Part shown: positions 1-64,000 of the stretch, piece after piece
Layout: each line of letters starts with the position of its first letter
Position numbering within the stretch: position 1 is the first letter of the stretch
IMG/VR virus record: IMGVR_UViG_3300032272_000009
Location: 1-64,000 of that record
Length of the DNA stretch: 64,000 nucleotides
DNA from: a virus
Taxonomy: Duplodnaviria; Caudoviricetes
Strand: one strand, 5' to 3'
The notes under the pieces: generated by a model
The model's input: the letters and a program-made list of their open reading frames with translations, nothing else
What the model was told of the DNA's origin: nothing
Databases searched by the model: none
Position numbers and translations under genes: made by a program

Positions 1-981
1 CATCTTTATAGGGTTGTCGCTGTATAACACTTTGTTAACAACACAGCTATTTAATTTGGAAGCACTAAGACCAAATCGCTCATTGTTCTTTGTTACATAA
101 GAGTCACGGACTGAAGTTGCCAATCCTGATCTTTTATCCTTTGCATTATCTATAAGCTGTTTGCAGCGCTCATCTTCTTCCATAGTGAGGTCGGTAATCA
201 CCCTAGTATTTAGGGCTGGTGAGTCCTCATTAAACACGTCATACTGTACAGTCTGATATGCTGGGTACATACAGTCGGCTTTTAGGAAGATTTCTCTTTC
301 TGGACTGTTCACCACTTTGTCAATTACTGTGCGGTCATGCATACCACCAGTTTTATCTATAAAGACATAGCCATGTTTAGCAAGCCAGAACCTTTTATAG
401 AACAAGCCCATTATGCGCTCAATATCTAAGGTGTCTTTTATATGAACAAAAATGTGTTGTCCTTGTATACCACGATACTTCTCCATGCTTACCGTATTCT
501 CTATACAGCTAGAAGACGAAGTCTTCCACATGTGAGGTGCATCTTTTATTTCTGGTAGGACTTCATATACAAGGTTAAGAAATTCGTCTTTGGTTAGAGG
601 TTCACCATCATTCTGAGTGTAGTCTGAAGATGGGTCGTAATCCAATAGGATAAAACCATCACCACCTCTATAGTCAAAATAATCTTTGGAGCGGGCGACC
701 ATAGGGGTCTTGGTATCTTCATTAGCGCGTTTGTTGATTTCACCCTTGGTAATGATCAAGCCTTTATTATAGACAGTAGTGCCGGGGATTAGGATAGTGC
801 GGTCATCACAAGCGTCACTAACCATAAAGTTATGTAATGCTTCTATGTTTAATTCATCTTGAGTAAAGAACTCAGCGAGTGTTAAATTACCACCATCATT
901 TTTTACTAGCTCCCCACTTTCTTCATCTACGCTAAATCTCTTACTAATTGGATTCTTTGATTTGGCTATCGTAAACTTCAT
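1..981 (-). CDS. AEP-superfamily primase-polymerase, N-terminal part (runs off window edge)
   Basis: Not in the ORF track. Hand translation from ATG at 981 is open to base 1: MKFTIAKSKNPISKRFSVDEESG...GFILLDYDPSS (DxD motif)...GIQGQHIFVHIKD (His motif). Confidence 0.65.
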   Translation of the reverse strand, partial: MKFTIAKSKNPISKRFSVDEESGELVKNDGGNLTLAEFFTQDELNIEALHNFMVSDACDDRTILIPGTTVYNKGLIITKGEINKRANEDTKTPMVARSKDYFDYRGGDGFILLDYDPSSDYTQNDGEPLTKDEFLNLVYEVLPEIKDAPHMWKTSSSSCIENTVSMEKYRGIQGQHIFVHIKDTLDIERIMGLFYKRFWLAKHGYVFIDKTGGMHDRTVIDKVVNSPEREIFLKADCMYPAYQTVQYDVFNEDSPALNTRVITDLTMEEDERCKQLIDNAKDKRSGLATSVRDSYVTKNNERFGLSASKLNSCVVNKVLYSDNPIKM

Positions 982-1046
982 TAATGTTCCCTAGCGTTCT
1001 TATTATAGTGACTAATGATTAAACAGTTGGAGCCTGTAAAGTCACA

Positions 1047-1280
1047 TTATATTTTTGTTACTTGTATTTGCATGTTGTGGGTTAGTTGTATTGCATCGAC
1101 TAAAGATAGATCAACATAATCAACCTTTCCTACTTCTCTATACTTGACGATATATTTACCATTGTGAAAATCCATGTTGGCAAGAATAACGCAATCTGAG
1201 AAACTTAGCAGATATTTTTCTTGTATGTTGCGCTTATGATTGTTTAGAAATACTGTGATTAAATTTAGTCTTGATAGCAT
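1047..1280 (-). CDS. hypothetical protein
   Basis: ORF track; co-oriented with arm and downstream of the promoter at 1342-1370. Confidence 0.5.
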   Translation of the reverse strand: MLSRLNLITVFLNNHKRNIQEKYLLSFSDCVILANMDFHNGKYIVKYREVGKVDYVDLSLVDAIQLTHNMQIQVTKI

Positions 1281-1341
1281 GCGGTCTCACCTATTCTTAT
1301 AAAAACAGTAATTTGGACAGATTGCAGGGGCAATTGTATGG

Positions 1342-1370
1342 AGTATATCACAGGAATCTAGTTGTGACAA
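1342..1370 (-). promoter_or_regulatory. sigma70-type promoter for the primase unit
   Basis: Minus strand reads TTGTCA-17 nt-TATACT. Confidence 0.6.
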
Positions 1371-1395
1371 AAGCAGTTTTAACGGCTGGTTTTAG

Positions 1396-1431
1396 AAAAA
1401 GCCATGACAAATAAATCATCATGGCTTTTTT
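1396..1431. terminator. bidirectional intrinsic terminator
   Basis: AAAAA-GCCATGA-loop-TCATGGC-TTTTTT. Confidence 0.75.
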
Positions 1432-1457
1432 AAGAAACAACTATTACCTTTCAGGCT

Positions 1458-1919
1458 TTACCGTCGGACAGGCATGATGAGATTGGCAAGAATCACAGTA
1501 CCACCGTCACCCCAATCTTTTGGCTGTTTGGTATAATTGGGTTTTTTAGCCAAGGCATCAGGTTTGACAATAGCGACATCAGAGTAGCTTGTAATTTTAC
1601 TAAATGTGCCACTGGGTTCCAGTCGCATGCCATACACAGGAAGGATACCGGAAATGACCATGTCATGTTGATACAGCAAATGACCAATACTGGCAGAGAC
1701 AGCACCTGTATCATTTTCACCAAATGTACCCGGAACACTTGCCATAAGCAAATTACCAGAACCAGCGTCAACAGAAAGACTGGCAGTTGAATGAGCATCT
1801 ACTTCTGAATGACAGCCCATACATCGACTGTCCTGACTGGAATCTGCATGTGCCGGCATAGCAATAAATGACATTGCAATAACAAGTATCATACCAAATT
1901 GAAACTTTTGAATTTTCAT
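1458..1919 (-). CDS. secreted protein with CxxCH heme-c-type motif
   Basis: Signal peptide ending AHA|D, followed directly by CMGCH. Confidence 0.6.
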   Translation of the reverse strand: MKIQKFQFGMILVIAMSFIAMPAHADSSQDSRCMGCHSEVDAHSTASLSVDAGSGNLLMASVPGTFGENDTGAVSASIGHLLYQHDMVISGILPVYGMRLEPSGTFSKITSYSDVAIVKPDALAKKPNYTKQPKDWGDGGTVILANLIMPVRR

Positions 1920-2012
1920 TTCTTCTTTTTCCCTAGTTATTGGTTAGTTGGAGATTATACAATAACATATCAAATCAAGAATATCAAGACTGTTTTTCCG
2001 GCTATATGAATC

Positions 2013-2285
2013 TTAACCAATAGCTAATATTTTAAACGGTGGATGTTTTATCTCGCCCTTATCCGTATAGCTTGGGATAACTTTATAAACAGGACATTCG
2101 AATATAGTACAGTCCATGCTAAACTCAAGTTGCGCAATGCTCAGTCTACCTTTTAATTCAGCCTTGCAAATAGAGTAATACTCATAGTCCATGTATATGG
2201 CGAGATTAGGCTCATCACCTTTTACAATCATATCACTCTTTTTATGGAACAATGCATTAATAACTTTATCTATTTCCATAACCAT
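2013..2285 (-). CDS. hypothetical protein
   Basis: ORF track; co-oriented with left arm. Confidence 0.6.
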   Translation of the reverse strand: MVMEIDKVINALFHKKSDMIVKGDEPNLAIYMDYEYYSICKAELKGRLSIAQLEFSMDCTIFECPVYKVIPSYTDKGEIKHPPFKILAIG

Positions 2286-2574
2286 GTCGCCACAAATGAA
2301 TTGTCACAAATTGCAAAATATGAAATCAGTATAAAAATAAGAACTATCCAACAGAATAAACCCAAAGCTGAATCAAAAGCATTTGCTTCTCGCTCTGCCC
2401 TGCTAGTTATATTGCGTTTTATTGTCATATTTTATTCCTTATATCGAACTACTAATTTAGTAGTAATTAGTAGCAAATTAGTATTTGGTTTAATTTAATA
2501 ATTATTATAGATAGTGCCAATATCGCTCATCAGTCTTATTCATCTTTCTGAATTTGTCATAACTAATCCTAATA

Positions 2575-2814
2575 TCAAGAAAGTAATTTTTGGACATATG
2601 ATCTTCGTTTTTGTTTATTGCGCTGTCTAATAGATTGTATGTTTTTAACAAGCATTAGAACATTGCTAGAAAACAAAACAAGATATAATAACTCTAGTTT
2701 TTTCCAAGTGCGAAACACATCATACCATCTCCAATTTTTTGGAACAACTGGCATTGGATCATATGCAATTGGTTCATCGCAATACACATACTTAAATTCA
2801 TATATATACATCAA
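2575..2814 (-). CDS. hypothetical protein
   Basis: ORF track; co-oriented with left arm. Confidence 0.45.
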   Translation of the reverse strand: MMYIYEFKYVYCDEPIAYDPMPVVPKNWRWYDVFRTWKKLELLYLVLFSSNVLMLVKNIQSIRQRNKQKRRSYVQKLLS

Positions 2815-2835
2815 ATTTAATTTCCTAGTTTAATA

Positions 2836-3102
2836 TTATAAATCGTATTTAGCTGTTTCAGCTCTTGTAACATAGACTATTCTTGTTGTGTTAGGTATTT
2901 TTATTGATAATACACCTTTGTTTTTTCCTGATTTTGCCAAGCGAAACTCTGCCCCAGTAACTTTCATTGTGTCAGAGTTTTTAGGATCGCCAACAATTCC
3001 AGCATCATACAATCTGAAATTGATAGGGGTTTCGCCCATCTTTTCTAAAGCAACTTTTCCAAAAGGAAATGACGCAAAACTATCAACACTCATATCAGTC
3101 AT
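2836..3102 (-). CDS. hypothetical protein
   Basis: ORF track; globular-looking composition, co-oriented. Confidence 0.65.
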   Translation of the reverse strand: MTDMSVDSFASFPFGKVALEKMGETPINFRLYDAGIVGDPKNSDTMKVTGAEFRLAKSGKNKGVLSIKIPNTTRIVYVTRAETAKYDL

Positions 3103-3182
3103 TTTATCACCATGTTTTTATTATTTCGAAATTCTCAAGATCAGTGTACTAATCTTTCTTATGCGTTATAACCATGCTTTAA

Positions 3183-3371
3183 TCATCTGTTAGTATCTAT
3201 TATATAATAACTAACCAAGCTTAGGCGACAATCCAATTGCATTGAGAATTTACCTAAATGGAAATAGATTAACTTTCCTGACTTGAAGCGATTGATCCCA
3301 TAATACTTCCAGCTATCCCAAGGGGAGTAATGAAAACTTACATTTCCATTCAAATACCGTCTGATATTCAT
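3183..3371 (-). CDS. hypothetical protein
   Basis: ATGA overlap with the upstream gene. Confidence 0.55.
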   Translation of the reverse strand: MNIRRYLNGNVSFHYSPWDSWKYYGINRFKSGKLIYFHLGKFSMQLDCRLSLVSYYIIDTNR

Positions 3372-3778
3372 TTGTTAATCTCAACTCTAAAATGAATTGC
3401 AATTCCGGGTTTGGTATCAGAAACAGGCATCAGCCCAATGATTTTAAAATTGTTATAAACAAGTGTTGGGGCTGCAACCACAGCAATCTTGTATCTATAA
3501 CCAGTTACTGCCGCAGTAACAAAGCCAATTTTAATATTCTTTATTTTGAAAGGTAGTGCCTCAACCATAGTGTAGGTAGATATATCTCTAAAACTGTTTT
3601 GGTATAACCCTACGCCTACTGTAATGAATTCAGTTCGCTCTGTTTCATATCCTAACCCAAGATTAAAACTATTATAAGAGCCACCAAAATGTTTCGATAC
3701 GCCTCCTAAGTTTACCCAGTCTTTTGCAACTACTGTAGAAGGTATCAGCAATAACGACAGTAAGAATAATTTTATCAT
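3368..3778 (-). CDS. secreted PagP-like outer-membrane beta-barrel protein
   Basis: Signal peptide VVA|K; GGVSKHF..YNSFNLGLGYE...GLYQNSF pattern; alternating beta-strand sequence. Confidence 0.5.
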   Translation of the reverse strand: MIKLFLLSLLLIPSTVVAKDWVNLGGVSKHFGGSYNSFNLGLGYETERTEFITVGVGLYQNSFRDISTYTMVEALPFKIKNIKIGFVTAAVTGYRYKIAVVAAPTLVYNNFKIIGLMPVSDTKPGIAIHFRVEINK

Positions 3779-3969
3779 TTTACTTCGAATTCTTTAGCTT
3801 CATAAAGCAAACAATTGGTATGCTCTTTGACGTCAATGACACCTTCAATATGTTTACGCCAGTATCTATCACCTTTTGGAATCTTCCTGCCGCATTCCTC
3901 GCAGATATAACCATTTCGAGCAGTTTGTATAGTTGGATTAGACATTATTATCCTTTTTAACTCTTTCAA
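3775..3969 (-). CDS. small Zn-ribbon protein
   Basis: CEECGRKIPKG...EHTNC; coupled overlaps on both sides. Confidence 0.6.
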   Translation of the reverse strand: MKELKRIIMSNPTIQTARNGYICEECGRKIPKGDRYWRKHIEGVIDVKEHTNCLLYEAKEFEVK

Positions 3970-4502
3970 GTGTTCTTACTTGCTACAAAAGCTCGCATTG
4001 CTGCGATTAATGGGGCTGAGCCGTAAGTAAAAAACTTTCCATCTACAGTCGCCATCCAATGGAAATTTGGATCAACATTTTCATCAGGGGTAGTGACTTT
4101 GCCAATATGTCTAATGTTGATGCAGTGCTCTTTAATAATCGCCATACCTTGTGAACCGTTGGTGGATGGTGAGTAATGGTACGGTTCGTCTATGCCAGGA
4201 GGTTCTTCTATAAAACATTTACCTTCTTTGACATAAATGTGATGATCTGAGTAGGCTTCAGGTTTATTCTTTTGAACAACCTTAGCCACAGTCAAATCAA
4301 GATCGGCACCTTCTAGTTTTGATACATCGACCGGAGGCTTCCGAAATTCAACTAATGGACAAAGAGCAGAGGTGCAGTTTCCTTCAAATTCGGATACATT
4401 GTCACTATGTTTACAATGATTTATTGCGACTTTACCATTTCTGTCACACTGGTAACTATAGTGTTCACAGATTTTGTTTAATACTGGACATTTTTCAGTC
4501 AT
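3966..4502 (-). CDS. NinX/DUF2591-like protein with Cys-rich N-terminal extension
   Basis: LDLTVAKV...YSPSTNGSQGMAIIKEHCI...PLIAAMRAFVASK matches the NinX-like pattern. Confidence 0.65.
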   Translation of the reverse strand: MTEKCPVLNKICEHYSYQCDRNGKVAINHCKHSDNVSEFEGNCTSALCPLVEFRKPPVDVSKLEGADLDLTVAKVVQKNKPEAYSDHHIYVKEGKCFIEEPPGIDEPYHYSPSTNGSQGMAIIKEHCINIRHIGKVTTPDENVDPNFHWMATVDGKFFTYGSAPLIAAMRAFVASKNT

Positions 4503-4909
4503 TACCCAATCACCTCAACTTTCGACTCTAAAGACCATTCTTCATCAACAAAACAGCATATTGATTGATGATGCCGGTTTACTGTTGACCCGTTCCATTG
4601 GGCAACCAGACCATTCCCGTACATCTCAATAGCAACCCAGACATCATTTCCATCTCTGTACTTGAATCTTGCACCAATAGGTAAATCTTTGAACGGCATG
4701 AAAATAGGATTATCTTCTTTGTTCACAACAGATTGTTTTACAGAGAAAGTTACTTCAACAGAATCATTATTCCAATTAGCAGGAAACAACGGGTCTTCTG
4801 GATGAAACCCACCGCCCCATGAAGATATGGCTTCTTTTATATACTGACCGATCTTTATATCAAGAACACCTTCTGGTACATCAAGATTTATTATGAATTG
4901 GCGTTCCAT
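4502..4909 (-). CDS. hypothetical protein
   Basis: ORF track; coupled to next gene. Confidence 0.65.
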   Translation of the reverse strand: MERQFIINLDVPEGVLDIKIGQYIKEAISSWGGGFHPEDPLFPANWNNDSVEVTFSVKQSVVNKEDNPIFMPFKDLPIGARFKYRDGNDVWVAIEMYGNGLVAQWNGSTVNRHHQSICCFVDEEWSLESKVEVIG

Positions 4910-5285
4910 TATTTTGCCCCAATAACTTTGCGTTTGTTTATTTCTGTTTTTATCAACTTTATAAAGTATTCTGTATAACTAGACTTATTACGCATAGTAA
5001 TTAATTCATTGTCTGTTGCACAAGATATCTGAACGCTCATTTTAAAATCCTTAAAAAGTAATTCCAAGTATGGTTTAAAAAATTATGTTGAACAGCATCT
5101 TTTTTATTTAATTGAAAACTTAATTCAAAACCATGCTTACTAGGTTTGACGTCGACAACTGTTGCATTATATGTGCCTGCTGGAAGCTGTTTTTTTGTTG
5201 TTTTCATATCAATGCACCCATTTAACGTCCAACCAATTTGGTAGAAAAAGGTATCTTTTATCTTATAGTTTATTATACCATAAGC

Positions 5286-5474
5286 TTACTTATACATCCA
5301 TTCAACTACTACGATAGGAACACCATCAACAGTCTGATACTCAGGATCGACAGTATAACTGTCAACATATCTTGGACGTATTGCATCAACAATTTCACCA
5401 TTATCAAGTTTAACTTTTAATGGTATACCTGGCGTTGGGAAAAGTGAAGCCTCATTCCATTGATACTCAACCAT
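5286..5474 (-). CDS. hypothetical protein (probable start at MVEYQW)
   Basis: ORF track 5286-5561; internal ATG at 5474 minimises overlap. Confidence 0.5.
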   Translation of the reverse strand: MVEYQWNEASLFPTPGIPLKVKLDNGEIVDAIRPRYVDSYTVDPEYQTVDGVPIVVVEWMYK

Positions 5475-5658
5475 TTTTACCCCATTTTTCTTTGTATTCA
5501 GCAACAAATTCTTTCTCAAAACTAGAGCGCCATCCACAACAAAGACATTCAAACTGGCCATTTTGGAACTTAGTTCTTGGCATCGTCACACATTCTACAT
5601 TTCCGCAATATGGAGAGTAGTTTGGCCTTGTCAGTAAATTGTTCCGCACTATGCTCAT
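5467..5658 (-). CDS. small Zn-finger protein
   Basis: PYCGNVEC...FECLCCGW. Confidence 0.6.
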   Translation of the reverse strand: MSIVRNNLLTRPNYSPYCGNVECVTMPRTKFQNGQFECLCCGWRSSFEKEFVAEYKEKWGKNG

Positions 5659-5927
5659 AACGCTTTGAACACATGGAATACCAGCTCGCCATCGTGCAGT
5701 TGGTATGTACCTATATAATCACCAGTATTTTCAGTTGTGTTATGCCCTGTCCCGTGGGTGACTATCCCCTGTTCGTACTTTTCTGCATCAGGATCAAGCA
5801 TTACCCATAAATATATAGCTCCATTTTGCATCTGTACAGTCAATATCTCTGCGCCTTTGGTCAGCTCAATTGTCTGGTGGTCAGTTGTATTCAATCGGAA
5901 TTTCCAAATTGTCTTGTTAGTTCTCAT
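5655..5927 (-). CDS. conserved phage protein (DUF7352-like)
   Basis: IWKF.L...GAEILTVQMQNG..YLW..LDP...THGTGH pattern. Confidence 0.55.
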   Translation of the reverse strand: MRTNKTIWKFRLNTTDHQTIELTKGAEILTVQMQNGAIYLWVMLDPDAEKYEQGIVTHGTGHNTTENTGDYIGTYQLHDGELVFHVFKAL

Positions 5928-5928
5928 T

Positions 5929-6306
5929 TTATATCTCTATATTATTGAAAGTCGTAATTTTGATTACACCAGATTCGGGGTCTGTCCCGTTATCTTCTAT
6001 AATTTTTTTGGCAACATCCTTAAGGTCAACGCCACTAAGGTCTATCGAGACTATTCCATAAAAGAACTTGTTTATGGTATCGTTATGATAATCAAAACCT
6101 AAGAAATAACTTTTTGTATTTCGGTTGTCTGACATCATTGCTAGAATAGTTTCAACTTCCTCTCTACCACTACATGATATTGCATATCTTACAACATCAG
6201 ATATAGTATGATCATCAGTGATAACAAACTCATTAGGGCCCGGAATGTATGGTTCGCCTTCTGTTAGTTTAACAAGGTCTTTTTTAATTTCTGGCATTTT
6301 CGTCAC
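5929..6306 (-). CDS. hypothetical protein
   Basis: ORF track; tightly packed. Confidence 0.6.
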   Translation of the reverse strand: MTKMPEIKKDLVKLTEGEPYIPGPNEFVITDDHTISDVVRYAISCSGREEVETILAMMSDNRNTKSYFLGFDYHNDTINKFFYGIVSIDLSGVDLKDVAKKIIEDNGTDPESGVIKITTFNNIEI

Positions 6307-6325
6307 TCTTATAATGGTTAAAGTT

Positions 6326-6601
6326 TTATGTTTTCAAACAGCTCTTATCAGAGTCAGGTTCTTTGACGATATCTTGATTATTTTCTTGCCACTCAATAAA
6401 ATCATCAAGCTTGCCTTTTATAACCTCTATATGATTTTCGTCTTCACACATAGCAGCATAGGCAATTAGCATTCCTATGGTTTTTCTATCCTTTGCTCTG
6501 AAAATCATGATCGGTTCATCATCTGGAATTGGTTTTCCAGTTGAACGGTTTACAATCTTTCCGTCAATTGAATCATACTTTCTTTCTTGGCTTAGTTTCA
6601 T
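6326..6601 (-). CDS. conserved phage hypothetical protein
   Basis: DEPIMIFRAKD motif, recognisable from other phage proteins. Confidence 0.6.
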   Translation of the reverse strand: MKLSQERKYDSIDGKIVNRSTGKPIPDDEPIMIFRAKDRKTIGMLIAYAAMCEDENHIEVIKGKLDDFIEWQENNQDIVKEPDSDKSCLKT

Positions 6602-6615
6602 AATCTACTCCAAAG

Positions 6616-6816
6616 TTATGTGGTTGATTTTTCAAGTCTTGCAGCACCACAAGCAAGCGCAAAATATGCCTCTTCACCATATTCATTCTTTGCAAAAACT
6701 TTGTTATGTTCTACTTTGGTGATTTCAAGTTCTTCACCAAGTCTTGCAAATCCTGGCGCACCAGCACCAACTACCCTAACTTTTTCACCTACAGTAATAT
6801 TATTAAAATCGATCAT
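6616..6816 (-). CDS. hypothetical SH3-like small protein
   Basis: VGEKVRVV...ELEITKV pattern. Confidence 0.55.
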   Translation of the reverse strand: MIDFNNITVGEKVRVVGAGAPGFARLGEELEITKVEHNKVFAKNEYGEEAYFALACGAARLEKSTT

Positions 6817-6845
6817 TACCTCTTCCTTTATTTTCTTTTGTTCAC

Positions 6846-7036
6846 TTATGATAAATATTTGACTAGCTCTTCTCTAAAACGCTCCACTATCTCTGTGGCG
6901 GTTATTTCATTATTTTTGATAGCATCTTCAATAACGCCACATGGTAAATCTTCATCATCTTTCCGACCATAATAAAGAAAGATTGAAACTAAATCGCCAG
7001 CATTATCTAAAATTAATTTTTTTTGTTATCACTCAT
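6846..7036 (-). pseudogene. conserved phage small protein interrupted by a frameshift in an A8 run
   Basis: GGAG RBS then ATG AGT GAT AAC AAA AAA AAT TAA; the -1 frame continues LILDNAGDLVSIFLYYGRKDDEDLPCGVIEDAI to the stop at 6846. Confidence 0.5.
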
Positions 7037-7053
7037 TTTAAAACTCCAACAAT

Positions 7054-7272
7054 TTAAATGTAGAACAAATCCTTTTCAGCTTTACGACCTAAATCAAACA
7101 CCTGTTTGACATAACAATCACAATGGCATTCATTTATAGGTATTGTTCGGTTGATATACTGACAGTCTTCATAATGTTTGTATATTTCAGTAATCTGATA
7201 TTTGTATGGTTCAAATATCATATCTTTAAATTTATCAGTTTTGATATTATCAGCCATATGATTCCGCCTCAT
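7054..7272 (-). CDS. hypothetical protein
   Basis: ORF track. Confidence 0.5.
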   Translation of the reverse strand: MRRNHMADNIKTDKFKDMIFEPYKYQITEIYKHYEDCQYINRTIPINECHCDCYVKQVFDLGRKAEKDLFYI

Positions 7273-7275
7273 TTG

Positions 7276-7587
7276 TTATTCATCAAGAACTTCTCGTGCA
7301 TTTGAAAACCCATCTCTTGTTTCTAATGATGCTGGTTCACCGATATTGTCAACCATGAATTTCAAAGCTTCTTCTAGCTCTTGAATTCTACATGCCATTG
7401 CTGCCATGTGAATATCATCATCGGTTGCACACATTGAATTGATATGTGTGGTCATTATGTCATTAACATGATTAATTGCTTTATCAGCAAGCTTCTTCAT
7501 TGCCATCCTAAGAGCGACCTTTTTGTTTATTACGAATATTTTTAAACTTGGACATGACACACAAGTTTTCCTGTTTATACTTGTCAT
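7276..7587 (-). CDS. hypothetical protein (start probably internal)
   Basis: ORF track; ends in a RIQELEEALK coiled-coil. Confidence 0.5.
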   Translation of the reverse strand: MTSINRKTCVSCPSLKIFVINKKVALRMAMKKLADKAINHVNDIMTTHINSMCATDDDIHMAAMACRIQELEEALKFMVDNIGEPASLETRDGFSNAREVLDE

Positions 7588-7782
7588 AGTTTCTTCTTAC
7601 ATGGCGAGCTTTTTTTAATTCAGCAAGTAGCGCTTTTTCTTTTCTATTTTGCCACCATAAAATTATTGATTCAAACATACAAGCCACCCCGACTTATTAG
7701 TTGTTTATAATGTCCCTATTACTGCAAATCCCTGTATCTTGTATCTATAGATTAACAAGAAATGATGGTTAAATCAAAGATA

Positions 7783-8328
7783 TTATCCCGGTTTTATCCT
7801 ATCATCATACTTTTCTTTGTGGGTGCGGAACAACTCAGACAAGAACATGGAATTGCACATTATGTGATCTACGTGAGGAAGACCACTATATCCTTCACTA
7901 GCTTCACCGTTTTCATCCAAGTCTAGGTCTTGACCATTTTGAAACGCCATCAAATGCCTTAACATAGAATCTACGATATTACTATAAGGAAAACCTTGTT
8001 TCCAGTTTCCTCGATGATACTTCTCAGCACCAAATTCAAGAACTCTTACCATGCCTTTCATAGCGTTTGGTGCTTCTAATAGATATGATAATTCAGGTTT
8101 TCCTGCGTTATGTCTGGTTGCGTCATTGCATTCATGATTAATGATTATTGCACCCTTTACATGAAAATATGGTGGTTTTACATTTGTAATAGCTAGATCA
8201 CCGTCCTCTAATTTTGATGTGCCGTCCCAATTATCAAATATAGTTGTACATTTAAACTCTTTAATTAATGATTCTGCACGTCTAGTTTTACCTATTCCTG
8301 CTTCGCCATACAATATTATAATACTCAC
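7783..8328 (-). CDS. dATP/dGTP diphosphohydrolase domain (DUF5664) fused to a small P-loop module
   Basis: N-terminal GEAGIGKT; C-terminal [41 protein letters not shown]. Confidence 0.75.
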
Positions 8329-8489
8329 ACCATATACCTCCAGTTTTATTTATTGACTAATAGCCAGAATTAGCTCTATATCGCTCTTCATTAGAAAGAG
8401 CAATAGTTTCTATATTCTCTAATCTATTATCAACAGCCTTCAGTAAATCTCTTATCTCGATGAGAGTGTTTAATAAATCTTTGAAATAT

Positions 8490-8846
8490 TTAAGCATCAT
8501 TTGCCTCCGTAATAACTCTACTGATTATGTGATTTTCTAATATCAACCCTATCCTAGCAATTATACTTGGGCACATATCATTTGTACCGGGTATCATATG
8601 ACGAGTAATAGGGCTATACACTTCTTGCAACTCATTAGCCATTGCCATAGGATCAGTGCCTGTTTGTAGAAGCATAGACGTAAGTCTAGTTACAAGCTGG
8701 ATCATCTCAAACAAGTTTTTGTCATCTATGCGCACAAATATTTCCATGACTTTACCGTCATCATCATGGTTTATTGTTGTGTAGAATGTGTGCTCTTGTG
8801 TCTCACTCTTGTAAGTTGCACCTTTGCTAATTCTTTCAATACTCAT
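8490..8846 (-). CDS. stand-alone TSCPD-like domain (class II RNR C-terminal type)
   Basis: FYTTINHDDDGKVMEIFV...VTRLTSMLLQTG...ELQEV...CPSIIARIG. Confidence 0.6.
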   Translation of the reverse strand: MSIERISKGATYKSETQEHTFYTTINHDDDGKVMEIFVRIDDKNLFEMIQLVTRLTSMLLQTGTDPMAMANELQEVYSPITRHMIPGTNDMCPSIIARIGLILENHIISRVITEANDA

Positions 8847-9188
8847 TGCTTTTTACTCTTTGCGAGATAAAATGACTTATACAGCATACATTGCTCTATA
8901 TATTTTCTTCGTTTCACTCTATATTGTTTTACCAAAACAAAAATTATAGTAAGAATAACTGTAATTAATGCATAAAACAAATAAGGGACTATATCATAAA
9001 ATTCTGGCATTTTATTACCTCTTATTTTCTGTATTTCCTGTCTTGTCTCGATTGAAAGTATTTTCGTCTGTTTTCCATTGTAGCCTCTTTTCTTTTAGCA
9101 ATTATTTTCTTTGCGGCTATAACTGCATCTTCTCTCGAGAAGCCATCTTCCATATACTCTTCGATCAAATCTTTTGAACCAAGCATAA

Positions 9189-9401
9189 TCACCTCCGTAT
9201 ATTTTTTAATTCAAATCTTTCTGTTATAATCGGTATTACAATTTCGCCATTTGCGCCAGTTGACTGGTTTTCTTCAGTGAGTATTGTAATAGTTGGTCTA
9301 TGGTTTACTTTGATATTCAAAGTCAGTTCAACGATATTGTCTGGAAGATCAATTATCTTTTTTAATTGTTCAAACAATTCTTGAGACGTATATATACTCA
9401 C
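9189..9401 (-). CDS. hypothetical protein
   Basis: ORF track; coupled overlap. Confidence 0.55.
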   Translation of the reverse strand: MSIYTSQELFEQLKKIIDLPDNIVELTLNIKVNHRPTITILTEENQSTGANGEIVIPIITERFELKNIRR

Positions 9402-9625
9402 TTCTGATCTGCCTCATATTTTTCCATGAACCTCTCAATAACGGTCATGACATTTTTATCAAATTCTTCGGTAGCGGCTATTGATCCTCCATTGTCTTTG
9501 TGGGCATTCAAGGCATTCAATACTATATTGTTTACTTTGATACCGGTATCAGAACTATGCTGTACTAGCCAGTCCTCAAGCTCTTGTGGCAAGTACATAC
9601 CACGTCTAACTGTGTTATCTGCCAT
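9398..9625 (-). CDS. ribbon-helix-helix (Arc-like) DNA-binding protein
   Basis: TVRRGMYLPQELEDWL...GIKVNNIVLNAL strand-helix-helix pattern. Confidence 0.55.
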   Translation of the reverse strand: MADNTVRRGMYLPQELEDWLVQHSSDTGIKVNNIVLNALNAHKDNGGSIAATEEFDKNVMTVIERFMEKYEADQK

Positions 9626-9810
9626 TATATTAATCCTTTCTCATCTGCTAACCACTGCGTTATAAAAATAGATTCTGGGTTGTTTTCATCAATCCCACAA
9701 TAATCTTGAATTTGCGATTTAGGAATCCATACAGGATCACCTGATGCATCAAGAACCTGTAAAGCCTTATCTGTAAATGCGGTAACTTCAACTTCTACTT
9801 CAATTGTCAT
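9625..9810 (-). CDS. hypothetical protein
   Basis: TDKALQV...VWIPKSQI pattern common in phages; GGAG RBS. Confidence 0.65.
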   Translation of the reverse strand: MTIEVEVEVTAFTDKALQVLDASGDPVWIPKSQIQDYCGIDENNPESIFITQWLADEKGLI

Positions 9811-9828
9811 TTTTCTCTCCTAATAAAA

Positions 9829-9983
9829 TGGTTGGGCTGGCAGGATTCAAACCTGCACGAAGATTCTCACTATGGTCACGGGGAAGGGTTCCAGCCATTC
9901 ATCATCTTCTAGCATCGCTTTAACAGAAATCAGGATGCTTACCCTATCATAGAAAGTTAGTGTCTATATTCCACCACAGCCCA
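9829..9983 (-). ncRNA. tRNA-like RNA (class II/Leu-type scaffold) with a 73-nt insert in place of the anticodon loop
   Basis: Acceptor TGGGCTG/CAGCCCA, discriminator A, encoded CCA, D arm GTG-GAATATAGA-CAC, T arm GCAGG-TTTGAAT-CCTGC, stem CTATG/CATAG. Confidence 0.75.
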
Positions 9984-9990
9984 TAAACTT

Positions 9991-11097
9991 TTACTGTCTC
10001 CAGTTTACTGCGCTATCAATCAGTTGTTTCATTGATACTATTGCTTGTCGCCTCATATATTTCTTATTTGCTTTTAGAAAATCTTTCAGTTCATCTGCCG
10101 GAGTTCTTGGTTTCGGCATTGAAACATGTACATATGAACTTGACTGTTTGATGATTCTCACATAATTTGATGGAACTACTGCGGCCTTCTTGCCAAGCTC
10201 AGTAAGTTCATTTGCTTCTTGTTGCGTCGAAACTGGTACAGAATCGCCAAATGATTTTGTGAACAACTCAGCACAAGAATCAGCTATATCAGAAACGCTA
10301 TAGCTAGGAGTCGTATCACTAAGATAACTTACATCTGGTACGGCATTGGCAATGTCTAGTGCTATGCTCTCATTTCTGCCTTTTACCTGACCCCACATGT
10401 TACCAGTAATCCACTGTAAATCAAAGTCACTAACAGTCTGGCGGTCTCTTTCTATTTTCAAAAATTCAGGTTTGATGTTATAACCATACTTTAGTTTCGT
10501 GTCAGTAACATACAATCCATTGACATACAGTTTACCGGGTTCATCTAGTAATATTTGACCTTTTGAGACGTCTATAGTCTCACCAGCTTCTCGCATTTGC
10601 AAACAGTTATTAACAACCAATTCAAGTTCTTCTTTCGTCATGTTGCGAATAACGAAACTAAGGTCTTCAGAATCTTTGTGAGACTGCATATAATATTCGT
10701 CAATGTGCAATACTTGATCACCAAATGTCTCACTATATTTATATACAGGAATCCACGTTACATTGCCATTATAGACTATGATTTCTCTGTCTTCTCTAGC
10801 AAGCACCGCCATAGCAAGCTTGAAACCCTCTCCAAACTTCCCTATTGACCCAACTTCATCACGCTTAGTGCTATTCCCAAGGATAAGATCAGATGGTGAC
10901 AACTTGACACCTTCGCTGGTTATAATCAAAGAGCTATCAAGAATATCGAAACTGAACTTTCCTACTCCATCAATTGCGTTCTGTATCAATTCACGAATTG
11001 CTTCTTGAATGCCCCAATGATTAACGTAACCTTTTGATATTGGTAACACAAAAGATTCAAATGGTTCTGCACATGTTACCTCTTTTAGAGCGCTCAT
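9991..11097 (-). CDS. GHKL (HSP90/MutL-like) ATPase-domain protein
   Basis: AIRELIQNAID (N box) and IGKFGEGFKLA (G box); probable start MSALKEV at 11097 after GAGG. Confidence 0.8.
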   Translation of the reverse strand: MSALKEVTCAEPFESFVLPISKGYVNHWGIQEAIRELIQNAIDGVGKFSFDILDSSLIITSEGVKLSPSDLILGNSTKRDEVGSIGKFGEGFKLAMAVLAREDREIIVYNGNVTWIPVYKYSETFGDQVLHIDEYYMQSHKDSEDLSFVIRNMTKEELELVVNNCLQMREAGETIDVSKGQILLDEPGKLYVNGLYVTDTKLKYGYNIKPEFLKIERDRQTVSDFDLQWITGNMWGQVKGRNESIALDIANAVPDVSYLSDTTPSYSVSDIADSCAELFTKSFGDSVPVSTQQEANELTELGKKAAVVPSNYVRIIKQSSSYVHVSMPKPRTPADELKDFLKANKKYMRRQAIVSMKQLIDSAVNWRQ

Positions 11098-11137
11098 TGC
11101 TATTTGTCCTCGTTTCAATTTATTGCTTATGAAGCTA

Positions 11138-11167
11138 ATAATAGCATTATAAAACATCTTTTGTCAA
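11138..11167 (-). promoter_or_regulatory. sigma70-type promoter of the left arm
   Basis: TTGACA-18 nt-TATTAT on the minus strand. Confidence 0.55.
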
Positions 11168-11243
11168 CATATCATTTTACTCCTTATATATAGGGCTGTA
11201 TCAGGCACAGATATTTGATGTTATGGTTGCGTGTTTTTGGTTG

Positions 11244-11271
11244 TTGCATCGGGTCATCTATCCTGTATAAT
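11244..11271 (+). promoter_or_regulatory. sigma70-type promoter of the right arm
   Basis: TTGCAT-16 nt-TATAAT, divergent from the left-arm promoter. Confidence 0.55.
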
Positions 11272-11319
11272 CAACACCATGATTTAAGAAAAACTTTCTA
11301 TAATCCAAGAGGCAAAAAA

Positions 11320-11604
11320 ATGAGAATCAATTATAAAGGCCATGCAATAGATACAAAAGTTGTAACCGGCCAACTGACAAAAGCAAGCATAAAAAGTTTA
11401 GATGTGTTCTTCTCATATGATGAACCTATTGCTATTTGTTATCCTCAAAAAGCTATAATTAATGCTGAACCTGCATGTTCGTCAACAACTTCTCGACATA
11501 TAAACCATGTTAAGAAACTATACACTGAAAGAGAAGAGTTTCTGTATATCGATTTTCACATCAAGATGGAACAACTACTGAATGGTGAATGGGGCGAATC
11601 ATGA
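11320..11604 (+). CDS. hypothetical protein (start MRINYK)
   Basis: GAGG RBS before ATG 11320; FFSY...STTSRHIN pattern. Confidence 0.6.
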   Translation: MRINYKGHAIDTKVVTGQLTKASIKSLDVFFSYDEPIAICYPQKAIINAEPACSSTTSRHINHVKKLYTEREEFLYIDFHIKMEQLLNGEWGES

Positions 11605-12110
11605 TATACAAAATAGGCCAAAATGTAGTATTCGAAGATATGGTTAAGGGTTCATTCAGAATATCAGAAATTATATGTACAGTATGTGAACCAGAAGATC
11701 CGCAGGATGATGAATATGATTTGTGGATATATAACCCTAATCGCGGAGAGAAACATGGCGTCATAAAACACAATATAAGAGTTGTGACAATTGCTGATTA
11801 TGAAAAGGCTTCCCGACTAAAACAATCAATTGGTCGCAGTATTAGACCATTGCAAAAAAATACTGATGTTGAAATAATAGGTTTTACCGATCTTGCAAGA
11901 TTTTCAGAAAAAGAAACTTATCGCAATGCATCAGAAAAATGTGTTGATGATAGCCTAGATAAAATAGACGCAGCTTTGTTTTCTGGAGATGTGTTTATGG
12001 ATAGAAAGAATATTAAAATTATTGAAGAGTACATTGAACGTTGGAGCAGAGAGATAAGTTCTAATAAAATGCTATTAGATCAAATTGATGATGAAGAAAA
12101 CAAATCTTAA
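11601..12110 (+). CDS. hypothetical protein
   Basis: ATGA coupling with the previous stop. Confidence 0.6.
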   Translation: MIYKIGQNVVFEDMVKGSFRISEIICTVCEPEDPQDDEYDLWIYNPNRGEKHGVIKHNIRVVTIADYEKASRLKQSIGRSIRPLQKNTDVEIIGFTDLARFSEKETYRNASEKCVDDSLDKIDAALFSGDVFMDRKNIKIIEEYIERWSREISSNKMLLDQIDDEENKS

Positions 12111-12124
12111 CGAAGGGGTACAAA

Positions 12125-14119
12125 ATGTCAGAATTTAAAGATTTTAGAAACGCTGTAAGCAATAAGATTGATGCCTTGGAAGCATCTGGGTTGCTATACA
12201 CCGATACAGATAAAGATGAACTGTGGGAAGCGTACTTGGAGAGTTTCAAAGAAGGAACAAATCCCATATACAAAGAGCGAACTGAACATGACTGCCAGTG
12301 TTGCAAACAATTCATTCGTGCATGTGGATCAGTTGTTGCAATCGTTGATGGTGAGCTTGTCTCTGTCTGGGATATTGAAGTTGGCGGTATCTATCAGGTC
12401 GTTGCTGATGCGCTGTCAGCACTTGTAAAATCAAATCATATCAATAACAAGTACCTGCATTACGAAGCACAGATCGGTGTTGAGCGCAATCATCAAGTTG
12501 TAAAAGGCGGAAATGTAAAGGCTTGGGATCACTTCAGTCACGTTCTTGGTCAAGCTTATGTAGTCAAAGATGGAACAATTGATTCCAAATTAGGATCTCA
12601 CAAAACCTCTATTCAGACTTTTAATAGGGCATTAGAATCAATCACGCCTGTGTCTGTTGATATTGTTCTTGATCTTATGGATCAAAACTCTCTATATCGT
12701 GGTGAGGAACACAAGGCATCAGTTGAGAGATTTAAAGCTCACCAAGATAAATATAAAGCTCTTGACGACAAACAGAAGGGGTTTTATTTATGGTCAAACA
12801 CAGATATGGGTGTTGCCGGAATTCGCAACTCTGTTATTGGCTCACTACTGGTTGACCTGTCAGAAGGGAAAGAAATTGATCAAGCTGTGAATAGTTTTGA
12901 AGACAAGGTATCGGCTGGAAAATACAAACGCACAATGGCTGTTGCGACTAAAGGTATGATTGACAAGGCAGAAGCAAAATTTAACAAGCTTGGTTTGCAT
13001 GATTCTATTGATCGCAGATATGCTTATATGGATGATTTGACAATCAATAACGTAATCTTTGCCAACAGAGCAACAAAAAAATCATTTAACGTATTTGACG
13101 AAATGAAAAACGAAGTGTCAGTTGATGTGTCGAAATTTGATAAAGTAGAAGAGATTGGTATCGATGTATTTATTCGAGATGTGCTTCCAAAAGCAGATGC
13201 AATTGAAATGATGTTTGCAAACAATCATATAAATAACTTGGTAAGCCTGATTGCACCAGAAGTTGCAAGTGCGCCTAACATTTTAAAATGGGATAATAAT
13301 TTCTCGTGGTCTTACAATGGTGAAGTTGCAGACTCTATCAAAGAGCGAGTAAAGAATGCTGGTGGCAATGTTGATGCATATATGCGTGTTTCATTATCTT
13401 GGTATAACACTGATGATTTAGATATTCATGTTATCGAGCCTAATGGTAATGAGATATTTTATGGTAGCAAAATATCTCATGACACTGGTGGCAGATTAGA
13501 TGTTGATATGAACGTTAACAGCTTAAGGCGAGATGCAGTGGAAAACATCATGTGGGCGAATGAAAACAGAATGATTGAAGGTGAATACAAAGTTTTCATT
13601 CGCAATTATACACCTCGTGAAACTGTTGATGTTGGTTTTGAAATTGAAACAGAATGGAATGGCAAGATCAAAAACTTTGCTCATCCTAAGAGAGTTACCA
13701 AGGATGTATCTGTATTGACGTTCACTTACTCAAAGGCTGGTGGCGTCAGTATCAGAAGCGAAATGAAAGAATCAAATATCGTTAAAGAGGCATGGGGGAT
13801 CAATACTCAAGGTTTCCATAACGTCTCAATGGTAATGAATTCACCTAATCATTGGGATGGCGAATCAACGGGAAACAAACACTGGTTCTTTATGCTTGAT
13901 AAATGTAACAATGAGAAACCATCAAGAGGGTTTTATAATGAATTCTTGAGAAATGAGTTTAATGAACACCGTAAAGTGTTTGAATTATTAGGCTCGAAAA
14001 TGAAAACAAAGGTTTCTGATAATCAACTTAGTGGACTGGGTTTTTCTTCAACAAAGAGAGATTCGGTTCTTTGTAGGGTGAGTGGTAGTTTTAACCGTGT
14101 AGTAAAAATCAACTTTTAA
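12125..14119 (+). CDS. large conserved phage protein with a YfaP/DUF2135-like domain
   Basis: 664 aa; N-terminal HDCQCC; RVSLSWYNTDDLDIHVIEPNG...GGRLDVDMN...VENIMW. Confidence 0.75.
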   Translation: MSEFKDFRNAVSNKIDALEASGLLYTDTDKDELWEAYLESFKEGTNPIYKERTEHDCQCCKQFIRACGSVVAIVDGELVSVWDIEVGGIYQVVADALSALVKSNHINNKYLHYEAQIGVERNHQVVKGGNVKAWDHFSHVLGQAYVVKDGTIDSKLGSHKTSIQTFNRALESITPVSVDIVLDLMDQNSLYRGEEHKASVERFKAHQDKYKALDDKQKGFYLWSNTDMGVAGIRNSVIGSLLVDLSEGKEIDQAVNSFEDKVSAGKYKRTMAVATKGMIDKAEAKFNKLGLHDSIDRRYAYMDDLTINNVIFANRATKKSFNVFDEMKNEVSVDVSKFDKVEEIGIDVFIRDVLPKADAIEMMFANNHINNLVSLIAPEVASAPNILKWDNNFSWSYNGEVADSIKERVKNAGGNVDAYMRVSLSWYNTDDLDIHVIEPNGNEIFYGSKISHDTGGRLDVDMNVNSLRRDAVENIMWANENRMIEGEYKVFIRNYTPRETVDVGFEIETEWNGKIKNFAHPKRVTKDVSVLTFTYSKAGGVSIRSEMKESNIVKEAWGINTQGFHNVSMVMNSPNHWDGESTGNKHWFFMLDKCNNEKPSRGFYNEFLRNEFNEHRKVFELLGSKMKTKVSDNQLSGLGFSSTKRDSVLCRVSGSFNRVVKINF

Positions 14120-14145
14120 TCAATAAATAATAGAGGATACAAAAA

Positions 14146-14532
14146 ATGCATAATTTTGAAAAAGCAAGCAAAGAGCAACTTCGTTTTATGGCGCCAGGTG
14201 GGGTCTTGTCGATGGAAGACTTGTGGCATATTAAAATTGATAGCCTTGATACTTTGACAGTTGGTTACAGCAACCAGTTGGAAAACAGCGAGAGAAAAAG
14301 TTTTATCAAGAGCAAGCCTGTAGGTGAAAACAAAAATTTGCAGTTGCGGTTTGATGTTGCTAAAAGAATCTTGGATATCCGGATTGAAGAATCTGAGAAA
14401 GCTGAGAAAGCAAAAGCTCGCAAAGCTAACAATGCCAAAATCATGGAGCTTATTGCGGATAAGGAAAGTGATAAGCTGAAAGACAGCAGCTTGGATGAAT
14501 TGCGTGCAATGCTGAAAGATGAAGATGACTAG
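14146..14532 (+). CDS. conserved coiled-coil partner protein
   Basis: FEKASKEQLRF...GVLSMEDLW; ends SLDELRAML. Confidence 0.7.
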   Translation: MHNFEKASKEQLRFMAPGGVLSMEDLWHIKIDSLDTLTVGYSNQLENSERKSFIKSKPVGENKNLQLRFDVAKRILDIRIEESEKAEKAKARKANNAKIMELIADKESDKLKDSSLDELRAMLKDEDD

Positions 14533-14548
14533 GTAAACCGGTAGCATT

Positions 14549-14600
14549 AGCCTAGGCCGTAAAAATAACACTTTTATCGGTCTAGGCTGTATGTTATAAT
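14549..14600 (+). terminator. hairpin terminator overlapping an extended -10 promoter
   Basis: AGCCTAGGCCG/CGGTCTAGGCT stem followed by TGT-TATAAT. Confidence 0.55.
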
Positions 14601-14640
14601 AAAATCTAACAAACAGCAGATAAACCAACAAGGAAAACAA

Positions 14641-14997
14641 ATGAGCAATAAAATTGACATAATCGTGATTGATCCACTTTTGAAAATTATATCGACAAAA
14701 ACAATTGAGGATACACTAAGTGATCTTCAAGAGTCAATTGGTGGTCATGGCATTGAGATTGTCTATATTGACGGTGGTGAGATTATGTATGTTGATGAAG
14801 AAGGCTTGTATCGTGACAATCAATCATTCTTTGTCTATACATCAGATGATGGTGTCAAAACCCCTTTCGCTGGTAAAGCAATTGTCCTTGGAACAAATGG
14901 CGCTGGTGAGTCTGCAAGCACAAAATTTAGTGTTCTGGATATTTCGAAAAAGATAGAGTTTCTTTCTGTCTCAGAAATTGCGGCAATGAGGCTTTAA
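14641..14997 (+). CDS. DUF3846-like protein
   Basis: LSDLQESIGG.IEIV...MYVDEEGL...FAGKAIVLG. Confidence 0.7.
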   Translation: MSNKIDIIVIDPLLKIISTKTIEDTLSDLQESIGGHGIEIVYIDGGEIMYVDEEGLYRDNQSFFVYTSDDGVKTPFAGKAIVLGTNGAGESASTKFSVLDISKKIEFLSVSEIAAMRL

Positions 14998-15208
14998 TCA
15001 TGAGTCGTGAAGCTTTCAAAAATCCTAGCAGAACTTATGCAACTTACACCAATGCCAAAAAGGCAATTGATCGTCTAATAGATGGTGATTATAAGTGGTC
15101 TATTTGTTGCACACATAGAATACTGTCATGCCACAACAACTGGTAGCCTGAATCACTTTTACTTTATAGATCAAGGCTGTTGCGTAACAGTATCATAATA
15201 GGCATACA

Positions 15209-15445
15209 ATGAATAGCAAACTGTCAAGTTTTATTGAAGGGCATAACTGTGAGCGTTGTGGTTCTTATTTTAAGTTCAAGCAAGGTCAAGGCCCGTCAGC
15301 AACAACAAAATGTCCAGCGTGCGTTGAATTATGTGAGATTGATACAGAGCAAAACTTTTTAGAAAGCCTTAAAGAAATGACTTTAGAAGAAAGAGTTGAG
15401 CGTCTCGAAAAACTTAGATATGAACAAAATGGAGAAGAATACTGA
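15209..15445 (+). CDS. Zn-ribbon hypothetical protein
   Basis: CERCG...CPAC. Confidence 0.6.
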   Translation: MNSKLSSFIEGHNCERCGSYFKFKQGQGPSATTKCPACVELCEIDTEQNFLESLKEMTLEERVERLEKLRYEQNGEEY

Positions 15446-15891
15446 TGAAACCGTTTGTTGAAGCCTACATTGATGTAGGAACACTTGAAGAGTTTACCGA
15501 AAAGAACAAAGCCATGTTTGGTGAGTTTTCAGATGAGGAAATATCTTTCCAGTACGAAAGATTGAAAGCTGATCTTATTTACGTGAATGGAACTTATCAG
15601 GTAAACGCAGACACAAAAACATATTGTGCAAATCCTATTGGTGTTCCATTAATTCATCTTATGATTAAACGCATTGATGGTGATCCAATATGCGATTGGA
15701 ACATTATACAAGAAATCAAAAACATGATACTTGGTGAAGAAGCTGACTGCGCTGAGTTATACCCATCTGAGTCAAGAAACCTGAAAGTTGACAACAACCA
15801 GACTCATTTATGGTGCCTCGCTACTGGAAACACATTTCCATTCGGATGGGCTGGCGAACCAAGTTTAGAAAATACTGATAACCAAGGATAA
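15445..15891 (+). CDS. conserved phage protein (DUF7694-like)
   Basis: IKRIDG.PICDW.IIQEIKN...AELYPSESR...THLW. Confidence 0.65.
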   Translation: MKPFVEAYIDVGTLEEFTEKNKAMFGEFSDEEISFQYERLKADLIYVNGTYQVNADTKTYCANPIGVPLIHLMIKRIDGDPICDWNIIQEIKNMILGEEADCAELYPSESRNLKVDNNQTHLWCLATGNTFPFGWAGEPSLENTDNQG

Positions 15892-15895
15892 AGTA

Positions 15896-16210
15896 ATGAG
15901 TCCAAACAAAAACAATCTAGTTGATCATAAAACTGTAGTCGATTTTAAATCTATTGGTGATCTAAACCAAAATCTTCGTGCACCAAATGAGTATAAACTT
16001 GTGACTGATGGGGAATCACTGTACCGAATTCATCCAAACTTTCCAATACCAAAAGGTCTAAAAGAAGTTTTTACTCATTTTGGTAAAAAAGTGTATCAAA
16101 GCAATGGTAAACTTCATTCGAAGTTTATGGCACTACAAAGAGTGCAACCTAGTTATAATGTAAACAAAGTGACAGTTGCGGTTCGAGAAGCATTGAGTGA
16201 AATAGATTAA
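15896..16210 (+). CDS. hypothetical protein
   Basis: ORF track; coupled. Confidence 0.6.
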   Translation: MSPNKNNLVDHKTVVDFKSIGDLNQNLRAPNEYKLVTDGESLYRIHPNFPIPKGLKEVFTHFGKKVYQSNGKLHSKFMALQRVQPSYNVNKVTVAVREALSEID

Positions 16211-16650
16211 TGAGTATCAAGCAAATAGTTACTGATGTTGATAAATTGGCTATGGTGTCTCTTCCTGTTGATGACCACAGGGAAGCTTTAACCATCATTG
16301 ATGATATAATGCACACTGCCCATGATTGCTCTCAGAAGCCTTTAGGTTGCCTCGGTTTAGCATGTAATCAGATAGGTATTTTAAAAAGAATCATAGTTGT
16401 AGATATTGCTGGTGAGTTTGTCCCGATGATAAACCCAGTGATAGATTATATCCATACTGCCGCAGGAAAAATGAATGGCAAAGAAAGTTGTTTGTCAAGG
16501 CCAAAAATAACTGTAAAGATAAAAAGATATAAAAAAATTACAGTTTCGTATACTGACATTTCAGGGGCAAGAATCACAACAAAATTCTCAAAGATGACAG
16601 CTAGAGTTATACAGCATGAAATAAACCATCTGGACGGAAAATACATATAG
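16210..16650 (+). CDS. def: peptide deformylase, C-terminally truncated phage type
   Basis: CLGLACNQIG, ESCLS and QHEINHLDG motifs. Confidence 0.92.
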   Translation: MSIKQIVTDVDKLAMVSLPVDDHREALTIIDDIMHTAHDCSQKPLGCLGLACNQIGILKRIIVVDIAGEFVPMINPVIDYIHTAAGKMNGKESCLSRPKITVKIKRYKKITVSYTDISGARITTKFSKMTARVIQHEINHLDGKYI

Positions 16651-16686
16651 CAGTGTCAGATTGCCACTATCAATAGAGAAGCCAAA

Positions 16687-16890
16687 ATGAAAATTGATGA
16701 AATAGTTGAACGCAAGAAAAAGCTTGAGGCAGATATAACCACTGAGATAAACAGATTATTGTTGCGTTTTCACATGGATACAAAATTGACCCCAAGTCGT
16801 ATTTCTATATACTTGGAAGATGTAACCACTATAAATGATAGAATGAAATATTACATTGTTTCTAAAAGCGAAGCTGAAATTGTTTTATAA
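16687..16890 (+). CDS. hypothetical protein
   Basis: ORF track. Confidence 0.6.
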   Translation: MKIDEIVERKKKLEADITTEINRLLLRFHMDTKLTPSRISIYLEDVTTINDRMKYYIVSKSEAEIVL

Positions 16891-16911
16891 TTTTTAATAT
16901 TGGGTAATGTT

Positions 16912-17178
16912 ATGGAAAACTTTGAAGACGATGGAATTGAATTGGTTGTTGATGGGCATGATTATTATGTTACGAAAGAACAACATAATGAATTCAAGAT
17001 AGCAGATAGTAACCAAGAAGATTTCGCAGAGATAAAAGTATCAGAATGTGGTGAATACTACATACACGAATACTCTCCAGAATATTCAAATTTTGATAAT
17101 GATGGTGGTAGCACATATATCACAAATTTTGATAGCTTCGTTGACTTTTGTAGATGGGTTATCTCAGCTAATCAATAA
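16912..17178 (+). CDS. acidic hypothetical protein
   Basis: ORF track 16900-17178; ATG at 16912. Confidence 0.55.
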   Translation: MENFEDDGIELVVDGHDYYVTKEQHNEFKIADSNQEDFAEIKVSECGEYYIHEYSPEYSNFDNDGGSTYITNFDSFVDFCRWVISANQ

Positions 17179-17194
17179 TTTTTGCAACAAGGGA

Positions 17195-17494
17195 ATGCTG
17201 ATGCTTGAAGAAATTTTAGAAAAAATGAATTTACCAAAATTGGAAGATATGAATCCGACTGATGCAGCATTAATAGCAGGGTATTTGAAAACTGGTAATC
17301 CTGTACTTGCAGTCGGTCTTATTATGAGATTGATTAAACAGAATGAGAGTTTGTTGCGTAGCCTTAACCTGCAAATAACAGTAAATGATGATTCTTTTAG
17401 AACACATAAAGATACACTGGAAAGAGTCGAAGCACTTGAGAACAAGATGAAAAATATGTATGTGAGTGAGGATGATGTTAAAAATCCACATTGA
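17195..17494 (+). CDS. hypothetical protein
   Basis: ORF track; ATG at 17195 avoids overlap. Confidence 0.55.
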   Translation: MLMLEEILEKMNLPKLEDMNPTDAALIAGYLKTGNPVLAVGLIMRLIKQNESLLRSLNLQITVNDDSFRTHKDTLERVEALENKMKNMYVSEDDVKNPH

Positions 17495-17524
17495 CGTATA
17501 ACCAAAAAACAATAAAATGTTTAT

Positions 17525-18883
17525 ATGTGGTATAGTACCAAACCAAACCAAACAGGAGATACAGAAGTGGAAGAACAAGCGGAACAAGTTGGGCAAATAG
17601 CCACTGAAGCATTATTACCAGCATCAGCCAAACAGCTAGAATCTATTGATTTTCTAGTTGAAGCTATTCTTGATAAAAAACCAGTTGTTGGTTTTATAGC
17701 TCCTGGCGGATGTGGAAAGACATTTTCACTAAAACACTTGGCCAGAGATAGCCGCCTTCGCGAAGTTGATATAACTTTCACCGCTACAACAAACAAAGCA
17801 GCAGCAGTAATGAAGAAAGAAGGTGTGAAAGGTGCCAAGACTTTGCACGCAGCTATATCAGCTCACATCTCAACAGATATGTATACACACATGAAAGAGT
17901 TGTTTGCTGCATATAAGAAAAACCCAGATGCCAACATAGAAATTGATAATGACGTGATTGATTTCTTGGAAGAGGTTAATGTCAAACAAGAGGACTTTTT
18001 TAGTTACAAAGATGAGAAAGACCTTATTGCTGAAAATGGTGTTAGCGCATTTGATGACAGGATATTCTCACACTACACCGTAGAAAGTTATAAAGGTGGT
18101 GTATGCTCTATTGATGAATCGTCAATGTTGCCAACGAAATCACAGTATCAGAAAGACACTGGGCCAGATGGCCGTCTTAAGCTAAAAACAATAGGTTTGG
18201 ATTTAGTTAAAAAGATATTTGATACAGTTATCTTAGTTGGCGATGATTCTCAGTTGCCACCAATAAATGGTGAATCGTCTTTTCAGGATATTGAGAAAAC
18301 TACACTAACTGAGAATTTCCGCTCTGATAAGGGTTTGCTAAGGCTCCTTTCATATGCAAGAGAAGGTGGAAACCTTGCCAATTTTGAACCACAAGAGGGT
18401 GAGAATGTTCAAATAGTTGCGTCTGTTGGAGATACATATTTTGATAGAGAACAACTCATTGCGAACAAGGTTACACATATTGTTTACAGAAACAAGACTC
18501 GGTTTGCAATAACAAAACAGATCAGGACCGGTTTGAGTTCTGAACCAGAAGTAGATGAGCCTATCGTTTACAAAGGTGCTAATATTGATGAACCTGATCG
18601 CTCAATCTCAAAAAATGAGACTGGGTTTTTCAATGGCATGATGGGCGAATGGGAAAATCACAGTCAGTCTGTAAGTGGTAGAAACTTTGATGAGTATGGA
18701 ACAGGATTCACATACCTTCAATATGCATATGCAATTACCGCACATACTTCTCAAGGATCATCATTTGATTACGTTGTGGTTCATCTTGATGATATACCAC
18801 ATTTTATTGATGCAGAGACTAAGAGGAAGTGGATTTACACCGCTGTATCAAGAGCTCGTAAAGGGATAGTTGTTGTTTATTGA
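17525..18883 (+). CDS. SF1B (Dda/RecD-like) DNA helicase
   Basis: APGGCGKT, IDESSM, LVGDDSQLPP and YAYAITAHTSQGS...YTAVSRAR motifs. Confidence 0.9.
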   Translation: MWYSTKPNQTGDTEVEEQAEQVGQIATEALLPASAKQLESIDFLVEAILDKKPVVGFIAPGGCGKTFSLKHLARDSRLREVDITFTATTNKAAAVMKKEGVKGAKTLHAAISAHISTDMYTHMKELFAAYKKNPDANIEIDNDVIDFLEEVNVKQEDFFSYKDEKDLIAENGVSAFDDRIFSHYTVESYKGGVCSIDESSMLPTKSQYQKDTGPDGRLKLKTIGLDLVKKIFDTVILVGDDSQLPPINGESSFQDIEKTTLTENFRSDKGLLRLLSYAREGGNLANFEPQEGENVQIVASVGDTYFDREQLIANKVTHIVYRNKTRFAITKQIRTGLSSEPEVDEPIVYKGANIDEPDRSISKNETGFFNGMMGEWENHSQSVSGRNFDEYGTGFTYLQYAYAITAHTSQGSSFDYVVVHLDDIPHFIDAETKRKWIYTAVSRARKGIVVVY

Positions 18884-18926
18884 TTGTGGGTATCATTAAT
18901 ATTTTGCTATTACAAGGGTTAGTTAA

Positions 18927-19322
18927 ATGAATGATGTATATATATCACCTGTGTTTAAACTTGCTAAAGATATAGTTGAATCTGGATGGCTTTATGGCAA
19001 TTGTTTAAATTCTATTAGTAAAGATTTTGAACCGTCTGAAAGAAATAGCATAGGTATATACAGAGAAATAAAAGACACAATTGAACCGTGGTTTTTTGGT
19101 CTATTAAAGAAAAAAGTACACCATCAAAATCCAAAAATTGGTATGATCTGGATAAACAATCAATCAAGAGGGGCTTATGAAACGACAAAGTGGGTGTTAG
19201 AAATATTTGGTAATGAACACATTGAAAAGTTAAAAGAATTCATAGAAAATACTTGTCCAGTTAAAGTTGAAATTGTGCTGGCATCACATAATGAGTCTAT
19301 TTATACACAAACAGATTATTAA
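18927..19322 (+). CDS. hypothetical protein
   Basis: ORF track. Confidence 0.6.
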   Translation: MNDVYISPVFKLAKDIVESGWLYGNCLNSISKDFEPSERNSIGIYREIKDTIEPWFFGLLKKKVHHQNPKIGMIWINNQSRGAYETTKWVLEIFGNEHIEKLKEFIENTCPVKVEIVLASHNESIYTQTDY

Positions 19323-19598
19323 ATAAGGGTTGAATAGCGTGCAAAATGTATTTACCACAAATGTAATGGTATTAAGAGAATATAGCAAATTTTTAAATGT
19401 TGCTATTGGTGACAAAGAAATAATCGTAAACAAAAACAAGGTTGTGGGTGGGTATTATGGTGAGGGTTTTAATATCGTCATTATGATGCCTGTACAATGT
19501 GCGAAGATTTTAGGGATAAAACATTAGAGGCAATTTATGCTTCATATAGTATTATTTTTATTAGCTTTATTGATAGTTATATTAATGGATAGAAAGGA

Positions 19599-19841
19599 TT
19601 GAAAATGGGCGAACCTAGTGAAGTGAATGAATTGAGCGAATTTGATAAAGATGATTTGGTGTTGCAAGAACTGAAATCACAAAATATTGAAGGGTTGACA
19701 GGTAGGGGAAGAGTTGCTGTCCGTGAACTTGCAGATCAAAACCAAGGCGCTGTTATTTTTCTAATACTTAGCATGAATTCAAGAATCCGTGAGCTTGAAT
19801 CTCAATTAAGTGGTCTTGCAAACTTGGCTGTACAACATTGA
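19599..19841 (+). CDS. hypothetical protein
   Basis: ORF track; coupled to the ligase. Confidence 0.5.
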   Translation: MKMGEPSEVNELSEFDKDDLVLQELKSQNIEGLTGRGRVAVRELADQNQGAVIFLILSMNSRIRELESQLSGLANLAVQH

Positions 19842-20905
19842 AAACTTTATATGCAGTTGACAACAAAGGTCAGACTAGAACTTGGTCTGTTGAAGAACTT
19901 GATGATGGCATACTTATTACTCACGGTGTAATGGGTGGCGCTCAGCAAGAGAAACATGAACCAATATTGGAAGGATTAGCATCTCGTTCTCTTGAAGAAC
20001 AAATTCATAGCAGAGCAGAGTCTCGCATAAACAAAAAGATTGATTCTGGGTATTGTGTTTCTTTGGTAGAGGCAATGGAAAAACCAAGAACCAATGCTTT
20101 AGGTTTCGAAAAACCTATGCTTGCTGCAAAGTTCGCTGATTGTAAAAAGATTGATTACGATAATCTTTTTATTCAGCACAAATACGATGGCAACAGAATG
20201 TTGGTCAGGAATGAAGGTGGTACAAATGTTGCTTACACTAGAAATGGTAAAGTGATAGATACTATTCCTGAAATCATCGAACATATGATTATACCTTTGG
20301 GCGTAACAATTGATGGTGAGATTTATTGTCATGGTGAAAGCCTGCAAACAATTGTTTCATGGGTGAAGCGCAGACAAGAAAACTCTCTGAAATTGCGTTA
20401 TCATGCTTATGATGTAATGGTTGATTTTAGGTATGAAACAAGATTCTCAATGCTAACACAAATGGATTTAGGAGACTTTGCTGAGGTTGTCCCTACATAT
20501 AAGTATTCGCAGGGGCAAGGAAAAACAATAAAACAACTGCTTAATGAAAGTATTGAGCTAGGTTATGAAGGTTTGATTCTGCGCCAGGATGATTGTGGGT
20601 ATGAAACTGGAAAACGCAGTAAGTCTTTAATCAAAGTCAAACACTTTTTGGACAATGAGTTTAAAATTACCGGTATGCATCTGTCAAAAGATGGACTGCC
20701 TATGATTGACTATATCACTGACGAAGGTGTGGTCGGTAAAGCTACAGCTCCGGGCACTATGCTTCAAAAGAGTGAACTTTATGATGACCGTAAAAATATG
20801 GTTGGCAAATGGGTTCATTTAGAGTATAGTCAGTTGACCAAGGATAGGGTGCCGTTTCATCCAACTGCAACGGCAATTTTGAACAGCAAAGACGAACTTA
20901 AATAG
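19838..20905 (+). CDS. ATP-dependent DNA ligase
   Basis: QHKYDGNR (motif I), TIDGEIY, YEGLILR and LIKVK. Confidence 0.92.
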   Translation: MKTLYAVDNKGQTRTWSVEELDDGILITHGVMGGAQQEKHEPILEGLASRSLEEQIHSRAESRINKKIDSGYCVSLVEAMEKPRTNALGFEKPMLAAKFADCKKIDYDNLFIQHKYDGNRMLVRNEGGTNVAYTRNGKVIDTIPEIIEHMIIPLGVTIDGEIYCHGESLQTIVSWVKRRQENSLKLRYHAYDVMVDFRYETRFSMLTQMDLGDFAEVVPTYKYSQGQGKTIKQLLNESIELGYEGLILRQDDCGYETGKRSKSLIKVKHFLDNEFKITGMHLSKDGLPMIDYITDEGVVGKATAPGTMLQKSELYDDRKNMVGKWVHLEYSQLTKDRVPFHPTATAILNSKDELK

Positions 20906-20917
20906 AGGTTAGAAATT

Positions 20918-21310
20918 ATGGCTAAGAAATTAGTAGCTCAAGATGTTCTCGATTATGAGAAAGCGGTCCAAGATTTAAAGGCTGCAAAAAAGACTGAAAT
21001 CACATTGAGAAACAAAATCATTGGTGCTTTCAAATATGATGCGACAGAAGGTGTACAACACAAGACCATTGAAGGGCTTGATATTGACATTGCAATCACT
21101 TTGGGGCTTACCCGCAAGATTGATGTGGATGCACTTGATACTCTATGGGCTGATCTGTCAGCGGAACAGAAAACAGCTATTCTGAGAAAACCTAGTCTCG
21201 ATGTTAAGGTTTTCAAAGGCTTGGTTGAAGAAGGCGATGCTGGCTACCTAACCAAGATTGTTGTTGAAACACCGTCTCAAGCTACAGTAAAACTCAAGTT
21301 TGAAGAATAG
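20918..21310 (+). CDS. conserved phage recombination-module protein
   Basis: EITLRNKII...TRKIDVDAL pattern; sits before the Sak4/SSB module. Confidence 0.6.
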   Translation: MAKKLVAQDVLDYEKAVQDLKAAKKTEITLRNKIIGAFKYDATEGVQHKTIEGLDIDIAITLGLTRKIDVDALDTLWADLSAEQKTAILRKPSLDVKVFKGLVEEGDAGYLTKIVVETPSQATVKLKFEE

Positions 21311-21346
21311 CGGTTGAATGTAAGATGATCTGAGAGGTTAAAATAA

Positions 21347-21631
21347 ATGGCTTATGTAGCTATAGACAAGGCATTAAATGTGCATCTTGGCCTACCAGAA
21401 GAGTACCCACTTGATAAAAAAGAGGCTTTCAGCCTGTATCAATTGTTTATGCATTTGTTCAATACACCGCTACCAATCAGTAGGGTGACATTGTTGTACT
21501 ATGCAGATGAGCGACCATTTTTTCATGATAACCCTAAAACGAAACAGGATAAGGTTGTCAAGGATATATTGCTCAATTTGAACAAAGAAGATCAATTCTG
21601 GGTTTTATCGTATATCGGTGGAATAGTATAA
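21347..21631 (+). CDS. hypothetical protein
   Basis: ORF track; GAGG RBS. Confidence 0.55.
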   Translation: MAYVAIDKALNVHLGLPEEYPLDKKEAFSLYQLFMHLFNTPLPISRVTLLYYADERPFFHDNPKTKQDKVVKDILLNLNKEDQFWVLSYIGGIV

Positions 21632-21641
21632 CAATGACCGG

Positions 21642-21670
21642 TTGACAACGGATACCATAACTGGTATAAT
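21642..21670 (+). promoter_or_regulatory. perfect-consensus sigma70 promoter
   Basis: TTGACA-17 nt-TATAAT directly upstream of AGGAG and the Sak4-type gene. Confidence 0.9.
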
Positions 21671-21694
21671 CAGAAATTAGGAGAAAATAAGACA

Positions 21695-22489
21695 ATGGCA
21701 ATTAAATTAACAACAACGGGTCAAAGCTCAAGATTTGTAAAAGCATTATGTTATGGCGATGCTGGTGTTGGTAAGACAGTTTTGTGTTCTACTGCACCAA
21801 ATCCAATAATCATATCAGCAGAAAGTGGTTTGCTTTCACTGTCACATCTGAACATTCCTGTTATTGAGGTTAGCACACTTGCTGACGTTCAGGAAGCATA
21901 TCAATTTATCACTGAGTCAGATGATGCGAAACAGTTTCAAACTGTATGTCTTGATTCTATTACTGAAATCGCAGAAGTAATGCTAAGTCAGTACAAGAAA
22001 GAAGATAAAGACCCTCGCAAATCTTATGGTGCATTGGCAGATCACATGTCACAGCTTGTACGTACTTTTAGAGACTTACCAGAAAAACATGTTTATTTTT
22101 CCGCCAAGATGGCCAGGATTGAAGACGAGTACTCAGGTGTTTCTACATTCCGTCCAGCTATGCCGGGTAAGACTCTGGTTAATGGTCTTCCATTTTTCTT
22201 TGATGAGGTTATGGCATTGCGTATTGGTACTGAAGAAGATGGAACAATGTTTCGCTATCTTCAGACTGAGCCTAGTGTTCAGTATACAGCAAAAGATCGC
22301 TCAGGTAAACTTGATAAAATTGAACGCCCAGACTTAACACACATGTTTGATAAGGTGCTTGGTGCAGAAAAACCTCGTTTATCTGAAAATGTCATGCAGA
22401 ACAAGAAGGCTGGTGCCGCCACTGATAAACAAGAAGCTGAACAAGATGAGGCAAAAGCTGCTGAATCTGGTGACGTGACTGATGGTTGA
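21695..22489 (+). CDS. Sak4-like AAA ATPase (single-strand annealing)
   Basis: YGDAGVGKT, CLDSITE and AKDRSGKL. Confidence 0.85.
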   Translation: MAIKLTTTGQSSRFVKALCYGDAGVGKTVLCSTAPNPIIISAESGLLSLSHLNIPVIEVSTLADVQEAYQFITESDDAKQFQTVCLDSITEIAEVMLSQYKKEDKDPRKSYGALADHMSQLVRTFRDLPEKHVYFSAKMARIEDEYSGVSTFRPAMPGKTLVNGLPFFFDEVMALRIGTEEDGTMFRYLQTEPSVQYTAKDRSGKLDKIERPDLTHMFDKVLGAEKPRLSENVMQNKKAGAATDKQEAEQDEAKAAESGDVTDG

Positions 22490-22720
22490 AATAAATGAAG
22501 GCGACATTCTTGAGTTGATAGATACTATCGGTTGGCTTTCTGATGAGTGTGATCGCATACAGAAATACCTTCCAACCGGTCAGGATTCTGAAGCAAGCAG
22601 GGCAATTGCTGTCGGCAAAGAGTTGGTAGAAAAATATTCAAAATAGTATATGGGAGCTATTCAAAATCCCTAAATTAATGAATAGTAGCGTAGCTACATA
22701 AAATGAAAAGGAAGTAAAAA

Positions 22721-23227
22721 ATGGCTAAGTTAAATTTTAATGGTGCTGGTCAGGAAGCAATGGATGATTTTTCTGTTGTTCCTGCTGATACGTACAATGT
22801 TCAGATTGTAAAATCAGAAGTTGTTGAAACCAAGGCAAAAACTGGCACTTTGCTGAAAACGCAATTCAAAGTGATTGATGGAAAATTCAAAGGTCGTATC
22901 ATCTTTGGTCAGTATAATCTGACCAATCCAAATGTGCAGGCAGTTGAAATTTCTCGCAAGCAAATGAAGACACTTTGTGACGCAATTGGCAAACCCGATG
23001 GCGTACAAGATTCTAATGAAATGCACAATATCCCACTGCAAATCAAAGTATCTGTAAAGCCTGCTGATGGCCAATATGCTGAACAGAACGAAATTAAGTT
23101 CTACAGCAAGTATGAAGGGCCAAAAGTTGAAGGTTCTGGTTCTGGCGGATCTTCTACTGATTCTGCTGCCGCAGCAAATACTGCTGCTAGTGCTGAACCA
23201 AAAACAGCTCCTTGGGCTAAAGATTAA
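22721..23227 (+). CDS. DUF669-family single-stranded DNA-binding protein
   Basis: VVPADTYNVQIVKSE...FKGRIIF...N; flexible tail ending PW. Confidence 0.85.
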   Translation: MAKLNFNGAGQEAMDDFSVVPADTYNVQIVKSEVVETKAKTGTLLKTQFKVIDGKFKGRIIFGQYNLTNPNVQAVEISRKQMKTLCDAIGKPDGVQDSNEMHNIPLQIKVSVKPADGQYAEQNEIKFYSKYEGPKVEGSGSGGSSTDSAAAANTAASAEPKTAPWAKD

Positions 23228-23249
23228 TTTGTAATTAATCTGTAACAAA

Positions 23250-23274
23250 ATACCCCTTTCGAGGGGTATCTTTT
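23250..23274 (+). terminator. intrinsic terminator
   Basis: ATACCCCT-TTCG-AGGGGTAT-CTTTT. Confidence 0.8.
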
Positions 23275-23286
23275 GAAAGGGATAAC

Positions 23287-24144
23287 ATGGCTAATTTAGA
23301 AGCGTATTTCAAAGAAAACAAATCAACAATATCTGATTTAATTGATGAAGCTGGAAAGGTAAAATCACTCCCACGTCCATATTTAGGCATGTCACAATTA
23401 GGTGAAGAATGCTGGCGCAAATTGTGGTATTATTTTAGATGGTGTACATACTCAGAATACGATGGTAGAGTACAAAGAATTTTTGATACTGGTCATAGAG
23501 CTGAAGCTGATATGATCAGAGATTTAGAAAGTATCGGTGTGAAGACTTGGGATACACTTGACGCTCAAGCAGGTTTTGTAGCTGTTGGCGGACACTGCCA
23601 AGGTCATGGCGATGGAATGGGAATCGGTATACCTGATGCCCCAAAAACAGAACATTTGTTGGAGTTCAAAACTAGTTCCGATAAGTATTTTAAAGAAGTG
23701 CAAAAGAAAGGCGTAATGGTAAGTAAACCTCTGCATTATGCACAGATGGTTTTGTACATGAAATTCACAAAAGCAACTCGTGGTTTGTACATGGTGTACA
23801 ACAAAAACACTTCTGCATATTATACTGAAAGAGTTCGTGAAGACAAAACTTATGCTAAAGACTTGCTTAGAAAAGCTGAGTCTATTATCACATCAGAAAC
23901 AGTCGAAGCTTTTCAAAAGATTGGTAATGGTACTGAATCATTTTTTATGTGTAGATTCTGTGACTCTTCTGACGTTTGTCATAATGGTGCAAAACCTGTA
24001 AAAACTTGCAGAACTTGCACAAGTGCAAACCTACTTGATGATGGTGTCTGGGGTTGCGGTTTACAAAAAGACAAACCATTAAGCACCGAAGAACAGGCTG
24101 AAGCTTGCCCGAACTATAATTTGCTAGAGTGTTTTAATGGATAG
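23287..24144 (+). CDS. Cas4-like PD-(D/E)XK exonuclease
   Basis: YLGMSQLGEEC, GHGDG, LLEFKT, AQMVLYM and CRFC..C. Confidence 0.85.
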   Translation: MANLEAYFKENKSTISDLIDEAGKVKSLPRPYLGMSQLGEECWRKLWYYFRWCTYSEYDGRVQRIFDTGHRAEADMIRDLESIGVKTWDTLDAQAGFVAVGGHCQGHGDGMGIGIPDAPKTEHLLEFKTSSDKYFKEVQKKGVMVSKPLHYAQMVLYMKFTKATRGLYMVYNKNTSAYYTERVREDKTYAKDLLRKAESIITSETVEAFQKIGNGTESFFMCRFCDSSDVCHNGAKPVKTCRTCTSANLLDDGVWGCGLQKDKPLSTEEQAEACPNYNLLECFNG

Positions 24145-25783
24145 TTTCAGTCTTGTTGAAGACAATTCTATTGAAGGCGAATTTATACCAGCTGGTTTTG
24201 AAGAACGCTGGTATCAAGAAGAAGCAACAGTCGCCACATTAGAAGCAATAAAAGACAAAAACCGCCACCCTATTGTAGCTGTTCCTACTGGTGGCGGTAA
24301 AACACACATCATAGGCAAGTTGATAAACAGGTACTTGCATCAAAACCCAACCCGTGACGTCATTGTTCTTAGTCACGTTAAAGAAATTCTTGTTCAAGAT
24401 TATGCAGCGATAAAAAAATATACTAACGCTCCAATAGGTATATATTCTGCTATGCTTAATTCTAAAACTGTAGCAAGAATAACTGTCGCTGGTATACAAT
24501 CAGTATACAAAAGGGCTTCTGAATTTGGTGATGTTGGATTGATCATAGTTGATGAATGTCACTTGGTAACAGACGACAATCAGGGGATGTACAGAACTTT
24601 CCTTGCTGAGTTTAATGCAAACATAGTTGGTTTAACTGCTACACCATTCAGGCCTCGTGGATATTTACATCTCGTAAAAGATGCATTGTTTACTGATATA
24701 TGTTACGATCTAACTTCTTCTGCTAATTTCAGAAGACTTATTGCCGAAGGTTATCTGTCTAAACTGTATTCAAAAGCTACGTACATGAAAATGGATGTTG
24801 ATGACATACCTAATCAAGCTGGTGACTTCAACAATAAGATAATGGCAAAGAAGTTCAACACTGAAGAAGTTACAGAAATAGCGCTAGAAGAAACAATCAA
24901 AATAGGTACTAACTACAAAAAGTGGTTGATTTTTGCTATATCTATTGAACACGCTGAGTCCATCAGAGACTATTTGAATGACGCTGGGTATAACACTGGC
25001 ATAGTTCATTCAAAAATGGAAAGGGATGGTGAAGACAGGGACGAAATGCTTGCTAGGTTTAAGACTCCATTTTATCGAGCTATGGTTAATGTCAATGTTC
25101 TCACAACCGGTCTTGACATACCAGAAATAGACTTGATAGTTATGTTAAGGCCAACTCAAAGCCCTGTGATATATGCTCAATCTGTAGGTAGAGGTCTGAG
25201 AGTGGTTAAAGGCAAGGATCATTGCTTAGTGTTAGACTTTGCTGGGAATGTTGCTAGGCATGGCCCTGTAGATGACATACAGATAAGACAGAAGGGCGAG
25301 AAAAAGTCAGGTGATCCGGTAACTAAACAATGTCCTTCGTGTATGGCTATATGTCATCCTATAATGCAAATCTGTGAAGCTTGCGGTCATAAATTTGAAT
25401 TCAAGGTTAAAATAGCTGACAAACCAACTGAACTTGATATATTAAAAACAACAAAGAAAAGCTGGTTAAACGTCAGTCTTATGACGATAAACAAACACAA
25501 GAAACCAAAAAGTCCCGACTCAATAAGGATTGATTATGTTTGCGGTCTCAGAAAATTTAGTCAATGGGCTGCAATACAATCTAACTCTAGGCAAGCTGTA
25601 CATTTCGCAAAGTATATACTAAACAAATTCTGCGACTTTCCAGAAGATTTTGAATATACAGTAGATAACATTCTTGAATATAGAGACAAGTTCAAGAAAC
25701 CAAAAAGAATATACGTAGATCAAACTGAGAATTACCCACAAATAGAAGAAATTGATTTTGGAGATAATAATGAAGAAGCCTGA
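24137..25783 (+). CDS. SF2 DExH helicase (RadD/YejH-like) with Zn ribbon
   Basis: PTGGGKT, DECH, TAT, QSVGRGLR and CPSC..CEAC. Confidence 0.92.
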   Translation: MDSFSLVEDNSIEGEFIPAGFEERWYQEEATVATLEAIKDKNRHPIVAVPTGGGKTHIIGKLINRYLHQNPTRDVIVLSHVKEILVQDYAAIKKYTNAPIGIYSAMLNSKTVARITVAGIQSVYKRASEFGDVGLIIVDECHLVTDDNQGMYRTFLAEFNANIVGLTATPFRPRGYLHLVKDALFTDICYDLTSSANFRRLIAEGYLSKLYSKATYMKMDVDDIPNQAGDFNNKIMAKKFNTEEVTEIALEETIKIGTNYKKWLIFAISIEHAESIRDYLNDAGYNTGIVHSKMERDGEDRDEMLARFKTPFYRAMVNVNVLTTGLDIPEIDLIVMLRPTQSPVIYAQSVGRGLRVVKGKDHCLVLDFAGNVARHGPVDDIQIRQKGEKKSGDPVTKQCPSCMAICHPIMQICEACGHKFEFKVKIADKPTELDILKTTKKSWLNVSLMTINKHKKPKSPDSIRIDYVCGLRKFSQWAAIQSNSRQAVHFAKYILNKFCDFPEDFEYTVDNILEYRDKFKKPKRIYVDQTENYPQIEEIDFGDNNEEA

Positions 25784-26300
25784 AATAATAGTAAACGCTT
25801 ATGAAATGAAAACAATACAAGATTTGTTTAAGATCGGTATGTCGCGTGAAGTTCCTATGCTTTTAAGTAAAGATCATGGCACTCACATAAATGTAGGCGC
25901 TGGAACTTATAAAACTTTACACGGTGCTGAACCTATCGATTACCCTGAGTGGGACGCTAGAAAAGATCGATTACCATATGAAGACGAATCAGTTGACGTC
26001 ATCCATTGTTATCACTTTCTTGAGCATATGGCCGACCCTGTATTAATACTTCAAGATTTTGAAAGAGTTTTGAAAGTTGGTGGCTACACAAACATTGTCG
26101 CACCTTACTACAATTCACATTTGCAGGCGAAATGTTTAGACCACAAATCAATGTTCAATGAGTCAACGTGGGATAATCTGTTCAACCAGTATTCATATGA
26201 CAATTTTTCTGGTGAATGGAAGTTAAAAGTTCACACAACTTTTATTATGGGCGTAGAAGAAAAGAACATGGCGTTACTAACCCAATTGGTGAAGGTATAA
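25752..26300 (+). CDS. class I SAM-dependent methyltransferase (small-molecule type)
   Basis: NVGAG, LPYEDESVD, HFLEH and RVLKVGG. Confidence 0.8.
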   Translation: MILEIIMKKPEIIVNAYEMKTIQDLFKIGMSREVPMLLSKDHGTHINVGAGTYKTLHGAEPIDYPEWDARKDRLPYEDESVDVIHCYHFLEHMADPVLILQDFERVLKVGGYTNIVAPYYNSHLQAKCLDHKSMFNESTWDNLFNQYSYDNFSGEWKLKVHTTFIMGVEEKNMALLTQLVKV

Positions 26301-27199
26301 TGAAAATTTTTGGAGCGGGTCTATCAGGTTTGATTGCAGGCGTTGCAAACCCTAGAGCAAAGATTTATGAAAAAGGTGATTATGGAACACAAGGTCATCA
26401 AGCACTATTGAGGTTTAGAACTAATGCCGTAAGTGATATGACTGGCATTAAGTTTAAGAAAGTAAAAGTAATCAAGGCTATTTGGAGTAATGGTGCAGAA
26501 CGACAACCTTCGCCTAGATTGGTAGCTCTGTACTCACATAAGAACACTGGTCATTTCGAAAACAGATCAATTATGGATATCAAAACTGTTGAGCGGTTTA
26601 TTGCTCCAGATAATTTTCATCAGTTATTGGTTGATGAGTGCGAAGATAGAATAACTTATGAACATGCTGTAGACAAAGATGATTTTAAGTCTGATGAGAA
26701 CATAATAAGCACTTTGCCATTGTCGTTCAATGCAAAAATGTTAGGTTATGATTTTCCTACTGAGAAAAACATGAGTAAAATTTATGTCACTAGGGTAATT
26801 GTAGATAATTGTGATATGTATACAACTGTGTACTATCCTGATGATGACATATCAGTATATCGTGCATCTATTACTGGAAAAACATTGATAATCGAATCTA
26901 AAGATGAAATTGACAATGAATATTTAGGCATTGTGTTGAAATCTATGGGTTTAGATTCTTCTATCATAGAAATCGAGATGGGCAACCATATACAGCCTAT
27001 GGGTAAATTGTCAGACGTTAATGACAGTGAGCGCAGGGTAATGATTTACAAAATGAGTCATGATCATGGTGTATTTAGTCTTGGTAGATTTGCACTACAC
27101 AAGAATATTTTGCTTGATGATGTTGCACACGATATTAGAGTAGTAAAAGCCATGATGGCTGATGATTCTTACGGAGTTTCAACAAGGGGTAGAACATGA
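26300..27199 (+). CDS. FAD/NAD-dependent oxidoreductase
   Basis: MKIFGAGLSGLIAG...IYEK Rossmann motif; C-terminal LGRFA; TAATG coupling. Confidence 0.75.
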   Translation: MKIFGAGLSGLIAGVANPRAKIYEKGDYGTQGHQALLRFRTNAVSDMTGIKFKKVKVIKAIWSNGAERQPSPRLVALYSHKNTGHFENRSIMDIKTVERFIAPDNFHQLLVDECEDRITYEHAVDKDDFKSDENIISTLPLSFNAKMLGYDFPTEKNMSKIYVTRVIVDNCDMYTTVYYPDDDISVYRASITGKTLIIESKDEIDNEYLGIVLKSMGLDSSIIEIEMGNHIQPMGKLSDVNDSERRVMIYKMSHDHGVFSLGRFALHKNILLDDVAHDIRVVKAMMADDSYGVSTRGRT

Positions 27200-27633
27200 A
27201 GTTAGTAGTTGTCGATCTTGAAAACACTATATCAGATTCAAGACATAGAATGTGGTTACTTGGTTATGGTGTGGATGACGCATCAAAAAAAGAACACTAC
27301 GATAAGTTTCAAGAAGAGTTTAAATACGATAAACTGAACATGAATGTAAAAATGTTCATTGACTCGTTGGTAAGAAAAGGGTATACTATTGTAATCCTAA
27401 CAGCCAAGCTTGAGAAATACAGGGTTATGGTTACGAATTGGCTTGTAGAAAATGATGTATTGTTTTCTTCGCTGGTTATGAAGAAAAAAGAAAACATTAG
27501 TGATTTAAAATTTAAAGAAAATTATATAATTGTAAATCAAAAATTAATCACATTTGCACTTGATGACGTAGGCAGTAATTGCGCTCTATTTGGCAAATAT
27601 AATATTCCATGTTTAAGGATCGAACAGAAATGA
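27196..27633 (+). CDS. HAD-family phosphatase (PNK-phosphatase-like)
   Basis: VVVDLENT..D..HR, LTAK and ALDD motifs. Confidence 0.7.
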   Translation: MKLVVVDLENTISDSRHRMWLLGYGVDDASKKEHYDKFQEEFKYDKLNMNVKMFIDSLVRKGYTIVILTAKLEKYRVMVTNWLVENDVLFSSLVMKKKENISDLKFKENYIIVNQKLITFALDDVGSNCALFGKYNIPCLRIEQK

Positions 27634-28184
27634 GTGACATGACAATAATAGTGACGGATACTGAAACTACCGGGTTGGTAAAGCCTATCCCTACTGATAT
27701 TCAGTTTCAACCTTTCATGACAGAAATTTATGCATGTAAGCTGGATCAGAATTTTAAATTCTTGGGAGAGTTTGGGTCTCTGGTTAGACCACCAATTCCT
27801 ATCTCTGCGGAAATAACTAAGATAACTGGTATAGATGATGCTAAGTTAATTGGCGCTCCAACTTTTGCTGAAATATATGATCCATTGTATGATTTCTTTC
27901 AAGGCGCTGATATGGTTGTTGGTCAAAACATAATGTTTGATATTAATGTTATCAATTATGAGTTGATGCGTCATGATTGGGATAAAAAGTTTTGTTATCC
28001 AAAGAGGCACGTTTGCACTATTGAGTCTTCATATCACTACCAAAACAAAAGATTAAATCTTGCAAAATTGCATGAGCTTTTGTTTGGCGAAGGGTTTGAG
28101 GATGCTCATAGAGCAAAATCTGATGTTATGGCTACCGTTAGATGTTTCATTGAGCTTGTCAAGCGTGGAGATATTGTACTATAA
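27630..28184 (+). CDS. dnaQ: DEDDh 3'-5' exonuclease (epsilon-like)
   Basis: DTETTG, GQNIMFD and AHRAKSD. Confidence 0.88.
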   Translation: MSDMTIIVTDTETTGLVKPIPTDIQFQPFMTEIYACKLDQNFKFLGEFGSLVRPPIPISAEITKITGIDDAKLIGAPTFAEIYDPLYDFFQGADMVVGQNIMFDINVINYELMRHDWDKKFCYPKRHVCTIESSYHYQNKRLNLAKLHELLFGEGFEDAHRAKSDVMATVRCFIELVKRGDIVL

Positions 28185-30991
28185 TGTACCACTTAACCCT
28201 AAAATCGGAATATTCTTTCAAACAGACTTTTAGTTTTCTGCAAGAGTTGCATGATAACTACTCACATAATAACGTCATTGGTATTGCAGATACAACTACA
28301 CTTGGTTTTTATAAACTGTATGAGATGTGTAAAAAATCTGGAAAGAAAGCAATATACGGTTTTAGGGTTTCCGTTGTTCAAGATGCAACTGAAAAGGTTA
28401 AACCTAGAGGTCAGTTTGGTAAAGAATACATAATCATAGCGAAGAATTATCATGGATTACAAGAAATTTTTATGCTGTCTAAGATTCAATCTGAAAACTT
28501 TTACTATCGTGGGAACGTTAGTTGTAGTGATATTGATAGTCTTAGTCAAAATGTCTTTGTTGTTTCAACAGACCCCGTTGCTAACAGGCTTGATTTTATT
28601 GGTGTTAATTATACTACGAGGCCAAAAGTCTTAGCATATGATTACCCAAAATTATATGTCGATAATAATTACTACACAACAAATGAAATGAAAAAGATTT
28701 ATGAGTTGATGCTTGGCGGTTCAGCAGATAACAAAACATTTCCACAGCACATCTTATACCAAGATGAGATTCGTGGTTTTGGACTTGAATGTATTGAAAA
28801 TTTACAAGCTGTCGTTGACCAGTGTGAGGATATTGAGTTTAAGAAAGCTGCAAATATTAGATACAAAGGCAAAGGCAACATTGTAGATTTATGTAAAGAA
28901 GGTGCAACAAGAAAAAACATAGATTTGTCTGATCCAGTTTACAAGGCACGTTTTGAAAGGGAGATTAATCTTTTAGCAGATAAAGATTATGGTGATTATC
29001 TGCTTGTTGTTGCCGACTTGATAAAGAGTGCTAAGAAATTCTGTTTGGTTGGTGGTGGTCGTGGTTCAAGTGCTGGATCACTAGTATGTTATTTGCTTGA
29101 TATTACAGAGGTCGATCCACTTGTTCATGGTTTGATCTTTGAGAGATTTGTTGATATAAACAGATACGATCCACCAGATGTTGACACAGATTTTCCAGAC
29201 AACGCAAGAAAAAAGGTTGTCAAATACCTAGAAAAACTTTATGGGGTAGACAACGTAAAAACAATATCTACCATCTCAAAATACAAACCAAAAATAACTA
29301 TTGGTGAGTTTGCAAAACATATGGAAATCCCAAAGTTTGAAACTGAGGCCGTAAAAGATATAATCATTGAGAGGGCTGGTGGGGATGCTCGGGCATCATT
29401 TTGTTTAGAAGATACTCTAATGGGAACAGATGTTGGCAAAGAGTTTCTCGAAAAACACCCTAACATGATTAACGTCAAATATGCAGAAGGACACAGCAAA
29501 CAGAAAGGCAAACACGCAGCTGGGGTAATTGTATGTAATGACCCAATAGTTGAGTATTGTGGTATTGATTCAAGAGATGAAACCGCAATGCTTGACAAGA
29601 AAGATGCGGAAAAACTGAACCTGTTAAAAATTGATGTTCTAGGTCTTAGAACTTTGTCAGTGTTACAAGATTGTGCCAAAGCAATAAAAATGGATTACAG
29701 AGATTATTATAAGTTACCACTCGATGATGAGAATGCTTATAAGGTATTCCAAGAAAAAAGATTGGGTGGTATATTCCAGTTTGAAGGCGAAGCAATGAAG
29801 TCTATAAATGACTCGGCCCCAATGGAGAAGTTTGAAGATATAGTTGCTGCTGGTGCTTTGGGTAGACCGGGAGCATTATCATCTGGTGGGACATCAAGGT
29901 ACGTCCAGTTAAGGAATGGTACTAGAGAGCCTTTGTACTATTGTCCTGAACATAAGAAACTGACAGAAGAAACTTATGGTATCGTCATATATCAAGAGCA
30001 AATGATGTGGTTGTGTAAAAATATTGCTGGCATGTCTTGGGAGGATGTGTCAGATTTAAGAAAGGCCGCATCAAAATCGCTAGGTGAAGAGTTTTTTGAT
30101 AAGTATAGAATCAAGTTTGTTGAAGGCGCATGTTCACTTTCTGGATACGATGAAGAGACAGCAAATAAAGCTTGGCTGGATATAAGCTCGATGGGTTCTT
30201 ATGCCTTCAACAAGTCTCACAGTGTTGTTTATGGGCAGATAAGCTACTGGACAGCATATATGAAGGCCAATTACCCATTGGAGTTTATTGCGTCAATTCT
30301 AAACAATGCTAAGGATGATGATAGCTCATTAAAAATATTGCGTGAATTCTATGAGTCTGAAGATTTAGTATTTAAAGCCGTTGATCCTTGGAAATCAAAG
30401 ACTGCATGGGAGATTATAGACGGAACTTTGCTTGGCGGCATAACAAATATAAAAGGAATTGGCGCAGCAAAAGCACTAGATATAATAAAAATGAGAGAAG
30501 GCAAGAAACCATTTACACCAGCTATGAAAAGACATATGGAGAATCCAAAAACCCCATTTGATGTACTTTACCCAGCTCAACATCATTGGGGCGAGCTGTA
30601 TAGAGACCCGCAGAAATTCGGTTTGAACAAAGTTGACTATATAAAAGATGTTGAATCGCCTAGGGATTATGCTATAATAGGCAAAATGATACATGTGGAT
30701 GATGTCAATGTTAATGATGTTCAATCAATAGCAAAAAGAGGTGGTGAGGTATTAGACGGCCCAAACATGAAAGTTCATGTAAGGCTAGAAGATGACACTG
30801 GCGTTATGATGTGTATAGTGAATAGATTTGTATATGAAAAACTATCACAAGATTTCCTTAGAGAAAAGGTTGGTGAAACCTGGTTCTGTTTGATAGGTAA
30901 AGTTATGCCTGGCGCTAAGATATTGTTCGTTAAAGAAGTGGCAAATCTGAATAGAGATATTGGTCTTAATGAATCCGAGGAACAAAGATAG
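28184..30991 (+). CDS. dnaE: DNA polymerase III alpha subunit
   Basis: GRGSSAGSL, PPDVDTDF, KIDVLGL and YAFNKSHS; PHP, HhH and OB domains. Confidence 0.95.
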   Translation: MYHLTLKSEYSFKQTFSFLQELHDNYSHNNVIGIADTTTLGFYKLYEMCKKSGKKAIYGFRVSVVQDATEKVKPRGQFGKEYIIIAKNYHGLQEIFMLSKIQSENFYYRGNVSCSDIDSLSQNVFVVSTDPVANRLDFIGVNYTTRPKVLAYDYPKLYVDNNYYTTNEMKKIYELMLGGSADNKTFPQHILYQDEIRGFGLECIENLQAVVDQCEDIEFKKAANIRYKGKGNIVDLCKEGATRKNIDLSDPVYKARFEREINLLADKDYGDYLLVVADLIKSAKKFCLVGGGRGSSAGSLVCYLLDITEVDPLVHGLIFERFVDINRYDPPDVDTDFPDNARKKVVKYLEKLYGVDNVKTISTISKYKPKITIGEFAKHMEIPKFETEAVKDIIIERAGGDARASFCLEDTLMGTDVGKEFLEKHPNMINVKYAEGHSKQKGKHAAGVIVCNDPIVEYCGIDSRDETAMLDKKDAEKLNLLKIDVLGLRTLSVLQDCAKAIKMDYRDYYKLPLDDENAYKVFQEKRLGGIFQFEGEAMKSINDSAPMEKFEDIVAAGALGRPGALSSGGTSRYVQLRNGTREPLYYCPEHKKLTEETYGIVIYQEQMMWLCKNIAGMSWEDVSDLRKAASKSLGEEFFDKYRIKFVEGACSLSGYDEETANKAWLDISSMGSYAFNKSHSVVYGQISYWTAYMKANYPLEFIASILNNAKDDDSSLKILREFYESEDLVFKAVDPWKSKTAWEIIDGTLLGGITNIKGIGAAKALDIIKMREGKKPFTPAMKRHMENPKTPFDVLYPAQHHWGELYRDPQKFGLNKVDYIKDVESPRDYAIIGKMIHVDDVNVNDVQSIAKRGGEVLDGPNMKVHVRLEDDTGVMMCIVNRFVYEKLSQDFLREKVGETWFCLIGKVMPGAKILFVKEVANLNRDIGLNESEEQR

Positions 30992-31416
30992 TGAATTTCA
31001 TAGTATTTAGTGGCATCTCAGAATCATTTAACAAGGCTATAATAAGTGCTTGTTTAGAAAAAACAAACTATAGAGATTATTTTGTAAATAGAGACCCGAG
31101 CAACTGTATGGCTCTAAATTTTATACAAGATAAAATCGATACTATTGAGCAAATGGACGAATATATTGGTTTTTTAAATTATTTCAAAGAAGGTGTAGAT
31201 TTAGCTGTATTGATAACATGTGATAATGAAGCATTAGAAAAAAGATTCGCAGATTATAACAAAATTTTTACCAGTAATGAATCATTTTTAGAACGACAAG
31301 AGGTGATAAAACAGTATTTTGATAAAGCGAAATATCAAAACTGTATAGAAATAAATGCTACGGACAAAACTGTAGATCAATGTGTCAAGTTAATAATAAA
31401 CAAACTAGAGGAATAA
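30991..31416 (+). CDS. nucleotide-kinase-like protein with degenerate P-loop
   Basis: Beta1 FIVFSG and DLAVLITCDNEALEKRF resemble the dTMP kinase fold; no GK(S/T). Confidence 0.45.
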   Translation: MNFIVFSGISESFNKAIISACLEKTNYRDYFVNRDPSNCMALNFIQDKIDTIEQMDEYIGFLNYFKEGVDLAVLITCDNEALEKRFADYNKIFTSNESFLERQEVIKQYFDKAKYQNCIEINATDKTVDQCVKLIINKLEE

Positions 31417-31422
31417 TAAGTT

Positions 31423-32325
31423 ATGCCAGTCAATAATGAATTAGAAGAGCGCCCACTTTTGGTAAATCTGAAGATAGGTGAAAAACCTAAAACACGGTTC
31501 TTGCATGGTCTTGATGCAGTAAATGTTCGAATGATTGATTGCCCTACCACAGAAGACTTGATGAAGTATATCCCAGAATTTGCGTCTGGTACTTGGGAAG
31601 ACAAATCAAAAACAGATTTTACTGATGCTGAGCGTGCTCAAGTAGTAGATGATCTGTTTGCAGGTTATATCCTGCCTACAGCTCTTGAAACCATCAAGAT
31701 GACATTTATCATCGAAGGTATTGATTTGGTTGATGTATGCCATCTTATCCGCCATAGAACTTTGTCATTCTCTGCTCAAGGTACTGGTGACCGTGACATG
31801 CGAAATGATGATATTTTGGTCAAGCCTTCAATTCTTGGTAATAAAAAGTATGCTGACAGATTTGAGAAACTGATGCTTGACGCAAAAGACCTGTATGCTG
31901 ATGTAACAGATGATCCAGATATGCCTATTCTTGATGCTCGCACATTCATGCCACGCTGTACATCAAACTACTACTATGTGTCTGGCGATCTTAAAGCAAT
32001 CATGGCTTTTGTTGGTCAGCGCAAGGATGAGTCTATTGAGCCAGAAACAATGAACATCTTTGCTCTCAAATTGTGGATTGAAGTTGTTAAGCGTTTTCCA
32101 CAACTAAAAGGAAAAATTGACCTGTTATCACCAGATCATTTTGCAATTGAAACGTCTATAGGTGGTAGAAGTAGCAATTTCTACAAACCTGAACCAAAGA
32201 ACGATATTTATGAGTATCGTCTTGACTGGTTCATGAGAGACAAAATGCGCCAAGAAATGACTGGTGGGCAAGATTACATCATCATGCGTGACAAACTGAT
32301 TGATCAATTTAATGAAATAGTTTAA
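31423..32325 (+). CDS. ThyX-fold flavoprotein with diverged active site
   Basis: HLIRHRTLSFSAQGTGDR and LDARTFMP versus canonical QLVRHRxxSxxxxSxRY. Confidence 0.8.
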   Translation: MPVNNELEERPLLVNLKIGEKPKTRFLHGLDAVNVRMIDCPTTEDLMKYIPEFASGTWEDKSKTDFTDAERAQVVDDLFAGYILPTALETIKMTFIIEGIDLVDVCHLIRHRTLSFSAQGTGDRDMRNDDILVKPSILGNKKYADRFEKLMLDAKDLYADVTDDPDMPILDARTFMPRCTSNYYYVSGDLKAIMAFVGQRKDESIEPETMNIFALKLWIEVVKRFPQLKGKIDLLSPDHFAIETSIGGRSSNFYKPEPKNDIYEYRLDWFMRDKMRQEMTGGQDYIIMRDKLIDQFNEIV

Positions 32326-32331
32326 GAGGTA

Positions 32332-32625
32332 GTGATGGCTAAGAAAAAGATAATTCTGGTTGAGGGCGACAAACATTTTGGTTTGATTGAAAACTATATC
32401 AATGCAGATGAAAATGATCTACCAACGCCAGAGCATGTCTTACAAGATGAGTTTAACAGGATGATGGATAAAATAAAATCATTGGTTAATGTAAGCTCAA
32501 TAATCGAAAATAAAGAAGTGAAGCTTGTATTGGAAGAAAAGATTGCGGCATATAAGGATGCTTCTCAATCTTTGCTTTATGTAGTTGAGAAAATAAATCA
32601 ATTCAAAATGGAGATAAAACAGTGA
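32332..32625 (+). CDS. hypothetical protein
   Basis: GAGG RBS; coupled. Confidence 0.55.
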   Translation: MMAKKKIILVEGDKHFGLIENYINADENDLPTPEHVLQDEFNRMMDKIKSLVNVSSIIENKEVKLVLEEKIAAYKDASQSLLYVVEKINQFKMEIKQ

Positions 32626-33200
32626 GCAATATTCAACACCCTGAAATGGTAAAAGGTTTGGCAAAAAGTGGCGCACAGATAATCAATGATTTTACGCCAG
32701 ATACAGCCCATATACTGCACATGGCAATTGGGATAGCTGGAGAATCTGGTGAGTTAGCTTCTGTCATTCACTCGAAATTTGAGTTTGAGGCAATTGACAA
32801 AAAGAACGTCGTGGAAGAGCTTGGTGATCTTGAGTTTTATCTTGAGGGGTTTCGACAGGGGTTAGGCATTAGTCGCTTGGAAACAATTGTGGATGATACA
32901 TCATATGACATGGATCGTGGGATTATGTCAAGTGCAAAAAATGGTGCCATGTTCTTAAATATTGCGTCATCAATCTTGCTTGACCAGATAAAGAAAGTTG
33001 CATTCTATGTCAAGCCAGTAAATACTGACAACGTGGTAAAATCTCTTATCAAGATTGAAGGTCATATGTATATCTTGAGAAAGTGTTTTTATATTACGTA
33101 TGAGCAGACTCTCGAACACAACATAGCCAAGCTTGGTGATCGCTATCAAGGCCATCAATATTCTGATGAACAGGCAATAGCTAGAGCTGATAAAAACTAG
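32622..33200 (+). CDS. MazG-like NTP pyrophosphohydrolase with internal duplication
   Basis: GIAGESGEL...EELGDLEFY; second half LLDQIKK...HNIAKLGDRY. Confidence 0.8.
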   Translation: MSNIQHPEMVKGLAKSGAQIINDFTPDTAHILHMAIGIAGESGELASVIHSKFEFEAIDKKNVVEELGDLEFYLEGFRQGLGISRLETIVDDTSYDMDRGIMSSAKNGAMFLNIASSILLDQIKKVAFYVKPVNTDNVVKSLIKIEGHMYILRKCFYITYEQTLEHNIAKLGDRYQGHQYSDEQAIARADKN

Positions 33201-33445
33201 TGCAACAAACCAGAGTTGAATCTGCAATAGAAAGAGCTTGTGATATTATCACAGGCTTTTTTCTTTCGTGGTGTTTGTATGAATTTTATATAAGAAACCA
33301 TCCTGAGTTTTCAAGTTTGTATATAGTATCTTGTTTTACCGCAGTATCATTGATAAGAGGCTATTACTGGCGCAGATTCTTCAATAGAGGTTTGCATAAA
33401 ATTGTACATAAATACGCAAACAAAATCTTTAAGAGGTTAAAATGA
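33200..33445 (+). CDS. small membrane protein (DUF7220-like)
   Basis: QTRVESAIE...[17 protein letters not shown]. Confidence 0.65.
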
Positions 33446-34293
33446 AAGAATATTTGAAGTTATGTAACAGAGTGATCAACGAAGGTCACTGGGTTACTAA
33501 CAAAAGAACTGGTAAGCGTTGTCTTACTGTTATAAATGCAGACTTAGAGTATTATGTAGGCGATGGTACTCTTCCAGTTTTGACTACTAAAAAACTGTTC
33601 TGGAAACCTGCAATTGCAGAGATGCTTGGATACTTGCGAGGTTATACAAGTGCTGCTCAGTTCAGAAGGCTTGGATGTAATACATGGAATGCAAATGCTA
33701 ATGAAAATTCTGCTTGGCTTGCAAACAGGTTTAGAACTGGTGTAGATGACATGGGCAGATGTTACGGTGCTCAAGGTAGAGACTGGAGAAACCCAGAAAA
33801 TGAATCTATCGACCAGTTAAGAAATATTTACAATGACCTTCGAAATGGGATTGATAATAGAAGTGAGATTCTTACTTTTATGAATCCCGGAGAGAGAGAC
33901 AGGGCTTGTTTAAATTCCTGTATGCACACACACACCTTTAGTTTGCTGGATGGTGGCTTGTATTTGACATCATACCAGAGGTCTGATGACCTGCCACTAG
34001 GACATGGCTTTAATCAGGTGCAGGTGGCTTGGTTGTTGATGATAATGGCACAGATAACAGGCTTAAGAGCTGAGACAGCCTATCATAAAATAGTCAATGC
34101 TCATATTTATGAAGACCAGTTGCAACAGTTGCAGGATGTTCAATTGGTGCGGGAGCCTCTAAACCTTCCAACTTTGCGAATAAATCCTGAGATTAAAACA
34201 CTGGAAGACTTAGAGACTTGGGTTACTCTGGATGATTTTGAACTTTTAGATTATGAACATCATCCTGCGATAAAATATGAATTTAGTGTTTAG
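33442..34293 (+). CDS. thyA: thymidylate synthase
   Basis: SCMHTH (catalytic Cys), [13 protein letters not shown] (dUMP-specifying Asn) and NAHIY. Confidence 0.93.
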
Positions 34294-34664
34294 TAAGTCC
34301 ATATCAAAGGTCTAGGTCTTTTACCGGGGATTGCCTCTGCGTCATCAAGATGTAGCTGGTAAGCCCCATTTTTATTCTTGATTCCAATACCAGTAAAACC
34401 AACACTAATTGCTACACTTACTGCTTTAAACAACAAGTCTTTAGGTAGATTTGGATCAATTGCTCTACCCTCTACATGAGCGCCTGTTTTGCTTTTGTTA
34501 TAGCTCTCACATCTATACCCACCACCTTTTACTGGACTAAAAGGAATGCCCATTACTTCTCTGAAAGTTTGCAGGCGTTGCATAAACTTAGCATTCATTT
34601 TTGTCTCGCCACAGCAAGGGCAAACAAATTCATTAGTGTTAAAGTTTTTAGTTAATTGAGCCAC
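34290..34664 (-). CDS. peptidase M15-family endolysin
   Basis: FVCPCCG, GYRC, H..GRAID and HLD. Confidence 0.85.
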
Positions 34665-34685
34665 ATTATTCTCCAGTGTAATGAA

Positions 34686-34853
34686 TTAGTTTTTAGAATC
34701 ACGAATACCCATTAAGCTTAGTCCATTTCCTACTGCTGCTACTGAAAGGGTATATTCACCTTTTAGCGCCAAAAACAAACCAAGAATTACAACAATGGCG
34801 CCACCAATCATACCTTTACTTTTCGATGCTTCTTTAACTGTCATATTCAACAT
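34686..34853 (-). CDS. small two-TM holin-like protein
   Basis: Hand-translated 55 aa MLNMTVKEASKSKGMIGGAIVVILGLFLAL...GLSLMGIRDSKN, next to the endolysin. Confidence 0.5.
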   Translation of the reverse strand: MLNMTVKEASKSKGMIGGAIVVILGLFLALKGEYTLSVAAVGNGLSLMGIRDSKN

Positions 34854-34875
34854 GCAATTATCCTTTTAATTTATA

Positions 34876-35217
34876 TCAACTTTTGTTTAAAAGCAATTTG
34901 TACAGCTCGTCAATCCGTTCATGAACTTTGTCTACAGATTCTAGCAATTTTTTCTCTTCTCTTTTTCTATCGGCCAAAAGCAACTTTTGACTATTGTACA
35001 TCTTAGCCTCACACCGTTTCATATCTTCAATAATAATACCGAATCTTAATTCTATTTCCTGTTCCGGCATGTGCGAATCTACAACAGTGTCCCATTTTTT
35101 CAGAATGCGGCGCCCAAAAAAAGCAAGCAATGCTATCAAACCAACTGTCACCCATAACCAAATATTGACGATTAAATCTGGAAATGTACCTGCAATTACC
35201 GGAATACTTTTTGACAT
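34876..35217 (-). CDS. single-TM coiled-coil lysis-associated protein
   Basis: N-terminal TM helix plus VDKVHERIDELY coiled coil. Confidence 0.55.
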   Translation of the reverse strand: MSKSIPVIAGTFPDLIVNIWLWVTVGLIALLAFFGRRILKKWDTVVDSHMPEQEIELRFGIIIEDMKRCEAKMYNSQKLLLADRKREEKKLLESVDKVHERIDELYKLLLNKS

Positions 35218-35287
35218 GACAACCCTAAATAAAACATAACAATGATGATTGTATCAAAAAGATACGCATAAGTCAAGACGATACATA

Positions 35288-36367
35288 TTACGCAACTAAT
35301 CCTAATCTGTCACCAGTTACGTTCCAAGTTACATTTGCATTTCCAACGATATAGTTTCCTGAGATTCCACCTGTTGTTCCGGAGGTTGGGCCAGATACTG
35401 TTTCTTGATAAAGCGGATCTACACTACCACCTGTATCACCATTTGCGCCTGAAGCTCCCCATCCTCCACCATTACCACCATCACCACCTTTTACGCCATT
35501 TGTTGGAGTGCTTCCTGTTGAACCTGAAGAAGACGCTTGGTTTGACCCTAGACCTACACCTCCAATTCCACCTATCCCACCAGATATAGAAAGAGTAAAC
35601 CTTCTCCTTATATAATAATAATAGTTCATAGACCCCGGCCAGAAACCCTCTTCTGAATAGCTAAATGCTCCCCTAAAATACGTATAACCATCATCGTCAA
35701 CTGAGGAAGGGTTTCCTGCATCGCTAAATACATTCATTAAATAGTAAACAGAATAAACGTTTAGAGTATCAATCCACCACCAAGTACCAACCGTACCAGC
35801 CGGATCCTTCCACGTTGTATCTTCTGGAAAATAATAGCAGGATTCACCGATGCCACCATCTCCACCTCCACCACCGCCACCATATATTCGACTATTATTT
35901 GTTACAGTCAGTATGACCTGAGCCTGAAGCGCATCTCCACCAGCTCCACCAATTGCCCCACCAGCACCATAGATATACCCATTAATGATTAATTCAAGAG
36001 TTCCACCCATTGGTTGAGCGCCAACAGTTGTTCCTGTTCTGCATGATACAACACCTGATGACGTTGAACCAATGGTTACACCTGCATTTATGGTTACACT
36101 TTTCGGTGCAGAAGACACCCATTCTGCCTCAGTGAAATAATCTGACAATACAATATTATTTGCAGACGCCGTTATTAATTTTGCGTATATTAATTGTGTG
36201 CTATAAAATGCGTCCATTGACATTTCACCTGACGCCGGAACACCTGTGTTGTTCTCAGTTACAAGTCCTGCACCACGATAATATTCATCAAGTGCATCAG
36301 GATCGGAACCACCGAATTCTGTGACTATCTCTTCAATAGATAATGATCCTGACGCTTTTACAGTCAT
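35288..36367 (-). CDS. glycine-rich tail fibre/adhesin
   Basis: N-terminal SGSLSIEEIVTEFGG...YYRG motif; Gly-rich segments flank an aromatic insert. Confidence 0.75.
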   Translation of the reverse strand: MTVKASGSLSIEEIVTEFGGSDPDALDEYYRGAGLVTENNTGVPASGEMSMDAFYSTQLIYAKLITASANNIVLSDYFTEAEWVSSAPKSVTINAGVTIGSTSSGVVSCRTGTTVGAQPMGGTLELIINGYIYGAGGAIGGAGGDALQAQVILTVTNNSRIYGGGGGGGDGGIGESCYYFPEDTTWKDPAGTVGTWWWIDTLNVYSVYYLMNVFSDAGNPSSVDDDGYTYFRGAFSYSEEGFWPGSMNYYYYIRRRFTLSISGGIGGIGGVGLGSNQASSSGSTGSTPTNGVKGGDGGNGGGWGASGANGDTGGSVDPLYQETVSGPTSGTTGGISGNYIVGNANVTWNVTGDRLGLVA

Positions 36368-36885
36368 TACACTGTACCTTTTTGTGTGATCGTTCCTGTA
36401 ACTGTAAGATTACCAGAGCTATCAACTTTAAACACTGGCACACCATTAACCCAGATTCGCAATGGTCTAACACCAGATGATGCCAAATATGCCTCATCAG
36501 TATCGACGCCTAGATCAACTGTTCCAGCATTGCCCTCTACTCTCACGTGACAATCGTTTGTCCCTGTATTTACTATCTTCAGACCATTAGCATTTGTGCT
36601 AGATAGTGCATATTTATATGTTGCATCAACGATACTCCGCACTAATTGATCCCAAACAACGCCATTACTTGCTTCAAACTCATTGCGATCTGTATTAAAC
36701 CTCAGAAAACCGCCTGTTGTGGCTGCTGGACGTAATGCTGTTGTTCCTTTTGACAGCGTTAAAAATCCATCAGTTATACCAATGGTGTTTGTTAGAAAGT
36801 CAATCATGTTATCAAAGGATGTTTTATAACCACCTTCGGTAACAGCTGCACCTGTAAATAATGATTTATCCGGTAAATTTGGCAT
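36367..36885 (-). CDS. tail fibre/connector protein
   Basis: TTALRP...LRFNTD..EFE motif; position after the tail tip gene. Confidence 0.65.
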   Translation of the reverse strand: MPNLPDKSLFTGAAVTEGGYKTSFDNMIDFLTNTIGITDGFLTLSKGTTALRPAATTGGFLRFNTDRNEFEASNGVVWDQLVRSIVDATYKYALSSTNANGLKIVNTGTNDCHVRVEGNAGTVDLGVDTDEAYLASSGVRPLRIWVNGVPVFKVDSSGNLTVTGTITQKGTV

Positions 36886-36896
36886 TGTTATTCCTC

Positions 36897-39800
36897 TTAA
36901 TAACCTTGGATGCGCATGTCAATAAGACCTTGAACCTGCGTTGTTGTTCCACTATAACATCTTACTGTTATAGTGGTGTTTGTTTTTGATATAACCCTGC
37001 ATGAATCAGCGTTGTTTCCATCAGATTGTAGCACAATACCTACGTTTGTGACAGCAATAAATGTCTTCGTCAGGGTTATAACTGTATCTCCAGTCGATGC
37101 AACCACTAAATCATTAAACCATTCATTTATATCTGGAACATCCGTAGTCCAAGTCAGTGAATCTAACCGGTTTACATCAACAGAAATTGGTGATTCTACA
37201 ATTACAACATAATCATCTGGGGTCAAATTTATAGGAGACGTGTATGGTATCACACCTTGTCCAGACCCTGTGTGTCGCAAATATGATAATGGTACATATT
37301 CAATCATTTCACCAAGTGTCAATAGTGCTCCCCATAAAACTATTTCTGCACCAGACGATGGAAAGTTAATATTGATATCTAGCCAATTATTTATAGCATG
37401 CGAAGTAACATCAACGTTTATCCTAGTAAGTTCTGTTGCTCCACTTATCTGTGATGATAGATCAGCAACAGTTCCATCGCCCAAGTTTACATCCATAGAA
37501 GTAATTGTACCTGACTTAACGTATGCCCAAATGCTGAATGAGTATACACCGCCACCTGATGTGTCTATCAACGGAACCTGTCTTATGATAATACTTGCAG
37601 TTGAAGTAGCGGTTATTGTATCTGCCCTATTAACCGTTTGATCAGGAGTTGGGTCGGTGTCTGCTGTCACTGTAAATCTATTGTACAAATCTGCCCAGTG
37701 AATTGTATCAAAAGATTCTGGGTGTGTTAGTAAATTTTCTATTTGTGTAAACGATTCTGGAAATGTTCCATGTGCATAAGACGTTTTAATCTCACCATCG
37801 CCAACCCAATCAAGAGTTGTTATGCCGCCAGCTGGAATAGAAATGTTGCTTATCCATTTGAAACTATCATTCGGTGATTGCCACATCAGTGATATGTCAT
37901 CTTGCCACATCAATGTGCCAGTTGTTGAGTTCCACATGACGCCAGAAGTGCTTGTATCCACCGACAGTCTGTTGTTGCCATCAATTACAGGGTTTCCTTG
38001 AATTGGGTAGCCATCCCATTTCTCTACGCCTCCAGTTCTCGCAAGCATATATATAGCCCCAGCTCCACCTGCGCCTTCTAAATAAGCACCAGATATCGAA
38101 TCATGACCATCACTTGAAATCGAAACTGATTGTCCAAAATAATCGCCACTACTAGCATCACTTGCTTTTATGTTTTGTTCTTCAGTCCATACGCTTCCTG
38201 ATCTTGTGAAAGTATAAGCAGCCCCTGAATTTGAACCATCTCTGCTTTCTCCAGTTGCACCAACTATTGCATTATTTCCATCGTCAGAAATAGAAACGGA
38301 TATTCCAAAAAAATCACTACCTTGGATATCACTTGATAATAACTTTTGTTGTTCAGTCCAAACACCAACTGATCTTGTGAAGACGTAGGCAGCTCCAGAG
38401 TCATATCCGCCTGAATCTTCTCCGTTTGCCCCAATTATTACAGTGTCACCATCTCCAGAGATTGAGACAGATATTCCAAAATAGTCGCCTATTCGTGTAT
38501 CACTAGCCTGTATTTTTTGCTCCTCAGTCCAAGTGCTACCAGACCTTGTAAAAATATAAGCAGCTCCAGCGTCTACACCTGCTGAAGTTTCGAGATAAGC
38601 ACCTACTATTGCAGTATTACCGTCACTTGAAATTGAAACTGATTTTCCAAAATACTCAAATGTTTGTAAATCACTAGCCTGTATTTTTTGCTCCTCAGTC
38701 CAAGTGCTACCAGACCTTGTAAAAATATAAGCAGCTCCAGCGTCTGCACCACCTGTATCTTCAGAATCGGCACCTACTATTACATTATTTCCATCTCCAG
38801 AAATAGAAACTGATCGCCCAAAAGCGTCACCTGCTTGGATATCACTTGATAATATTTTTTGCTGTTCTGTCCATACCCCAACTGACCTCGTAAAAATGTA
38901 AGCGGCTCCAGCATTTGCCCCTCCCGTGTCTTCTTCAGTTGCCCCAACTATTGCAGTGTTTCCATCATTTGAAATTGAAACTGATTTTCCAAAAAAATCA
39001 TCCAATTGTAAATCACTTGCTTGTATTTTTTGCTCTTCGGTCCAAGTGCTACCTGACTTTGTAAAAATATAAGCAGCTCCAGCAAGTGACGCCCCAGAGC
39101 TTTCGAGATAAGCACCTGCTATTGCAGTGTTGCCGTCTCCAGAGATTGAGACAGATATTCCAAAAGCATCGCCTGCTTGGATATCACTTGATAATATTTT
39201 TTGTTCAAATAGACCGATCCCTCCAACAGCTTCAGTAAACAATACATTCTCTGTTGGCCGCTCTCCCATGTTAAATGATATTTTCCTAGACTCAATTGAA
39301 AGATTGTTTGATGTATCAATTGAGCGAATCATTACAGTTTGGGCACCTTGTGGAAGTGCTCTAATTTCAAATGGTGGGCTGATTAGTATGCCATCATGAA
39401 GTGGCGTTGCTGACAACCAATCTTGTAAGGTTGAGCGCGTATACCTAATAAGAAAACCTTTTAGATCATCTGGCTCTACGCTATAAACATAACTCCACCA
39501 AAAACGCCTAAAGTTCTCAGCTGTATTTTCTACTGTAAAAACGTCTGGAGCTGGAGGTATTGTTGTGTCGCCTAAAGGTACGATAGATACTTGTCTACCA
39601 ATTGCTGGATCAATATGCTCGCCTGTTTCTGACACAGCAACAACAGAAAAATTATGTTGAATACCAATTATAGGGTTGTTAATTGCCAATATTTCTTTAC
39701 CCCAAACAAATGACGTTTCAGTAGTGTTACCTTCTCTCTCCCAAGTAAAATCGTCAGCTTGTTTATAGATTATATAACTTGTTGGCACTGTCCCAAATGC

Positions 39801-42251
39801 TGGCAAATAATCCAAAGTTATCGTTATATAAGACAACTTATTTATCAACATCAATTCTTCAGTAGCAGTCAATGACTCAATAATCAAAGGAACCTTGTTA
39901 GGCGTATTTATAGAACCAATATGTGGTGTATACACTGGTACAGGCAAGCTTGCTAGATCAAATAATGCTGGAGCATATTCAACGCAAGTTATCTTTGCAC
40001 TCTTATCTGGATTGACGTCAATATATTTAACTAATAAATCATAGCTTTCTGTACCAGATGAATTAAATATTACCAAGTCTCCAGCACTTGCACCAGCAAC
40101 GCCTATATCAACCTCAAGAGGAGAACCTGAGTTGTAATATGCGACAAAACCTTTAATTACGCTACCATTTTGAGGGCGCAATTCAAAGTAGTCGACAGCG
40201 TTACCATTCATGTCAGGTTTGGTATCCATTGTAAGAACAGTACCATTCACAGCGCGAACCCTTCCAGACGTCCCTCCAGTTTTTATAACATCATGCTGAA
40301 AACCAACGAAACTTCCTCTCTTGCATTCTAACCATTCAAGATCAGTATCGAAAGTTACTGTTTCTCGCCTTAGAGTTGCTTGTTTTAGCCAGTAGCGCCC
40401 ATTTCTATATGCTTCATCACTTGATGTAGTTTTTGGACTATCAATAGATTCAAACACTTTTGCATTTGCACTTGTAAACCCGTCATTGTAAACAATCAAT
40501 TCACGCATCTGCCATCCTGAATCTGGATCACGAAAGTTTACTTTTACAGCATCAGGCAATTCTGTATATAACAAGCTACTACTAAAATTGCTAGTGTTGT
40601 GATTTGAGAACAATTGAACTTTTGTTGTTTTTTCCTCTTCAAAAATTATACTATATGTATCGTCATATATATCAGGTGCTGCTTTGCCTATTGCAGCGAT
40701 TTCCTTTAGTAGTGAATAAATTGTTGAAGAGTAATCTAACACGAAATTGCATGTATGAGCTTTTGTTGTTCCATGCTCACCTATAGTCAATATGTCACAA
40801 TAATCTGCCCAACGCTTTAGTTCTGTCCAATTTATTCTGTTATCTGCTTTAGGTCGTTGATTTAACTGTCCTGTGAGTATGTCTGCATATATCCATGCTG
40901 GGTTATCTGTCACAATTGGAGCTGTAAAACTAGCCCCATCATATGTTCTTAATTTCGCTGAAGCTATCAAGCTGAAAGAGTCAATAATACCATTAAGTTG
41001 GTCCGTTGCTCTAATGCGCATCTCAATCATAGTGCGTGATACTTGACCACCGTCAATTAATCTTGATTCTCCAAGTGCTGCCCCAAGTCTGAATGTTCTC
41101 AAAACTGAGTAACTACAGCGAGAATTTGTTGCTATTCCATTTGTTGAGCTTGCTGAGCGCGTCAACTCAAGCGTTACAGTGTCTGTTACGATAGTAGGTG
41201 TGATCTGAAGTGATATACCAAATCCATCATCAGTCATGCCTTCCACCTTAAACGAATCAAGTGTTGGGTATGTAATAGTCAGTGTTTGATCTGGAAGAGC
41301 GTATAGTGTGTATTCTGATGTAGTCATCAGTGTTCCGCCGGCATCTCTCAATACAACTGTAAAAGTCACATCCTCTGCAACGTCTTCATTGTTGTTATCT
41401 ACACCATACAGCCCATTTGAGAACATTATATCGAACTGAATATATTTTTGTTCTGTTTTTGATGTTCTTATTACTGCTGGATCACCAGTTGTCATTTCTA
41501 TATTGATTGCTTCAGATTCGATATCATTAGTAAAAAATACTAAATCCTCTGGTGACGTCACATTTAATACATTGTATGAAACTTCTTCGTAATCAGTAAT
41601 CGCTGTATCACCAATTTTTAAATCTGAGACGCTAATGTCTCCATATCCTAAGTCAAACAATAGATAGACATATTGTGAACCACTATGAGAAACAGTAAAT
41701 GACTGAGCAGCATACGGTGGAAACATTTTTACTGTTCCATACACGCACTGGCAAGATTTGTTGTAAGAAGCTTGGTTTTTTGAACCACCAATTGTTAGCG
41801 CTGGTGAACTATCTCTTGACGATTTTGCAGCACCTATTGCACCAGAACCATCAGGTGGTGGAAACAAAGCATTCATTGCCAAAGAGCTTGCCATTGAGAC
41901 ACCAACAGTAAAAGCCGCTGCACCAAATGTTCCAGCTCCAAACATGGTTGCTCCAGCACCACCTGACCATACAGTTATAGCGATCATCGCAATCATCTTA
42001 AGCAACCCGCCATTATCTCCACCTTGTGGAACTATGACTATTTTTACATTTACGCCTTCTTTAGGTTTGATCTTATCAAGGTATTTGTTATCTACAAGAT
42101 AACCGTTAATGTACACATGAATGCTTTCTTCCAATCCTGAAGGAAGTTTTATATCATCAATTATTTCTTGGAGTGTTTTACCTACAGGAATAGACGTATG
42201 AACATCATTCTTTGAAGTAGTGAATTGTTTTTTAAGATGTACTTGGGGCAT
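36897..42251 (-). CDS. tail tip protein (lambda gpI+gpJ-like) with FG-GAP beta-propeller
   Basis: 1784 aa; ubiquitin-like N-terminus, gpJ core (VNFRDPDSGWQ, AYRNGRY) and seven FG-GAP repeats. Confidence 0.88.
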   Translation of the reverse strand: MPQVHLKKQFTTSKNDVHTSIPVGKTLQEIIDDIKLPSGLEESIHVYINGYLVDNKYLDKIKPKEGVNVKIVIVPQGGDNGGLLKMIAMIAITVWSGGAGATMFGAGTFGAAAFTVGVSMASSLAMNALFPPPDGSGAIGAAKSSRDSSPALTIGGSKNQASYNKSCQCVYGTVKMFPPYAAQSFTVSHSGSQYVYLLFDLGYGDISVSDLKIGDTAITDYEEVSYNVLNVTSPEDLVFFTNDIESEAINIEMTTGDPAVIRTSKTEQKYIQFDIMFSNGLYGVDNNNEDVAEDVTFTVVLRDAGGTLMTTSEYTLYALPDQTLTITYPTLDSFKVEGMTDDGFGISLQITPTIVTDTVTLELTRSASSTNGIATNSRCSYSVLRTFRLGAALGESRLIDGGQVSRTMIEMRIRATDQLNGIIDSFSLIASAKLRTYDGASFTAPIVTDNPAWIYADILTGQLNQRPKADNRINWTELKRWADYCDILTIGEHGTTKAHTCNFVLDYSSTIYSLLKEIAAIGKAAPDIYDDTYSIIFEEEKTTKVQLFSNHNTSNFSSSLLYTELPDAVKVNFRDPDSGWQMRELIVYNDGFTSANAKVFESIDSPKTTSSDEAYRNGRYWLKQATLRRETVTFDTDLEWLECKRGSFVGFQHDVIKTGGTSGRVRAVNGTVLTMDTKPDMNGNAVDYFELRPQNGSVIKGFVAYYNSGSPLEVDIGVAGASAGDLVIFNSSGTESYDLLVKYIDVNPDKSAKITCVEYAPALFDLASLPVPVYTPHIGSINTPNKVPLIIESLTATEELMLINKLSYITITLDYLPAFGTVPTSYIIYKQADDFTWEREGNTTETSFVWGKEILAINNPIIGIQHNFSVVAVSETGEHIDPAIGRQVSIVPLGDTTIPPAPDVFTVENTAENFRRFWWSYVYSVEPDDLKGFLIRYTRSTLQDWLSATPLHDGILISPPFEIRALPQGAQTVMIRSIDTSNNLSIESRKISFNMGERPTENVLFTEAVGGIGLFEQKILSSDIQAGDAFGISVSISGDGNTAIAGAYLESSGASLAGAAYIFTKSGSTWTEEQKIQASDLQLDDFFGKSVSISNDGNTAIVGATEEDTGGANAGAAYIFTRSVGVWTEQQKILSSDIQAGDAFGRSVSISGDGNNVIVGADSEDTGGADAGAAYIFTRSGSTWTEEQKIQASDLQTFEYFGKSVSISSDGNTAIVGAYLETSAGVDAGAAYIFTRSGSTWTEEQKIQASDTRIGDYFGISVSISGDGDTVIIGANGEDSGGYDSGAAYVFTRSVGVWTEQQKLLSSDIQGSDFFGISVSISDDGNNAIVGATGESRDGSNSGAAYTFTRSGSVWTEEQNIKASDASSGDYFGQSVSISSDGHDSISGAYLEGAGGAGAIYMLARTGGVEKWDGYPIQGNPVIDGNNRLSVDTSTSGVMWNSTTGTLMWQDDISLMWQSPNDSFKWISNISIPAGGITTLDWVGDGEIKTSYAHGTFPESFTQIENLLTHPESFDTIHWADLYNRFTVTADTDPTPDQTVNRADTITATSTASIIIRQVPLIDTSGGGVYSFSIWAYVKSGTITSMDVNLGDGTVADLSSQISGATELTRINVDVTSHAINNWLDININFPSSGAEIVLWGALLTLGEMIEYVPLSYLRHTGSGQGVIPYTSPINLTPDDYVVIVESPISVDVNRLDSLTWTTDVPDINEWFNDLVVASTGDTVITLTKTFIAVTNVGIVLQSDGNNADSCRVISKTNTTITVRCYSGTTTQVQGLIDMRIQGY
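38040..39220 (-). repeat. seven ~171-nt FG-GAP coding repeats
   Basis: A 76-bp block is identical at 38499-38574 and 38670-38745; protein unit QKI.ASD...D.FG.SVSIS.DG..AI.GA..E..GAAY.FT. Confidence 0.9.
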
Positions 42252-42642
42252 ATCTATAAAATCCTATAACGCGCTGTTTCCATTTCTTACTTGAATAATC
42301 TGCCAGTGATGACGAACCGCCTAAGCATAAATTATGTATAAACAATTTGTCTCCAACAACGACCCCAACATGTTTAGGATATCCACCAATCACCAAGTAA
42401 ACGACATCTCCAGCTTGTGGGACAGTGACTTCGATCCAATCTACCTTGTTATCATTATATATTTCAGTTAAGTCTTTATTTTTACTTTCAATTGTATATT
42501 CATTACTATAGGACGGCAGGTTTATACCAAACACTTCTTTATATATCAATCTAACCAATCCGTAACAGTCACATTTGTTCTTATCACGACCATTTAGCTC
42601 ATATGGTATACCGATATACTTGTTAGCCCATTCTGCAATCAT
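42232..42642 (-). CDS. NlpC/P60 tail protein (gpK-like)
   Basis: DCYGLV...HVGVV...FIH. Confidence 0.85.
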   Translation of the reverse strand: MIAEWANKYIGIPYELNGRDKNKCDCYGLVRLIYKEVFGINLPSYSNEYTIESKNKDLTEIYNDNKVDWIEVTVPQAGDVVYLVIGGYPKHVGVVVGDKLFIHNLCLGGSSSLADYSSKKWKQRVIGFYRYAPSTS

Positions 42643-43097
42643 TAAAACAACCCCGGGAATCCAATGGCATCATATATATCTGATGGTATTAGCTGGTTCA
42701 AATCATCATCTGCCATTAGTTGCGCCATTATAGACATTGAATCATATTGAACGCTTCGAATAACCAAGTCACTTATTGACTGTTCAACTGTCTCGGTGTC
42801 ACCTGAAAAAATCAACTCAATTGATACTTGTATTGGTGCTACCAGTGTTCTTGCCCAGTCTATCATCTCTAGTGATACATTATCAATCTTTAAATCCACC
42901 GTTTGTAATGTTTCGCCATCATCAGGAGATGTATCGACCTGTAATGGCATTGCTGTGTATACATTACCTCGGCTTGTTATATCAACTAGATTGTTAACCA
43001 AACGAACTGGTGTGCCATCATATATTGTTATAAGCATCAATACAGCTTGGTCTTTATCACGACTGCGAATTTGTGATTGAGCGTTTACACTAGCCAT
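42642..43097 (-). CDS. DUF1833-like minor tail protein (gpL-like)
   Basis: VRLVNN..DITSRG..Y...LKIDNVS; ends FPGLF. Confidence 0.8.
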   Translation of the reverse strand: MASVNAQSQIRSRDKDQAVLMLITIYDGTPVRLVNNLVDITSRGNVYTAMPLQVDTSPDDGETLQTVDLKIDNVSLEMIDWARTLVAPIQVSIELIFSGDTETVEQSISDLVIRSVQYDSMSIMAQLMADDDLNQLIPSDIYDAIGFPGLF

Positions 43098-43444
43098 TAA
43101 TAAGTTTCCAGATTAAGTGTGACGTCATATGTTATACCACCAACATGTGTGATTACTGGTGGTGATACAAACCGCATCTCCCGAACAACAGAATCAATAG
43201 GGTTAAGTAAATCGAATGTTAATACCTTGTTAAGTGTTACATTATAAAAAGTATTAAATATTGCTATCTGATCCTGAGACATACGCATCTTACCGCTTAT
43301 GTCAGTTATAGTTGTTGTATATCGATTACGCATTGAAGGTAAACCGATATCGTTCTCAGTTCTTATAACTGTATTCCTAGGAGACTCGCTGTATGCTTGA
43401 CCTAGAAAGAATTCAGGTAGAGTTACGGGCCATGTTGCAGCCAT
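43097..43444 (-). CDS. distal tail protein (gpM-like)
   Basis: WPVTLP...IRTENDIG...RNRYT; follows the tape measure gene. Confidence 0.75.
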   Translation of the reverse strand: MAATWPVTLPEFFLGQAYSESPRNTVIRTENDIGLPSMRNRYTTTITDISGKMRMSQDQIAIFNTFYNVTLNKVLTFDLLNPIDSVVREMRFVSPPVITHVGGITYDVTLNLETY

Positions 43445-46400
43445 TATCTTCCTCCTTGTCTTTGGATACCATACGGTTTGAGAAGTTTATCCATTTTACC
43501 TGATTGTACCATTGTTCCTACAGCCTGTTCAACCATGATGCGAATTACTTTCTCACCATTCTCATTTGTTGTTGTTTCTTGTTTTATTTCTGCTTGCGAA
43601 TTATTAATTACGTTTACATGGACTACAGTATCGCCACCACCATTTGACATTATGCCTAATGAACCATCACGGCCACGCTTCAATGGCATAATTGCTTCTT
43701 CACCAGCCTCACCCATAAGACCAACACCTTTTGCAAATGGGAATACAGTTGGTTTATCAACGACTGTGTTTGAGTAGCTAGAAATTCCTCTACCTGAGAA
43801 TGTCCCGCCCTTTGCAGCAACTTGTGTGATTGGGTTAGGAGCTACCGAAGGCTTGACAGACGTTTTTACTGTTGGTGTTCCGAATCCCATAAAATCTAAA
43901 GACTGCAAAATGAGAGTTTTAACTATCATTCTTTGCAGATCAGCAAGGATAGATTCAGTCATACTTCTGAATGCTTCTTTACCTTCGGACCCACCAATCA
44001 CAAATGAGTTAGTCATCCCGTCTAAAAATGTTGTTGAAGATTCTGAAATAAGCTCAAACGTAGTTTTAGCACTATTTCTAAAATCTTGCAGACCTTTATC
44101 CATGCCTCGAATGGCTTGTTCATTTTGAGTAAGCTCATTTCTAAGAGATTTAGACTGATTAACCTGAGCATTCATACTCTCAGTAAGCAAGCGAAGTTGG
44201 CGGCTGTGTTCCTCTTCAGAAAGATTCAATCTATCTTTTGCAACAGTAAGGGTTTTTATCTCTATGTTATAAGCTCTAATTGCAGATGCGCCAGAGTCAA
44301 ATTTCTGCTCAAGATTTGATGTAAAATCATCGTCTTTCTTTTGAAGAAGTGCATCTCTCTGGTCTGCAAGAATTTTTGTCTGCTCAATTAGAACATCATT
44401 CATTGTTCCTATTTTTAATTTTGCGAACTCTGCTTCACTACCGTACTGTTTCATGTTTTCTTTAAGAGATATAACGCTCTTATCATAATCAGAAACAATA
44501 CTAGCTTTATCGAAACCAAGTGTAGCTGAGATATCTCCTTTAAGTTTTGCAGTATTTGCAAGTGCAGCATTACCAACACTGTTTATACTTGCGGTCACAC
44601 TATCCATGTGATCTTTAATTTCTTTAAGTTTTTTAGCATCAAGTTTTGCTATCAACTCAGCAGCAATTTCAGGCGTTGTTGTGCTAAGCTGCTCTGGAGC
44701 TTGCTTCTTTTTCAAGCCAATAACTCTAGCCTCTGCGGAAGACTCAACAGCTAACACCTCTTTCGCAAATTTTTTCTTTATAGCTAAAATTTTACCGGTT
44801 GTTTTTAACTCTTCTTCTATTTTCTCAATGTTTATATTAGTTTTGAAACCTTTTAATCTTAATTCACCGTCTATTTCTTTTTTGATTACTTGATCTATCT
44901 TTATTTTTGTTGATTCATCAAGTGTTTTGTTAAGATCAGCCATGACGTCATCAGCAATACCGCCAGCTTCACCTAATGCATGTAGCTCATTTTTTTGTTT
45001 TATAAGATTTCGAGTAAGAGTCTCATTCTTTTTAATTGTTGCAATGCTTTTACCACCACGCAACTTGTCAATAAGCTCTAAAGTTTTTTGATTTTCACTA
45101 AATACTCTATTTTCTTCACGAATTGCTTGTATTTTATCATCTGCCGCCTTTTTGGCTATATCTCCAGCAGAAGTTCCAGTTAAAACTTTATACTTTTCTT
45201 CAAGAGAAGCTATAAGTGCTTTCTGTTGTTCGATTTGTTTAAGTCTTATCTCTATGATTCTATCTGCGTGACCTTTAGTTATAACATCGGCGTCACTAGA
45301 TTTAATCAATATGCTTTTTTGAAGCTCAGCTTGCCACATAGCAAGTCTTTTTCTAGCCGTTTTTGTATCTTTCAGCGTAGAATCTAACTGCCCTTGTTCA
45401 ATAGATTCGGCTGTTCCAATAAAGAATTCACTTAGTGAATTCATAATGTCTTTAGATACTGTTGTGTTTGAAATCTTAGAGACTAGATTATCCCATGACG
45501 ATGACAATCTACCAAGTGAAGCCTCAACAGTATTCGTTGCATCTGGAAAACCTTCTAATAGAACTTTAGTTCTACTGAATGCCTCTATCAATACTTTATT
45601 GGTCAGCAAACCTTGTGAAGAGAGTTCTTTTAGTGAAGATGTACTTCTACCAAACATGTCTCGCAATGCTACAGTAAGCAATGGTAAATTTTCTGTTACA
45701 GAGCGATACTCATCACCCATCAGGCGTCCAGCAGACATTGCCTGTGTGATCTGGATTAATGCCCCTGTCATCTCCTGTGTGCTTGTACCAGTGGCCCTAG
45801 CACTCTGAACCAGTGTGCTTGACCATTCAGCCATAGTATCAATGTTAAATGCCCTGTTAGTCACTACAGCAAACCTAGTGATAATCTTGTTTGCAGCCGC
45901 CATATTCATACCGACGTCTTGTGTCATACTAAAAAGCTTTTTGTATGCGCCGGAATCACCAGTCAGGAATGTGAGTTTTTGATCTAATAATTTTATTGCT
46001 TCTGCTGTCTTTTCAAACTCAACGAACATTTTAACTGCTCTTATAGCAGCATAAGCACCAAGCAATAGGCGTGAGTATACACTAACCAGCCTTGCAGCTT
46101 TAGCCATGCGCATCTGGCTAGTTATCATCTTATGGTTTTCGTTAACTACTGCTTTTATTCTTTTTCTTTGTTCATTTAAAAGCTTATTGTATTGAGCCGT
46201 GTTGATAGAACCATTCTTCAATAATAAATTTAATTGTTTTTGAGCAACAGATACTTTGTTTTTTATAGCATAATCTTTGCTGAATCGCATTTCAGCTTCA
46301 TGCAATTGATCAGATTGTTTTTTTAGAGCTGCATTAAGCTTTTTGGTTTCTGCTATTTTTGTTTTATATGCTTGTGTACCCCTGTTAAGCATAGCCGCTT

Positions 46401-46815
46401 CTCTATTAAAAATAGCATTAGCTTCTTTTTGAGTTTTTAATCCTGATGCGGTTACTATGCGTAACTCTTTTCTTATCTCTATGAGTTTGCGTTCCACCAT
46501 TGCTGACTCATCATATTTGCGATTAAGTTTATCAGCTAGTGCAACATGTGATTTTTGAGTGTCAGTAAGTTTGCTATAACTCTGCTTCTGATCGTGCATC
46601 AAAGTTATAGATTTTAGAATTGCTTGATTGGCTTTTTGAGTAGATTTAATGTATCCACGGAATACATTAGAACCTCCACCTTGTGCCGTTGCTCTAGTTT
46701 CTGCTTGGAATTTCTTTAGTGTTTTGCTTGCGGCGGTTGTCCCATCAGCAAACTTTCTCATCTGCTCCGTGGCCGATGTTGCGTCTAACTTAATTGATGC
46801 GCCGAATTCAACCAT
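43444..46815 (-). CDS. tape measure protein
   Basis: 1123 aa helical protein; tape-measure N-domain GALIQITQAMSAGRLMGDEYRSV. Confidence 0.92.
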   Translation of the reverse strand: MVEFGASIKLDATSATEQMRKFADGTTAASKTLKKFQAETRATAQGGGSNVFRGYIKSTQKANQAILKSITLMHDQKQSYSKLTDTQKSHVALADKLNRKYDESAMVERKLIEIRKELRIVTASGLKTQKEANAIFNREAAMLNRGTQAYKTKIAETKKLNAALKKQSDQLHEAEMRFSKDYAIKNKVSVAQKQLNLLLKNGSINTAQYNKLLNEQRKRIKAVVNENHKMITSQMRMAKAARLVSVYSRLLLGAYAAIRAVKMFVEFEKTAEAIKLLDQKLTFLTGDSGAYKKLFSMTQDVGMNMAAANKIITRFAVVTNRAFNIDTMAEWSSTLVQSARATGTSTQEMTGALIQITQAMSAGRLMGDEYRSVTENLPLLTVALRDMFGRSTSSLKELSSQGLLTNKVLIEAFSRTKVLLEGFPDATNTVEASLGRLSSSWDNLVSKISNTTVSKDIMNSLSEFFIGTAESIEQGQLDSTLKDTKTARKRLAMWQAELQKSILIKSSDADVITKGHADRIIEIRLKQIEQQKALIASLEEKYKVLTGTSAGDIAKKAADDKIQAIREENRVFSENQKTLELIDKLRGGKSIATIKKNETLTRNLIKQKNELHALGEAGGIADDVMADLNKTLDESTKIKIDQVIKKEIDGELRLKGFKTNINIEKIEEELKTTGKILAIKKKFAKEVLAVESSAEARVIGLKKKQAPEQLSTTTPEIAAELIAKLDAKKLKEIKDHMDSVTASINSVGNAALANTAKLKGDISATLGFDKASIVSDYDKSVISLKENMKQYGSEAEFAKLKIGTMNDVLIEQTKILADQRDALLQKKDDDFTSNLEQKFDSGASAIRAYNIEIKTLTVAKDRLNLSEEEHSRQLRLLTESMNAQVNQSKSLRNELTQNEQAIRGMDKGLQDFRNSAKTTFELISESSTTFLDGMTNSFVIGGSEGKEAFRSMTESILADLQRMIVKTLILQSLDFMGFGTPTVKTSVKPSVAPNPITQVAAKGGTFSGRGISSYSNTVVDKPTVFPFAKGVGLMGEAGEEAIMPLKRGRDGSLGIMSNGGGDTVVHVNVINNSQAEIKQETTTNENGEKVIRIMVEQAVGTMVQSGKMDKLLKPYGIQRQGGR

Positions 46816-46833
46816 TGAAATCCATCCTACATT

Positions 46834-47160
46834 TTATAAAGTCACTTGCGGTTTTGGGTTTCTCTTTGCCTCTTTATATCTTGAATATGCATTATGAATA
46901 GCATAAATTATCAAAACGAATTCTTTAAAAGAGCCAATAAGTCCAAAGTTTTCTTCATAACATTTAAGCTCCGATAGTGGTATTGAGCCGCTATCGGAGT
47001 TTGAATGGGATAGTATATCGTAAGCATTCATAAACCAGCTATGTGAAAAATCCATATCTGGTATATGATTCAAAGGTGTATCCTCACCCTTTAAGCTTTT
47101 GTAATGTTTTATATGTTCGCCATGTTCTAGGTTCCACTCCAGAAGGCGAATTACTTTGCC
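46834..47160 (-). CDS. -1 frameshift extension of the tail assembly chaperone (gpGT-like)
   Basis: The -1 frame from G GCA AAG (47160-47154) reads KVIRLLEWNLEHG...WFMNAYDILS to 46834. Confidence 0.75.
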   Translation of the reverse strand, partial: GKVIRLLEWNLEHGEHIKHYKSLKGEDTPLNHIPDMDFSHSWFMNAYDILSHSNSDSGSIPLSELKCYEENFGLIGSFKEFVLIIYAIHNAYSRYKEAKRNPKPQVTL

Positions 47161-47537
47161 TCTAAAGCTTCGTCCGCAACAGTAAGATAATTATCAATGT
47201 TTTCGGCAAAAATCATGATTGAATCATATGCATCTTTATCGTCAGTAAGCAAAGCTTTTGCGTTATCATAAGAATACTTATGCTCTACGCCATCTACATC
47301 TTTTAGGTTAGTCCACCCTACTAAGATTGTTTTGGCCACACAATCAATCATAATTTCGTTTGATTGTTCTTCACTCATTCGACCACTATCAAATTCTTCT
47401 TTGAAAGGTTTTAACAGTTCACGAAACACCTTTTTAAAATTGGTGTTTCCAGATCGTGCAACAATTAGTTTGTTGCCACGATAGATGTGAATAGAGCCTT
47501 CAGTCTCTGTCCGTCCTTTGATTGGCGTAACCTTCAT
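47151..47537 (-). CDS. tail assembly chaperone (gpG-like)
   Basis: IVARSGN..F...ILVGWTN...YSYDNAKALL; lies between tail tube and tape measure. Confidence 0.85.
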   Translation of the reverse strand: MKVTPIKGRTETEGSIHIYRGNKLIVARSGNTNFKKVFRELLKPFKEEFDSGRMSEEQSNEIMIDCVAKTILVGWTNLKDVDGVEHKYSYDNAKALLTDDKDAYDSIMIFAENIDNYLTVADEALEAK

Positions 47538-47544
47538 TTTATAA

Positions 47545-47619
47545 CTCCTGTGTTATAATTTGGTGCCTGTGTTAAATTAATAAGAGCGAGACCTCGAACA
47601 CAGGCATAAGAGGTCTCGC
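47545..47619 (-). promoter_or_regulatory. hairpin plus loop-complementary repeats over the chaperone RBS
   Basis: 10-bp stem GCGAGACCTC; loop TGCCTGTGTT is complementary to AACACAGGCA and to AACACAGG(AG). Confidence 0.55.
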
Positions 47620-47656
47620 AATCTAAGGTAAAGAAACTTACCAAAGCAGGTTTAGA

Positions 47657-48826
47657 TTAAGCGTCTATTCGAGACAGTTTAATCATGTAGTCATTTACAG
47701 TATCGCGCAATGCTTTGAATGAACCAGATTGCATCAAAAATGCATCTTTTCCAGATATAGGAGTGTCAAGTGATTCAAATTTACATTTAGGCATATCGAC
47801 CCCAATTGCATTATCATCGCCGTCCTTAAGGATGATTGTTACACTGAATGATTCTGCCGCAACAAACTTATTATACAGCTCAAGATCAGCAAAGTAAACT
47901 TCTGTGTTGCCCGTGACCATCAGGCTATAAGCAGAGAGGTCACATGCACCCAAAGTACCGATTGCTTTAGCAGGGTTGATTTGATTATCAAGTGTAAGAT
48001 CAAGACTTGCAAAAGAACATGTACCAACAGTTACGCCACCAATGCGAATAACACCAACACTTGAGACTGAATTCAAGATTGAATATGCAGGGACTGGCAC
48101 ATCAGCTGTTTCGCCAGTAAGGACAATTGCTCTGGTTTCTTCTGTCAACCCGACGATTCCAAAAGTTCCATTAAGGATAGAACCTGTTGCAAAATTCAAA
48201 TTCATTGAATTGATTGCACAACCGCGATAGTACCAGTAGTAAGGAGTTGCAACATTGGTAGCTATCTTACGGATTGTATAGCCTTCTATTGGGCTTGAAC
48301 CATTCTTGCTAATGCCTGTAGCTGTAATGACAACATCAGTAAGAGCAGTTGTTGCGCCAGTCGCAGGGTATACAGTGATTTCATCTGTTCCAGTTGCCGA
48401 ACAAGTATATTCGCCATCAATAGTTGAATCAGCAACAGACGTCAATCTGAATACATCACCAGTTTCTACCAGCGCTTCAATACCAGCCTTTCCAACAATT
48501 GTGTTATCAACTGTGCCATCATTTGTTGCTGTTGTAATTGCAATTGCGCGTGGTGCAGCAGCATTCATCAGCACTGATTGCATAAAATCTGCATAAGGTG
48601 CATAAGACAATTCAAAATTTACGTCACCGTTGATATCACCATCAACAACAATCAAATCGTCTGTCTGTCGATCAGAGCGGATAACATCTGATACAGCAGT
48701 TACTATATTGTTTGCAGGGCTACCGCCAGTCGTTGGCAGAAGTGTAAATGTTGGCGTTGCATCAGTTGTGCCAAACACTGTCTCTTTGTCATAAGCTAGG
48801 CTCGTTTTATTGGTACTTGCTACCAT
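47657..48826 (-). CDS. tail tube (major tail) protein
   Basis: SDVIRSDRQ..D...GDVNFELS...YRGC.IN.MNL; no sheath gene present. Confidence 0.88.
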   Translation of the reverse strand: MVASTNKTSLAYDKETVFGTTDATPTFTLLPTTGGSPANNIVTAVSDVIRSDRQTDDLIVVDGDINGDVNFELSYAPYADFMQSVLMNAAAPRAIAITTATNDGTVDNTIVGKAGIEALVETGDVFRLTSVADSTIDGEYTCSATGTDEITVYPATGATTALTDVVITATGISKNGSSPIEGYTIRKIATNVATPYYWYYRGCAINSMNLNFATGSILNGTFGIVGLTEETRAIVLTGETADVPVPAYSILNSVSSVGVIRIGGVTVGTCSFASLDLTLDNQINPAKAIGTLGACDLSAYSLMVTGNTEVYFADLELYNKFVAAESFSVTIILKDGDDNAIGVDMPKCKFESLDTPISGKDAFLMQSGSFKALRDTVNDYMIKLSRIDA

Positions 48827-48893
48827 GATTTTTCTCCTAAGTTAAGAGTAAAATTAAGTTCAAAAAGCATGGCTACAGTTTGAACGGCTATCA

Positions 48894-49298
48894 TCATTCT
48901 TCGTCAGATACATAAGGTGTATCAACTATTAAACCGAACCAACCAACATCGGCCTCTTTATTTCTTCTAGTCATTGAAGCTTTTGTAAACAAATTATTCT
49001 GATTAATGTTATCCATAAACCCACGGATTTGATCTGAGTAAGCATATGCCTTACTAGTTCCAATATCTTTTTTGATATAAATCTTTACAGCCAAAACGCC
49101 TTCATGTCTTACTCGTCTGGTTATTGCTGATCCTATACCAACGTTTGTTGATGTGTAGTTTATAAACTTCACTGATATAAAAGCGGCTAAATTCTTATCA
49201 TCAAAGTCTACATTATCAAACTTAATTGGTGTTGTCACTCCCCAACCATCAATTAATGCTGTCTCTAAAAGCTCTCTTGTTTTATCGAGGTTAGGCAT
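48894..49298 (-). CDS. tail terminator protein
   Basis: IKFDNVDF...GVLAVKIY..K..G pattern and position. Confidence 0.7.
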   Translation of the reverse strand: MPNLDKTRELLETALIDGWGVTTPIKFDNVDFDDKNLAAFISVKFINYTSTNVGIGSAITRRVRHEGVLAVKIYIKKDIGTSKAYAYSDQIRGFMDNINQNNLFTKASMTRRNKEADVGWFGLIVDTPYVSDEE

Positions 49299-49662
49299 TT
49301 TTAGTCATCATCATAGCTTCCTGTATAAAATTCTGGTTGTGGTCATTTCCACCTTCACCATTATTCACCAACACTATATACGGGCTATTATTATAAATAG
49401 TAAACATTGTCCAGTTGCGCACATATCTATCAAAATCTGGAACTGGTGTCTCTTTAACATTTCTACCAGTATTTTCTATTACCGTCTTACCAGCTTTGCT
49501 TCCGGGTCTAGCTTTCCAATTAGCCTTCAAAGTGCCAGTAGCTTCCGGTGTAGTCTCCATAAGATTATCAAAAAGCTGTGAGGCTATTTTTTTCTTATGA
49601 TCGCCAAAGATATTAATCATAATATCTCCGACTTCTTCAAGACTACTAGCTCTAAATGGCAT
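49291..49662 (-). CDS. tail completion/neck protein (HK97 gp10-like)
   Basis: TPEATGTLKANW...IYNNSPYI. Confidence 0.75.
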   Translation of the reverse strand: MPFRASSLEEVGDIMINIFGDHKKKIASQLFDNLMETTPEATGTLKANWKARPGSKAGKTVIENTGRNVKETPVPDFDRYVRNWTMFTIYNNSPYIVLVNNGEGGNDHNQNFIQEAMMMTKNA

Positions 49663-50057
49663 TATAATCTCCTACATTTAAGATTATGAGTTGCGCCTAC
49701 TGGATCAATTGTTACTTTTCCTATTTCGTGATTTGAACCAACAAGAGTTCTTTTATTTGTTATTGTAGCTTTCATTCCCGGTCTAAACTCAGGAATAGTT
49801 CTATCGCTGTCAAGCACAATTACGCTTACATAATCTGTAGTGGCGTCAGCATTATCCTTGCCTTCTTCATCTGTGCCAAGAGCTATGCAGTCCATTGTAT
49901 AGATTACTGGTGTTGATGTAACCGATTCGGCGCCAGCAGCAGGATTATAGTTGATGCTTGATGCCTCTTCAGTAATGACCAAAGTTGACACGGCATCAGA
50001 AAGATCATCTAGCATGGCCTCTCTTAAATCTGCTTGTATGTCTGCGTAGATTCCCAT
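49662..50057 (-). CDS. head closure protein
   Basis: MGIYADIQ...YNPAAG pattern and position. Confidence 0.65.
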   Translation of the reverse strand: MGIYADIQADLREAMLDDLSDAVSTLVITEEASSINYNPAAGAESVTSTPVIYTMDCIALGTDEEGKDNADATTDYVSVIVLDSDRTIPEFRPGMKATITNKRTLVGSNHEIGKVTIDPVGATHNLKCRRL

Positions 50058-50058
50058 T

Positions 50059-50466
50059 TTATACTCTAGTCAAGCTTCCTTTAGTGTAATTGCAAACTGT
50101 CTTAAGTATTGCAATAACCTTTGACAGCGAATTTGGCTGATCTGATTTTGAATAACCATAATCTGTTTCAGTTGTGACCGGTCCTGCTTTTACCTTTTTG
50201 CTTTTTACATTTTTCTTATTGTCAAAGAATAAATCGCCTTGGATAAAATAATCATATGCGAGTAAAGTGTTTGCATATTTTACCTCATCACTTATTGCTG
50301 AGTAATCAACCACACAATCAAAATTTGCATCAATATAATATCTTCCCCATAATAAGGCGTCTTCTTTTACTTCATCATCAAGATCGAGCCAATCTTCTTT
50401 AAGCGCCAAAAAGACATCTGCTTCAGCGGCGGTAGCATAACTCTGCGTTGCTGTTGCTGTAGTCAT
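50059..50466 (-). CDS. head-tail adaptor
   Basis: SYATAAEAD..L...W...AL...YID...KVKAGPVTTE. Confidence 0.75.
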   Translation of the reverse strand: MTTATATQSYATAAEADVFLALKEDWLDLDDEVKEDALLWGRYYIDANFDCVVDYSAISDEVKYANTLLAYDYFIQGDLFFDNKKNVKSKKVKAGPVTTETDYGYSKSDQPNSLSKVIAILKTVCNYTKGSLTRV

Positions 50467-50487
50467 AATATTTTATATGCCTTTGTA

Positions 50488-50808
50488 TCAATCACAAGTC
50501 TTTATTGCTGCTTTGACTTTACATTCTCTATGCTGTCTAAGGCCGGGGCCTCCATCAATATCAATCTTGATTATATAAGTTGTCCGGTTTACAAATTCAA
50601 CGTCATATGGAACTGTTCCACGATACAAACCATCGCTAAGACTAATGTATGTAAGAGTTAGTGGCCAGACAAAACCAGCCACTTCAACCCCATTGCGATC
50701 TACAACTGTTGCAGTAATAACAGCATCATTAATATACAACCCTGATATATTATTGATTAACCCACTAACGGTAATGAGATTATCAGATAATATAAAGACT
50801 TCAGACAT
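50488..50808 (-). CDS. Ig-like virion accessory protein
   Basis: INDAVITATVVD..G...GLYRG beta-sandwich pattern. Confidence 0.55.
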   Translation of the reverse strand: MSEVFILSDNLITVSGLINNISGLYINDAVITATVVDRNGVEVAGFVWPLTLTYISLSDGLYRGTVPYDVEFVNRTTYIIKIDIDGGPGLRQHRECKVKAAIKTCD

Positions 50809-51034
50809 CTGCTTTTACCGATACAGCCTGGCGAATTGACTTAACATCAATCTTATTAGGGCCAGCTTTACGCTCACCTTGCTGGCCGGTATCTAAATCC
50901 TTTGCCCAGCCAACCTGAACCCATTCACTGTACTGCGTAGCCTGCTCAATGCCATCAGAAACAAGAACTTCGCCTTTCAGGTGATGGATTTTACCAACTT
51001 TGATTCCATCTTCTTCAACAATTTCAACTCTCAC
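50801..51034 (-). CDS. hypothetical virion-region protein
   Basis: ORF track; GGAG RBS. Confidence 0.55.
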   Translation of the reverse strand: MRVEIVEEDGIKVGKIHHLKGEVLVSDGIEQATQYSEWVQVGWAKDLDTGQQGERKAGPNKIDVKSIRQAVSVKADV

Positions 51035-51075
51035 GATTAACTACTCCAAATTTGATATTAAAATAAACAATGACA

Positions 51076-51444
51076 CTACGCGGTTGGATCAGCAATTTCA
51101 TGATCCCAAGCTGGAATATCAACTGTACCGCCTGAGGTCAGTGCCTGTGATGTGCAAGTTGTAACGTCAAGAACATTAATGCCATCAGTTAGAGCAACAT
51201 GAGTTGCCGTTCCAGTTGCTGTAATGCTTACTCCAGCCTTTGCTGCAACAGTAACTTTGCGACCAGAAACGTCACCATTTGCATTTGTGTAATCACCGCC
51301 AACCATAGCCTGAGTCGCTAGATTGTAGGTGGTTGTTGCTTCAGCCAAAGTCGTTGGTTCAGCAGAACAAACATGCTGACTGGTAGACGTTGCAATCTTA
51401 TCTAGTGCAGCATCCATAACACTATCGTGTGTAACCTTTCCCAT
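51076..51444 (-). CDS. virion fibre-associated protein
   Basis: Ala/Thr-rich; GDVSGRKVTVAA...TGTATHVAL. Confidence 0.65.
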   Translation of the reverse strand: MGKVTHDSVMDAALDKIATSTSQHVCSAEPTTLAEATTTYNLATQAMVGGDYTNANGDVSGRKVTVAAKAGVSITATGTATHVALTDGINVLDVTTCTSQALTSGGTVDIPAWDHEIADPTA

Positions 51445-51484
51445 GATCCGTCCTCACTTAAAAGTAAAAAAATTGTACCATACA

Positions 51485-53731
51485 TTAAACAGAGCTGTCA
51501 ACGTCAATCAGTCCATCTATTGGAATTGATATAACAATTCCGCCATCTATAGGTGCCGCAATAACGATCACACCACCTATTTCACCAAACAGTGATCCGA
51601 TGTTGACATTTTGAACTGTCTGTATCTGCTCAATATCGGAAACAACCAAAATATTATGTGACGCCAGGGTAACAGAATCTATATTTTGAACTTGATCAAC
51701 ACCGGCAACAATCAATGTTCCATGCTGTGCAAGTGCAATATTCTCAAGGTCTTGAGTCTGAAGAATGTCACTAATGAACAAAATATTATGCTGTAGTAGT
51801 GTTACATTCATCAATGTTTGAGTTTGATCTATTCCATCGACGCTTAATGAATTATGCTGTGTTAAAGTTATGTCTTCTATATTCTGTATTTGTTCAATAT
51901 CGTTAATTATTATAGCACTATGTTGCGTCAGTGAAAGTGAATCAATAGTTTGCGATTGATCAGAGTCCTGAACATTTAATGTGCCAGCCACAGCAAGGAT
52001 TATATTATCAATTTGCTGCGATTGAATAATATTTTGAATAGCCAATATATTATGCTGAAGTAACGCAAATATATCTATTGATTGCTCTTGATCAATTTGA
52101 TCAACCGCCAAGGAATTATGTTGTGTTATTGATACGCTGTCAATCACTTGATCTTGATTGACATTGTTAACAGCAATTATACCATGCTGTGTAAGTGATG
52201 GTGTATCTAATATTTGCGCTTGAAGTACGTCACTGATAATTAGTATATTATGTTGTGTAAGCAAAACATTGTCAATAGTTTGTGATTGTTCCAGATCACT
52301 AACTAATAGCGAATTGTGCTGGACTAGTGATACATTATCAATTGTTTGAGCCTGCGTAGAATCCTGAGCAACAAGCTGAGTTGATATTGATAGAATAACG
52401 TTATCAATTGTTTGAGGCTGTATCAAATCACCAACTAACAAATCCCCATGCTGTATGAGGTCTATATTATCAATCGCCTGAGATTGTGCAATATCACCAA
52501 CTGACAATGCTGAATGTTGAGTCAGCGAAATATTATCAATTGATTGTGATTGAAAAATATCCTGCACAACCAATGCGGTTCCACCAGCAGCAGTAAAGGT
52601 GCAATATATTGAAACTATAAGACCATCATACTCAGTTGGGGCCAGTGGATCAGGCCAAGCTGAAGCATATGTGACAGGGTCTATTAAGGCATATTGACCT
52701 GAAGAGGCAGAGTCATAATATATTTGACCACCGACGCCTCGTACCATTGGCTGATATTCAGTAGCATCTGCAATGGTTGGTGCCGTTGGGAAGGTGAAAT
52801 CCTGCCAGTGTTGCCCATTAGCAACGTCTATTACCTCTGCTGTAGTACCGTTTGTCACTAGCGCATCTGAAGTTCTACCTTCATATATAGCTGCTTTCAT
52901 GTCTTCAGTAGCTATGGTACCGTCCACAGAGGCTGTTAACTTATCGCCAGTACCAGCCCCCGCACTGTTTGTGAAGTTTGAACCGACTGCGTTAGCGAAA
53001 AGAGGTGTTGACGATGCCCCCGCTGTTGTATACCCGAACGTAGGGTCAACAATTACGGGATATACCGCAGTATCTAGGAAAGCTTGAGGGACGGTTACCG
53101 TTAGTGTACTAGTTGAATCATTATAGAAAAGGTCACACCACACCTCATTTTCAGACGCGTCTACTGCATGAGCGCGGTATATATGAAACGCTTTTCCAGC
53201 CCGGTAATGCTTCCCACCAATTGTATTATTCTTTTTTGTTTTATGATAAACAGCATACGACTTTTCAACATTAGCAGGCCTGATTGCACCTCTGTCGATC
53301 TCACCTTGTGTTAAAGGGGGTTGATACTCAAACCTAAACCCTTTTGACTGCACAGAAAATTCAATGACGTTACTTGTTGGTTTAGCTGCAAACTCAACCT
53401 CAAACTCAAAACCGCCATCTTCACCACCAGTAGCCAGCTCATAGAATCGCGCCTTTCTTCCTGCGCGTTCCCATTCGATTTTATCCGCAACAGTTTGGAT
53501 TGTTGCGACCATGTAATCATCATCAATGAGGCGTAATGAAAAATTACATTCATTATCCCAGTGCTTTGTTTTGAATTGTGGGTAAGCTATACCGGGCTGT
53601 TTTTTGTCACCGACTTCTATTTCTATACTGCGTGCTGTATCAGGTTGTTTTATATGTGCGAACGTGTTGTCGGCAACAGTGAATGCAGTGTCTACCTGCG
53701 GCGATAATTCAGCTATGTTTATCTGCGCCAT
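51485..53731 (-). CDS. putative head/neck fibre with fifteen 22-aa repeats
   Basis: 748 aa; C-terminal repeats of xxLxVxDxxQxQxIDNxxLxQH. Confidence 0.75.
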   Translation of the reverse strand: MAQINIAELSPQVDTAFTVADNTFAHIKQPDTARSIEIEVGDKKQPGIAYPQFKTKHWDNECNFSLRLIDDDYMVATIQTVADKIEWERAGRKARFYELATGGEDGGFEFEVEFAAKPTSNVIEFSVQSKGFRFEYQPPLTQGEIDRGAIRPANVEKSYAVYHKTKKNNTIGGKHYRAGKAFHIYRAHAVDASENEVWCDLFYNDSTSTLTVTVPQAFLDTAVYPVIVDPTFGYTTAGASSTPLFANAVGSNFTNSAGAGTGDKLTASVDGTIATEDMKAAIYEGRTSDALVTNGTTAEVIDVANGQHWQDFTFPTAPTIADATEYQPMVRGVGGQIYYDSASSGQYALIDPVTYASAWPDPLAPTEYDGLIVSIYCTFTAAGGTALVVQDIFQSQSIDNISLTQHSALSVGDIAQSQAIDNIDLIQHGDLLVGDLIQPQTIDNVILSISTQLVAQDSTQAQTIDNVSLVQHNSLLVSDLEQSQTIDNVLLTQHNILIISDVLQAQILDTPSLTQHGIIAVNNVNQDQVIDSVSITQHNSLAVDQIDQEQSIDIFALLQHNILAIQNIIQSQQIDNIILAVAGTLNVQDSDQSQTIDSLSLTQHSAIIINDIEQIQNIEDITLTQHNSLSVDGIDQTQTLMNVTLLQHNILFISDILQTQDLENIALAQHGTLIVAGVDQVQNIDSVTLASHNILVVSDIEQIQTVQNVNIGSLFGEIGGVIVIAAPIDGGIVISIPIDGLIDVDSSV

Positions 53732-53909
53732 GCGTTATTGCACTCAAATTGGATTGTATCAGTATAAAATAGTGTTATTTTTATAGCAGCATCCTTGCCA
53801 GTACAGTCTATATCCAAATCTTCCGTGATTAAACTTTCATTGCTCACTTCAAATTCTCCGAATTAAACTATGAGCGCTGAAAGTTTAAAATCATGCTCGT
53901 ACAAAATTA

Positions 53910-54263
53910 TTATTTTTTCTCTGCTTCTTTCTTTGCATTGTTGTATGTTGCACGAGCTGCGCGATTAATCTCGGCAAGTGAAGGTTTTTCGCGAGCAGCA
54001 ATCTTAGCTGCTTCTTCGTTAGTTTCTTCAACAATTGCGGCAGCAGCTTCTTCAGCTTCAGATTCTTCAAGCTCGGCTAGGTCGTCAGTTTCTTTTTGTT
54101 TAGCAACGACTTCTTCAGCTTCAAGTTCTTCGGCAGCAACTAATTCTGCGGCGGCAGCTTCTTGTTCGGCAACCAGTTCTTCTTCGGTTTTTTCAGTGAT
54201 AGACTCAATGGCAGCTTTTTCAGCAAGCTCTTCAGCGATTGTTTTGTCTTTTTTATTACTCAT
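53910..54263 (-). CDS. acidic Glu/Ala-rich protein after the capsid gene
   Basis: ORF track; AGG RBS; downstream hairpin. Confidence 0.65.
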   Translation of the reverse strand: MSNKKDKTIAEELAEKAAIESITEKTEEELVAEQEAAAAELVAAEELEAEEVVAKQKETDDLAELEESEAEEAAAAIVEETNEEAAKIAAREKPSLAEINRAARATYNNAKKEAEKK

Positions 54264-54392
54264 TTTAATATACCTACCTGTGGTTGTAGTTAAAATTAAT
54301 TAGTACCTTTTGCTTTAGGTATTACCGTCAAAGTCCATCCAGCATTTACAGAAACCGTTGTCGGTAGATTCTCAATAATTAATACCTTGTTT

Positions 54393-54423
54393 AAAAATGA
54401 GGCTGCTACATTACAGCCCCATT
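54393..54423 (-). terminator. capsid gene terminator
   Basis: AATGGGGCTG-8 nt-CAGCCTCATT followed by a T run. Confidence 0.7.
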
Positions 54424-54442
54424 CTAGTTCAGTTAAAGAATA

Positions 54443-55459
54443 TTAACCATTGGTTTTCAGGAATGACAGTGGGATATTCTTACGATCTGTATAGATACGA
54501 TCCCATTGTGTGGCAACTTCAAGCTGTGCACGAGTAGCAGAGATACCCTGAGCAAGACCAGTAGACAAGAAAGCAAAACCCTGTGGGTGAATGATTTCAT
54601 TGTAACGAGAATGCAAGATATCCTGACCACTACCATTACCAGAACTTGCAACACGCTCCAGTTCTGAAGGTTGCAGAGCAGGAGATTCACCATAACCGAA
54701 TGCACCAACACCAAACAGCACAGAGGTATAAACAAAACCATTTGTACCACCAGCTGTAACGTCAAGTGCATCATCAACAATTACTCGCAGACCAAGATAG
54801 GTAGCGATATTAACTTCGCCACGCGCATCAGGAATAAAAGTGATCAGATTGAGTTTCTGCAAAGTGCTGTATACAGTAGAGTGAATTGCAATGGCAGTCA
54901 CAGAGCCAGCAGCATCGCCCAGAGTGGCCAGAGCATCAATCACAGCATCAGCATGGATCAAGTTAGCAGCAACAGCACTAAGGCCAGCAGCGATTGACAC
55001 ATCAACAACCATATCACCACCATCATTGGCGATATTATCAGCCATCACGCCCATTGAAGAAGAAACCACACGCTGTTGAGTATTTACAGCCCAATAGTGA
55101 CCAATGCGATTGGTGATTGCACCAAGAGGATCAGCAAGAGCCAGCTGGCGAGATAAATCCATAGTAGACCAAGACTTATTCTGATTTGCCAGGCGATAGA
55201 TTTGAGTACCACTATCAATCTTTGCTGGCGTAGAATTTACAGCAGGATCATCCGTTGAGTAATTAGGCTCATCGTTGGTCAATGGATTGAAGTTTGGCAG
55301 TTCGCCAATCATGCCACCAGTTGAAACCATGTCGTTGATGCGAGGGTCTTGCACTAAGATACCAGATGCAAGGAAAGCGTTACGTTCTGTTGCTGATTCT
55401 TGAACAGCAGCATTAAATGCCGTTGGTTCATAAATATCTGCAAGTTGTACTGCGGCCAT
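54443..55459 (-). CDS. major capsid protein
   Basis: 338 aa after the scaffold; ELPNFNPL, WSTMDLS..LA.ADPL.AI..RIG.YW; biased codon usage. Confidence 0.9.
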   Translation of the reverse strand: MAAVQLADIYEPTAFNAAVQESATERNAFLASGILVQDPRINDMVSTGGMIGELPNFNPLTNDEPNYSTDDPAVNSTPAKIDSGTQIYRLANQNKSWSTMDLSRQLALADPLGAITNRIGHYWAVNTQQRVVSSSMGVMADNIANDGGDMVVDVSIAAGLSAVAANLIHADAVIDALATLGDAAGSVTAIAIHSTVYSTLQKLNLITFIPDARGEVNIATYLGLRVIVDDALDVTAGGTNGFVYTSVLFGVGAFGYGESPALQPSELERVASSGNGSGQDILHSRYNEIIHPQGFAFLSTGLAQGISATRAQLEVATQWDRIYTDRKNIPLSFLKTNG

Positions 55460-55463
55460 ATTG

Positions 55464-55568
55464 TTTCTCCATTTTGTTTAATCACTCAATGGAGAAAATT
55501 CGCCAAAGAGCATAAAATTTAATTTATTCTCCTCGACCAAATCAAGGGTGTTTCGACCAAATCGAAAC
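55464..55568 (-). promoter_or_regulatory. structured 5' leader of the capsid mRNA
   Basis: Two hairpins with identical TTTGG loops, then a 10-bp stem TTTCTCCATT/AATGGAGAAA hiding the RBS. Confidence 0.65.
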
Positions 55569-55598
55569 TTGAATGTTATTTTGTATCTGTCAGTGTTA

Positions 55599-55638
55599 AA
55601 AATAACCCAAACCACAAGATATGTCAAGTGGTTTGGGT
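55599..55638 (-). promoter_or_regulatory. scaffold terminator overlapping the capsid sigma70 promoter
   Basis: 11-bp stem ACCCAAACCAC/GTGGTTTGGGT; loop contains TTGACA; 17 nt later TATTTT serves as both -10 and U-tract. Confidence 0.65.
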
Positions 55639-55654
55639 AATTTATTTACATTTA

Positions 55655-56455
55655 TTACGCTACGCCAGCAGCTTTCTTGAATTGTGCTGCAAGAGCAGGA
55701 TTTTCTCTTGTTACTCTTGCCTGTTCTGTTATGTTCTTGGTTTCAGCCTTCCAAGGATTGACGTTTGATCCACCTTTGCCACCTGTATTGACGTCACCAC
55801 CTGAACCGTTATTCATGTCAGGAAAAGCAGGAGCGAATTGTGGGTCCGCCTTGAATTCTGCAACCAAATCTTTAACAGCAAAAGGAGTCGTCGCATCATC
55901 TTGAAAACGAGGATTACCTTTTTTATCTACAACTTGCTCACTGTAAGAACCATCTTCACCACGTACAGTGATAACTTGACCTTTCATATGTGGCAACAAG
56001 AACAGGGAGTTACCTTTTTCAAACTCAACCGCTTTGATCAATTTATTCTCAATCAATTCACGATCAAGAGCTTTGCGAAGACCAGTAATTTCAGTGGCAG
56101 AATCGCTTGTAACCTTATCAAGTGCAGTTTTGTGCGCAGTGTTCAATTGAATTTTCAGAGCTTCCCATTGGCCTTTGCCTTCCAGTTCGGCATCTGCAAG
56201 TTCTTTCTGCTTCTTGGCAAAGTCTTCTTTTTCGGTCAGGTATACAGCGTAACCATCCTTGTCGAAACCATCAGGAATTTGATTCTTCTTCAACTTGTCC
56301 ATCTGATCTAGCAGTTTGGTCTTGTTGGTCTTAAGGCCACTTGTTTCTGCATCAACCAACTTTTTCGCTTCTTCATTAAAAGCATCAAGTGCTGCTTGGA
56401 TTTGTATATCCGTAGCGCCCTCACCCATTAATTTTTTCATTGCCGCAAAATTCAT
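55655..56455 (-). CDS. capsid scaffolding protein
   Basis: Coiled coil, GLKTNKTKLL; tail G.GG...NPWK...NITEQ. Confidence 0.85.
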   Translation of the reverse strand: MNFAAMKKLMGEGATDIQIQAALDAFNEEAKKLVDAETSGLKTNKTKLLDQMDKLKKNQIPDGFDKDGYAVYLTEKEDFAKKQKELADAELEGKGQWEALKIQLNTAHKTALDKVTSDSATEITGLRKALDRELIENKLIKAVEFEKGNSLFLLPHMKGQVITVRGEDGSYSEQVVDKKGNPRFQDDATTPFAVKDLVAEFKADPQFAPAFPDMNNGSGGDVNTGGKGGSNVNPWKAETKNITEQARVTRENPALAAQFKKAAGVA

Positions 56456-56483
56456 TTTGTTCTCCTGTGCATTCTAACTGATA

Positions 56484-58058
56484 TCAATCAGTTTGGTTAT
56501 TGTTAACGTTGCCATTATCTAAATTACTGCCTTTGGTTCCATCATCTTTATCATTTCCGTTATCTGATTTTGATGATTCTTTTGGTACTGCTAGTGCTGC
56601 CGTCTTAGTTGCTATCTCTATAGCATTTTCTGTCTCAACCTTCTTGGCAAAGAATGGTGGCGGATTAAGTTTGATCAACGCCAGTTCTTCTTCAAATGTT
56701 CTTTCTGTCGGAAGAATCTCACCTTCTTTCATTTTATCAAACATTGATCTGTGAGAGATAGCGCCATCCAACCAAGACTTAACAAGAGCTATTTGAGCAT
56801 TCGGCTCCATGTCAATCTTGAGAAAATCATCATTCAAATCATACGCAAAATCATTAGGTACTTTAGTACCGCTCCATTTAAGGAAGATTGTAAATGATCC
56901 TGTGATCTGTCCAGAGACGTTATTGACAAGAGTTGCTATTAATGATGTCTGGGCAGCAGTCCTAACAAGTACCGATGTTGCTGTCTCTCTGGATATACCT
57001 TCTTTTTTTAGAATCTGCGCACCCATGCTTGCCATGATGTCTTTCAGATTATCAATAAAATCTTGATGCGCCCTTGCTGAGTTACCAGTAAACTCAAGCA
57101 TGCCGACTTTTGCTTCTGGGTTAGATATATGTATAAATTTTGACGGACCAATAGTGTTTGGTGCATCATCGCCATCAACGCCAGTTGCCCAAGGTGTAGG
57201 CAGTGCAGTCCAGTGCAACATGTACACTTGATCAATGACCCGCTGAATCACACTGATGTTCATGTCAGATATATCTTGCAGCGGAGATTTACCAATGCTA
57301 AAATTATTCTGGTTTATGCCATGAATAGTAATTGGTATAGTTTTGAAAAACTCACCATCAATCTTTGGATAGACATCTTCTCCAACCTGAACCATCTTCT
57401 CAACTTCATTTGGCGAAGCTTTTTTTACACCAGTTGACATGTAACGGCGTACTCTATACTTTTCATCTTTCAGGTCAAGTACAACGTATATATTTCTTAT
57501 CTCTGAATCAAATTCATTATCAGGATGATCGACCTCAGTCTCTTCTTTAAAGATAAACTTAGAAATGACAGGATACCCGGATACTGAGCTTGTTCTAAAA
57601 GATATAAACTGATGCGGTGCAATGAATCTCTGATATGGCCGTGATGCTGTATCAGAATAATCTGTCATCGTTGCACAGAAGCCATCTTCGAATACAGTGT
57701 TTATGATCTTCTCAGAAAACTTGTCAATGCTATTACCTAGCATGTCGCAGTTTTTGTTTAACTCTTTCTGTTTATCAGAGAATTCAATGTTTCTGACTAC
57801 TGGCGGTTTCGCAAATACTGTACCAGAAAAACCATCAACCACTTTCGGGTAGAGGATGTACATTGGCGCCATTGACACCATAGCTTTAAACTGGTCATCA
57901 GTCTGACCATCAAGCCTCGTGATGTAGGTGTCACGATTTGCGATTATAGTGCTTCTACCAGCTCTGATAGTGGCATTCTGCATGATGCGAGCTTGTGCAT
58001 CAAACACAGCACTATTCATAGGTGGCGTCGATAGCTCTACTTTTGTTTCATCTGGCAT
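56484..58058 (-). CDS. portal protein (DUF4055-type)
   Basis: YILYPKVVDGFSG.VF.KPP, PLQDISDMNI...LHWTALPTPW and ETATSV. Confidence 0.9.
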   Translation of the reverse strand: MPDETKVELSTPPMNSAVFDAQARIMQNATIRAGRSTIIANRDTYITRLDGQTDDQFKAMVSMAPMYILYPKVVDGFSGTVFAKPPVVRNIEFSDKQKELNKNCDMLGNSIDKFSEKIINTVFEDGFCATMTDYSDTASRPYQRFIAPHQFISFRTSSVSGYPVISKFIFKEETEVDHPDNEFDSEIRNIYVVLDLKDEKYRVRRYMSTGVKKASPNEVEKMVQVGEDVYPKIDGEFFKTIPITIHGINQNNFSIGKSPLQDISDMNISVIQRVIDQVYMLHWTALPTPWATGVDGDDAPNTIGPSKFIHISNPEAKVGMLEFTGNSARAHQDFIDNLKDIMASMGAQILKKEGISRETATSVLVRTAAQTSLIATLVNNVSGQITGSFTIFLKWSGTKVPNDFAYDLNDDFLKIDMEPNAQIALVKSWLDGAISHRSMFDKMKEGEILPTERTFEEELALIKLNPPPFFAKKVETENAIEIATKTAALAVPKESSKSDNGNDKDDGTKGSNLDNGNVNNNQTD

Positions 58059-58127
58059 TTTACAAACCTTTATTTATCGCTGATATATCATATCACATAA
58101 ACGCACATATAGCAATACAGACTACTT

Positions 58128-58862
58128 CTACGTGGACTCTTCATGCCCTTGAACTCTCATCCTGCAAGAAGTCAGTGCCTGTATATCATCTTGAATCAAT
58201 ACTTCTAAATAATCGCCTTTTGCATAATTTAGCCTGATTTTAACATCTAACTCTTCAAGCAAAGTGCGTGCTCTAGTCCCAAACTTTCCACCACCTGATT
58301 TGGCGTCATAGACAAGATCATACATATCTAAAATGACGTCATCATTTGTCTTCCAGTTTGAGAATGTTCTTATCACACCGTTTATTAATCCACGGACTAC
58401 AACCCCATTAGACAATGCTACCAAATCGCCAAATTTTGAGTTATCTCCAGCACCTGCGTGTACCATTGACAATATAAGTATAGTTATGTGCTCTACTGTA
58501 TCTTTTCGTGGATAGTATTTATATGATATTGGTGCAACTAGTGTACCAATATCTGTAGACATATCAACGATTACTTCTTCTATTTCATCGCCAATTTGGA
58601 AATTGTTATCAATTGGTCTATCTAGCGTTATATTGTTAACCGCAATAGCTGTAATTTGTGAATGAATAGGTTCTGTATGTCCAATTTCTGCACCGAAATG
58701 AACGAACTGACCTACAGAAAAGCCTGATGCATCTAACACGTCTACTGACGTATCGCCAGTTGATACTGCTACTGCTAGCGTTGTTGCAGCCCCATGTCGA
58801 TGAACATAATCATTGACAGGTACATTATTTATTCTGAATTCTCTTCCGCCATTGCCAATCAT
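58128..58862 (-). CDS. hypothetical beta-rich virion protein
   Basis: TTLAVAVSTGDTSVDVLDASGFSVG motif. Confidence 0.65.
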   Translation of the reverse strand: MIGNGGREFRINNVPVNDYVHRHGAATTLAVAVSTGDTSVDVLDASGFSVGQFVHFGAEIGHTEPIHSQITAIAVNNITLDRPIDNNFQIGDEIEEVIVDMSTDIGTLVAPISYKYYPRKDTVEHITILILSMVHAGAGDNSKFGDLVALSNGVVVRGLINGVIRTFSNWKTNDDVILDMYDLVYDAKSGGGKFGTRARTLLEELDVKIRLNYAKGDYLEVLIQDDIQALTSCRMRVQGHEEST

Positions 58863-58893
58863 TATATGTTCCCATTATATAAACGATGATAAA

Positions 58894-59154
58894 TTATAAA
58901 TCAACCCTTACTCGTCCATCTTTATTCTGAGCCATTATATAGACGTCTATACCTTGAGAATGTGATATATCAGCGCTATCTTCAAATGCTTTACCAATGT
59001 TTACATTTGTTGGTGCCGCATCACCTGTTTCTCGATACGTATGAAAATAAACATTTGGGGTATCAGACATTATTTTTATTGAACCGACAGTTACATTTGT
59101 CGCAACCTTTGTCCACGTATTTGAAGGACAATCAACCAATAGTGGGTTCGACAT
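58894..59154 (-). CDS. hypothetical protein
   Basis: ORF track; coupled to TerL. Confidence 0.65.
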   Translation of the reverse strand: MSNPLLVDCPSNTWTKVATNVTVGSIKIMSDTPNVYFHTYRETGDAAPTNVNIGKAFEDSADISHSQGIDVYIMAQNKDGRVRVDL

Positions 59155-59155
59155 A

Positions 59156-60499
59156 TCATAATCCTTTAATTGTTTTGCTGGACATAGTATTTCTATTAAT
59201 TGGAAACTTCATATGAATGAAGTAACCGAATGAGTCATTGATATCATCAATAGAGCTACCGCTGGTCTTTTCTGGAAGCTCTGTAGCTTTATTATATACC
59301 TGTTGCTCAAGTGCATCAGCAACCTTTTCACATTCTCTTACATTTACTTTGATAAGTCCAGTCATAAATGCAGAATTTACACTTTGCACTCTTTCCATTA
59401 TCCGAGGATTTTTCTGCGGATATTTACAGTGAAAACCAGCAGCTTTTAGCAATGAAATATCTGACGTTGTAAATCCCTTTGAGCTTGTGTTTTTTCCTGA
59501 AGCATCAGGGTAACAGTACACAGGAGACCGTGGGTAGCGCTCCCTAATGACCTGAATCATCTCTGGGGTATCCATGATGTTAGTCAGGTGTTTGACAGCA
59601 TGGAAGCTGTTATAGCCTTCATAAACAAATAGTGGATTGCTAGTAAATACAGGGTCACGCTCAACAAATACAACCCCGTTCATATTGGTAACATTGAAAT
59701 CTAGTGAGATATGGATAGCCTCGCCATCTCTATATATTGCATCACTACCACACAGTATTCTATCGTACTGCTTGTAGACCGCACCTACCGCCATGTTGAC
59801 GAACTTACCATTGATGTAAGCTTCTACTAACTCAGGCGGATATATCATCTTCAGATTATCATAATAATCTTTTGGTAGATGAACGTTCTCATAACCACTA
59901 GCTTGTATCAGAGTGTAGTTATCAGGCTTGTTCTTTTCAAACATTTGATACAAGAGGCGATAGCCTTCTGGAGTCGAGCCAACTATCATTTGATTGATAA
60001 GCTCTATCTCTTCGCCATTCTCATCTAGTGCTATTGTGCCATCTTCGTTAAATACATTTACTTTCTTACGTGCCCGAGCAAGTGCTTTGATCCAAACCTG
60101 TCTTGCTTTGTCAGTTGGTAGGGTATCCAGCTCATCAAGTAGCACAGCAAACACATTCATACCAACAATTGTGTCGGGATTGTCCATTGACTTCAGGATT
60201 ACCCGCCCACCTGCGTCAAAGTAGATTTCACCCGTTGTTTTATTGATCTTGTATTCGATACCAGTGCCTTCTAGTACCTCAACCAAAGTTGGGAATAGAA
60301 TGTCACGGAACATTGAGTAGGTAGGTAGTAGATAGAGTAAATCTACTTTAGGATGGCGAAGTTTAATATCAACCATCTTATTGACAAGCGAAAAAGTCTT
60401 ACCACCTCCAAAACCAGTGACAAAAGCTACCGCTTTAGAAAAGTCGTCGTCATAAAACTGTGTTTGACTTTTTGTAAGTTCAATTACTCTTTGTTGCAT
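59156..60499 (-). CDS. terL: terminase large subunit
   Basis: TGFGGGKT, LLDE, STPEG and the nuclease residues SLDFN, YPDASG, DDINDS. Confidence 0.93.
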   Translation of the reverse strand: MQQRVIELTKSQTQFYDDDFSKAVAFVTGFGGGKTFSLVNKMVDIKLRHPKVDLLYLLPTYSMFRDILFPTLVEVLEGTGIEYKINKTTGEIYFDAGGRVILKSMDNPDTIVGMNVFAVLLDELDTLPTDKARQVWIKALARARKKVNVFNEDGTIALDENGEEIELINQMIVGSTPEGYRLLYQMFEKNKPDNYTLIQASGYENVHLPKDYYDNLKMIYPPELVEAYINGKFVNMAVGAVYKQYDRILCGSDAIYRDGEAIHISLDFNVTNMNGVVFVERDPVFTSNPLFVYEGYNSFHAVKHLTNIMDTPEMIQVIRERYPRSPVYCYPDASGKNTSSKGFTTSDISLLKAAGFHCKYPQKNPRIMERVQSVNSAFMTGLIKVNVRECEKVADALEQQVYNKATELPEKTSGSSIDDINDSFGYFIHMKFPINRNTMSSKTIKGL

Positions 60500-60755
60500 T
60501 TAGCTATCGATCTCTTTTACTGCATCAATTATTACACCCTCCATATGTCTAAGAGCGCCAATCATTGTTACGTTCTTGTTTAGATTAGCATAACTATAAG
60601 TGATTGTTCCTTCATCGTCAACTAATACAATGACACAATTCACAATATTTAGCCTGTCAAGGTCTTCTTTAGCATTCTCAAAGGCTTTATCTACTGTTTT
60701 CTTTGTGTGGCTCTCCCCCGAATAGATGAGTTACATTGTTTGTTTTCTTAATCAT
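60500..60755 (-). pseudogene. small gene upstream of terL split by a +1 frameshift
   Basis: ATGA-coupled start MIKKTNNVTHLFG stops at SR*; the +1 frame runs TVDKAFENAKEDL...KEIDS to the TAA abutting the terL ATG. Confidence 0.45.
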
Positions 60756-61123
60756 AAAGCCTCCACGTGAAGTAAAACAGAACCTTCTTTTGATATCTCT
60801 GGTGCATAGTCCATAGATAGTTTACGCACAAATGAGTCATCCTGCCAGAAATGAGCATGAGTTAAAGAGTCGAATAGGCATTTTAAAACGTTGTCTATAT
60901 CATGAACCCTGTTATCTTTCGGTGTTAGAGTTATTGATACAGATAGAGGAACATTCGCTCTTAGTTCAAGGTCTTTTGATTGGATTATCTCTTGGACTCT
61001 TATGCGGTATTGCTCACCCTTTGTCTTTATGAACTTGCGAGGCCTTTTTGCATTACAGGCCATTCCATAGTAATCATTTACCGATGGAGGGAAAGGGAGA
61101 ACTATTAGGTATCCGGTTTTCAT
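60752..61123 (-). CDS. rusA: Holliday junction resolvase RusA
   Basis: LPFPPSVN...DIDNVLK.LFDSL...WQDD; start MKTGY. Confidence 0.85.
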   Translation of the reverse strand: MKTGYLIVLPFPPSVNDYYGMACNAKRPRKFIKTKGEQYRIRVQEIIQSKDLELRANVPLSVSITLTPKDNRVHDIDNVLKCLFDSLTHAHFWQDDSFVRKLSMDYAPEISKEGSVLLHVEAL

Positions 61124-61184
61124 TTTAAGGGTTCGCTTTTTGTCGTTATCTTTATTCGTGGTTGTAGGGGTGGCGGTTTGAAAC

Positions 61185-61213
61185 AGTATAACATGATTTT
61201 GGTGCGATTGCAA
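61185..61213 (-). promoter_or_regulatory. sigma70-type promoter of the packaging/virion arm
   Basis: TTGCAA-17 nt-TATACT. Confidence 0.65.
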
Positions 61214-61324
61214 TGTAGGCGGTTTCTTATTATCGGGTGGTAGAATTAGGTTAAAATTGGCGTTTTCAAATTTTTTAGGCGGACTATGGCGTTGGCACGA
61301 TGAAAATTTACGAAGGGGTGAATA

Positions 61325-61341
61325 CTGGCACGAGTATTGCT
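61325..61341 (+). promoter_or_regulatory. sigma54-type -24/-12 box
   Basis: CTGGCACGAGTATTGCT (GG-N10-GC). Confidence 0.6.
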
Positions 61342-61688
61342 AGGAGATATTTGCGTAACGAGCGCAACACGGATTTTATGTTAAAAAAAATGCCGGACTG
61401 AAAAATAAGTCAAGCATTTGATTTGCTATGTTAGTCTCGTCCTGCGAACCATGTTATAACTATTGCAAGAACCAACAAAAGAAAAGTCATCTATTCAAAA
61501 ACGCATATAGAAAAAGTTGTTTTTTAGATCATACTTTAAATTACTGAAACCAAAAATCCTACCTAGCGAATACACTTCTTTATCAGAGTCAAGTAAAATC
61601 TTTTTCATAACATTACCAACAAAGATATAAAGCGGAATTTGTTTTTTCTTTTTCATTATGTACACCTCACAGTAAAAACAATATGTAT

Positions 61689-61727
61689 AAAATCAGAGCC
61701 TAGGCTTTTTTGTATGCCTAGACTCTG
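61689..61727 (-). terminator. intrinsic terminator
   Basis: CAGAGCCTAGGC/GCCTAGACTCTG stem with a U-tract on the minus strand. Confidence 0.65.
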
Positions 61728-61734
61728 TTTATTT

Positions 61735-62286
61735 TTATCCTGCCAGACTCTGAAAAAATTCCCTGTACGCTAGGAACTCCTCGAAGTATTCTGTTCTGTG
61801 CGGAGCATCTGCAATCAATCCAGAATTCAAGATTTCATCATGCGTGAATTTTGGATTTGCTCTGACCCACTCTGCAATTTTTCCCATGTGACCAGAATTA
61901 TTAAACTGTTTAAACTTCTTACTCGCTGTAACTGTTGACTTGTTCACACCAGAAAAATCAACAATGGCCTTTTCAACTTCAGAATTTGAAAGTTGTGGGA
62001 TTTCTAAAGTGCTGGCCAGCTTTTGCACATCCAGAAAATGGCTGATTGATTTACCTTTAATATGCTCTTGCACCTTTGCTTGCAGTTTCTCAGGCGTCAG
62101 AATCCAATCATTGGCCAGTCCTACACTCTTAATTGTGTTTTGAATGTCTGAGAAGGCTACGCCATTTTGCGTCAATAGCAGGGCTGTCTCATCCAGAGAA
62201 ACCCCCTTGTTGAAATGTTGGTCAATGATACCAGCGATGATTTTTTTGTTGCTTGCTGCTGTAGTTTTTTTAGTTGCTGAAGTCAT
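61735..62286 (-). CDS. hypothetical helical protein (paralog A)
   Basis: ORF track; own promoter and terminator. Confidence 0.75.
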   Translation of the reverse strand: MTSATKKTTAASNKKIIAGIIDQHFNKGVSLDETALLLTQNGVAFSDIQNTIKSVGLANDWILTPEKLQAKVQEHIKGKSISHFLDVQKLASTLEIPQLSNSEVEKAIVDFSGVNKSTVTASKKFKQFNNSGHMGKIAEWVRANPKFTHDEILNSGLIADAPHRTEYFEEFLAYREFFQSLAG

Positions 62287-62355
62287 AATGTTTATCACCT
62301 TTAATAATCAAGAAAATTAAAATGGGCTTTTCTTGTTTACCCTCACTTGTTACCA

Positions 62356-62383
62356 AGTATACACCATGCAAAACATTATGCAA
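62356..62383 (-). promoter_or_regulatory. sigma70-type promoter for paralog A
   Basis: TTGCAT-16 nt-TATACT. Confidence 0.55.
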
Positions 62384-62450
62384 CATTTTAAAACATTATT
62401 TTCAATTTAATTTTACTCTATATATATAGGCAAAATCAGAAAATTCTGTA

Positions 62451-62655
62451 AGCATAAAACATGCCAACAATAATTGGCCCGGTTCTTGCAACAACAAAAA
62501 TCATGCCAGAAAAGTTGGCCTAAAATATGCAAGGGAAAAATCATGCCAAAACAATTGGCACGGTCGTTGCATGGTCAAAAATCGTGCCAACTTTCTCGAA
62601 CGTGGCGGAATTCAAGAATCGTGCCAAAAAAGCGTAACGGACGGAGCGGTGCCAG
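62451..62655. repeat. ~40-bp imperfect tandem repeat made of back-to-back sigma54-type boxes
   Basis: Units ATCRTGCCAA-N-TTGGCMC-N5-TTGCA; three plus-strand GG-N10-GC boxes at 62474, 62515 and 62555. Confidence 0.75.
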
Positions 62656-62811
62656 AATTTTTTCCGTCGCGTATATACACCAAAAAATATACCGAAAAGC
62701 GCACTTATAAGCATGCCCGATTCGCGCTGTGAGTCGTGAAGCGAAATGAATAAATCATATATTATACAGCGTAACATACATAAATTATTTTGATTGAAAA
62801 GTTTTAACCAG

Positions 62812-62989
62812 TTGCAAAACACAAGTTGTAAAATATAATAAATATAAGCTTGCAACGCTTACTAGTTGTGTTATAATAAATGCTCTTGTTGAGAAAGAAG
62901 CAGAAGCACATATGTAACCGCTTAGCAATAAAAATTTTATTAGTTAAGCAAAAAATAAACTTGCAAACGATTAGAGTTTGTGAGATAAT
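62812..62989 (+). promoter_or_regulatory. three tandem sigma70 promoters sharing the -35 TTGCAA
   Basis: TTGCAA-16-TATAAT (62812), TTGCAA-16-TATAAT with TG (62850) and TTGCAA-17-GATAAT (62961). Confidence 0.7.
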
Positions 62990-63041
62990 CTTAAAACTGG
63001 AATCTTCCAGAAAACACAATTAACACGGGAGTGTAAACATC

Positions 63042-63620
63042 ATGGGTAAGAAAGAAAATACAGCTATTGTAGTTGCCGGTCTGGCCGCAGGTAAATCAGA
63101 TGATGCCATCTTGCAAGAACTGTTTGAAGGTGGTATTGCGTTCGGTGAGCTGCGCAATGTGTTCAATGAAGTAATCAAGGAAAAAGGTCTGCGCCTGACT
63201 GCGAAAGAACGCAAGGTCAAAACTGGTGAGCTGATGGAAGGCGTTGAAAAAATCGAAACTGTTGATGAAGTCAACAAGATCATTGCCAAGCTGGTCAAAA
63301 GCCTTAAGGTTGCTGAGACAAAAGCAATGGGATCGCTTCGCACATGGGCTAAAGAGGCTGGTATTGAACTGCCTAAAACTCCTCGTGCTGCAAAGACTCG
63401 CAAGACTGGTTTTGGTGGTCATTACAAAAACATCCTTGATTTCATCTTGGAAAATCGTGAAGCTGACAAGGTTGCTGTTGTTGCCTTCTGTCATGCGAAC
63501 AAGATTCCAGAAGCATACTCTACTCAGGCCATGAATGTTGTTCATTTTGCCAAGGTTTGGAGTGGTGAGCTGGTTGAAGAAGTTGTTACCGAAACTCCTG
63601 CTGAACCAGCAGCAACCTAA
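63042..63620 (+). CDS. hypothetical basic helical protein (paralog B), probably highly expressed
   Basis: GGGAG RBS; CTG/GGT/GAA-biased codons; strong terminator. Confidence 0.8.
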   Translation: MGKKENTAIVVAGLAAGKSDDAILQELFEGGIAFGELRNVFNEVIKEKGLRLTAKERKVKTGELMEGVEKIETVDEVNKIIAKLVKSLKVAETKAMGSLRTWAKEAGIELPKTPRAAKTRKTGFGGHYKNILDFILENREADKVAVVAFCHANKIPEAYSTQAMNVVHFAKVWSGELVEEVVTETPAEPAAT

Positions 63621-63647
63621 TACCTCCCGGGTATAGCAGGAAAGAAG

Positions 63648-63673
63648 ATAGGCTCGCAAGAGCCTATTTTTTT
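63648..63673 (+). terminator. intrinsic terminator
   Basis: ATAGGCTC-GCAA-GAGCCTAT-TTTTTT. Confidence 0.85.
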
Positions 63674-63780
63674 GTCTTGAATTCCGTGAAACTGCCTCTT
63701 GTTAGAATGTTTTAAACTGTTATAATAAAATCTCTCTTAGGAGAAAACATAAAAATAATTCAGATATAAGGTGAACCAAA

Positions 63781-63939
63781 ATGGCAGTTAAAACGGTAAA
63801 ACAAATCATTACTGAAAGGGGTTATGAGGGAATTCTGGCGCAAGATGGCTGGGAAACCCTCGAACTTACAGTAAAAACTAATCATTCACATGCGGTTGCT
63901 AAAGCAATTATCACAGAAATGGAGAAGAAAAATGGATAA
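63781..63939 (+). CDS. small hypothetical protein
   Basis: Hand-translated 52 aa after AGGTG; follows the extended -10 promoter at 63699-63726. Confidence 0.5.
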   Translation: MAVKTVKQIITERGYEGILAQDGWETLELTVKTNHSHAVAKAIITEMEKKNG

Positions 63940-64000
63940 TCTGCCAATGGTATACACCGATTTTTCCAAAGAAAAGCACTTTGATGACTGGCCTTATGGT

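Follow-up and report, generated by a model that had tools for sequence, protein, structure and literature searches.

Phages that replace a pyrimidine before replication, among them T4, SPO1 and RB69/DLP3, combine a ThyA-fold dCMP/dUMP hydroxymethylase or 5-hydroxy-dCMP synthase with a dNMP kinase, a dNTPase and a polymerase of their own. There is also precedent for a thymidylate-synthase homologue that switched both cofactor and chemistry (PMC13326640). About a quarter of the T in Pbunavirus F8 and 14-1 is replaced by 362-u and 390-u thymidine derivatives; this hypermodified thymidine, of a sugar type, was reported in 2025 with no genes assigned to it (PMC12191111). The uncultured sediment phage analysed here (complete genome, 72.7 kb, of which 64,000 nucleotides form the window) resembles T4, SPO1 and RB69/DLP3 in carrying a synthase-superfamily paralogue, a small dNMP-kinase-like gene, an NTP pyrophosphatase, a nucleotidase and a phage polymerase. 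It differs from them in that the paralogue has the ThyX rather than the ThyA fold and the kinase-like protein lacks a P-loop. Nor was PurZ found when searched for, and none of the 39 window ORFs scanned with Pfam, which include neither the structural genes nor many of the small ORFs, matched a glycosyltransferase family, in agreement with the original remark that neither is visible in the window.

The genes in question occupy 25770-34293 on the plus strand, the distal portion of a tightly coupled operon spanning 21695-34293:

21642..21670, plus strand: candidate replication-operon promoter (TTGACA-17-TATAAT with extended -10 TG; sigma-70-like, 12/12)
21695..25783, plus strand: AAA_24 ATPase, DUF669, Cas4-type exonuclease and SF2 helicase, the operon's upstream replication/recombination genes
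25770..26300, plus strand: small class I SAM methyltransferase, small-molecule type (Methyltransf_11, 40 bits; phrog_6636, 3e-48)
26300..27199, plus strand: UGM/PPO-fold flavoprotein-like protein, 299 aa (phrog_4828 'unknown'; family without a Pfam model)
27196..27633, plus strand: HAD phosphatase, NT5C-like (weak PNKP-phosphatase-type Pfam match; motif I DLENT)
27609..28184, plus strand: DnaQ-type 3'-5' exonuclease (RNase_T, 7e-17)
28184..30991, plus strand: DnaE-type DNA polymerase III alpha, 935 aa (PF07733, 2e-59)
30991..31416, plus strand: small thymidylate-kinase/dNK-like protein (orf141), Walker A destroyed (atlas neighbours)
31423..32325, plus strand: non-canonical ThyX-fold flavoenzyme of the 'TGDRD' clade (Pfam Thy1, 55.9 bits)
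32332..32625, plus strand: 97-aa ORF (orf97), function unknown (no family in profile searches)
32622..33200, plus strand: MazG-like all-alpha NTP pyrophosphatase (phrog_229, 3.6e-27; Pfam MazG match weak; E-x-x-E motifs kept)
33200..33445, plus strand: DUF7220 small hydrophobic protein
33442..34293, plus strand: canonical thymidylate synthase ThyA (NF002498 equivalog, 468 bits; cut-off 427)

From 24137 to 34293 every gene lies on the plus strand, neighbours overlap or stand at most 7 bases apart, and the operon's reading frames are all intact and translationally coupled, which confirms that this is one coupled operon. The 12/12 match at 21642-21670, the sole perfect sigma-70-like one found, falls in the intergenic space ahead of the gene that opens the run (21695), and the upstream replication/recombination genes are syntenic with those of Vibrio phage VA-RY-3. 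The 25770-34293 segment is the distal end of one operon for replication and nucleotide metabolism, assembled from parts of two uncharacterised gene sets that recur in phages and centre on non-canonical ThyX-fold flavoenzymes. Each of the nine functions originally named was recovered, and three descriptions change: the 'flavin oxidoreductase' adopts a UGM/PPO-type fold without a Pfam family, the HAD is NT5C-like, and the kinase-like ORF lacks Walker A.

Judged by its sequence, the ThyX-fold protein is a conserved non-canonical paralogue and not a redundant or spare thymidylate synthase, because it scores below the equivalog cut-off (41.5 against TIGR02170, cut-off 87.9), carries a new motif, belongs to a separate clade of TGDRD proteins (SH-aLRT 100), coexists with canonical synthases, was retained where the neighbouring synthase was exchanged, and has a low dN. 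Its top Foldseek matches are without exception ThyX or PolB, and its best profile match (4p5a, E 6.7e-7) is PolB, the UMP/dUMP C5-methylase of polyoxin biosynthesis, with which it has its fold in common. With ThyX itself (EC 2.1.1.148; T. maritima TM0449, M. tuberculosis ThyX) it shares the fold and the RHR motif, and it keeps counterparts of R78, R80, R147 and R174, the arginines that bind uracil and phosphate. In contrast, the Ser88-x-Arg90-Tyr91 loop (S-x-R-Y) of ThyX has become [C/G]-T-G-D-R-D-x-R, with T-G-D-R-D-x-R invariant across the family; the His53 equivalent is gone, and there are about 60 additional N-terminal and about 70 additional C-terminal residues. Among 20 viral genomes with a TGDRD ThyX, nine also encode canonical ThyX and three ThyA (coexistence in 12/20), whereas in four complete 41-45 kb genomes the paralogue is the only Thy-type gene. 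The closest relative, L004, has a canonical ThyX in the slot of the window ThyA and keeps the paralogue, whose dN against L004 (0.113) is undercut by only one other gene of the operon. Together with the methyltransferase and the flavoprotein (dN 0.11-0.19, dS saturated), it is under clear constraint.

Linkage was counted over about 160 viral loci in all, and the genes that surround the paralogue are those of the nucleotide pool. A nucleoside deoxyribosyltransferase-family gene (NDT, PF05014) lies beside the TGDRD ThyX in 70 of 79 loci, usually with a nucleotidase; an HD YfbR-like nucleotidase occurs in 40 of the loci and a dUTPase_2-NT5C fusion in 22, and dCMP deaminase, TMK-like kinases and DnaE or PolA recur around it. 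Loci L005 and L006 read helicase-FkbM methyltransferase-NDT-HD-DnaQ where the window reads helicase-methyltransferase-flavoprotein-HAD-DnaQ. In the same slot, this phage has exchanged the NDT and nucleotidase pair for a methyltransferase, a flavoprotein and a HAD, and a deoxyribosyltransferase was looked for in this phage and not found.

The flavoprotein (true start 26300, from its GAGLSG Rossmann motif) has over 2,000 family members, almost exclusively from phages or metagenomes, and matched no family in Pfam or NCBIfam. Its AF2 model (pLDDT 87.9) aligns best with UDP-galactopyranose mutase (VIA-align Z 19.9, 285/299 residues, rmsd 3.4 A), barely ahead of protoporphyrinogen oxidase (Z 18), with monoamine oxidase at Z 16. 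It shares GxGxxG and the short motifs I-I-[ST]-T-x-P and G-R-[LF]-A-x-[YH]-K with E. coli Glf, but is 70-200 residues shorter than UGM, and the profile comparison with Glf is not significant (probability 3%). Within the family, an 'RTR'-type non-canonical ThyX gene follows the flavoprotein in 61 of 79 loci and a HAD gene is linked in 56, in the same BLAST cluster as the window HAD. The flavoprotein sits between helicase and DnaQ/DnaE in many phage groups, and the order flavoprotein-ThyX-HAD-DnaQ-DnaE is widespread. A literature search found no biochemical or mass-spectrometric data for this family or for TGDRD-clade proteins.

This module is also present in Wifcevirus Bas99 and in Pbunavirus 14-1 (gp66, gp60, gp58, gp57, gp56). 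Pbunavirus F8 and 14-1 resemble the window in the UGM-like flavoprotein (37% identity over the full length), DnaQ and DnaE (43% identity across the core to the 14-1 polymerase), and in having a HAD and a non-canonical ThyX inside the same replication module. In Pbunavirus, however, the ThyX is of the 'RTR' type and there is a HAD fusion, while the window has the TGDRD type and, next to the flavoprotein, a methyltransferase; the related Wifcevirus module adds an SDR, and both RTR ThyX and SDR, companions of the flavoprotein in these phages, are absent from the window. Mycobacteriophage Adjutor has the architecture of the window (oxidoreductase-nucleotidase-MTase...DnaE-x-ThyX-like). The originally proposed test of neighbourhood conservation gave real conservation for the Adjutor architecture and the flavoprotein-ThyX-HAD-DnaQ-DnaE order, but not for the nine genes as one unit: the complete set is common only to two near-identical contigs, both near relatives, and within 10 kb of TGDRD ThyX genes we found the flavoprotein at 2 of 80 loci, the methyltransferase at 4, the MazG-like gene at 1 and ThyA at none.

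Among the remaining genes, the methyltransferase, whose true start is likely 25770, is 37-43% identical to those of 58 Pbunavirus records, Burkholderia phage WTB and Adjutor-type mycobacteriophages (Adjutor itself, 37%, E 2e-28). Its type is that of small-molecule enzymes and not of a DNA methyltransferase family. HAD phosphatases carry a second Asp in motif I; in this one that position is Glu, and the protein matches the NT5C half of the dUTPase_2-NT5C fusions (hhalign, 82% probability, E 1e-5). For DnaE, identity to its counterparts in Vibrio phage VA-RY-3 and Cronobacter phage Ss1 is 42-43%; orf97 and the matching L004 protein are 44% identical. The window ThyA shows 75-81% identity to ThyA of cellular Desulfobulbales, which supports the original assignment of dTMP supply to it: on these matches it is the canonical dTMP synthase, acquired from a Desulfobulbales-like host. 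The 'kinase' step fared worse. Although its atlas neighbours are thymidylate-kinase/dNK-like, orf141 matched no family in Pfam or PHROG; its Walker A reads SGISESFNKA against SGIDKSGKTS in relatives, and the loss of the P-loop (GKT to FNK) and the change of the following DRD to NRD occur in this phage only. With a dN of 0.31 against L004, where the adjoining DnaE and ThyX-paralogue genes have 0.08-0.13, orf141 is probably inactive as a kinase here.

A pathway making an unusual DNA pyrimidine in this phage is plausible, if somewhat short of probable, on the observed gene identities, folds, motif changes, purifying selection and linkage statistics. In the scheme that we infer, from each chemical step and substrate to the arrival of a modified base in virion DNA, ThyA would supply ordinary dTMP and the TGDRD paralogue would use its flavin to attach a group other than a simple methyl at the C5 position of a pyrimidine mononucleotide; dUMP is the most likely substrate, given that the arginines which bind uracil and phosphate are kept. 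The UGM-like flavoprotein and small-molecule methyltransferase may provide or tailor that group, the MazG-like pyrophosphatase and NT5C-like HAD may trim competing or intermediate nucleotides, and phage DnaE/DnaQ would replicate the resulting DNA. With the dedicated kinase apparently inactive, either a host enzyme would phosphorylate the product or the pathway would be weakened. The modification reading originally put forward gains from the true ThyA, the non-canonical paralogue, the conserved gene order and the presence of the module in Pbunavirus, which is reported to have modified thymidine (PMC12191111); it is weakened by mosaic gene content, the likely dead kinase and strong restriction-site avoidance. 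The Glu in motif I of the HAD, the missing RTR ThyX and SDR, and the negative searches for a deoxyribosyltransferase, PurZ and, among the 39 scanned ORFs, a glycosyltransferase also count against it. CTGCAG, TCTAGA, CCATGG and AGATCT have no copies in the genome (11-14 expected each) and GATC has 205 (307 expected). This pattern is the one left by exposure of DNA to type II restriction enzymes, and it counts against modified DNA. Two of the four absent 6-bp palindromes contain TG.

The same avoidance would suit an ordinary nucleotide-supply or pool-sanitising module with canonical virion DNA, a possible but rather unlikely reading in which the paralogue raises dTMP supply, as a divergent synthase of the thymidylate or a related type or as a regulator, the HAD and MazG-like proteins reuse or sanitise nucleotides of host origin in the manner of T5 Dmp and MazG, and the flavoprotein is a redox helper for ThyX-type enzymes. 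It fits the genomes in which the paralogue is the sole Thy-type gene, the retained RHR and R147/R174 equivalents, the lack of group-transfer enzymes among the 39 Pfam-scanned ORFs, and the sequencing and assembly of the phage DNA through ordinary metagenomics. It sits poorly with a paralogue that accompanies canonical synthases in 12 of 20 genomes and stayed when ThyX and ThyA swapped, that lost the S88, R90, Y91 and H53 equivalents while gaining an invariant motif, and that is near-obligately linked to a deoxyribosyltransferase-family gene; modified T in Pbunavirus, a carrier of the flavoprotein module (PMC12191111), also argues against it.

Site avoidance is also compatible with a decaying or rewired remnant, whose ancestors made a modified pyrimidine and whose DNA is now normal, with the NDT/HD pair displaced, the kinase dead, a host ThyA captured and some genes persisting. 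The Walker A loss confined to this orf141 copy, the raised dN against L004 of orf141, HAD, the MazG-like gene and orf97, and a capture of ThyA that its identity to cellular genes marks as recent all favour decay, yet the constraint on paralogue, methyltransferase and flavoprotein and the intact, coupled frames make it quite unlikely. Less likely still is a methyltransferase/flavoprotein/HAD cassette that acts on something other than a DNA precursor, such as a sugar nucleotide, cofactor or host metabolite, and is merely co-transcribed with replication genes. Its nearest flavoprotein folds (sugar-nucleotide mutase, porphyrinogen oxidase, amine oxidase) and nearest solved methyltransferases (substrates lipids, sterols or sugars) would suit such a role, and the methyltransferase lies far from replication genes in Pbunavirus and adjoins the terminase gene in phage WTB; against this, the flavoprotein adjoins a ThyX-type gene in 61 of its 79 loci and is embedded among replication genes across many phage groups.

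The link of the rewired-ThyX module to the flavoprotein family and to Pbunavirus is new here, and this family may point to candidate genes for the modified thymidine of the Pseudomonas PB1-like therapy phages (Pbunavirus).

The genes at 25770-34293 are the distal two-thirds of an operon (21695-34293, + strand) whose members overlap or are separated by a few bases at most; just 5' of it, at 21642-21670, is a perfect sigma-70-type site with an extended -10, the sole perfect one in the region. The operon is made up of ordinary replication genes, a host-type ThyA and parts of two conserved gene sets centred on ThyX variants. The gene list of the original prediction is confirmed, with corrections, as follows.

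Genes of the distal part of the operon (window coordinates, strand, description)
25770-26300, +, compact class I SAM methyltransferase (Methyltransf_11, phrog_6636)
26300-27199, +, flavoprotein with a GAGLSG Rossmann motif at its start
27196-27633, +, HAD phosphatase
27609-28184, +, DnaQ
28184-30991, +, DnaE
30991-31416, +, orf141, kinase-like; no family-library match, Atlas neighbours thymidylate-kinase/dNK-like
31423-32325, +, ThyX paralogue
32332-32625, +, orf97
32622-33200, +, MazG-like protein (phrog_229)
33200-33445, +, DUF7220 protein
33442-34293, +, ThyA, full-length and canonical

The window covers the first 64 kb of a 72,682-bp IMG/VR record that CheckV rates as complete. When the region was compared by megablast with 50,697 phage records, no match was found. 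A sequencing-run search found the stretch in one sediment metagenome, which may be its source, and listed no RNA run. The thymidylate synthase at the operon's end belongs to the ThyA family (NF002498, 468 bits over residues 1-283, cut-off 427), and its translation carries the SCMH and GFNQ motifs, which supply the catalytic Cys and the Asn that specifies dUMP. Its identity of 75-81% to the cellular ThyA of Desulfopila, Desulforhopalus and other Desulfobulbales, and to those of Desulfofustis and Desulfosarcina, marks it as recently captured from a host; together with the sediment source, this identity suggests a sulfate-reducing host among the Desulfobulbales. Elsewhere the phage encodes a peptide deformylase in the early or replication region (16210-16650, +; PF01327, 109 bits), a 783-aa VapE-like primase/helicase (70321-72672 of the whole genome) and a 181-aa ORF (7783-8328, -) with a PF18909 'dATP/dGTP diphosphohydrolase N-terminal' domain (80 bits; phrog_801) and no recognizable MazG catalytic domain. 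Two NinX-domain paralogues (PF10765) lie in early regions at both record ends (window 3966-4502, -, and locus L171 4447-5007, -).

The ThyX paralogue has the ThyX fold (Pfam Thy1, 55.9 bits, above the cut-off at 24.8; ThyX proteins as top Foldseek matches) and falls below the ThyX equivalog level (TIGR02170, 41.5 bits against 87.9). It keeps the RHR motif and has arginines at the R147 and R174 positions. In place of the canonical Ser88-x-Arg90-Tyr91 of the RHR-x7-S-x-R-Y loop it reads G-T-G-D-R-D-x-R, and His53 is replaced by Thr, so that the equivalents of Ser, Arg, Tyr and His53 are G, G, D and T. The T-G-D-R-D-x-R string is invariant in 28 diverse homologues, most of which have Cys at the Ser88 position where the window's clade has Gly. 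In a quick tree, the only one reported, this TGDRD clade splits from canonical ThyX with full support; its joining with a second non-canonical clade (RTR, below) is weakly supported and liable to long-branch artefact. At least 197 TGDRD-type genes occur in IMG/VR. Among 20 genomes with such a gene that were tested, nine also encode a canonical ThyX and three a ThyA, and four complete genomes of 41-45 kb have the paralogue alone. The closest relative, L004, has a canonical ThyX at the position occupied here by DUF7220 and ThyA, and thus the canonical synthase has been swapped and the paralogue retained. Compared with its L004 counterpart, the paralogue has a dN of 0.113, the lowest after that of DnaE (dN alone was used, as saturated dS makes dN/dS ratios unreliable). 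Judged from these comparisons of sequence, the paralogue is a constrained, non-redundant enzyme. Its motif divergence and its coexistence with canonical synthases are the two features suggesting that it may, like the synthase paralogues of the T4/SPO1 type, have a product other than dTMP. As the TGDRD profile had no match at E <= 0.01 in the SP-15 and YerA41 genomes, neither was taken as a relative.

To describe the surroundings of the paralogue, the ORFs of 80 loci, all from IMG/VR, were clustered and assigned to Pfam. The commonest neighbour is a PF05014 nucleoside deoxyribosyltransferase/Rcl-family (NDT) gene (70 of 79 loci), followed by an HD YfbR-like 5'-deoxynucleotidase (40 loci), a dUTPase_2-NT5C fusion (22), canonical ThyX (18) and dCMP deaminase (16). 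Further repeated neighbours are TMK-like kinases and a polymerase, either DnaE or PolA. Of this module of rewired ThyX and deoxyribosyltransferase, the window contains the TGDRD-type paralogue and lacks an adjacent PF05014 gene, for which the whole 72.7-kb genome gave no match at E <= 1. No window ORF aligned with the NDT cluster, and orf141, orf97, the methyltransferase and the flavoprotein were rejected as cryptic deoxyribosyltransferases. In two loci with a paralogue 74-79% identical to that of the window (L005 and L006), the order is helicase, FkbM methyltransferase, NDT, HD, DnaQ, DnaE, kinase and ThyX paralogue, whereas the window and its two closest relatives have methyltransferase, flavoprotein and HAD in that slot: a three-for-three exchange. 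The best functional clue to the HAD phosphatase is its similarity to the NT5C half of the dUTPase_2-NT5C fusions (hhalign 82%, E 1e-5). The MazG-like ORF aligned with no significance to the dUTPase_2 half and had no sequence match in the PDB.

The flavoprotein has more than 2,000 homologues, almost all of them from viruses or metagenomes. Its confident AF2 model (pLDDT 87.9) aligns best with UDP-galactopyranose mutase (UGM; Z 19.9 over 285 residues), the fold of which it shares, and next best with protoporphyrinogen oxidase at Z 18 and with amine oxidases at Z 16. At the level of sequence its membership of the UGM family could not be demonstrated: there was no Pfam or NCBIfam match, no profile match to Glf and no match in sequence and profile searches of the PDB, and the hhalign alignments of its family with E. 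coli Glf (3% probability) and with gp60 of Mycobacteriophage Adjutor (13%) were collinear and not significant. Across 79 IMG/VR loci the flavoprotein gene is directly followed by a Thy1-domain gene in 61, and nearby are an HAD of the window's family (56), DnaQ (44), an SDR (18) or the methyltransferase (9). These Thy1 genes are also non-canonical, reading R-[TSN]-R-x-x-S-[YF]-A-Q-[QE]-x-[MQ]-R-[VT] without the equivalents of His79 and Tyr91 (the RTR type).

The flavoprotein-ThyX(RTR)-HAD module is carried by cultured DnaE phages such as Pbunavirus 14-1 (gp66, gp60, gp58, gp57 and gp56), Wifcevirus Bas99 and Vibrio phage VA-RY-3, the last being syntenic with the window from the AAA_24 gene to DnaE. 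The window likewise has a flavoprotein and HAD between helicase and DnaQ/DnaE, but the RTR ThyX beside the flavoprotein is absent from it and from loci L172-L174; the sole Thy1 match in the genome is the TGDRD gene. Adjutor has a comparable order (oxidoreductase, nucleotidase, methyltransferase, then DnaE, one gene and a ThyX-like gene), and its methyltransferase is clearly homologous to the window's. In 14-1 (L252), gp58 (5940-6956), annotated 'polynucleotide kinase/phosphorylase', has an N-terminal HAD (FDLDG) and a C-terminal segment that by eye resembles a small ORF that immediately precedes TGDRD ThyX genes in 19 loci, itself a weak DUF6378 match (E 4e-4, below the Pfam cut-off); this resemblance is possibly a further link between the two module types. 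In Pseudomonas phage E2005-C (L003, OQ831729.1; 11084-13615), a 329-aa open frame matching the ThyX profile runs antisense to E2005C_084, annotated as an 843-aa 'hypothetical protein'; this annotation is probably mistaken and conceals a ThyX-type gene.

The original prediction read the operon as a novel base-modification pathway, to be refuted in part if its genes did not co-occur across relatives. That reading finds partial support. Parts of the two ThyX-variant gene sets are indeed conserved, including the flavoprotein-Thy1 pair, but the window's whole gene set is common to two close contigs only, and this limitation is among several observations that we count against modification in this phage. 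The orf141 kinase is another. Six orthologues (L004, L005, L006, L008, L009 and L044) have an intact P-loop, SGIDKSGKTS, and DRDPSN, whereas this phage alone among the copies compared has lost Walker A (GKT to FNK) and reads SGISESFNKA and NRDPSN; its kinase is probably dead, in contrast to the active dedicated dNMP kinase of T4/SPO1-type pre-replicative pyrimidine replacement. The HAD, the MazG-like gene and orf97 are fast-evolving. The whole genome has no copy of CTGCAG, TCTAGA, CCATGG or AGATCT (10.7-14.2 expected of each), one copy each of GCTAGC, GAGCTC and AGTACT, 205 of GATC against 307 expected (z -7.4) and 24 of CGCG against 67, a palindrome avoidance typical of restriction-exposed DNA. 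Beyond the missing deoxyribosyltransferase, a search of the genome found no PurZ, and the 39 window ORFs put through Pfam matched no glycosyltransferase family. The lack of a TGDRD-profile match in SP-15 and YerA41 counts on the same side. Among those 39 ORFs, Pfam also gave no hit to the 5-HMUDK and aGPT-Pplase families of 5-hmdU post-replicative hypermodification.

With this evidence on both sides, we regard synthesis of a non-canonical pyrimidine in this phage as possible, and hold it tentatively. Ordinary nucleotide supply is somewhat unlikely. The probably dead kinase and fast-evolving genes would suit a decaying remnant, and the constrained paralogue would not; we consider decay distinctly improbable. 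Action of the cassette on a non-DNA target is very unlikely. The closest solved relatives of the methyltransferase, all weak, methylate lipids, sterols or sugars, and it matched no DNA-methyltransferase family.

For the flavoprotein module, cultured phages offer a possible link. DNA of Pbunavirus F8 and 14-1, earlier thought unmodified, is reported to contain 362 u and 390 u thymidine derivatives replacing about one-quarter of T, and to resist enzymes with TG in the recognition site; no biosynthetic genes were assigned (PMC12191111, 2025 preprint). Restriction-modification systems reportedly have no effect on Wifcevirus phages, for which no protection mechanism is known (BASEL paper, PMC11990801). 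The literature searched contained no paper giving functions to the flavoprotein family, to either ThyX variant or to Pbunavirus modification genes, and it is we who infer, in a proposal as yet unpublished, that the flavoprotein-ThyX-HAD module may be the Pbunavirus pathway. Both masses agree with dU + pentose - O and dU + hexose - H2O, the products expected if a sugar carbon were transferred by a ThyX-type flavin iminium. The TG specificity, by contrast, suggests that one step or more takes place on DNA. In the route we envisage, a sugar-derived carbon would replace the folate methylene and be delivered to C5 of dUMP by a flavin-N5 iminium, and the window phage would have a hybrid version with a methyltransferase. 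That the UGM-like flavoprotein and non-canonical ThyX clades together form such a new route, leading to pyrimidines alkylated or glycosylated at C5, and that this is the Pbunavirus 362-u/390-u pathway with a hybrid in the window phage, is a speculative and on balance improbable proposition.

The most useful outcome of the analysis is a hypothesis that Pbunavirus and Wifcevirus phages in culture make testable. Should the module modify DNA, no earlier route to modified pyrimidines would have combined the ThyX fold with a UGM-type flavoprotein in place of ThyA homologues, and the module would explain a large unannotated phage protein family. It would also make 14-1 gp66, gp60 and gp58 candidate genes for the hypermodified thymidine found in Pbunavirus, whose members are in wide use for phage therapy, and the same genes could underlie the unexplained restriction insensitivity of Wifcevirus.

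Follow-up and report, generated by a model that had tools for sequence, protein, structure and literature searches.

The ThyX paralogue of the phage studied here, which we call ThyX*, belongs to a virus-only family whose product, to judge from sequence comparison, is probably a DNA pyrimidine different from thymidylate itself. Its gene (31423..32325, + strand) lies in a 64-kb window, the whole stretch of DNA analysed (~37% GC), taken from a 72.7-kb virus record that CheckV rates as 100% complete. It encodes a 300-aa protein with the ThyX fold in which the RHR motif is kept and the S-x-R-Y loop is replaced. Established for ThyX* are its fold, the residues kept and lost, its co-residence with canonical synthases, its gene linkage, purifying selection and its restriction to viruses.

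Fold and active site of ThyX*

The ThyX* reading frame has a Shine-Dalgarno sequence (GAGGA) 10-14 nt 5' of its start, and the start is further backed by an MPxNN N-terminus conserved across the family. An earlier note on this DNA had called the product a ThyX-fold protein and had named structure prediction as one check, and the identification was borne out. Pfam Thy1 (PF02511) matched ThyX* at 55.9 bits (cut-off 24.8), over aa 64-226 only, and a single-sequence search of the PDB barely reached ThyX (E 0.15). The AF2 model, made from a 32-sequence alignment, has the ThyX fold with a pLDDT of 91.8, and ThyX structures were its sole matches (Foldseek probability 1.0). By VIA the model aligned with M. 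tuberculosis ThyX (3gwc_B) at Z 16.5 and rmsd 3.5 over 212 residues, the first unrelated fold appearing only at Z 4.4. Family-specific extensions occupy the N-terminus (aa 1-60, including a conserved Pro) and the C-terminus (aa 230-300).

Residue equivalences were taken from two independent alignments, one of the family profile against PDB ThyX chains and one by hhalign against canonical ThyX from the same phages (probability 97.4%). The RHR segment, within the string H107-L-I-R110-H111-R112-T-L-S-F-S-A-Q-G120-T121-G122-D123-R124, and the segment D171-A-R173-x3-P177 are both present, with exactly the letters that the earlier note had quoted. R110, H111 and R112 correspond to R78, H79 and R80 of the T. 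maritima FAD motif, R173 to the dUMP-binding R147, and R200 to the uracil-activating R174, which acts on dUMP via N3 (PMC8316439). R110, R112, R173 and R200 are invariant, even across the comparison with canonical ThyX. Some family members (L045, L053-L056, L058, L059 and L077) have RYR or RTR in place of RHR and GDKWW or AEKWW as the loop; both flanking Arg are invariant even there.

The S-x-R-Y loop of ThyX is replaced in ThyX* by G120-T-G-D-R-D-M-R. The canonical Ser (T. maritima S88) falls on G120 in both alignments, a position that is Cys in most relatives, whereas for T. maritima R90 and Y91 the profile alignment gives G122 and D123 as counterparts and the hhalign one gives a gap. The position of the conserved His53, which is reported to be a folate-site residue, is L84 (profile) or I83 (hhalign) in ThyX*; this His is invariant among the canonical ThyX copies of phages. 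S88, R90 and Y91 are conserved across ThyX. In the T. maritima enzyme S88A, R90A and Y91A each slow carbon transfer, Y91A by more than 100-fold (PMC8316439); the Tyr serves as a lid covering C5 and N5 (PMC6514825). With the FAD site and the uracil and phosphate anchors kept, and with S88, R90, Y91 and His53 lost, it is the carbon-handling part of the active site that has been rebuilt.

The claim that the Ser, Arg and Tyr are replaced thus stands on the canonical spacing, but it is slightly overstated, because a Thr/Ser...Arg/Lys pair is conserved one residue later: the family keeps [TS]-x-[DE]-[RK] after the G120 position (T121...R124 in ThyX*), with Trp next in some subgroups. Given the one-residue insertion, T121...R124 could partly mimic the Ser and Arg of S-x-R-Y. 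His107 does occupy the place of the upstream Gln, as had been stated, but this Gln is not universal, being Glu in M. tuberculosis ThyX.

Within the family, 117 sequences combine Cys120 with Thr106 and 46 combine Gly120 with Cys106, the Gly120 group being the window phage's own clade, with six exceptions. A relocation of an active-site Cys between positions 106 and 120 is possible; we draw no conclusion about a relocated catalytic Cys, since the pattern follows one clade with exceptions.

Range and conservation of the ThyX* family

The remodelled loop is a family trait, kept in at least 120 relatives down to 33% identity (90% cluster set), and so is not due to chance. A profile search of 50% representatives found 74 clusters at E<1e-30 and 344 at E<1e-10, and 248 ThyX* loci were found in IMG/VR. 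There was no match among 185 579 cellular species genomes; the family is virus-only. The only cultured ThyX* relative among 50 697 phage records was in Geobacillus phage GR1 (35% identity, tblastn), and a megablast search for close cultured relatives of the window phage gave no match. Our literature search found no paper characterising the ThyX* family or phage GR1.

ThyX* is 85, 79, 74 and 65% identical to its counterparts in the relatives L003, L004, L005 and L007, respectively, for which the DnaE values are 89, 67, 67 and 48%; synonymous sites are saturated. ThyX* is therefore under strong constraint, and is better conserved than DnaE against three of these four relatives.

One metagenomic protein (P0143, 551 aa) fuses a ThyX* domain to an N-terminal region with a match to glycosyltransferase family 2. 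We set fusions aside as a clue to function, because this match is sub-threshold (22.1 vs 23.3 bits) and an HNH fusion is uninformative.

Canonical synthases beside ThyX*

Downstream of ThyX* the window phage encodes a canonical ThyA of the Vibrionales/Alteromonadales type (33442..34293, + strand, 283 aa), which matches PF00303 at 239.6 bits. The earlier note had credited it with the catalytic Cys and the dUMP-specifying Asn, correctly so: Cys160 and Asn191 are present at V. parahaemolyticus numbering, as are Met161, Arg22, Arg140, Arg180, His221, Tyr223 and Trp82, and by these residues the enzyme is intact. Position 141 is Ser in the window phage and Gly in Vibrio, and a Ser stands at the second dimer-interface Arg position. 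The V. parahaemolyticus enzyme is a measured, somewhat slow dTMP synthase (PMC6005164). Identity is 61-64% to ThyA of Vibrio phage SSP002 and of other Vibrio, Cronobacter and Providencia phages; the exact numbering and the unusual Met161 (VAAP clade) suggest a host or gene donor of Vibrionales/Alteromonadales type.

Such co-residence recurs in the family. Of 39 long relatives, 14 encode a canonical ThyX and two a ThyA besides ThyX*, making 16 with a canonical synthase; a third ThyA-like match is divergent (53.6 bits) and comes from one of the records with a canonical ThyX. The co-resident canonical ThyX proteins score 115-182 bits, are 216-271 aa long and are often encoded 2-4 kb from ThyX*, and RHR-x7-S-x-R-Y is kept in all 13 copies recovered from fetched loci. 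A canonical synthase is found beside ThyX* even in phage genomes of only ~40 kb.

The sister phage L003 provides a specific instance. Its gene order is the same as that of the window phage: the MazG-like gene lies on the upstream side and an M15 peptidase gene, in convergent orientation, on the downstream side; between these flanks L003 has a canonical ThyX, in the slot where the window phage has a DUF7220 gene and ThyA. ThyA and ThyX have thus been swapped in one slot while ThyX* was kept, which indicates that a canonical synthase of either type is held besides ThyX*.

These observations bear on the proposal in the earlier note that ThyX* is not a redundant dTMP synthase. It has strong comparative support and is strengthened by the co-residence, by the slot swap with ThyX* retained, by the virus-only distribution and by the nucleotide-pool neighbours described below. 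ThyA and ThyX can, however, share a genome, as they do in M. tuberculosis and C. glutamicum (titles of PDB 3fnn and 3ge9). Furthermore, 12 of 17 near-complete relatives carrying ThyX* have no other synthase, a pattern that would also suit a ThyX* that still makes dTMP. Among complete relatives, four have a dCMP deaminase and ThyX* as the sole synthase-like gene, which favours dUMP over dCMP as the substrate.

Gene neighbourhood

We clustered the ORFs of 82 ThyX* loci and annotated the clusters. A nucleoside 2-deoxyribosyltransferase (PF05014) is nearly universal, at 78 of the 82 loci; its best PDB match is 6evs, a true NDT (E 3.5e-24), and the catalytic Glu is conserved. Other partners are a YfbR-like HD hydrolase (nucleotidase; 60 loci), a MazG/dUTPase_2-like enzyme (46), DnaE (40), a sugar epimerase (26), PolA (24) and dCMP deaminase (22). 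A member of the thymidylate-kinase/deoxynucleoside-kinase superfamily also recurs near ThyX* (best PDB match YorR, 2axp, E 7e-12). The GR1-type loci additionally have a glycosyltransferase and a nitroreductase-like protein. Specifically, in GR1 (L001, 7286-8969), L069 and L073 a nitroreductase/dihydropteridine-reductase-like flavoprotein is encoded directly 5' of ThyX*, in a block that also holds the glycosyltransferase and a thioredoxin; this block may supply a dedicated reductase for flavin and, at a later stage, glycosylation.

In the window phage, + strand genes from 17.5 to 34.3 kb form a replication/nucleotide module, comprising a Dda-like helicase, ligase, Sak4, SSB, a Cas4-type exonuclease, an SF2 helicase, a SAM methyltransferase, a flavin/NAD-binding protein, a HAD phosphatase, an epsilon-like exonuclease, DnaE and the genes that follow it as far as ThyA. 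The DnaE-type replicative polymerase gene (28184..30991, + strand) heads a co-directional string with ThyX*. Directly 5' of ThyX* lies the gene for a 141-aa thymidylate-kinase/deoxynucleoside-kinase-like protein (30991..31416, + strand). Directly 3' is that for a 97-aa protein with no assigned function, present only in the window phage and L003 (32332..32625, + strand), followed by a MazG-like nucleoside triphosphate pyrophosphohydrolase (32622..33200, + strand, 192 aa; phrog_229, 96.7 bits), which is conserved in L003, and the DUF7220 protein (33200..33445, + strand, 81 aa), which is absent from L003. A peptide deformylase homologue (16210-16650, + strand; phrog_2890, 112 bits) is also found within the replication module.

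Several usual partners are missing here. No deoxyribosyltransferase and no YfbR-type HD gene was detected in the window phage's genome with Pfam models and the family profile; these same searches speak against a hidden divergent form of either, and the upstream 141-aa ORF was rejected as a candidate deoxyribosyltransferase because it is kinase-like instead. A dCMP deaminase was not found in the window phage, and no glycosyltransferase was seen among its genes that were scanned. The Walker A motif of the kinase-like protein, GIDKSGKTS in all 12 aligned relatives, is GISESFNKA in the window phage, its Gly-Lys being lost, and the protein evolves fast (55% identity to its L003 counterpart); it is probably no longer a kinase. 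The window lineage thus keeps a constrained ThyX*, a MazG-like enzyme and a canonical synthase, with the usual partners absent. From the absence of the deoxyribosyltransferase and HD genes, the lost P-loop and the lack of a glycosyltransferase, the pathway in the window phage would be either incomplete or different.

The methyltransferase, flavin/NAD protein and HAD phosphatase genes occupy the place of the deoxyribosyltransferase and HD genes in L004, L005 and L007; they belong to the usual complement of DnaE-type modules. The flavin/NAD(P)-binding Rossmann protein (26216-27199, + strand; phrog_4828, probable start at residue 29) has no Pfam match. It is encoded in 362 phage records, among them those of PB1-like Pseudomonas phages, Wifcevirus and Serratia MTx, and the ThyX* query gave no relative in any of these records. 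It looks like a general, conserved gene of DnaE-type phage replication modules. The idea that the whole 11-gene string is one base-modification pathway is weakened by this wide occurrence in phages where no ThyX* relative was found.

Proposed function

We suggest that ThyX* is a ThyX-descended, predicted active flavin enzyme, and that dTMP supply in the window phage is left to ThyA. ThyX* would bind FAD and a uracil deoxynucleotide in the manner of ThyX, via RHR, R173 and R200. Its lid/acid-catalyst loop (Ser88/Arg90/Tyr91) and His53 appear rebuilt, the loop now carrying D123/R124, a conserved pair of carboxylate and base, and after this rebuilding the carbon transfer to C5 probably ends differently. 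Most simply, the exocyclic methylene would be hydrated rather than reduced, giving 5-hydroxymethyl-dUMP; alternatively, another aldehyde could be the donor, leaving a larger C5 substituent. Across the wider family, the thymidylate-kinase-like kinase encoded next to ThyX* would then phosphorylate the product for incorporation by the phage polymerase, with the HD, MazG and deoxyribosyltransferase partners shaping the pool that competes with it. The glycosyltransferase of GR1-type loci and the sugar epimerase of 26 loci would count for a hydroxyl-bearing product. For each catalytic step, as for the substrate and the product, we infer rather than observe.

That ThyX* is a neofunctionalised flavoenzyme adding a non-methyl group to C5 of dUMP, with 5-hydroxymethyl-dUMP as the simplest product, seems to us to have about an even chance of being right. 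We hold somewhat more tentatively that ThyX* is the founder of an undescribed, virus-only flavin pathway whose product is a non-canonical DNA pyrimidine, either 5-hydroxymethyl-dUMP or an adduct with a larger C5 group. Under this broader reading the window lineage would be a pared-down version beside a normal ThyA, implying partial thymine replacement, and ThyX* would be a ThyX-fold counterpart of the ThyA-type hydroxymethylases, distributed across hundreds of uncultured phage lineages.

A possible objection is that ThyX* is still a dTMP synthase, with an odd loop or an unusual carbon or electron donor. The module would then be a dTTP-boosting or salvage set of an AT-rich phage, with the extra ThyA or ThyX serving for dosage or as back-up. 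We consider this unlikely, though the most probable of the alternatives. Besides the relatives that have no other synthase and the bacteria that have two, it can draw on the retention of RHR, R173 and R200, and on the conserved [TS]-x-[DE]-[RK], which might substitute for the Ser and Arg. Free formaldehyde is usable by T. maritima ThyX (PMC8316439), and dCMP deaminase, a dUTPase-like enzyme, a synthase and a thymidylate-kinase-like kinase together make up a classical dTTP route. This objection must, however, accommodate the loss of His53 and of the Tyr lid/acid catalyst, whose mutation alone is so damaging in T. maritima, as well as canonical synthases that are kept beside ThyX* in ~40-kb genomes and exchanged in a single slot; it also leaves the near-universal deoxyribosyltransferase linkage unexplained.

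That linkage would be accounted for if ThyX* joined dUMP to a sugar-derived aldehyde (e.g. deoxyribose from the deoxyribosyltransferase/HD pair) to give a C5 polyhydroxyalkyl chain, a product that can be likened to the 5-(dihydroxypentyl)uracil of SP-15, YerA41 and Carin-5. All three of these phages, reported to have T-modified DNA, carry a ThyX-derived gene and a PF05014 gene; the flavin of ThyX forms a carbinolamine with an aldehyde (PMC8316439); and the absence of the lid Tyr and His53 from ThyX* would fit as well. Nevertheless, both the deoxyribosyltransferase and the HD gene are missing from the window phage, ThyX* has no detectable sequence kinship to the SP-15 gp130 family (see below), and the chemistry is hypothetical. 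We judge this reading improbable.

There is likewise only a slim chance, in our estimation, that ThyX* acts outside nucleotide synthesis, as a nucleotide-binding regulator, a flavin reductase or an enzyme of DNA, nucleosides or free bases. The missing partner genes of the window phage, the loss of several phosphate ligands (R74, S88 and R90) and the big family-specific extensions with their conserved N-terminal Pro could suit such a role, but the phosphate-binding R173 and the flavin motif are retained and the consistent neighbours are dNMP/dNTP enzymes.

Of the alternative chemistries raised in the earlier note (hydroxymethylation, hydroxylation or dCMP methylation), the last is the least supported, and modification of dCMP to its 5-methyl or 5-hydroxymethyl form, as a flavin counterpart of T4 gp42 with dTMP coming from ThyA, is very improbable: the gene set is T4-like, with a synthase and its paralogue, a dUTPase_2/MazG-type enzyme (gp56 class) and dCMP deaminase, and D123, D125 and D202, which are new and invariant carboxylates, could recognise the amino group at N4, but R200, whose equivalent R174 activates uracil through N3 (PMC8316439), is invariant, and in the four complete relatives with a dCMP deaminase ThyX* is the sole possible consumer of dUMP.

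Should ThyX* prove to make a modified nucleotide, no ThyX-fold enzyme before it would have been shown to go beyond C5 methylation, and it could be a new flavoenzyme for C5-modified nucleotides. Its gene would also mark hundreds of phages, uncultured and mostly aquatic, as having modified DNA; DNA modification bears on evasion of restriction and CRISPR, on sequencing bias and on metagenome assembly. If ThyX* is instead a true dTMP synthase, then ThyX catalysis tolerates loss of the Ser/Arg/Tyr loop. The cultured member, Geobacillus phage GR1, makes the question directly testable. Distinctive in the window phage are the ThyA/ThyX slot swap, which with its sister phage forms a clean natural experiment, and a partner-less ThyX* of the Gly120 type.

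Comparison with known systems

ThyX/FDTS (EC 2.1.1.148; T. maritima TM0449, M. tuberculosis ThyX) has in common with ThyX* the fold, RHR and the equivalents of R147 and R174. The two are only 14-19% identical, however, and ThyX* lacks Ser88, Arg90, Tyr91 and His53; unlike ThyX/FDTS it has a 60-aa N-terminal and a 70-aa C-terminal extension, is virus-only and is co-resident with canonical ThyX or ThyA.

PolB, the UMP/dUMP C5-methylase of polyoxin biosynthesis (PDB 4p5a, 4p5b), is known to be a ThyX paralogue that has taken on another role, and was nominally the top PDB profile match of ThyX*. We rejected orthology because the scores are no nearer to PolB than to ordinary M. tuberculosis ThyX (E 3.9e-6 vs 4.4e-6; VIA Z 15.3 vs 16.5). 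Moreover, PolB still methylates and comes from a Streptomyces antibiotic cluster, whereas ThyX* comes from a phage replication module.

Phage SP-15 has two Thy1 proteins, of which gp9 is the presumed synthase and gp130 the hypothesised 5-hmdUMP synthase (PMC5977210). Like ThyX*, gp130 and its counterparts Carin-5 gp049 and YerA41 gp081 represent a second Thy1-family protein beside a presumed true synthase (as gp130 is beside gp9), and their function is putative, as is that of ThyX*. A PF05014 deoxyribosyltransferase gene is present in SP-15 (1 kb 5' of gene 130), Carin-5, YerA41 and GR1, and absent from the window phage. Membership of ThyX* in the gp130 family was rejected, the association with a deoxyribosyltransferase gene being all that is common: hhalign gave a probability of 0.72%, the likeness of gp130 to ThyX* is at fold level only (Foldseek E 4.4e-6, TM 0.45), and the RHR motif was not found in the gp130 sequence. 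The ThyX* family profile hit nothing at E<=0.01 in the SP-15, Carin-5 and YerA41 genomes, vs 392 bits in GR1. Separately, YerA41_086 (MW570730.1, 41713-42045) is annotated as a 'mannosyltransferase' and scores 52.6 bits on the Pfam nucleoside 2-deoxyribosyltransferase (cut-off 28.8); that annotation looks wrong.

Z-genome phages, which use an NDT-family enzyme to remove the canonical nucleotide, resemble the ThyX* set in that PurZ, DatZ, MazZ and DmtZ likewise bring together a core-enzyme paralogue, an HD dNTPase, a MazG-like enzyme and an NDT-family enzyme near a polymerase (PMC12884076). They differ in having a purine target and another synthase, and the HD and NDT genes are absent from the window phage.

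The known 5-hmdUMP synthases belong to the ThyA superfamily, where a synthase paralogue makes the modified nucleotide before replication (PMC5889632). These ThyA-family hydroxymethylases (T4 gp42 and the dUMP hydroxymethyltransferases of PhiW-14 and SP10) have a fold unrelated to that of ThyX*, use a Cys nucleophile and are flavin-free, but their logic is the one that we propose for ThyX*. In T4, the paralogue for the modified nucleotide coexists with a true thymidylate synthase.
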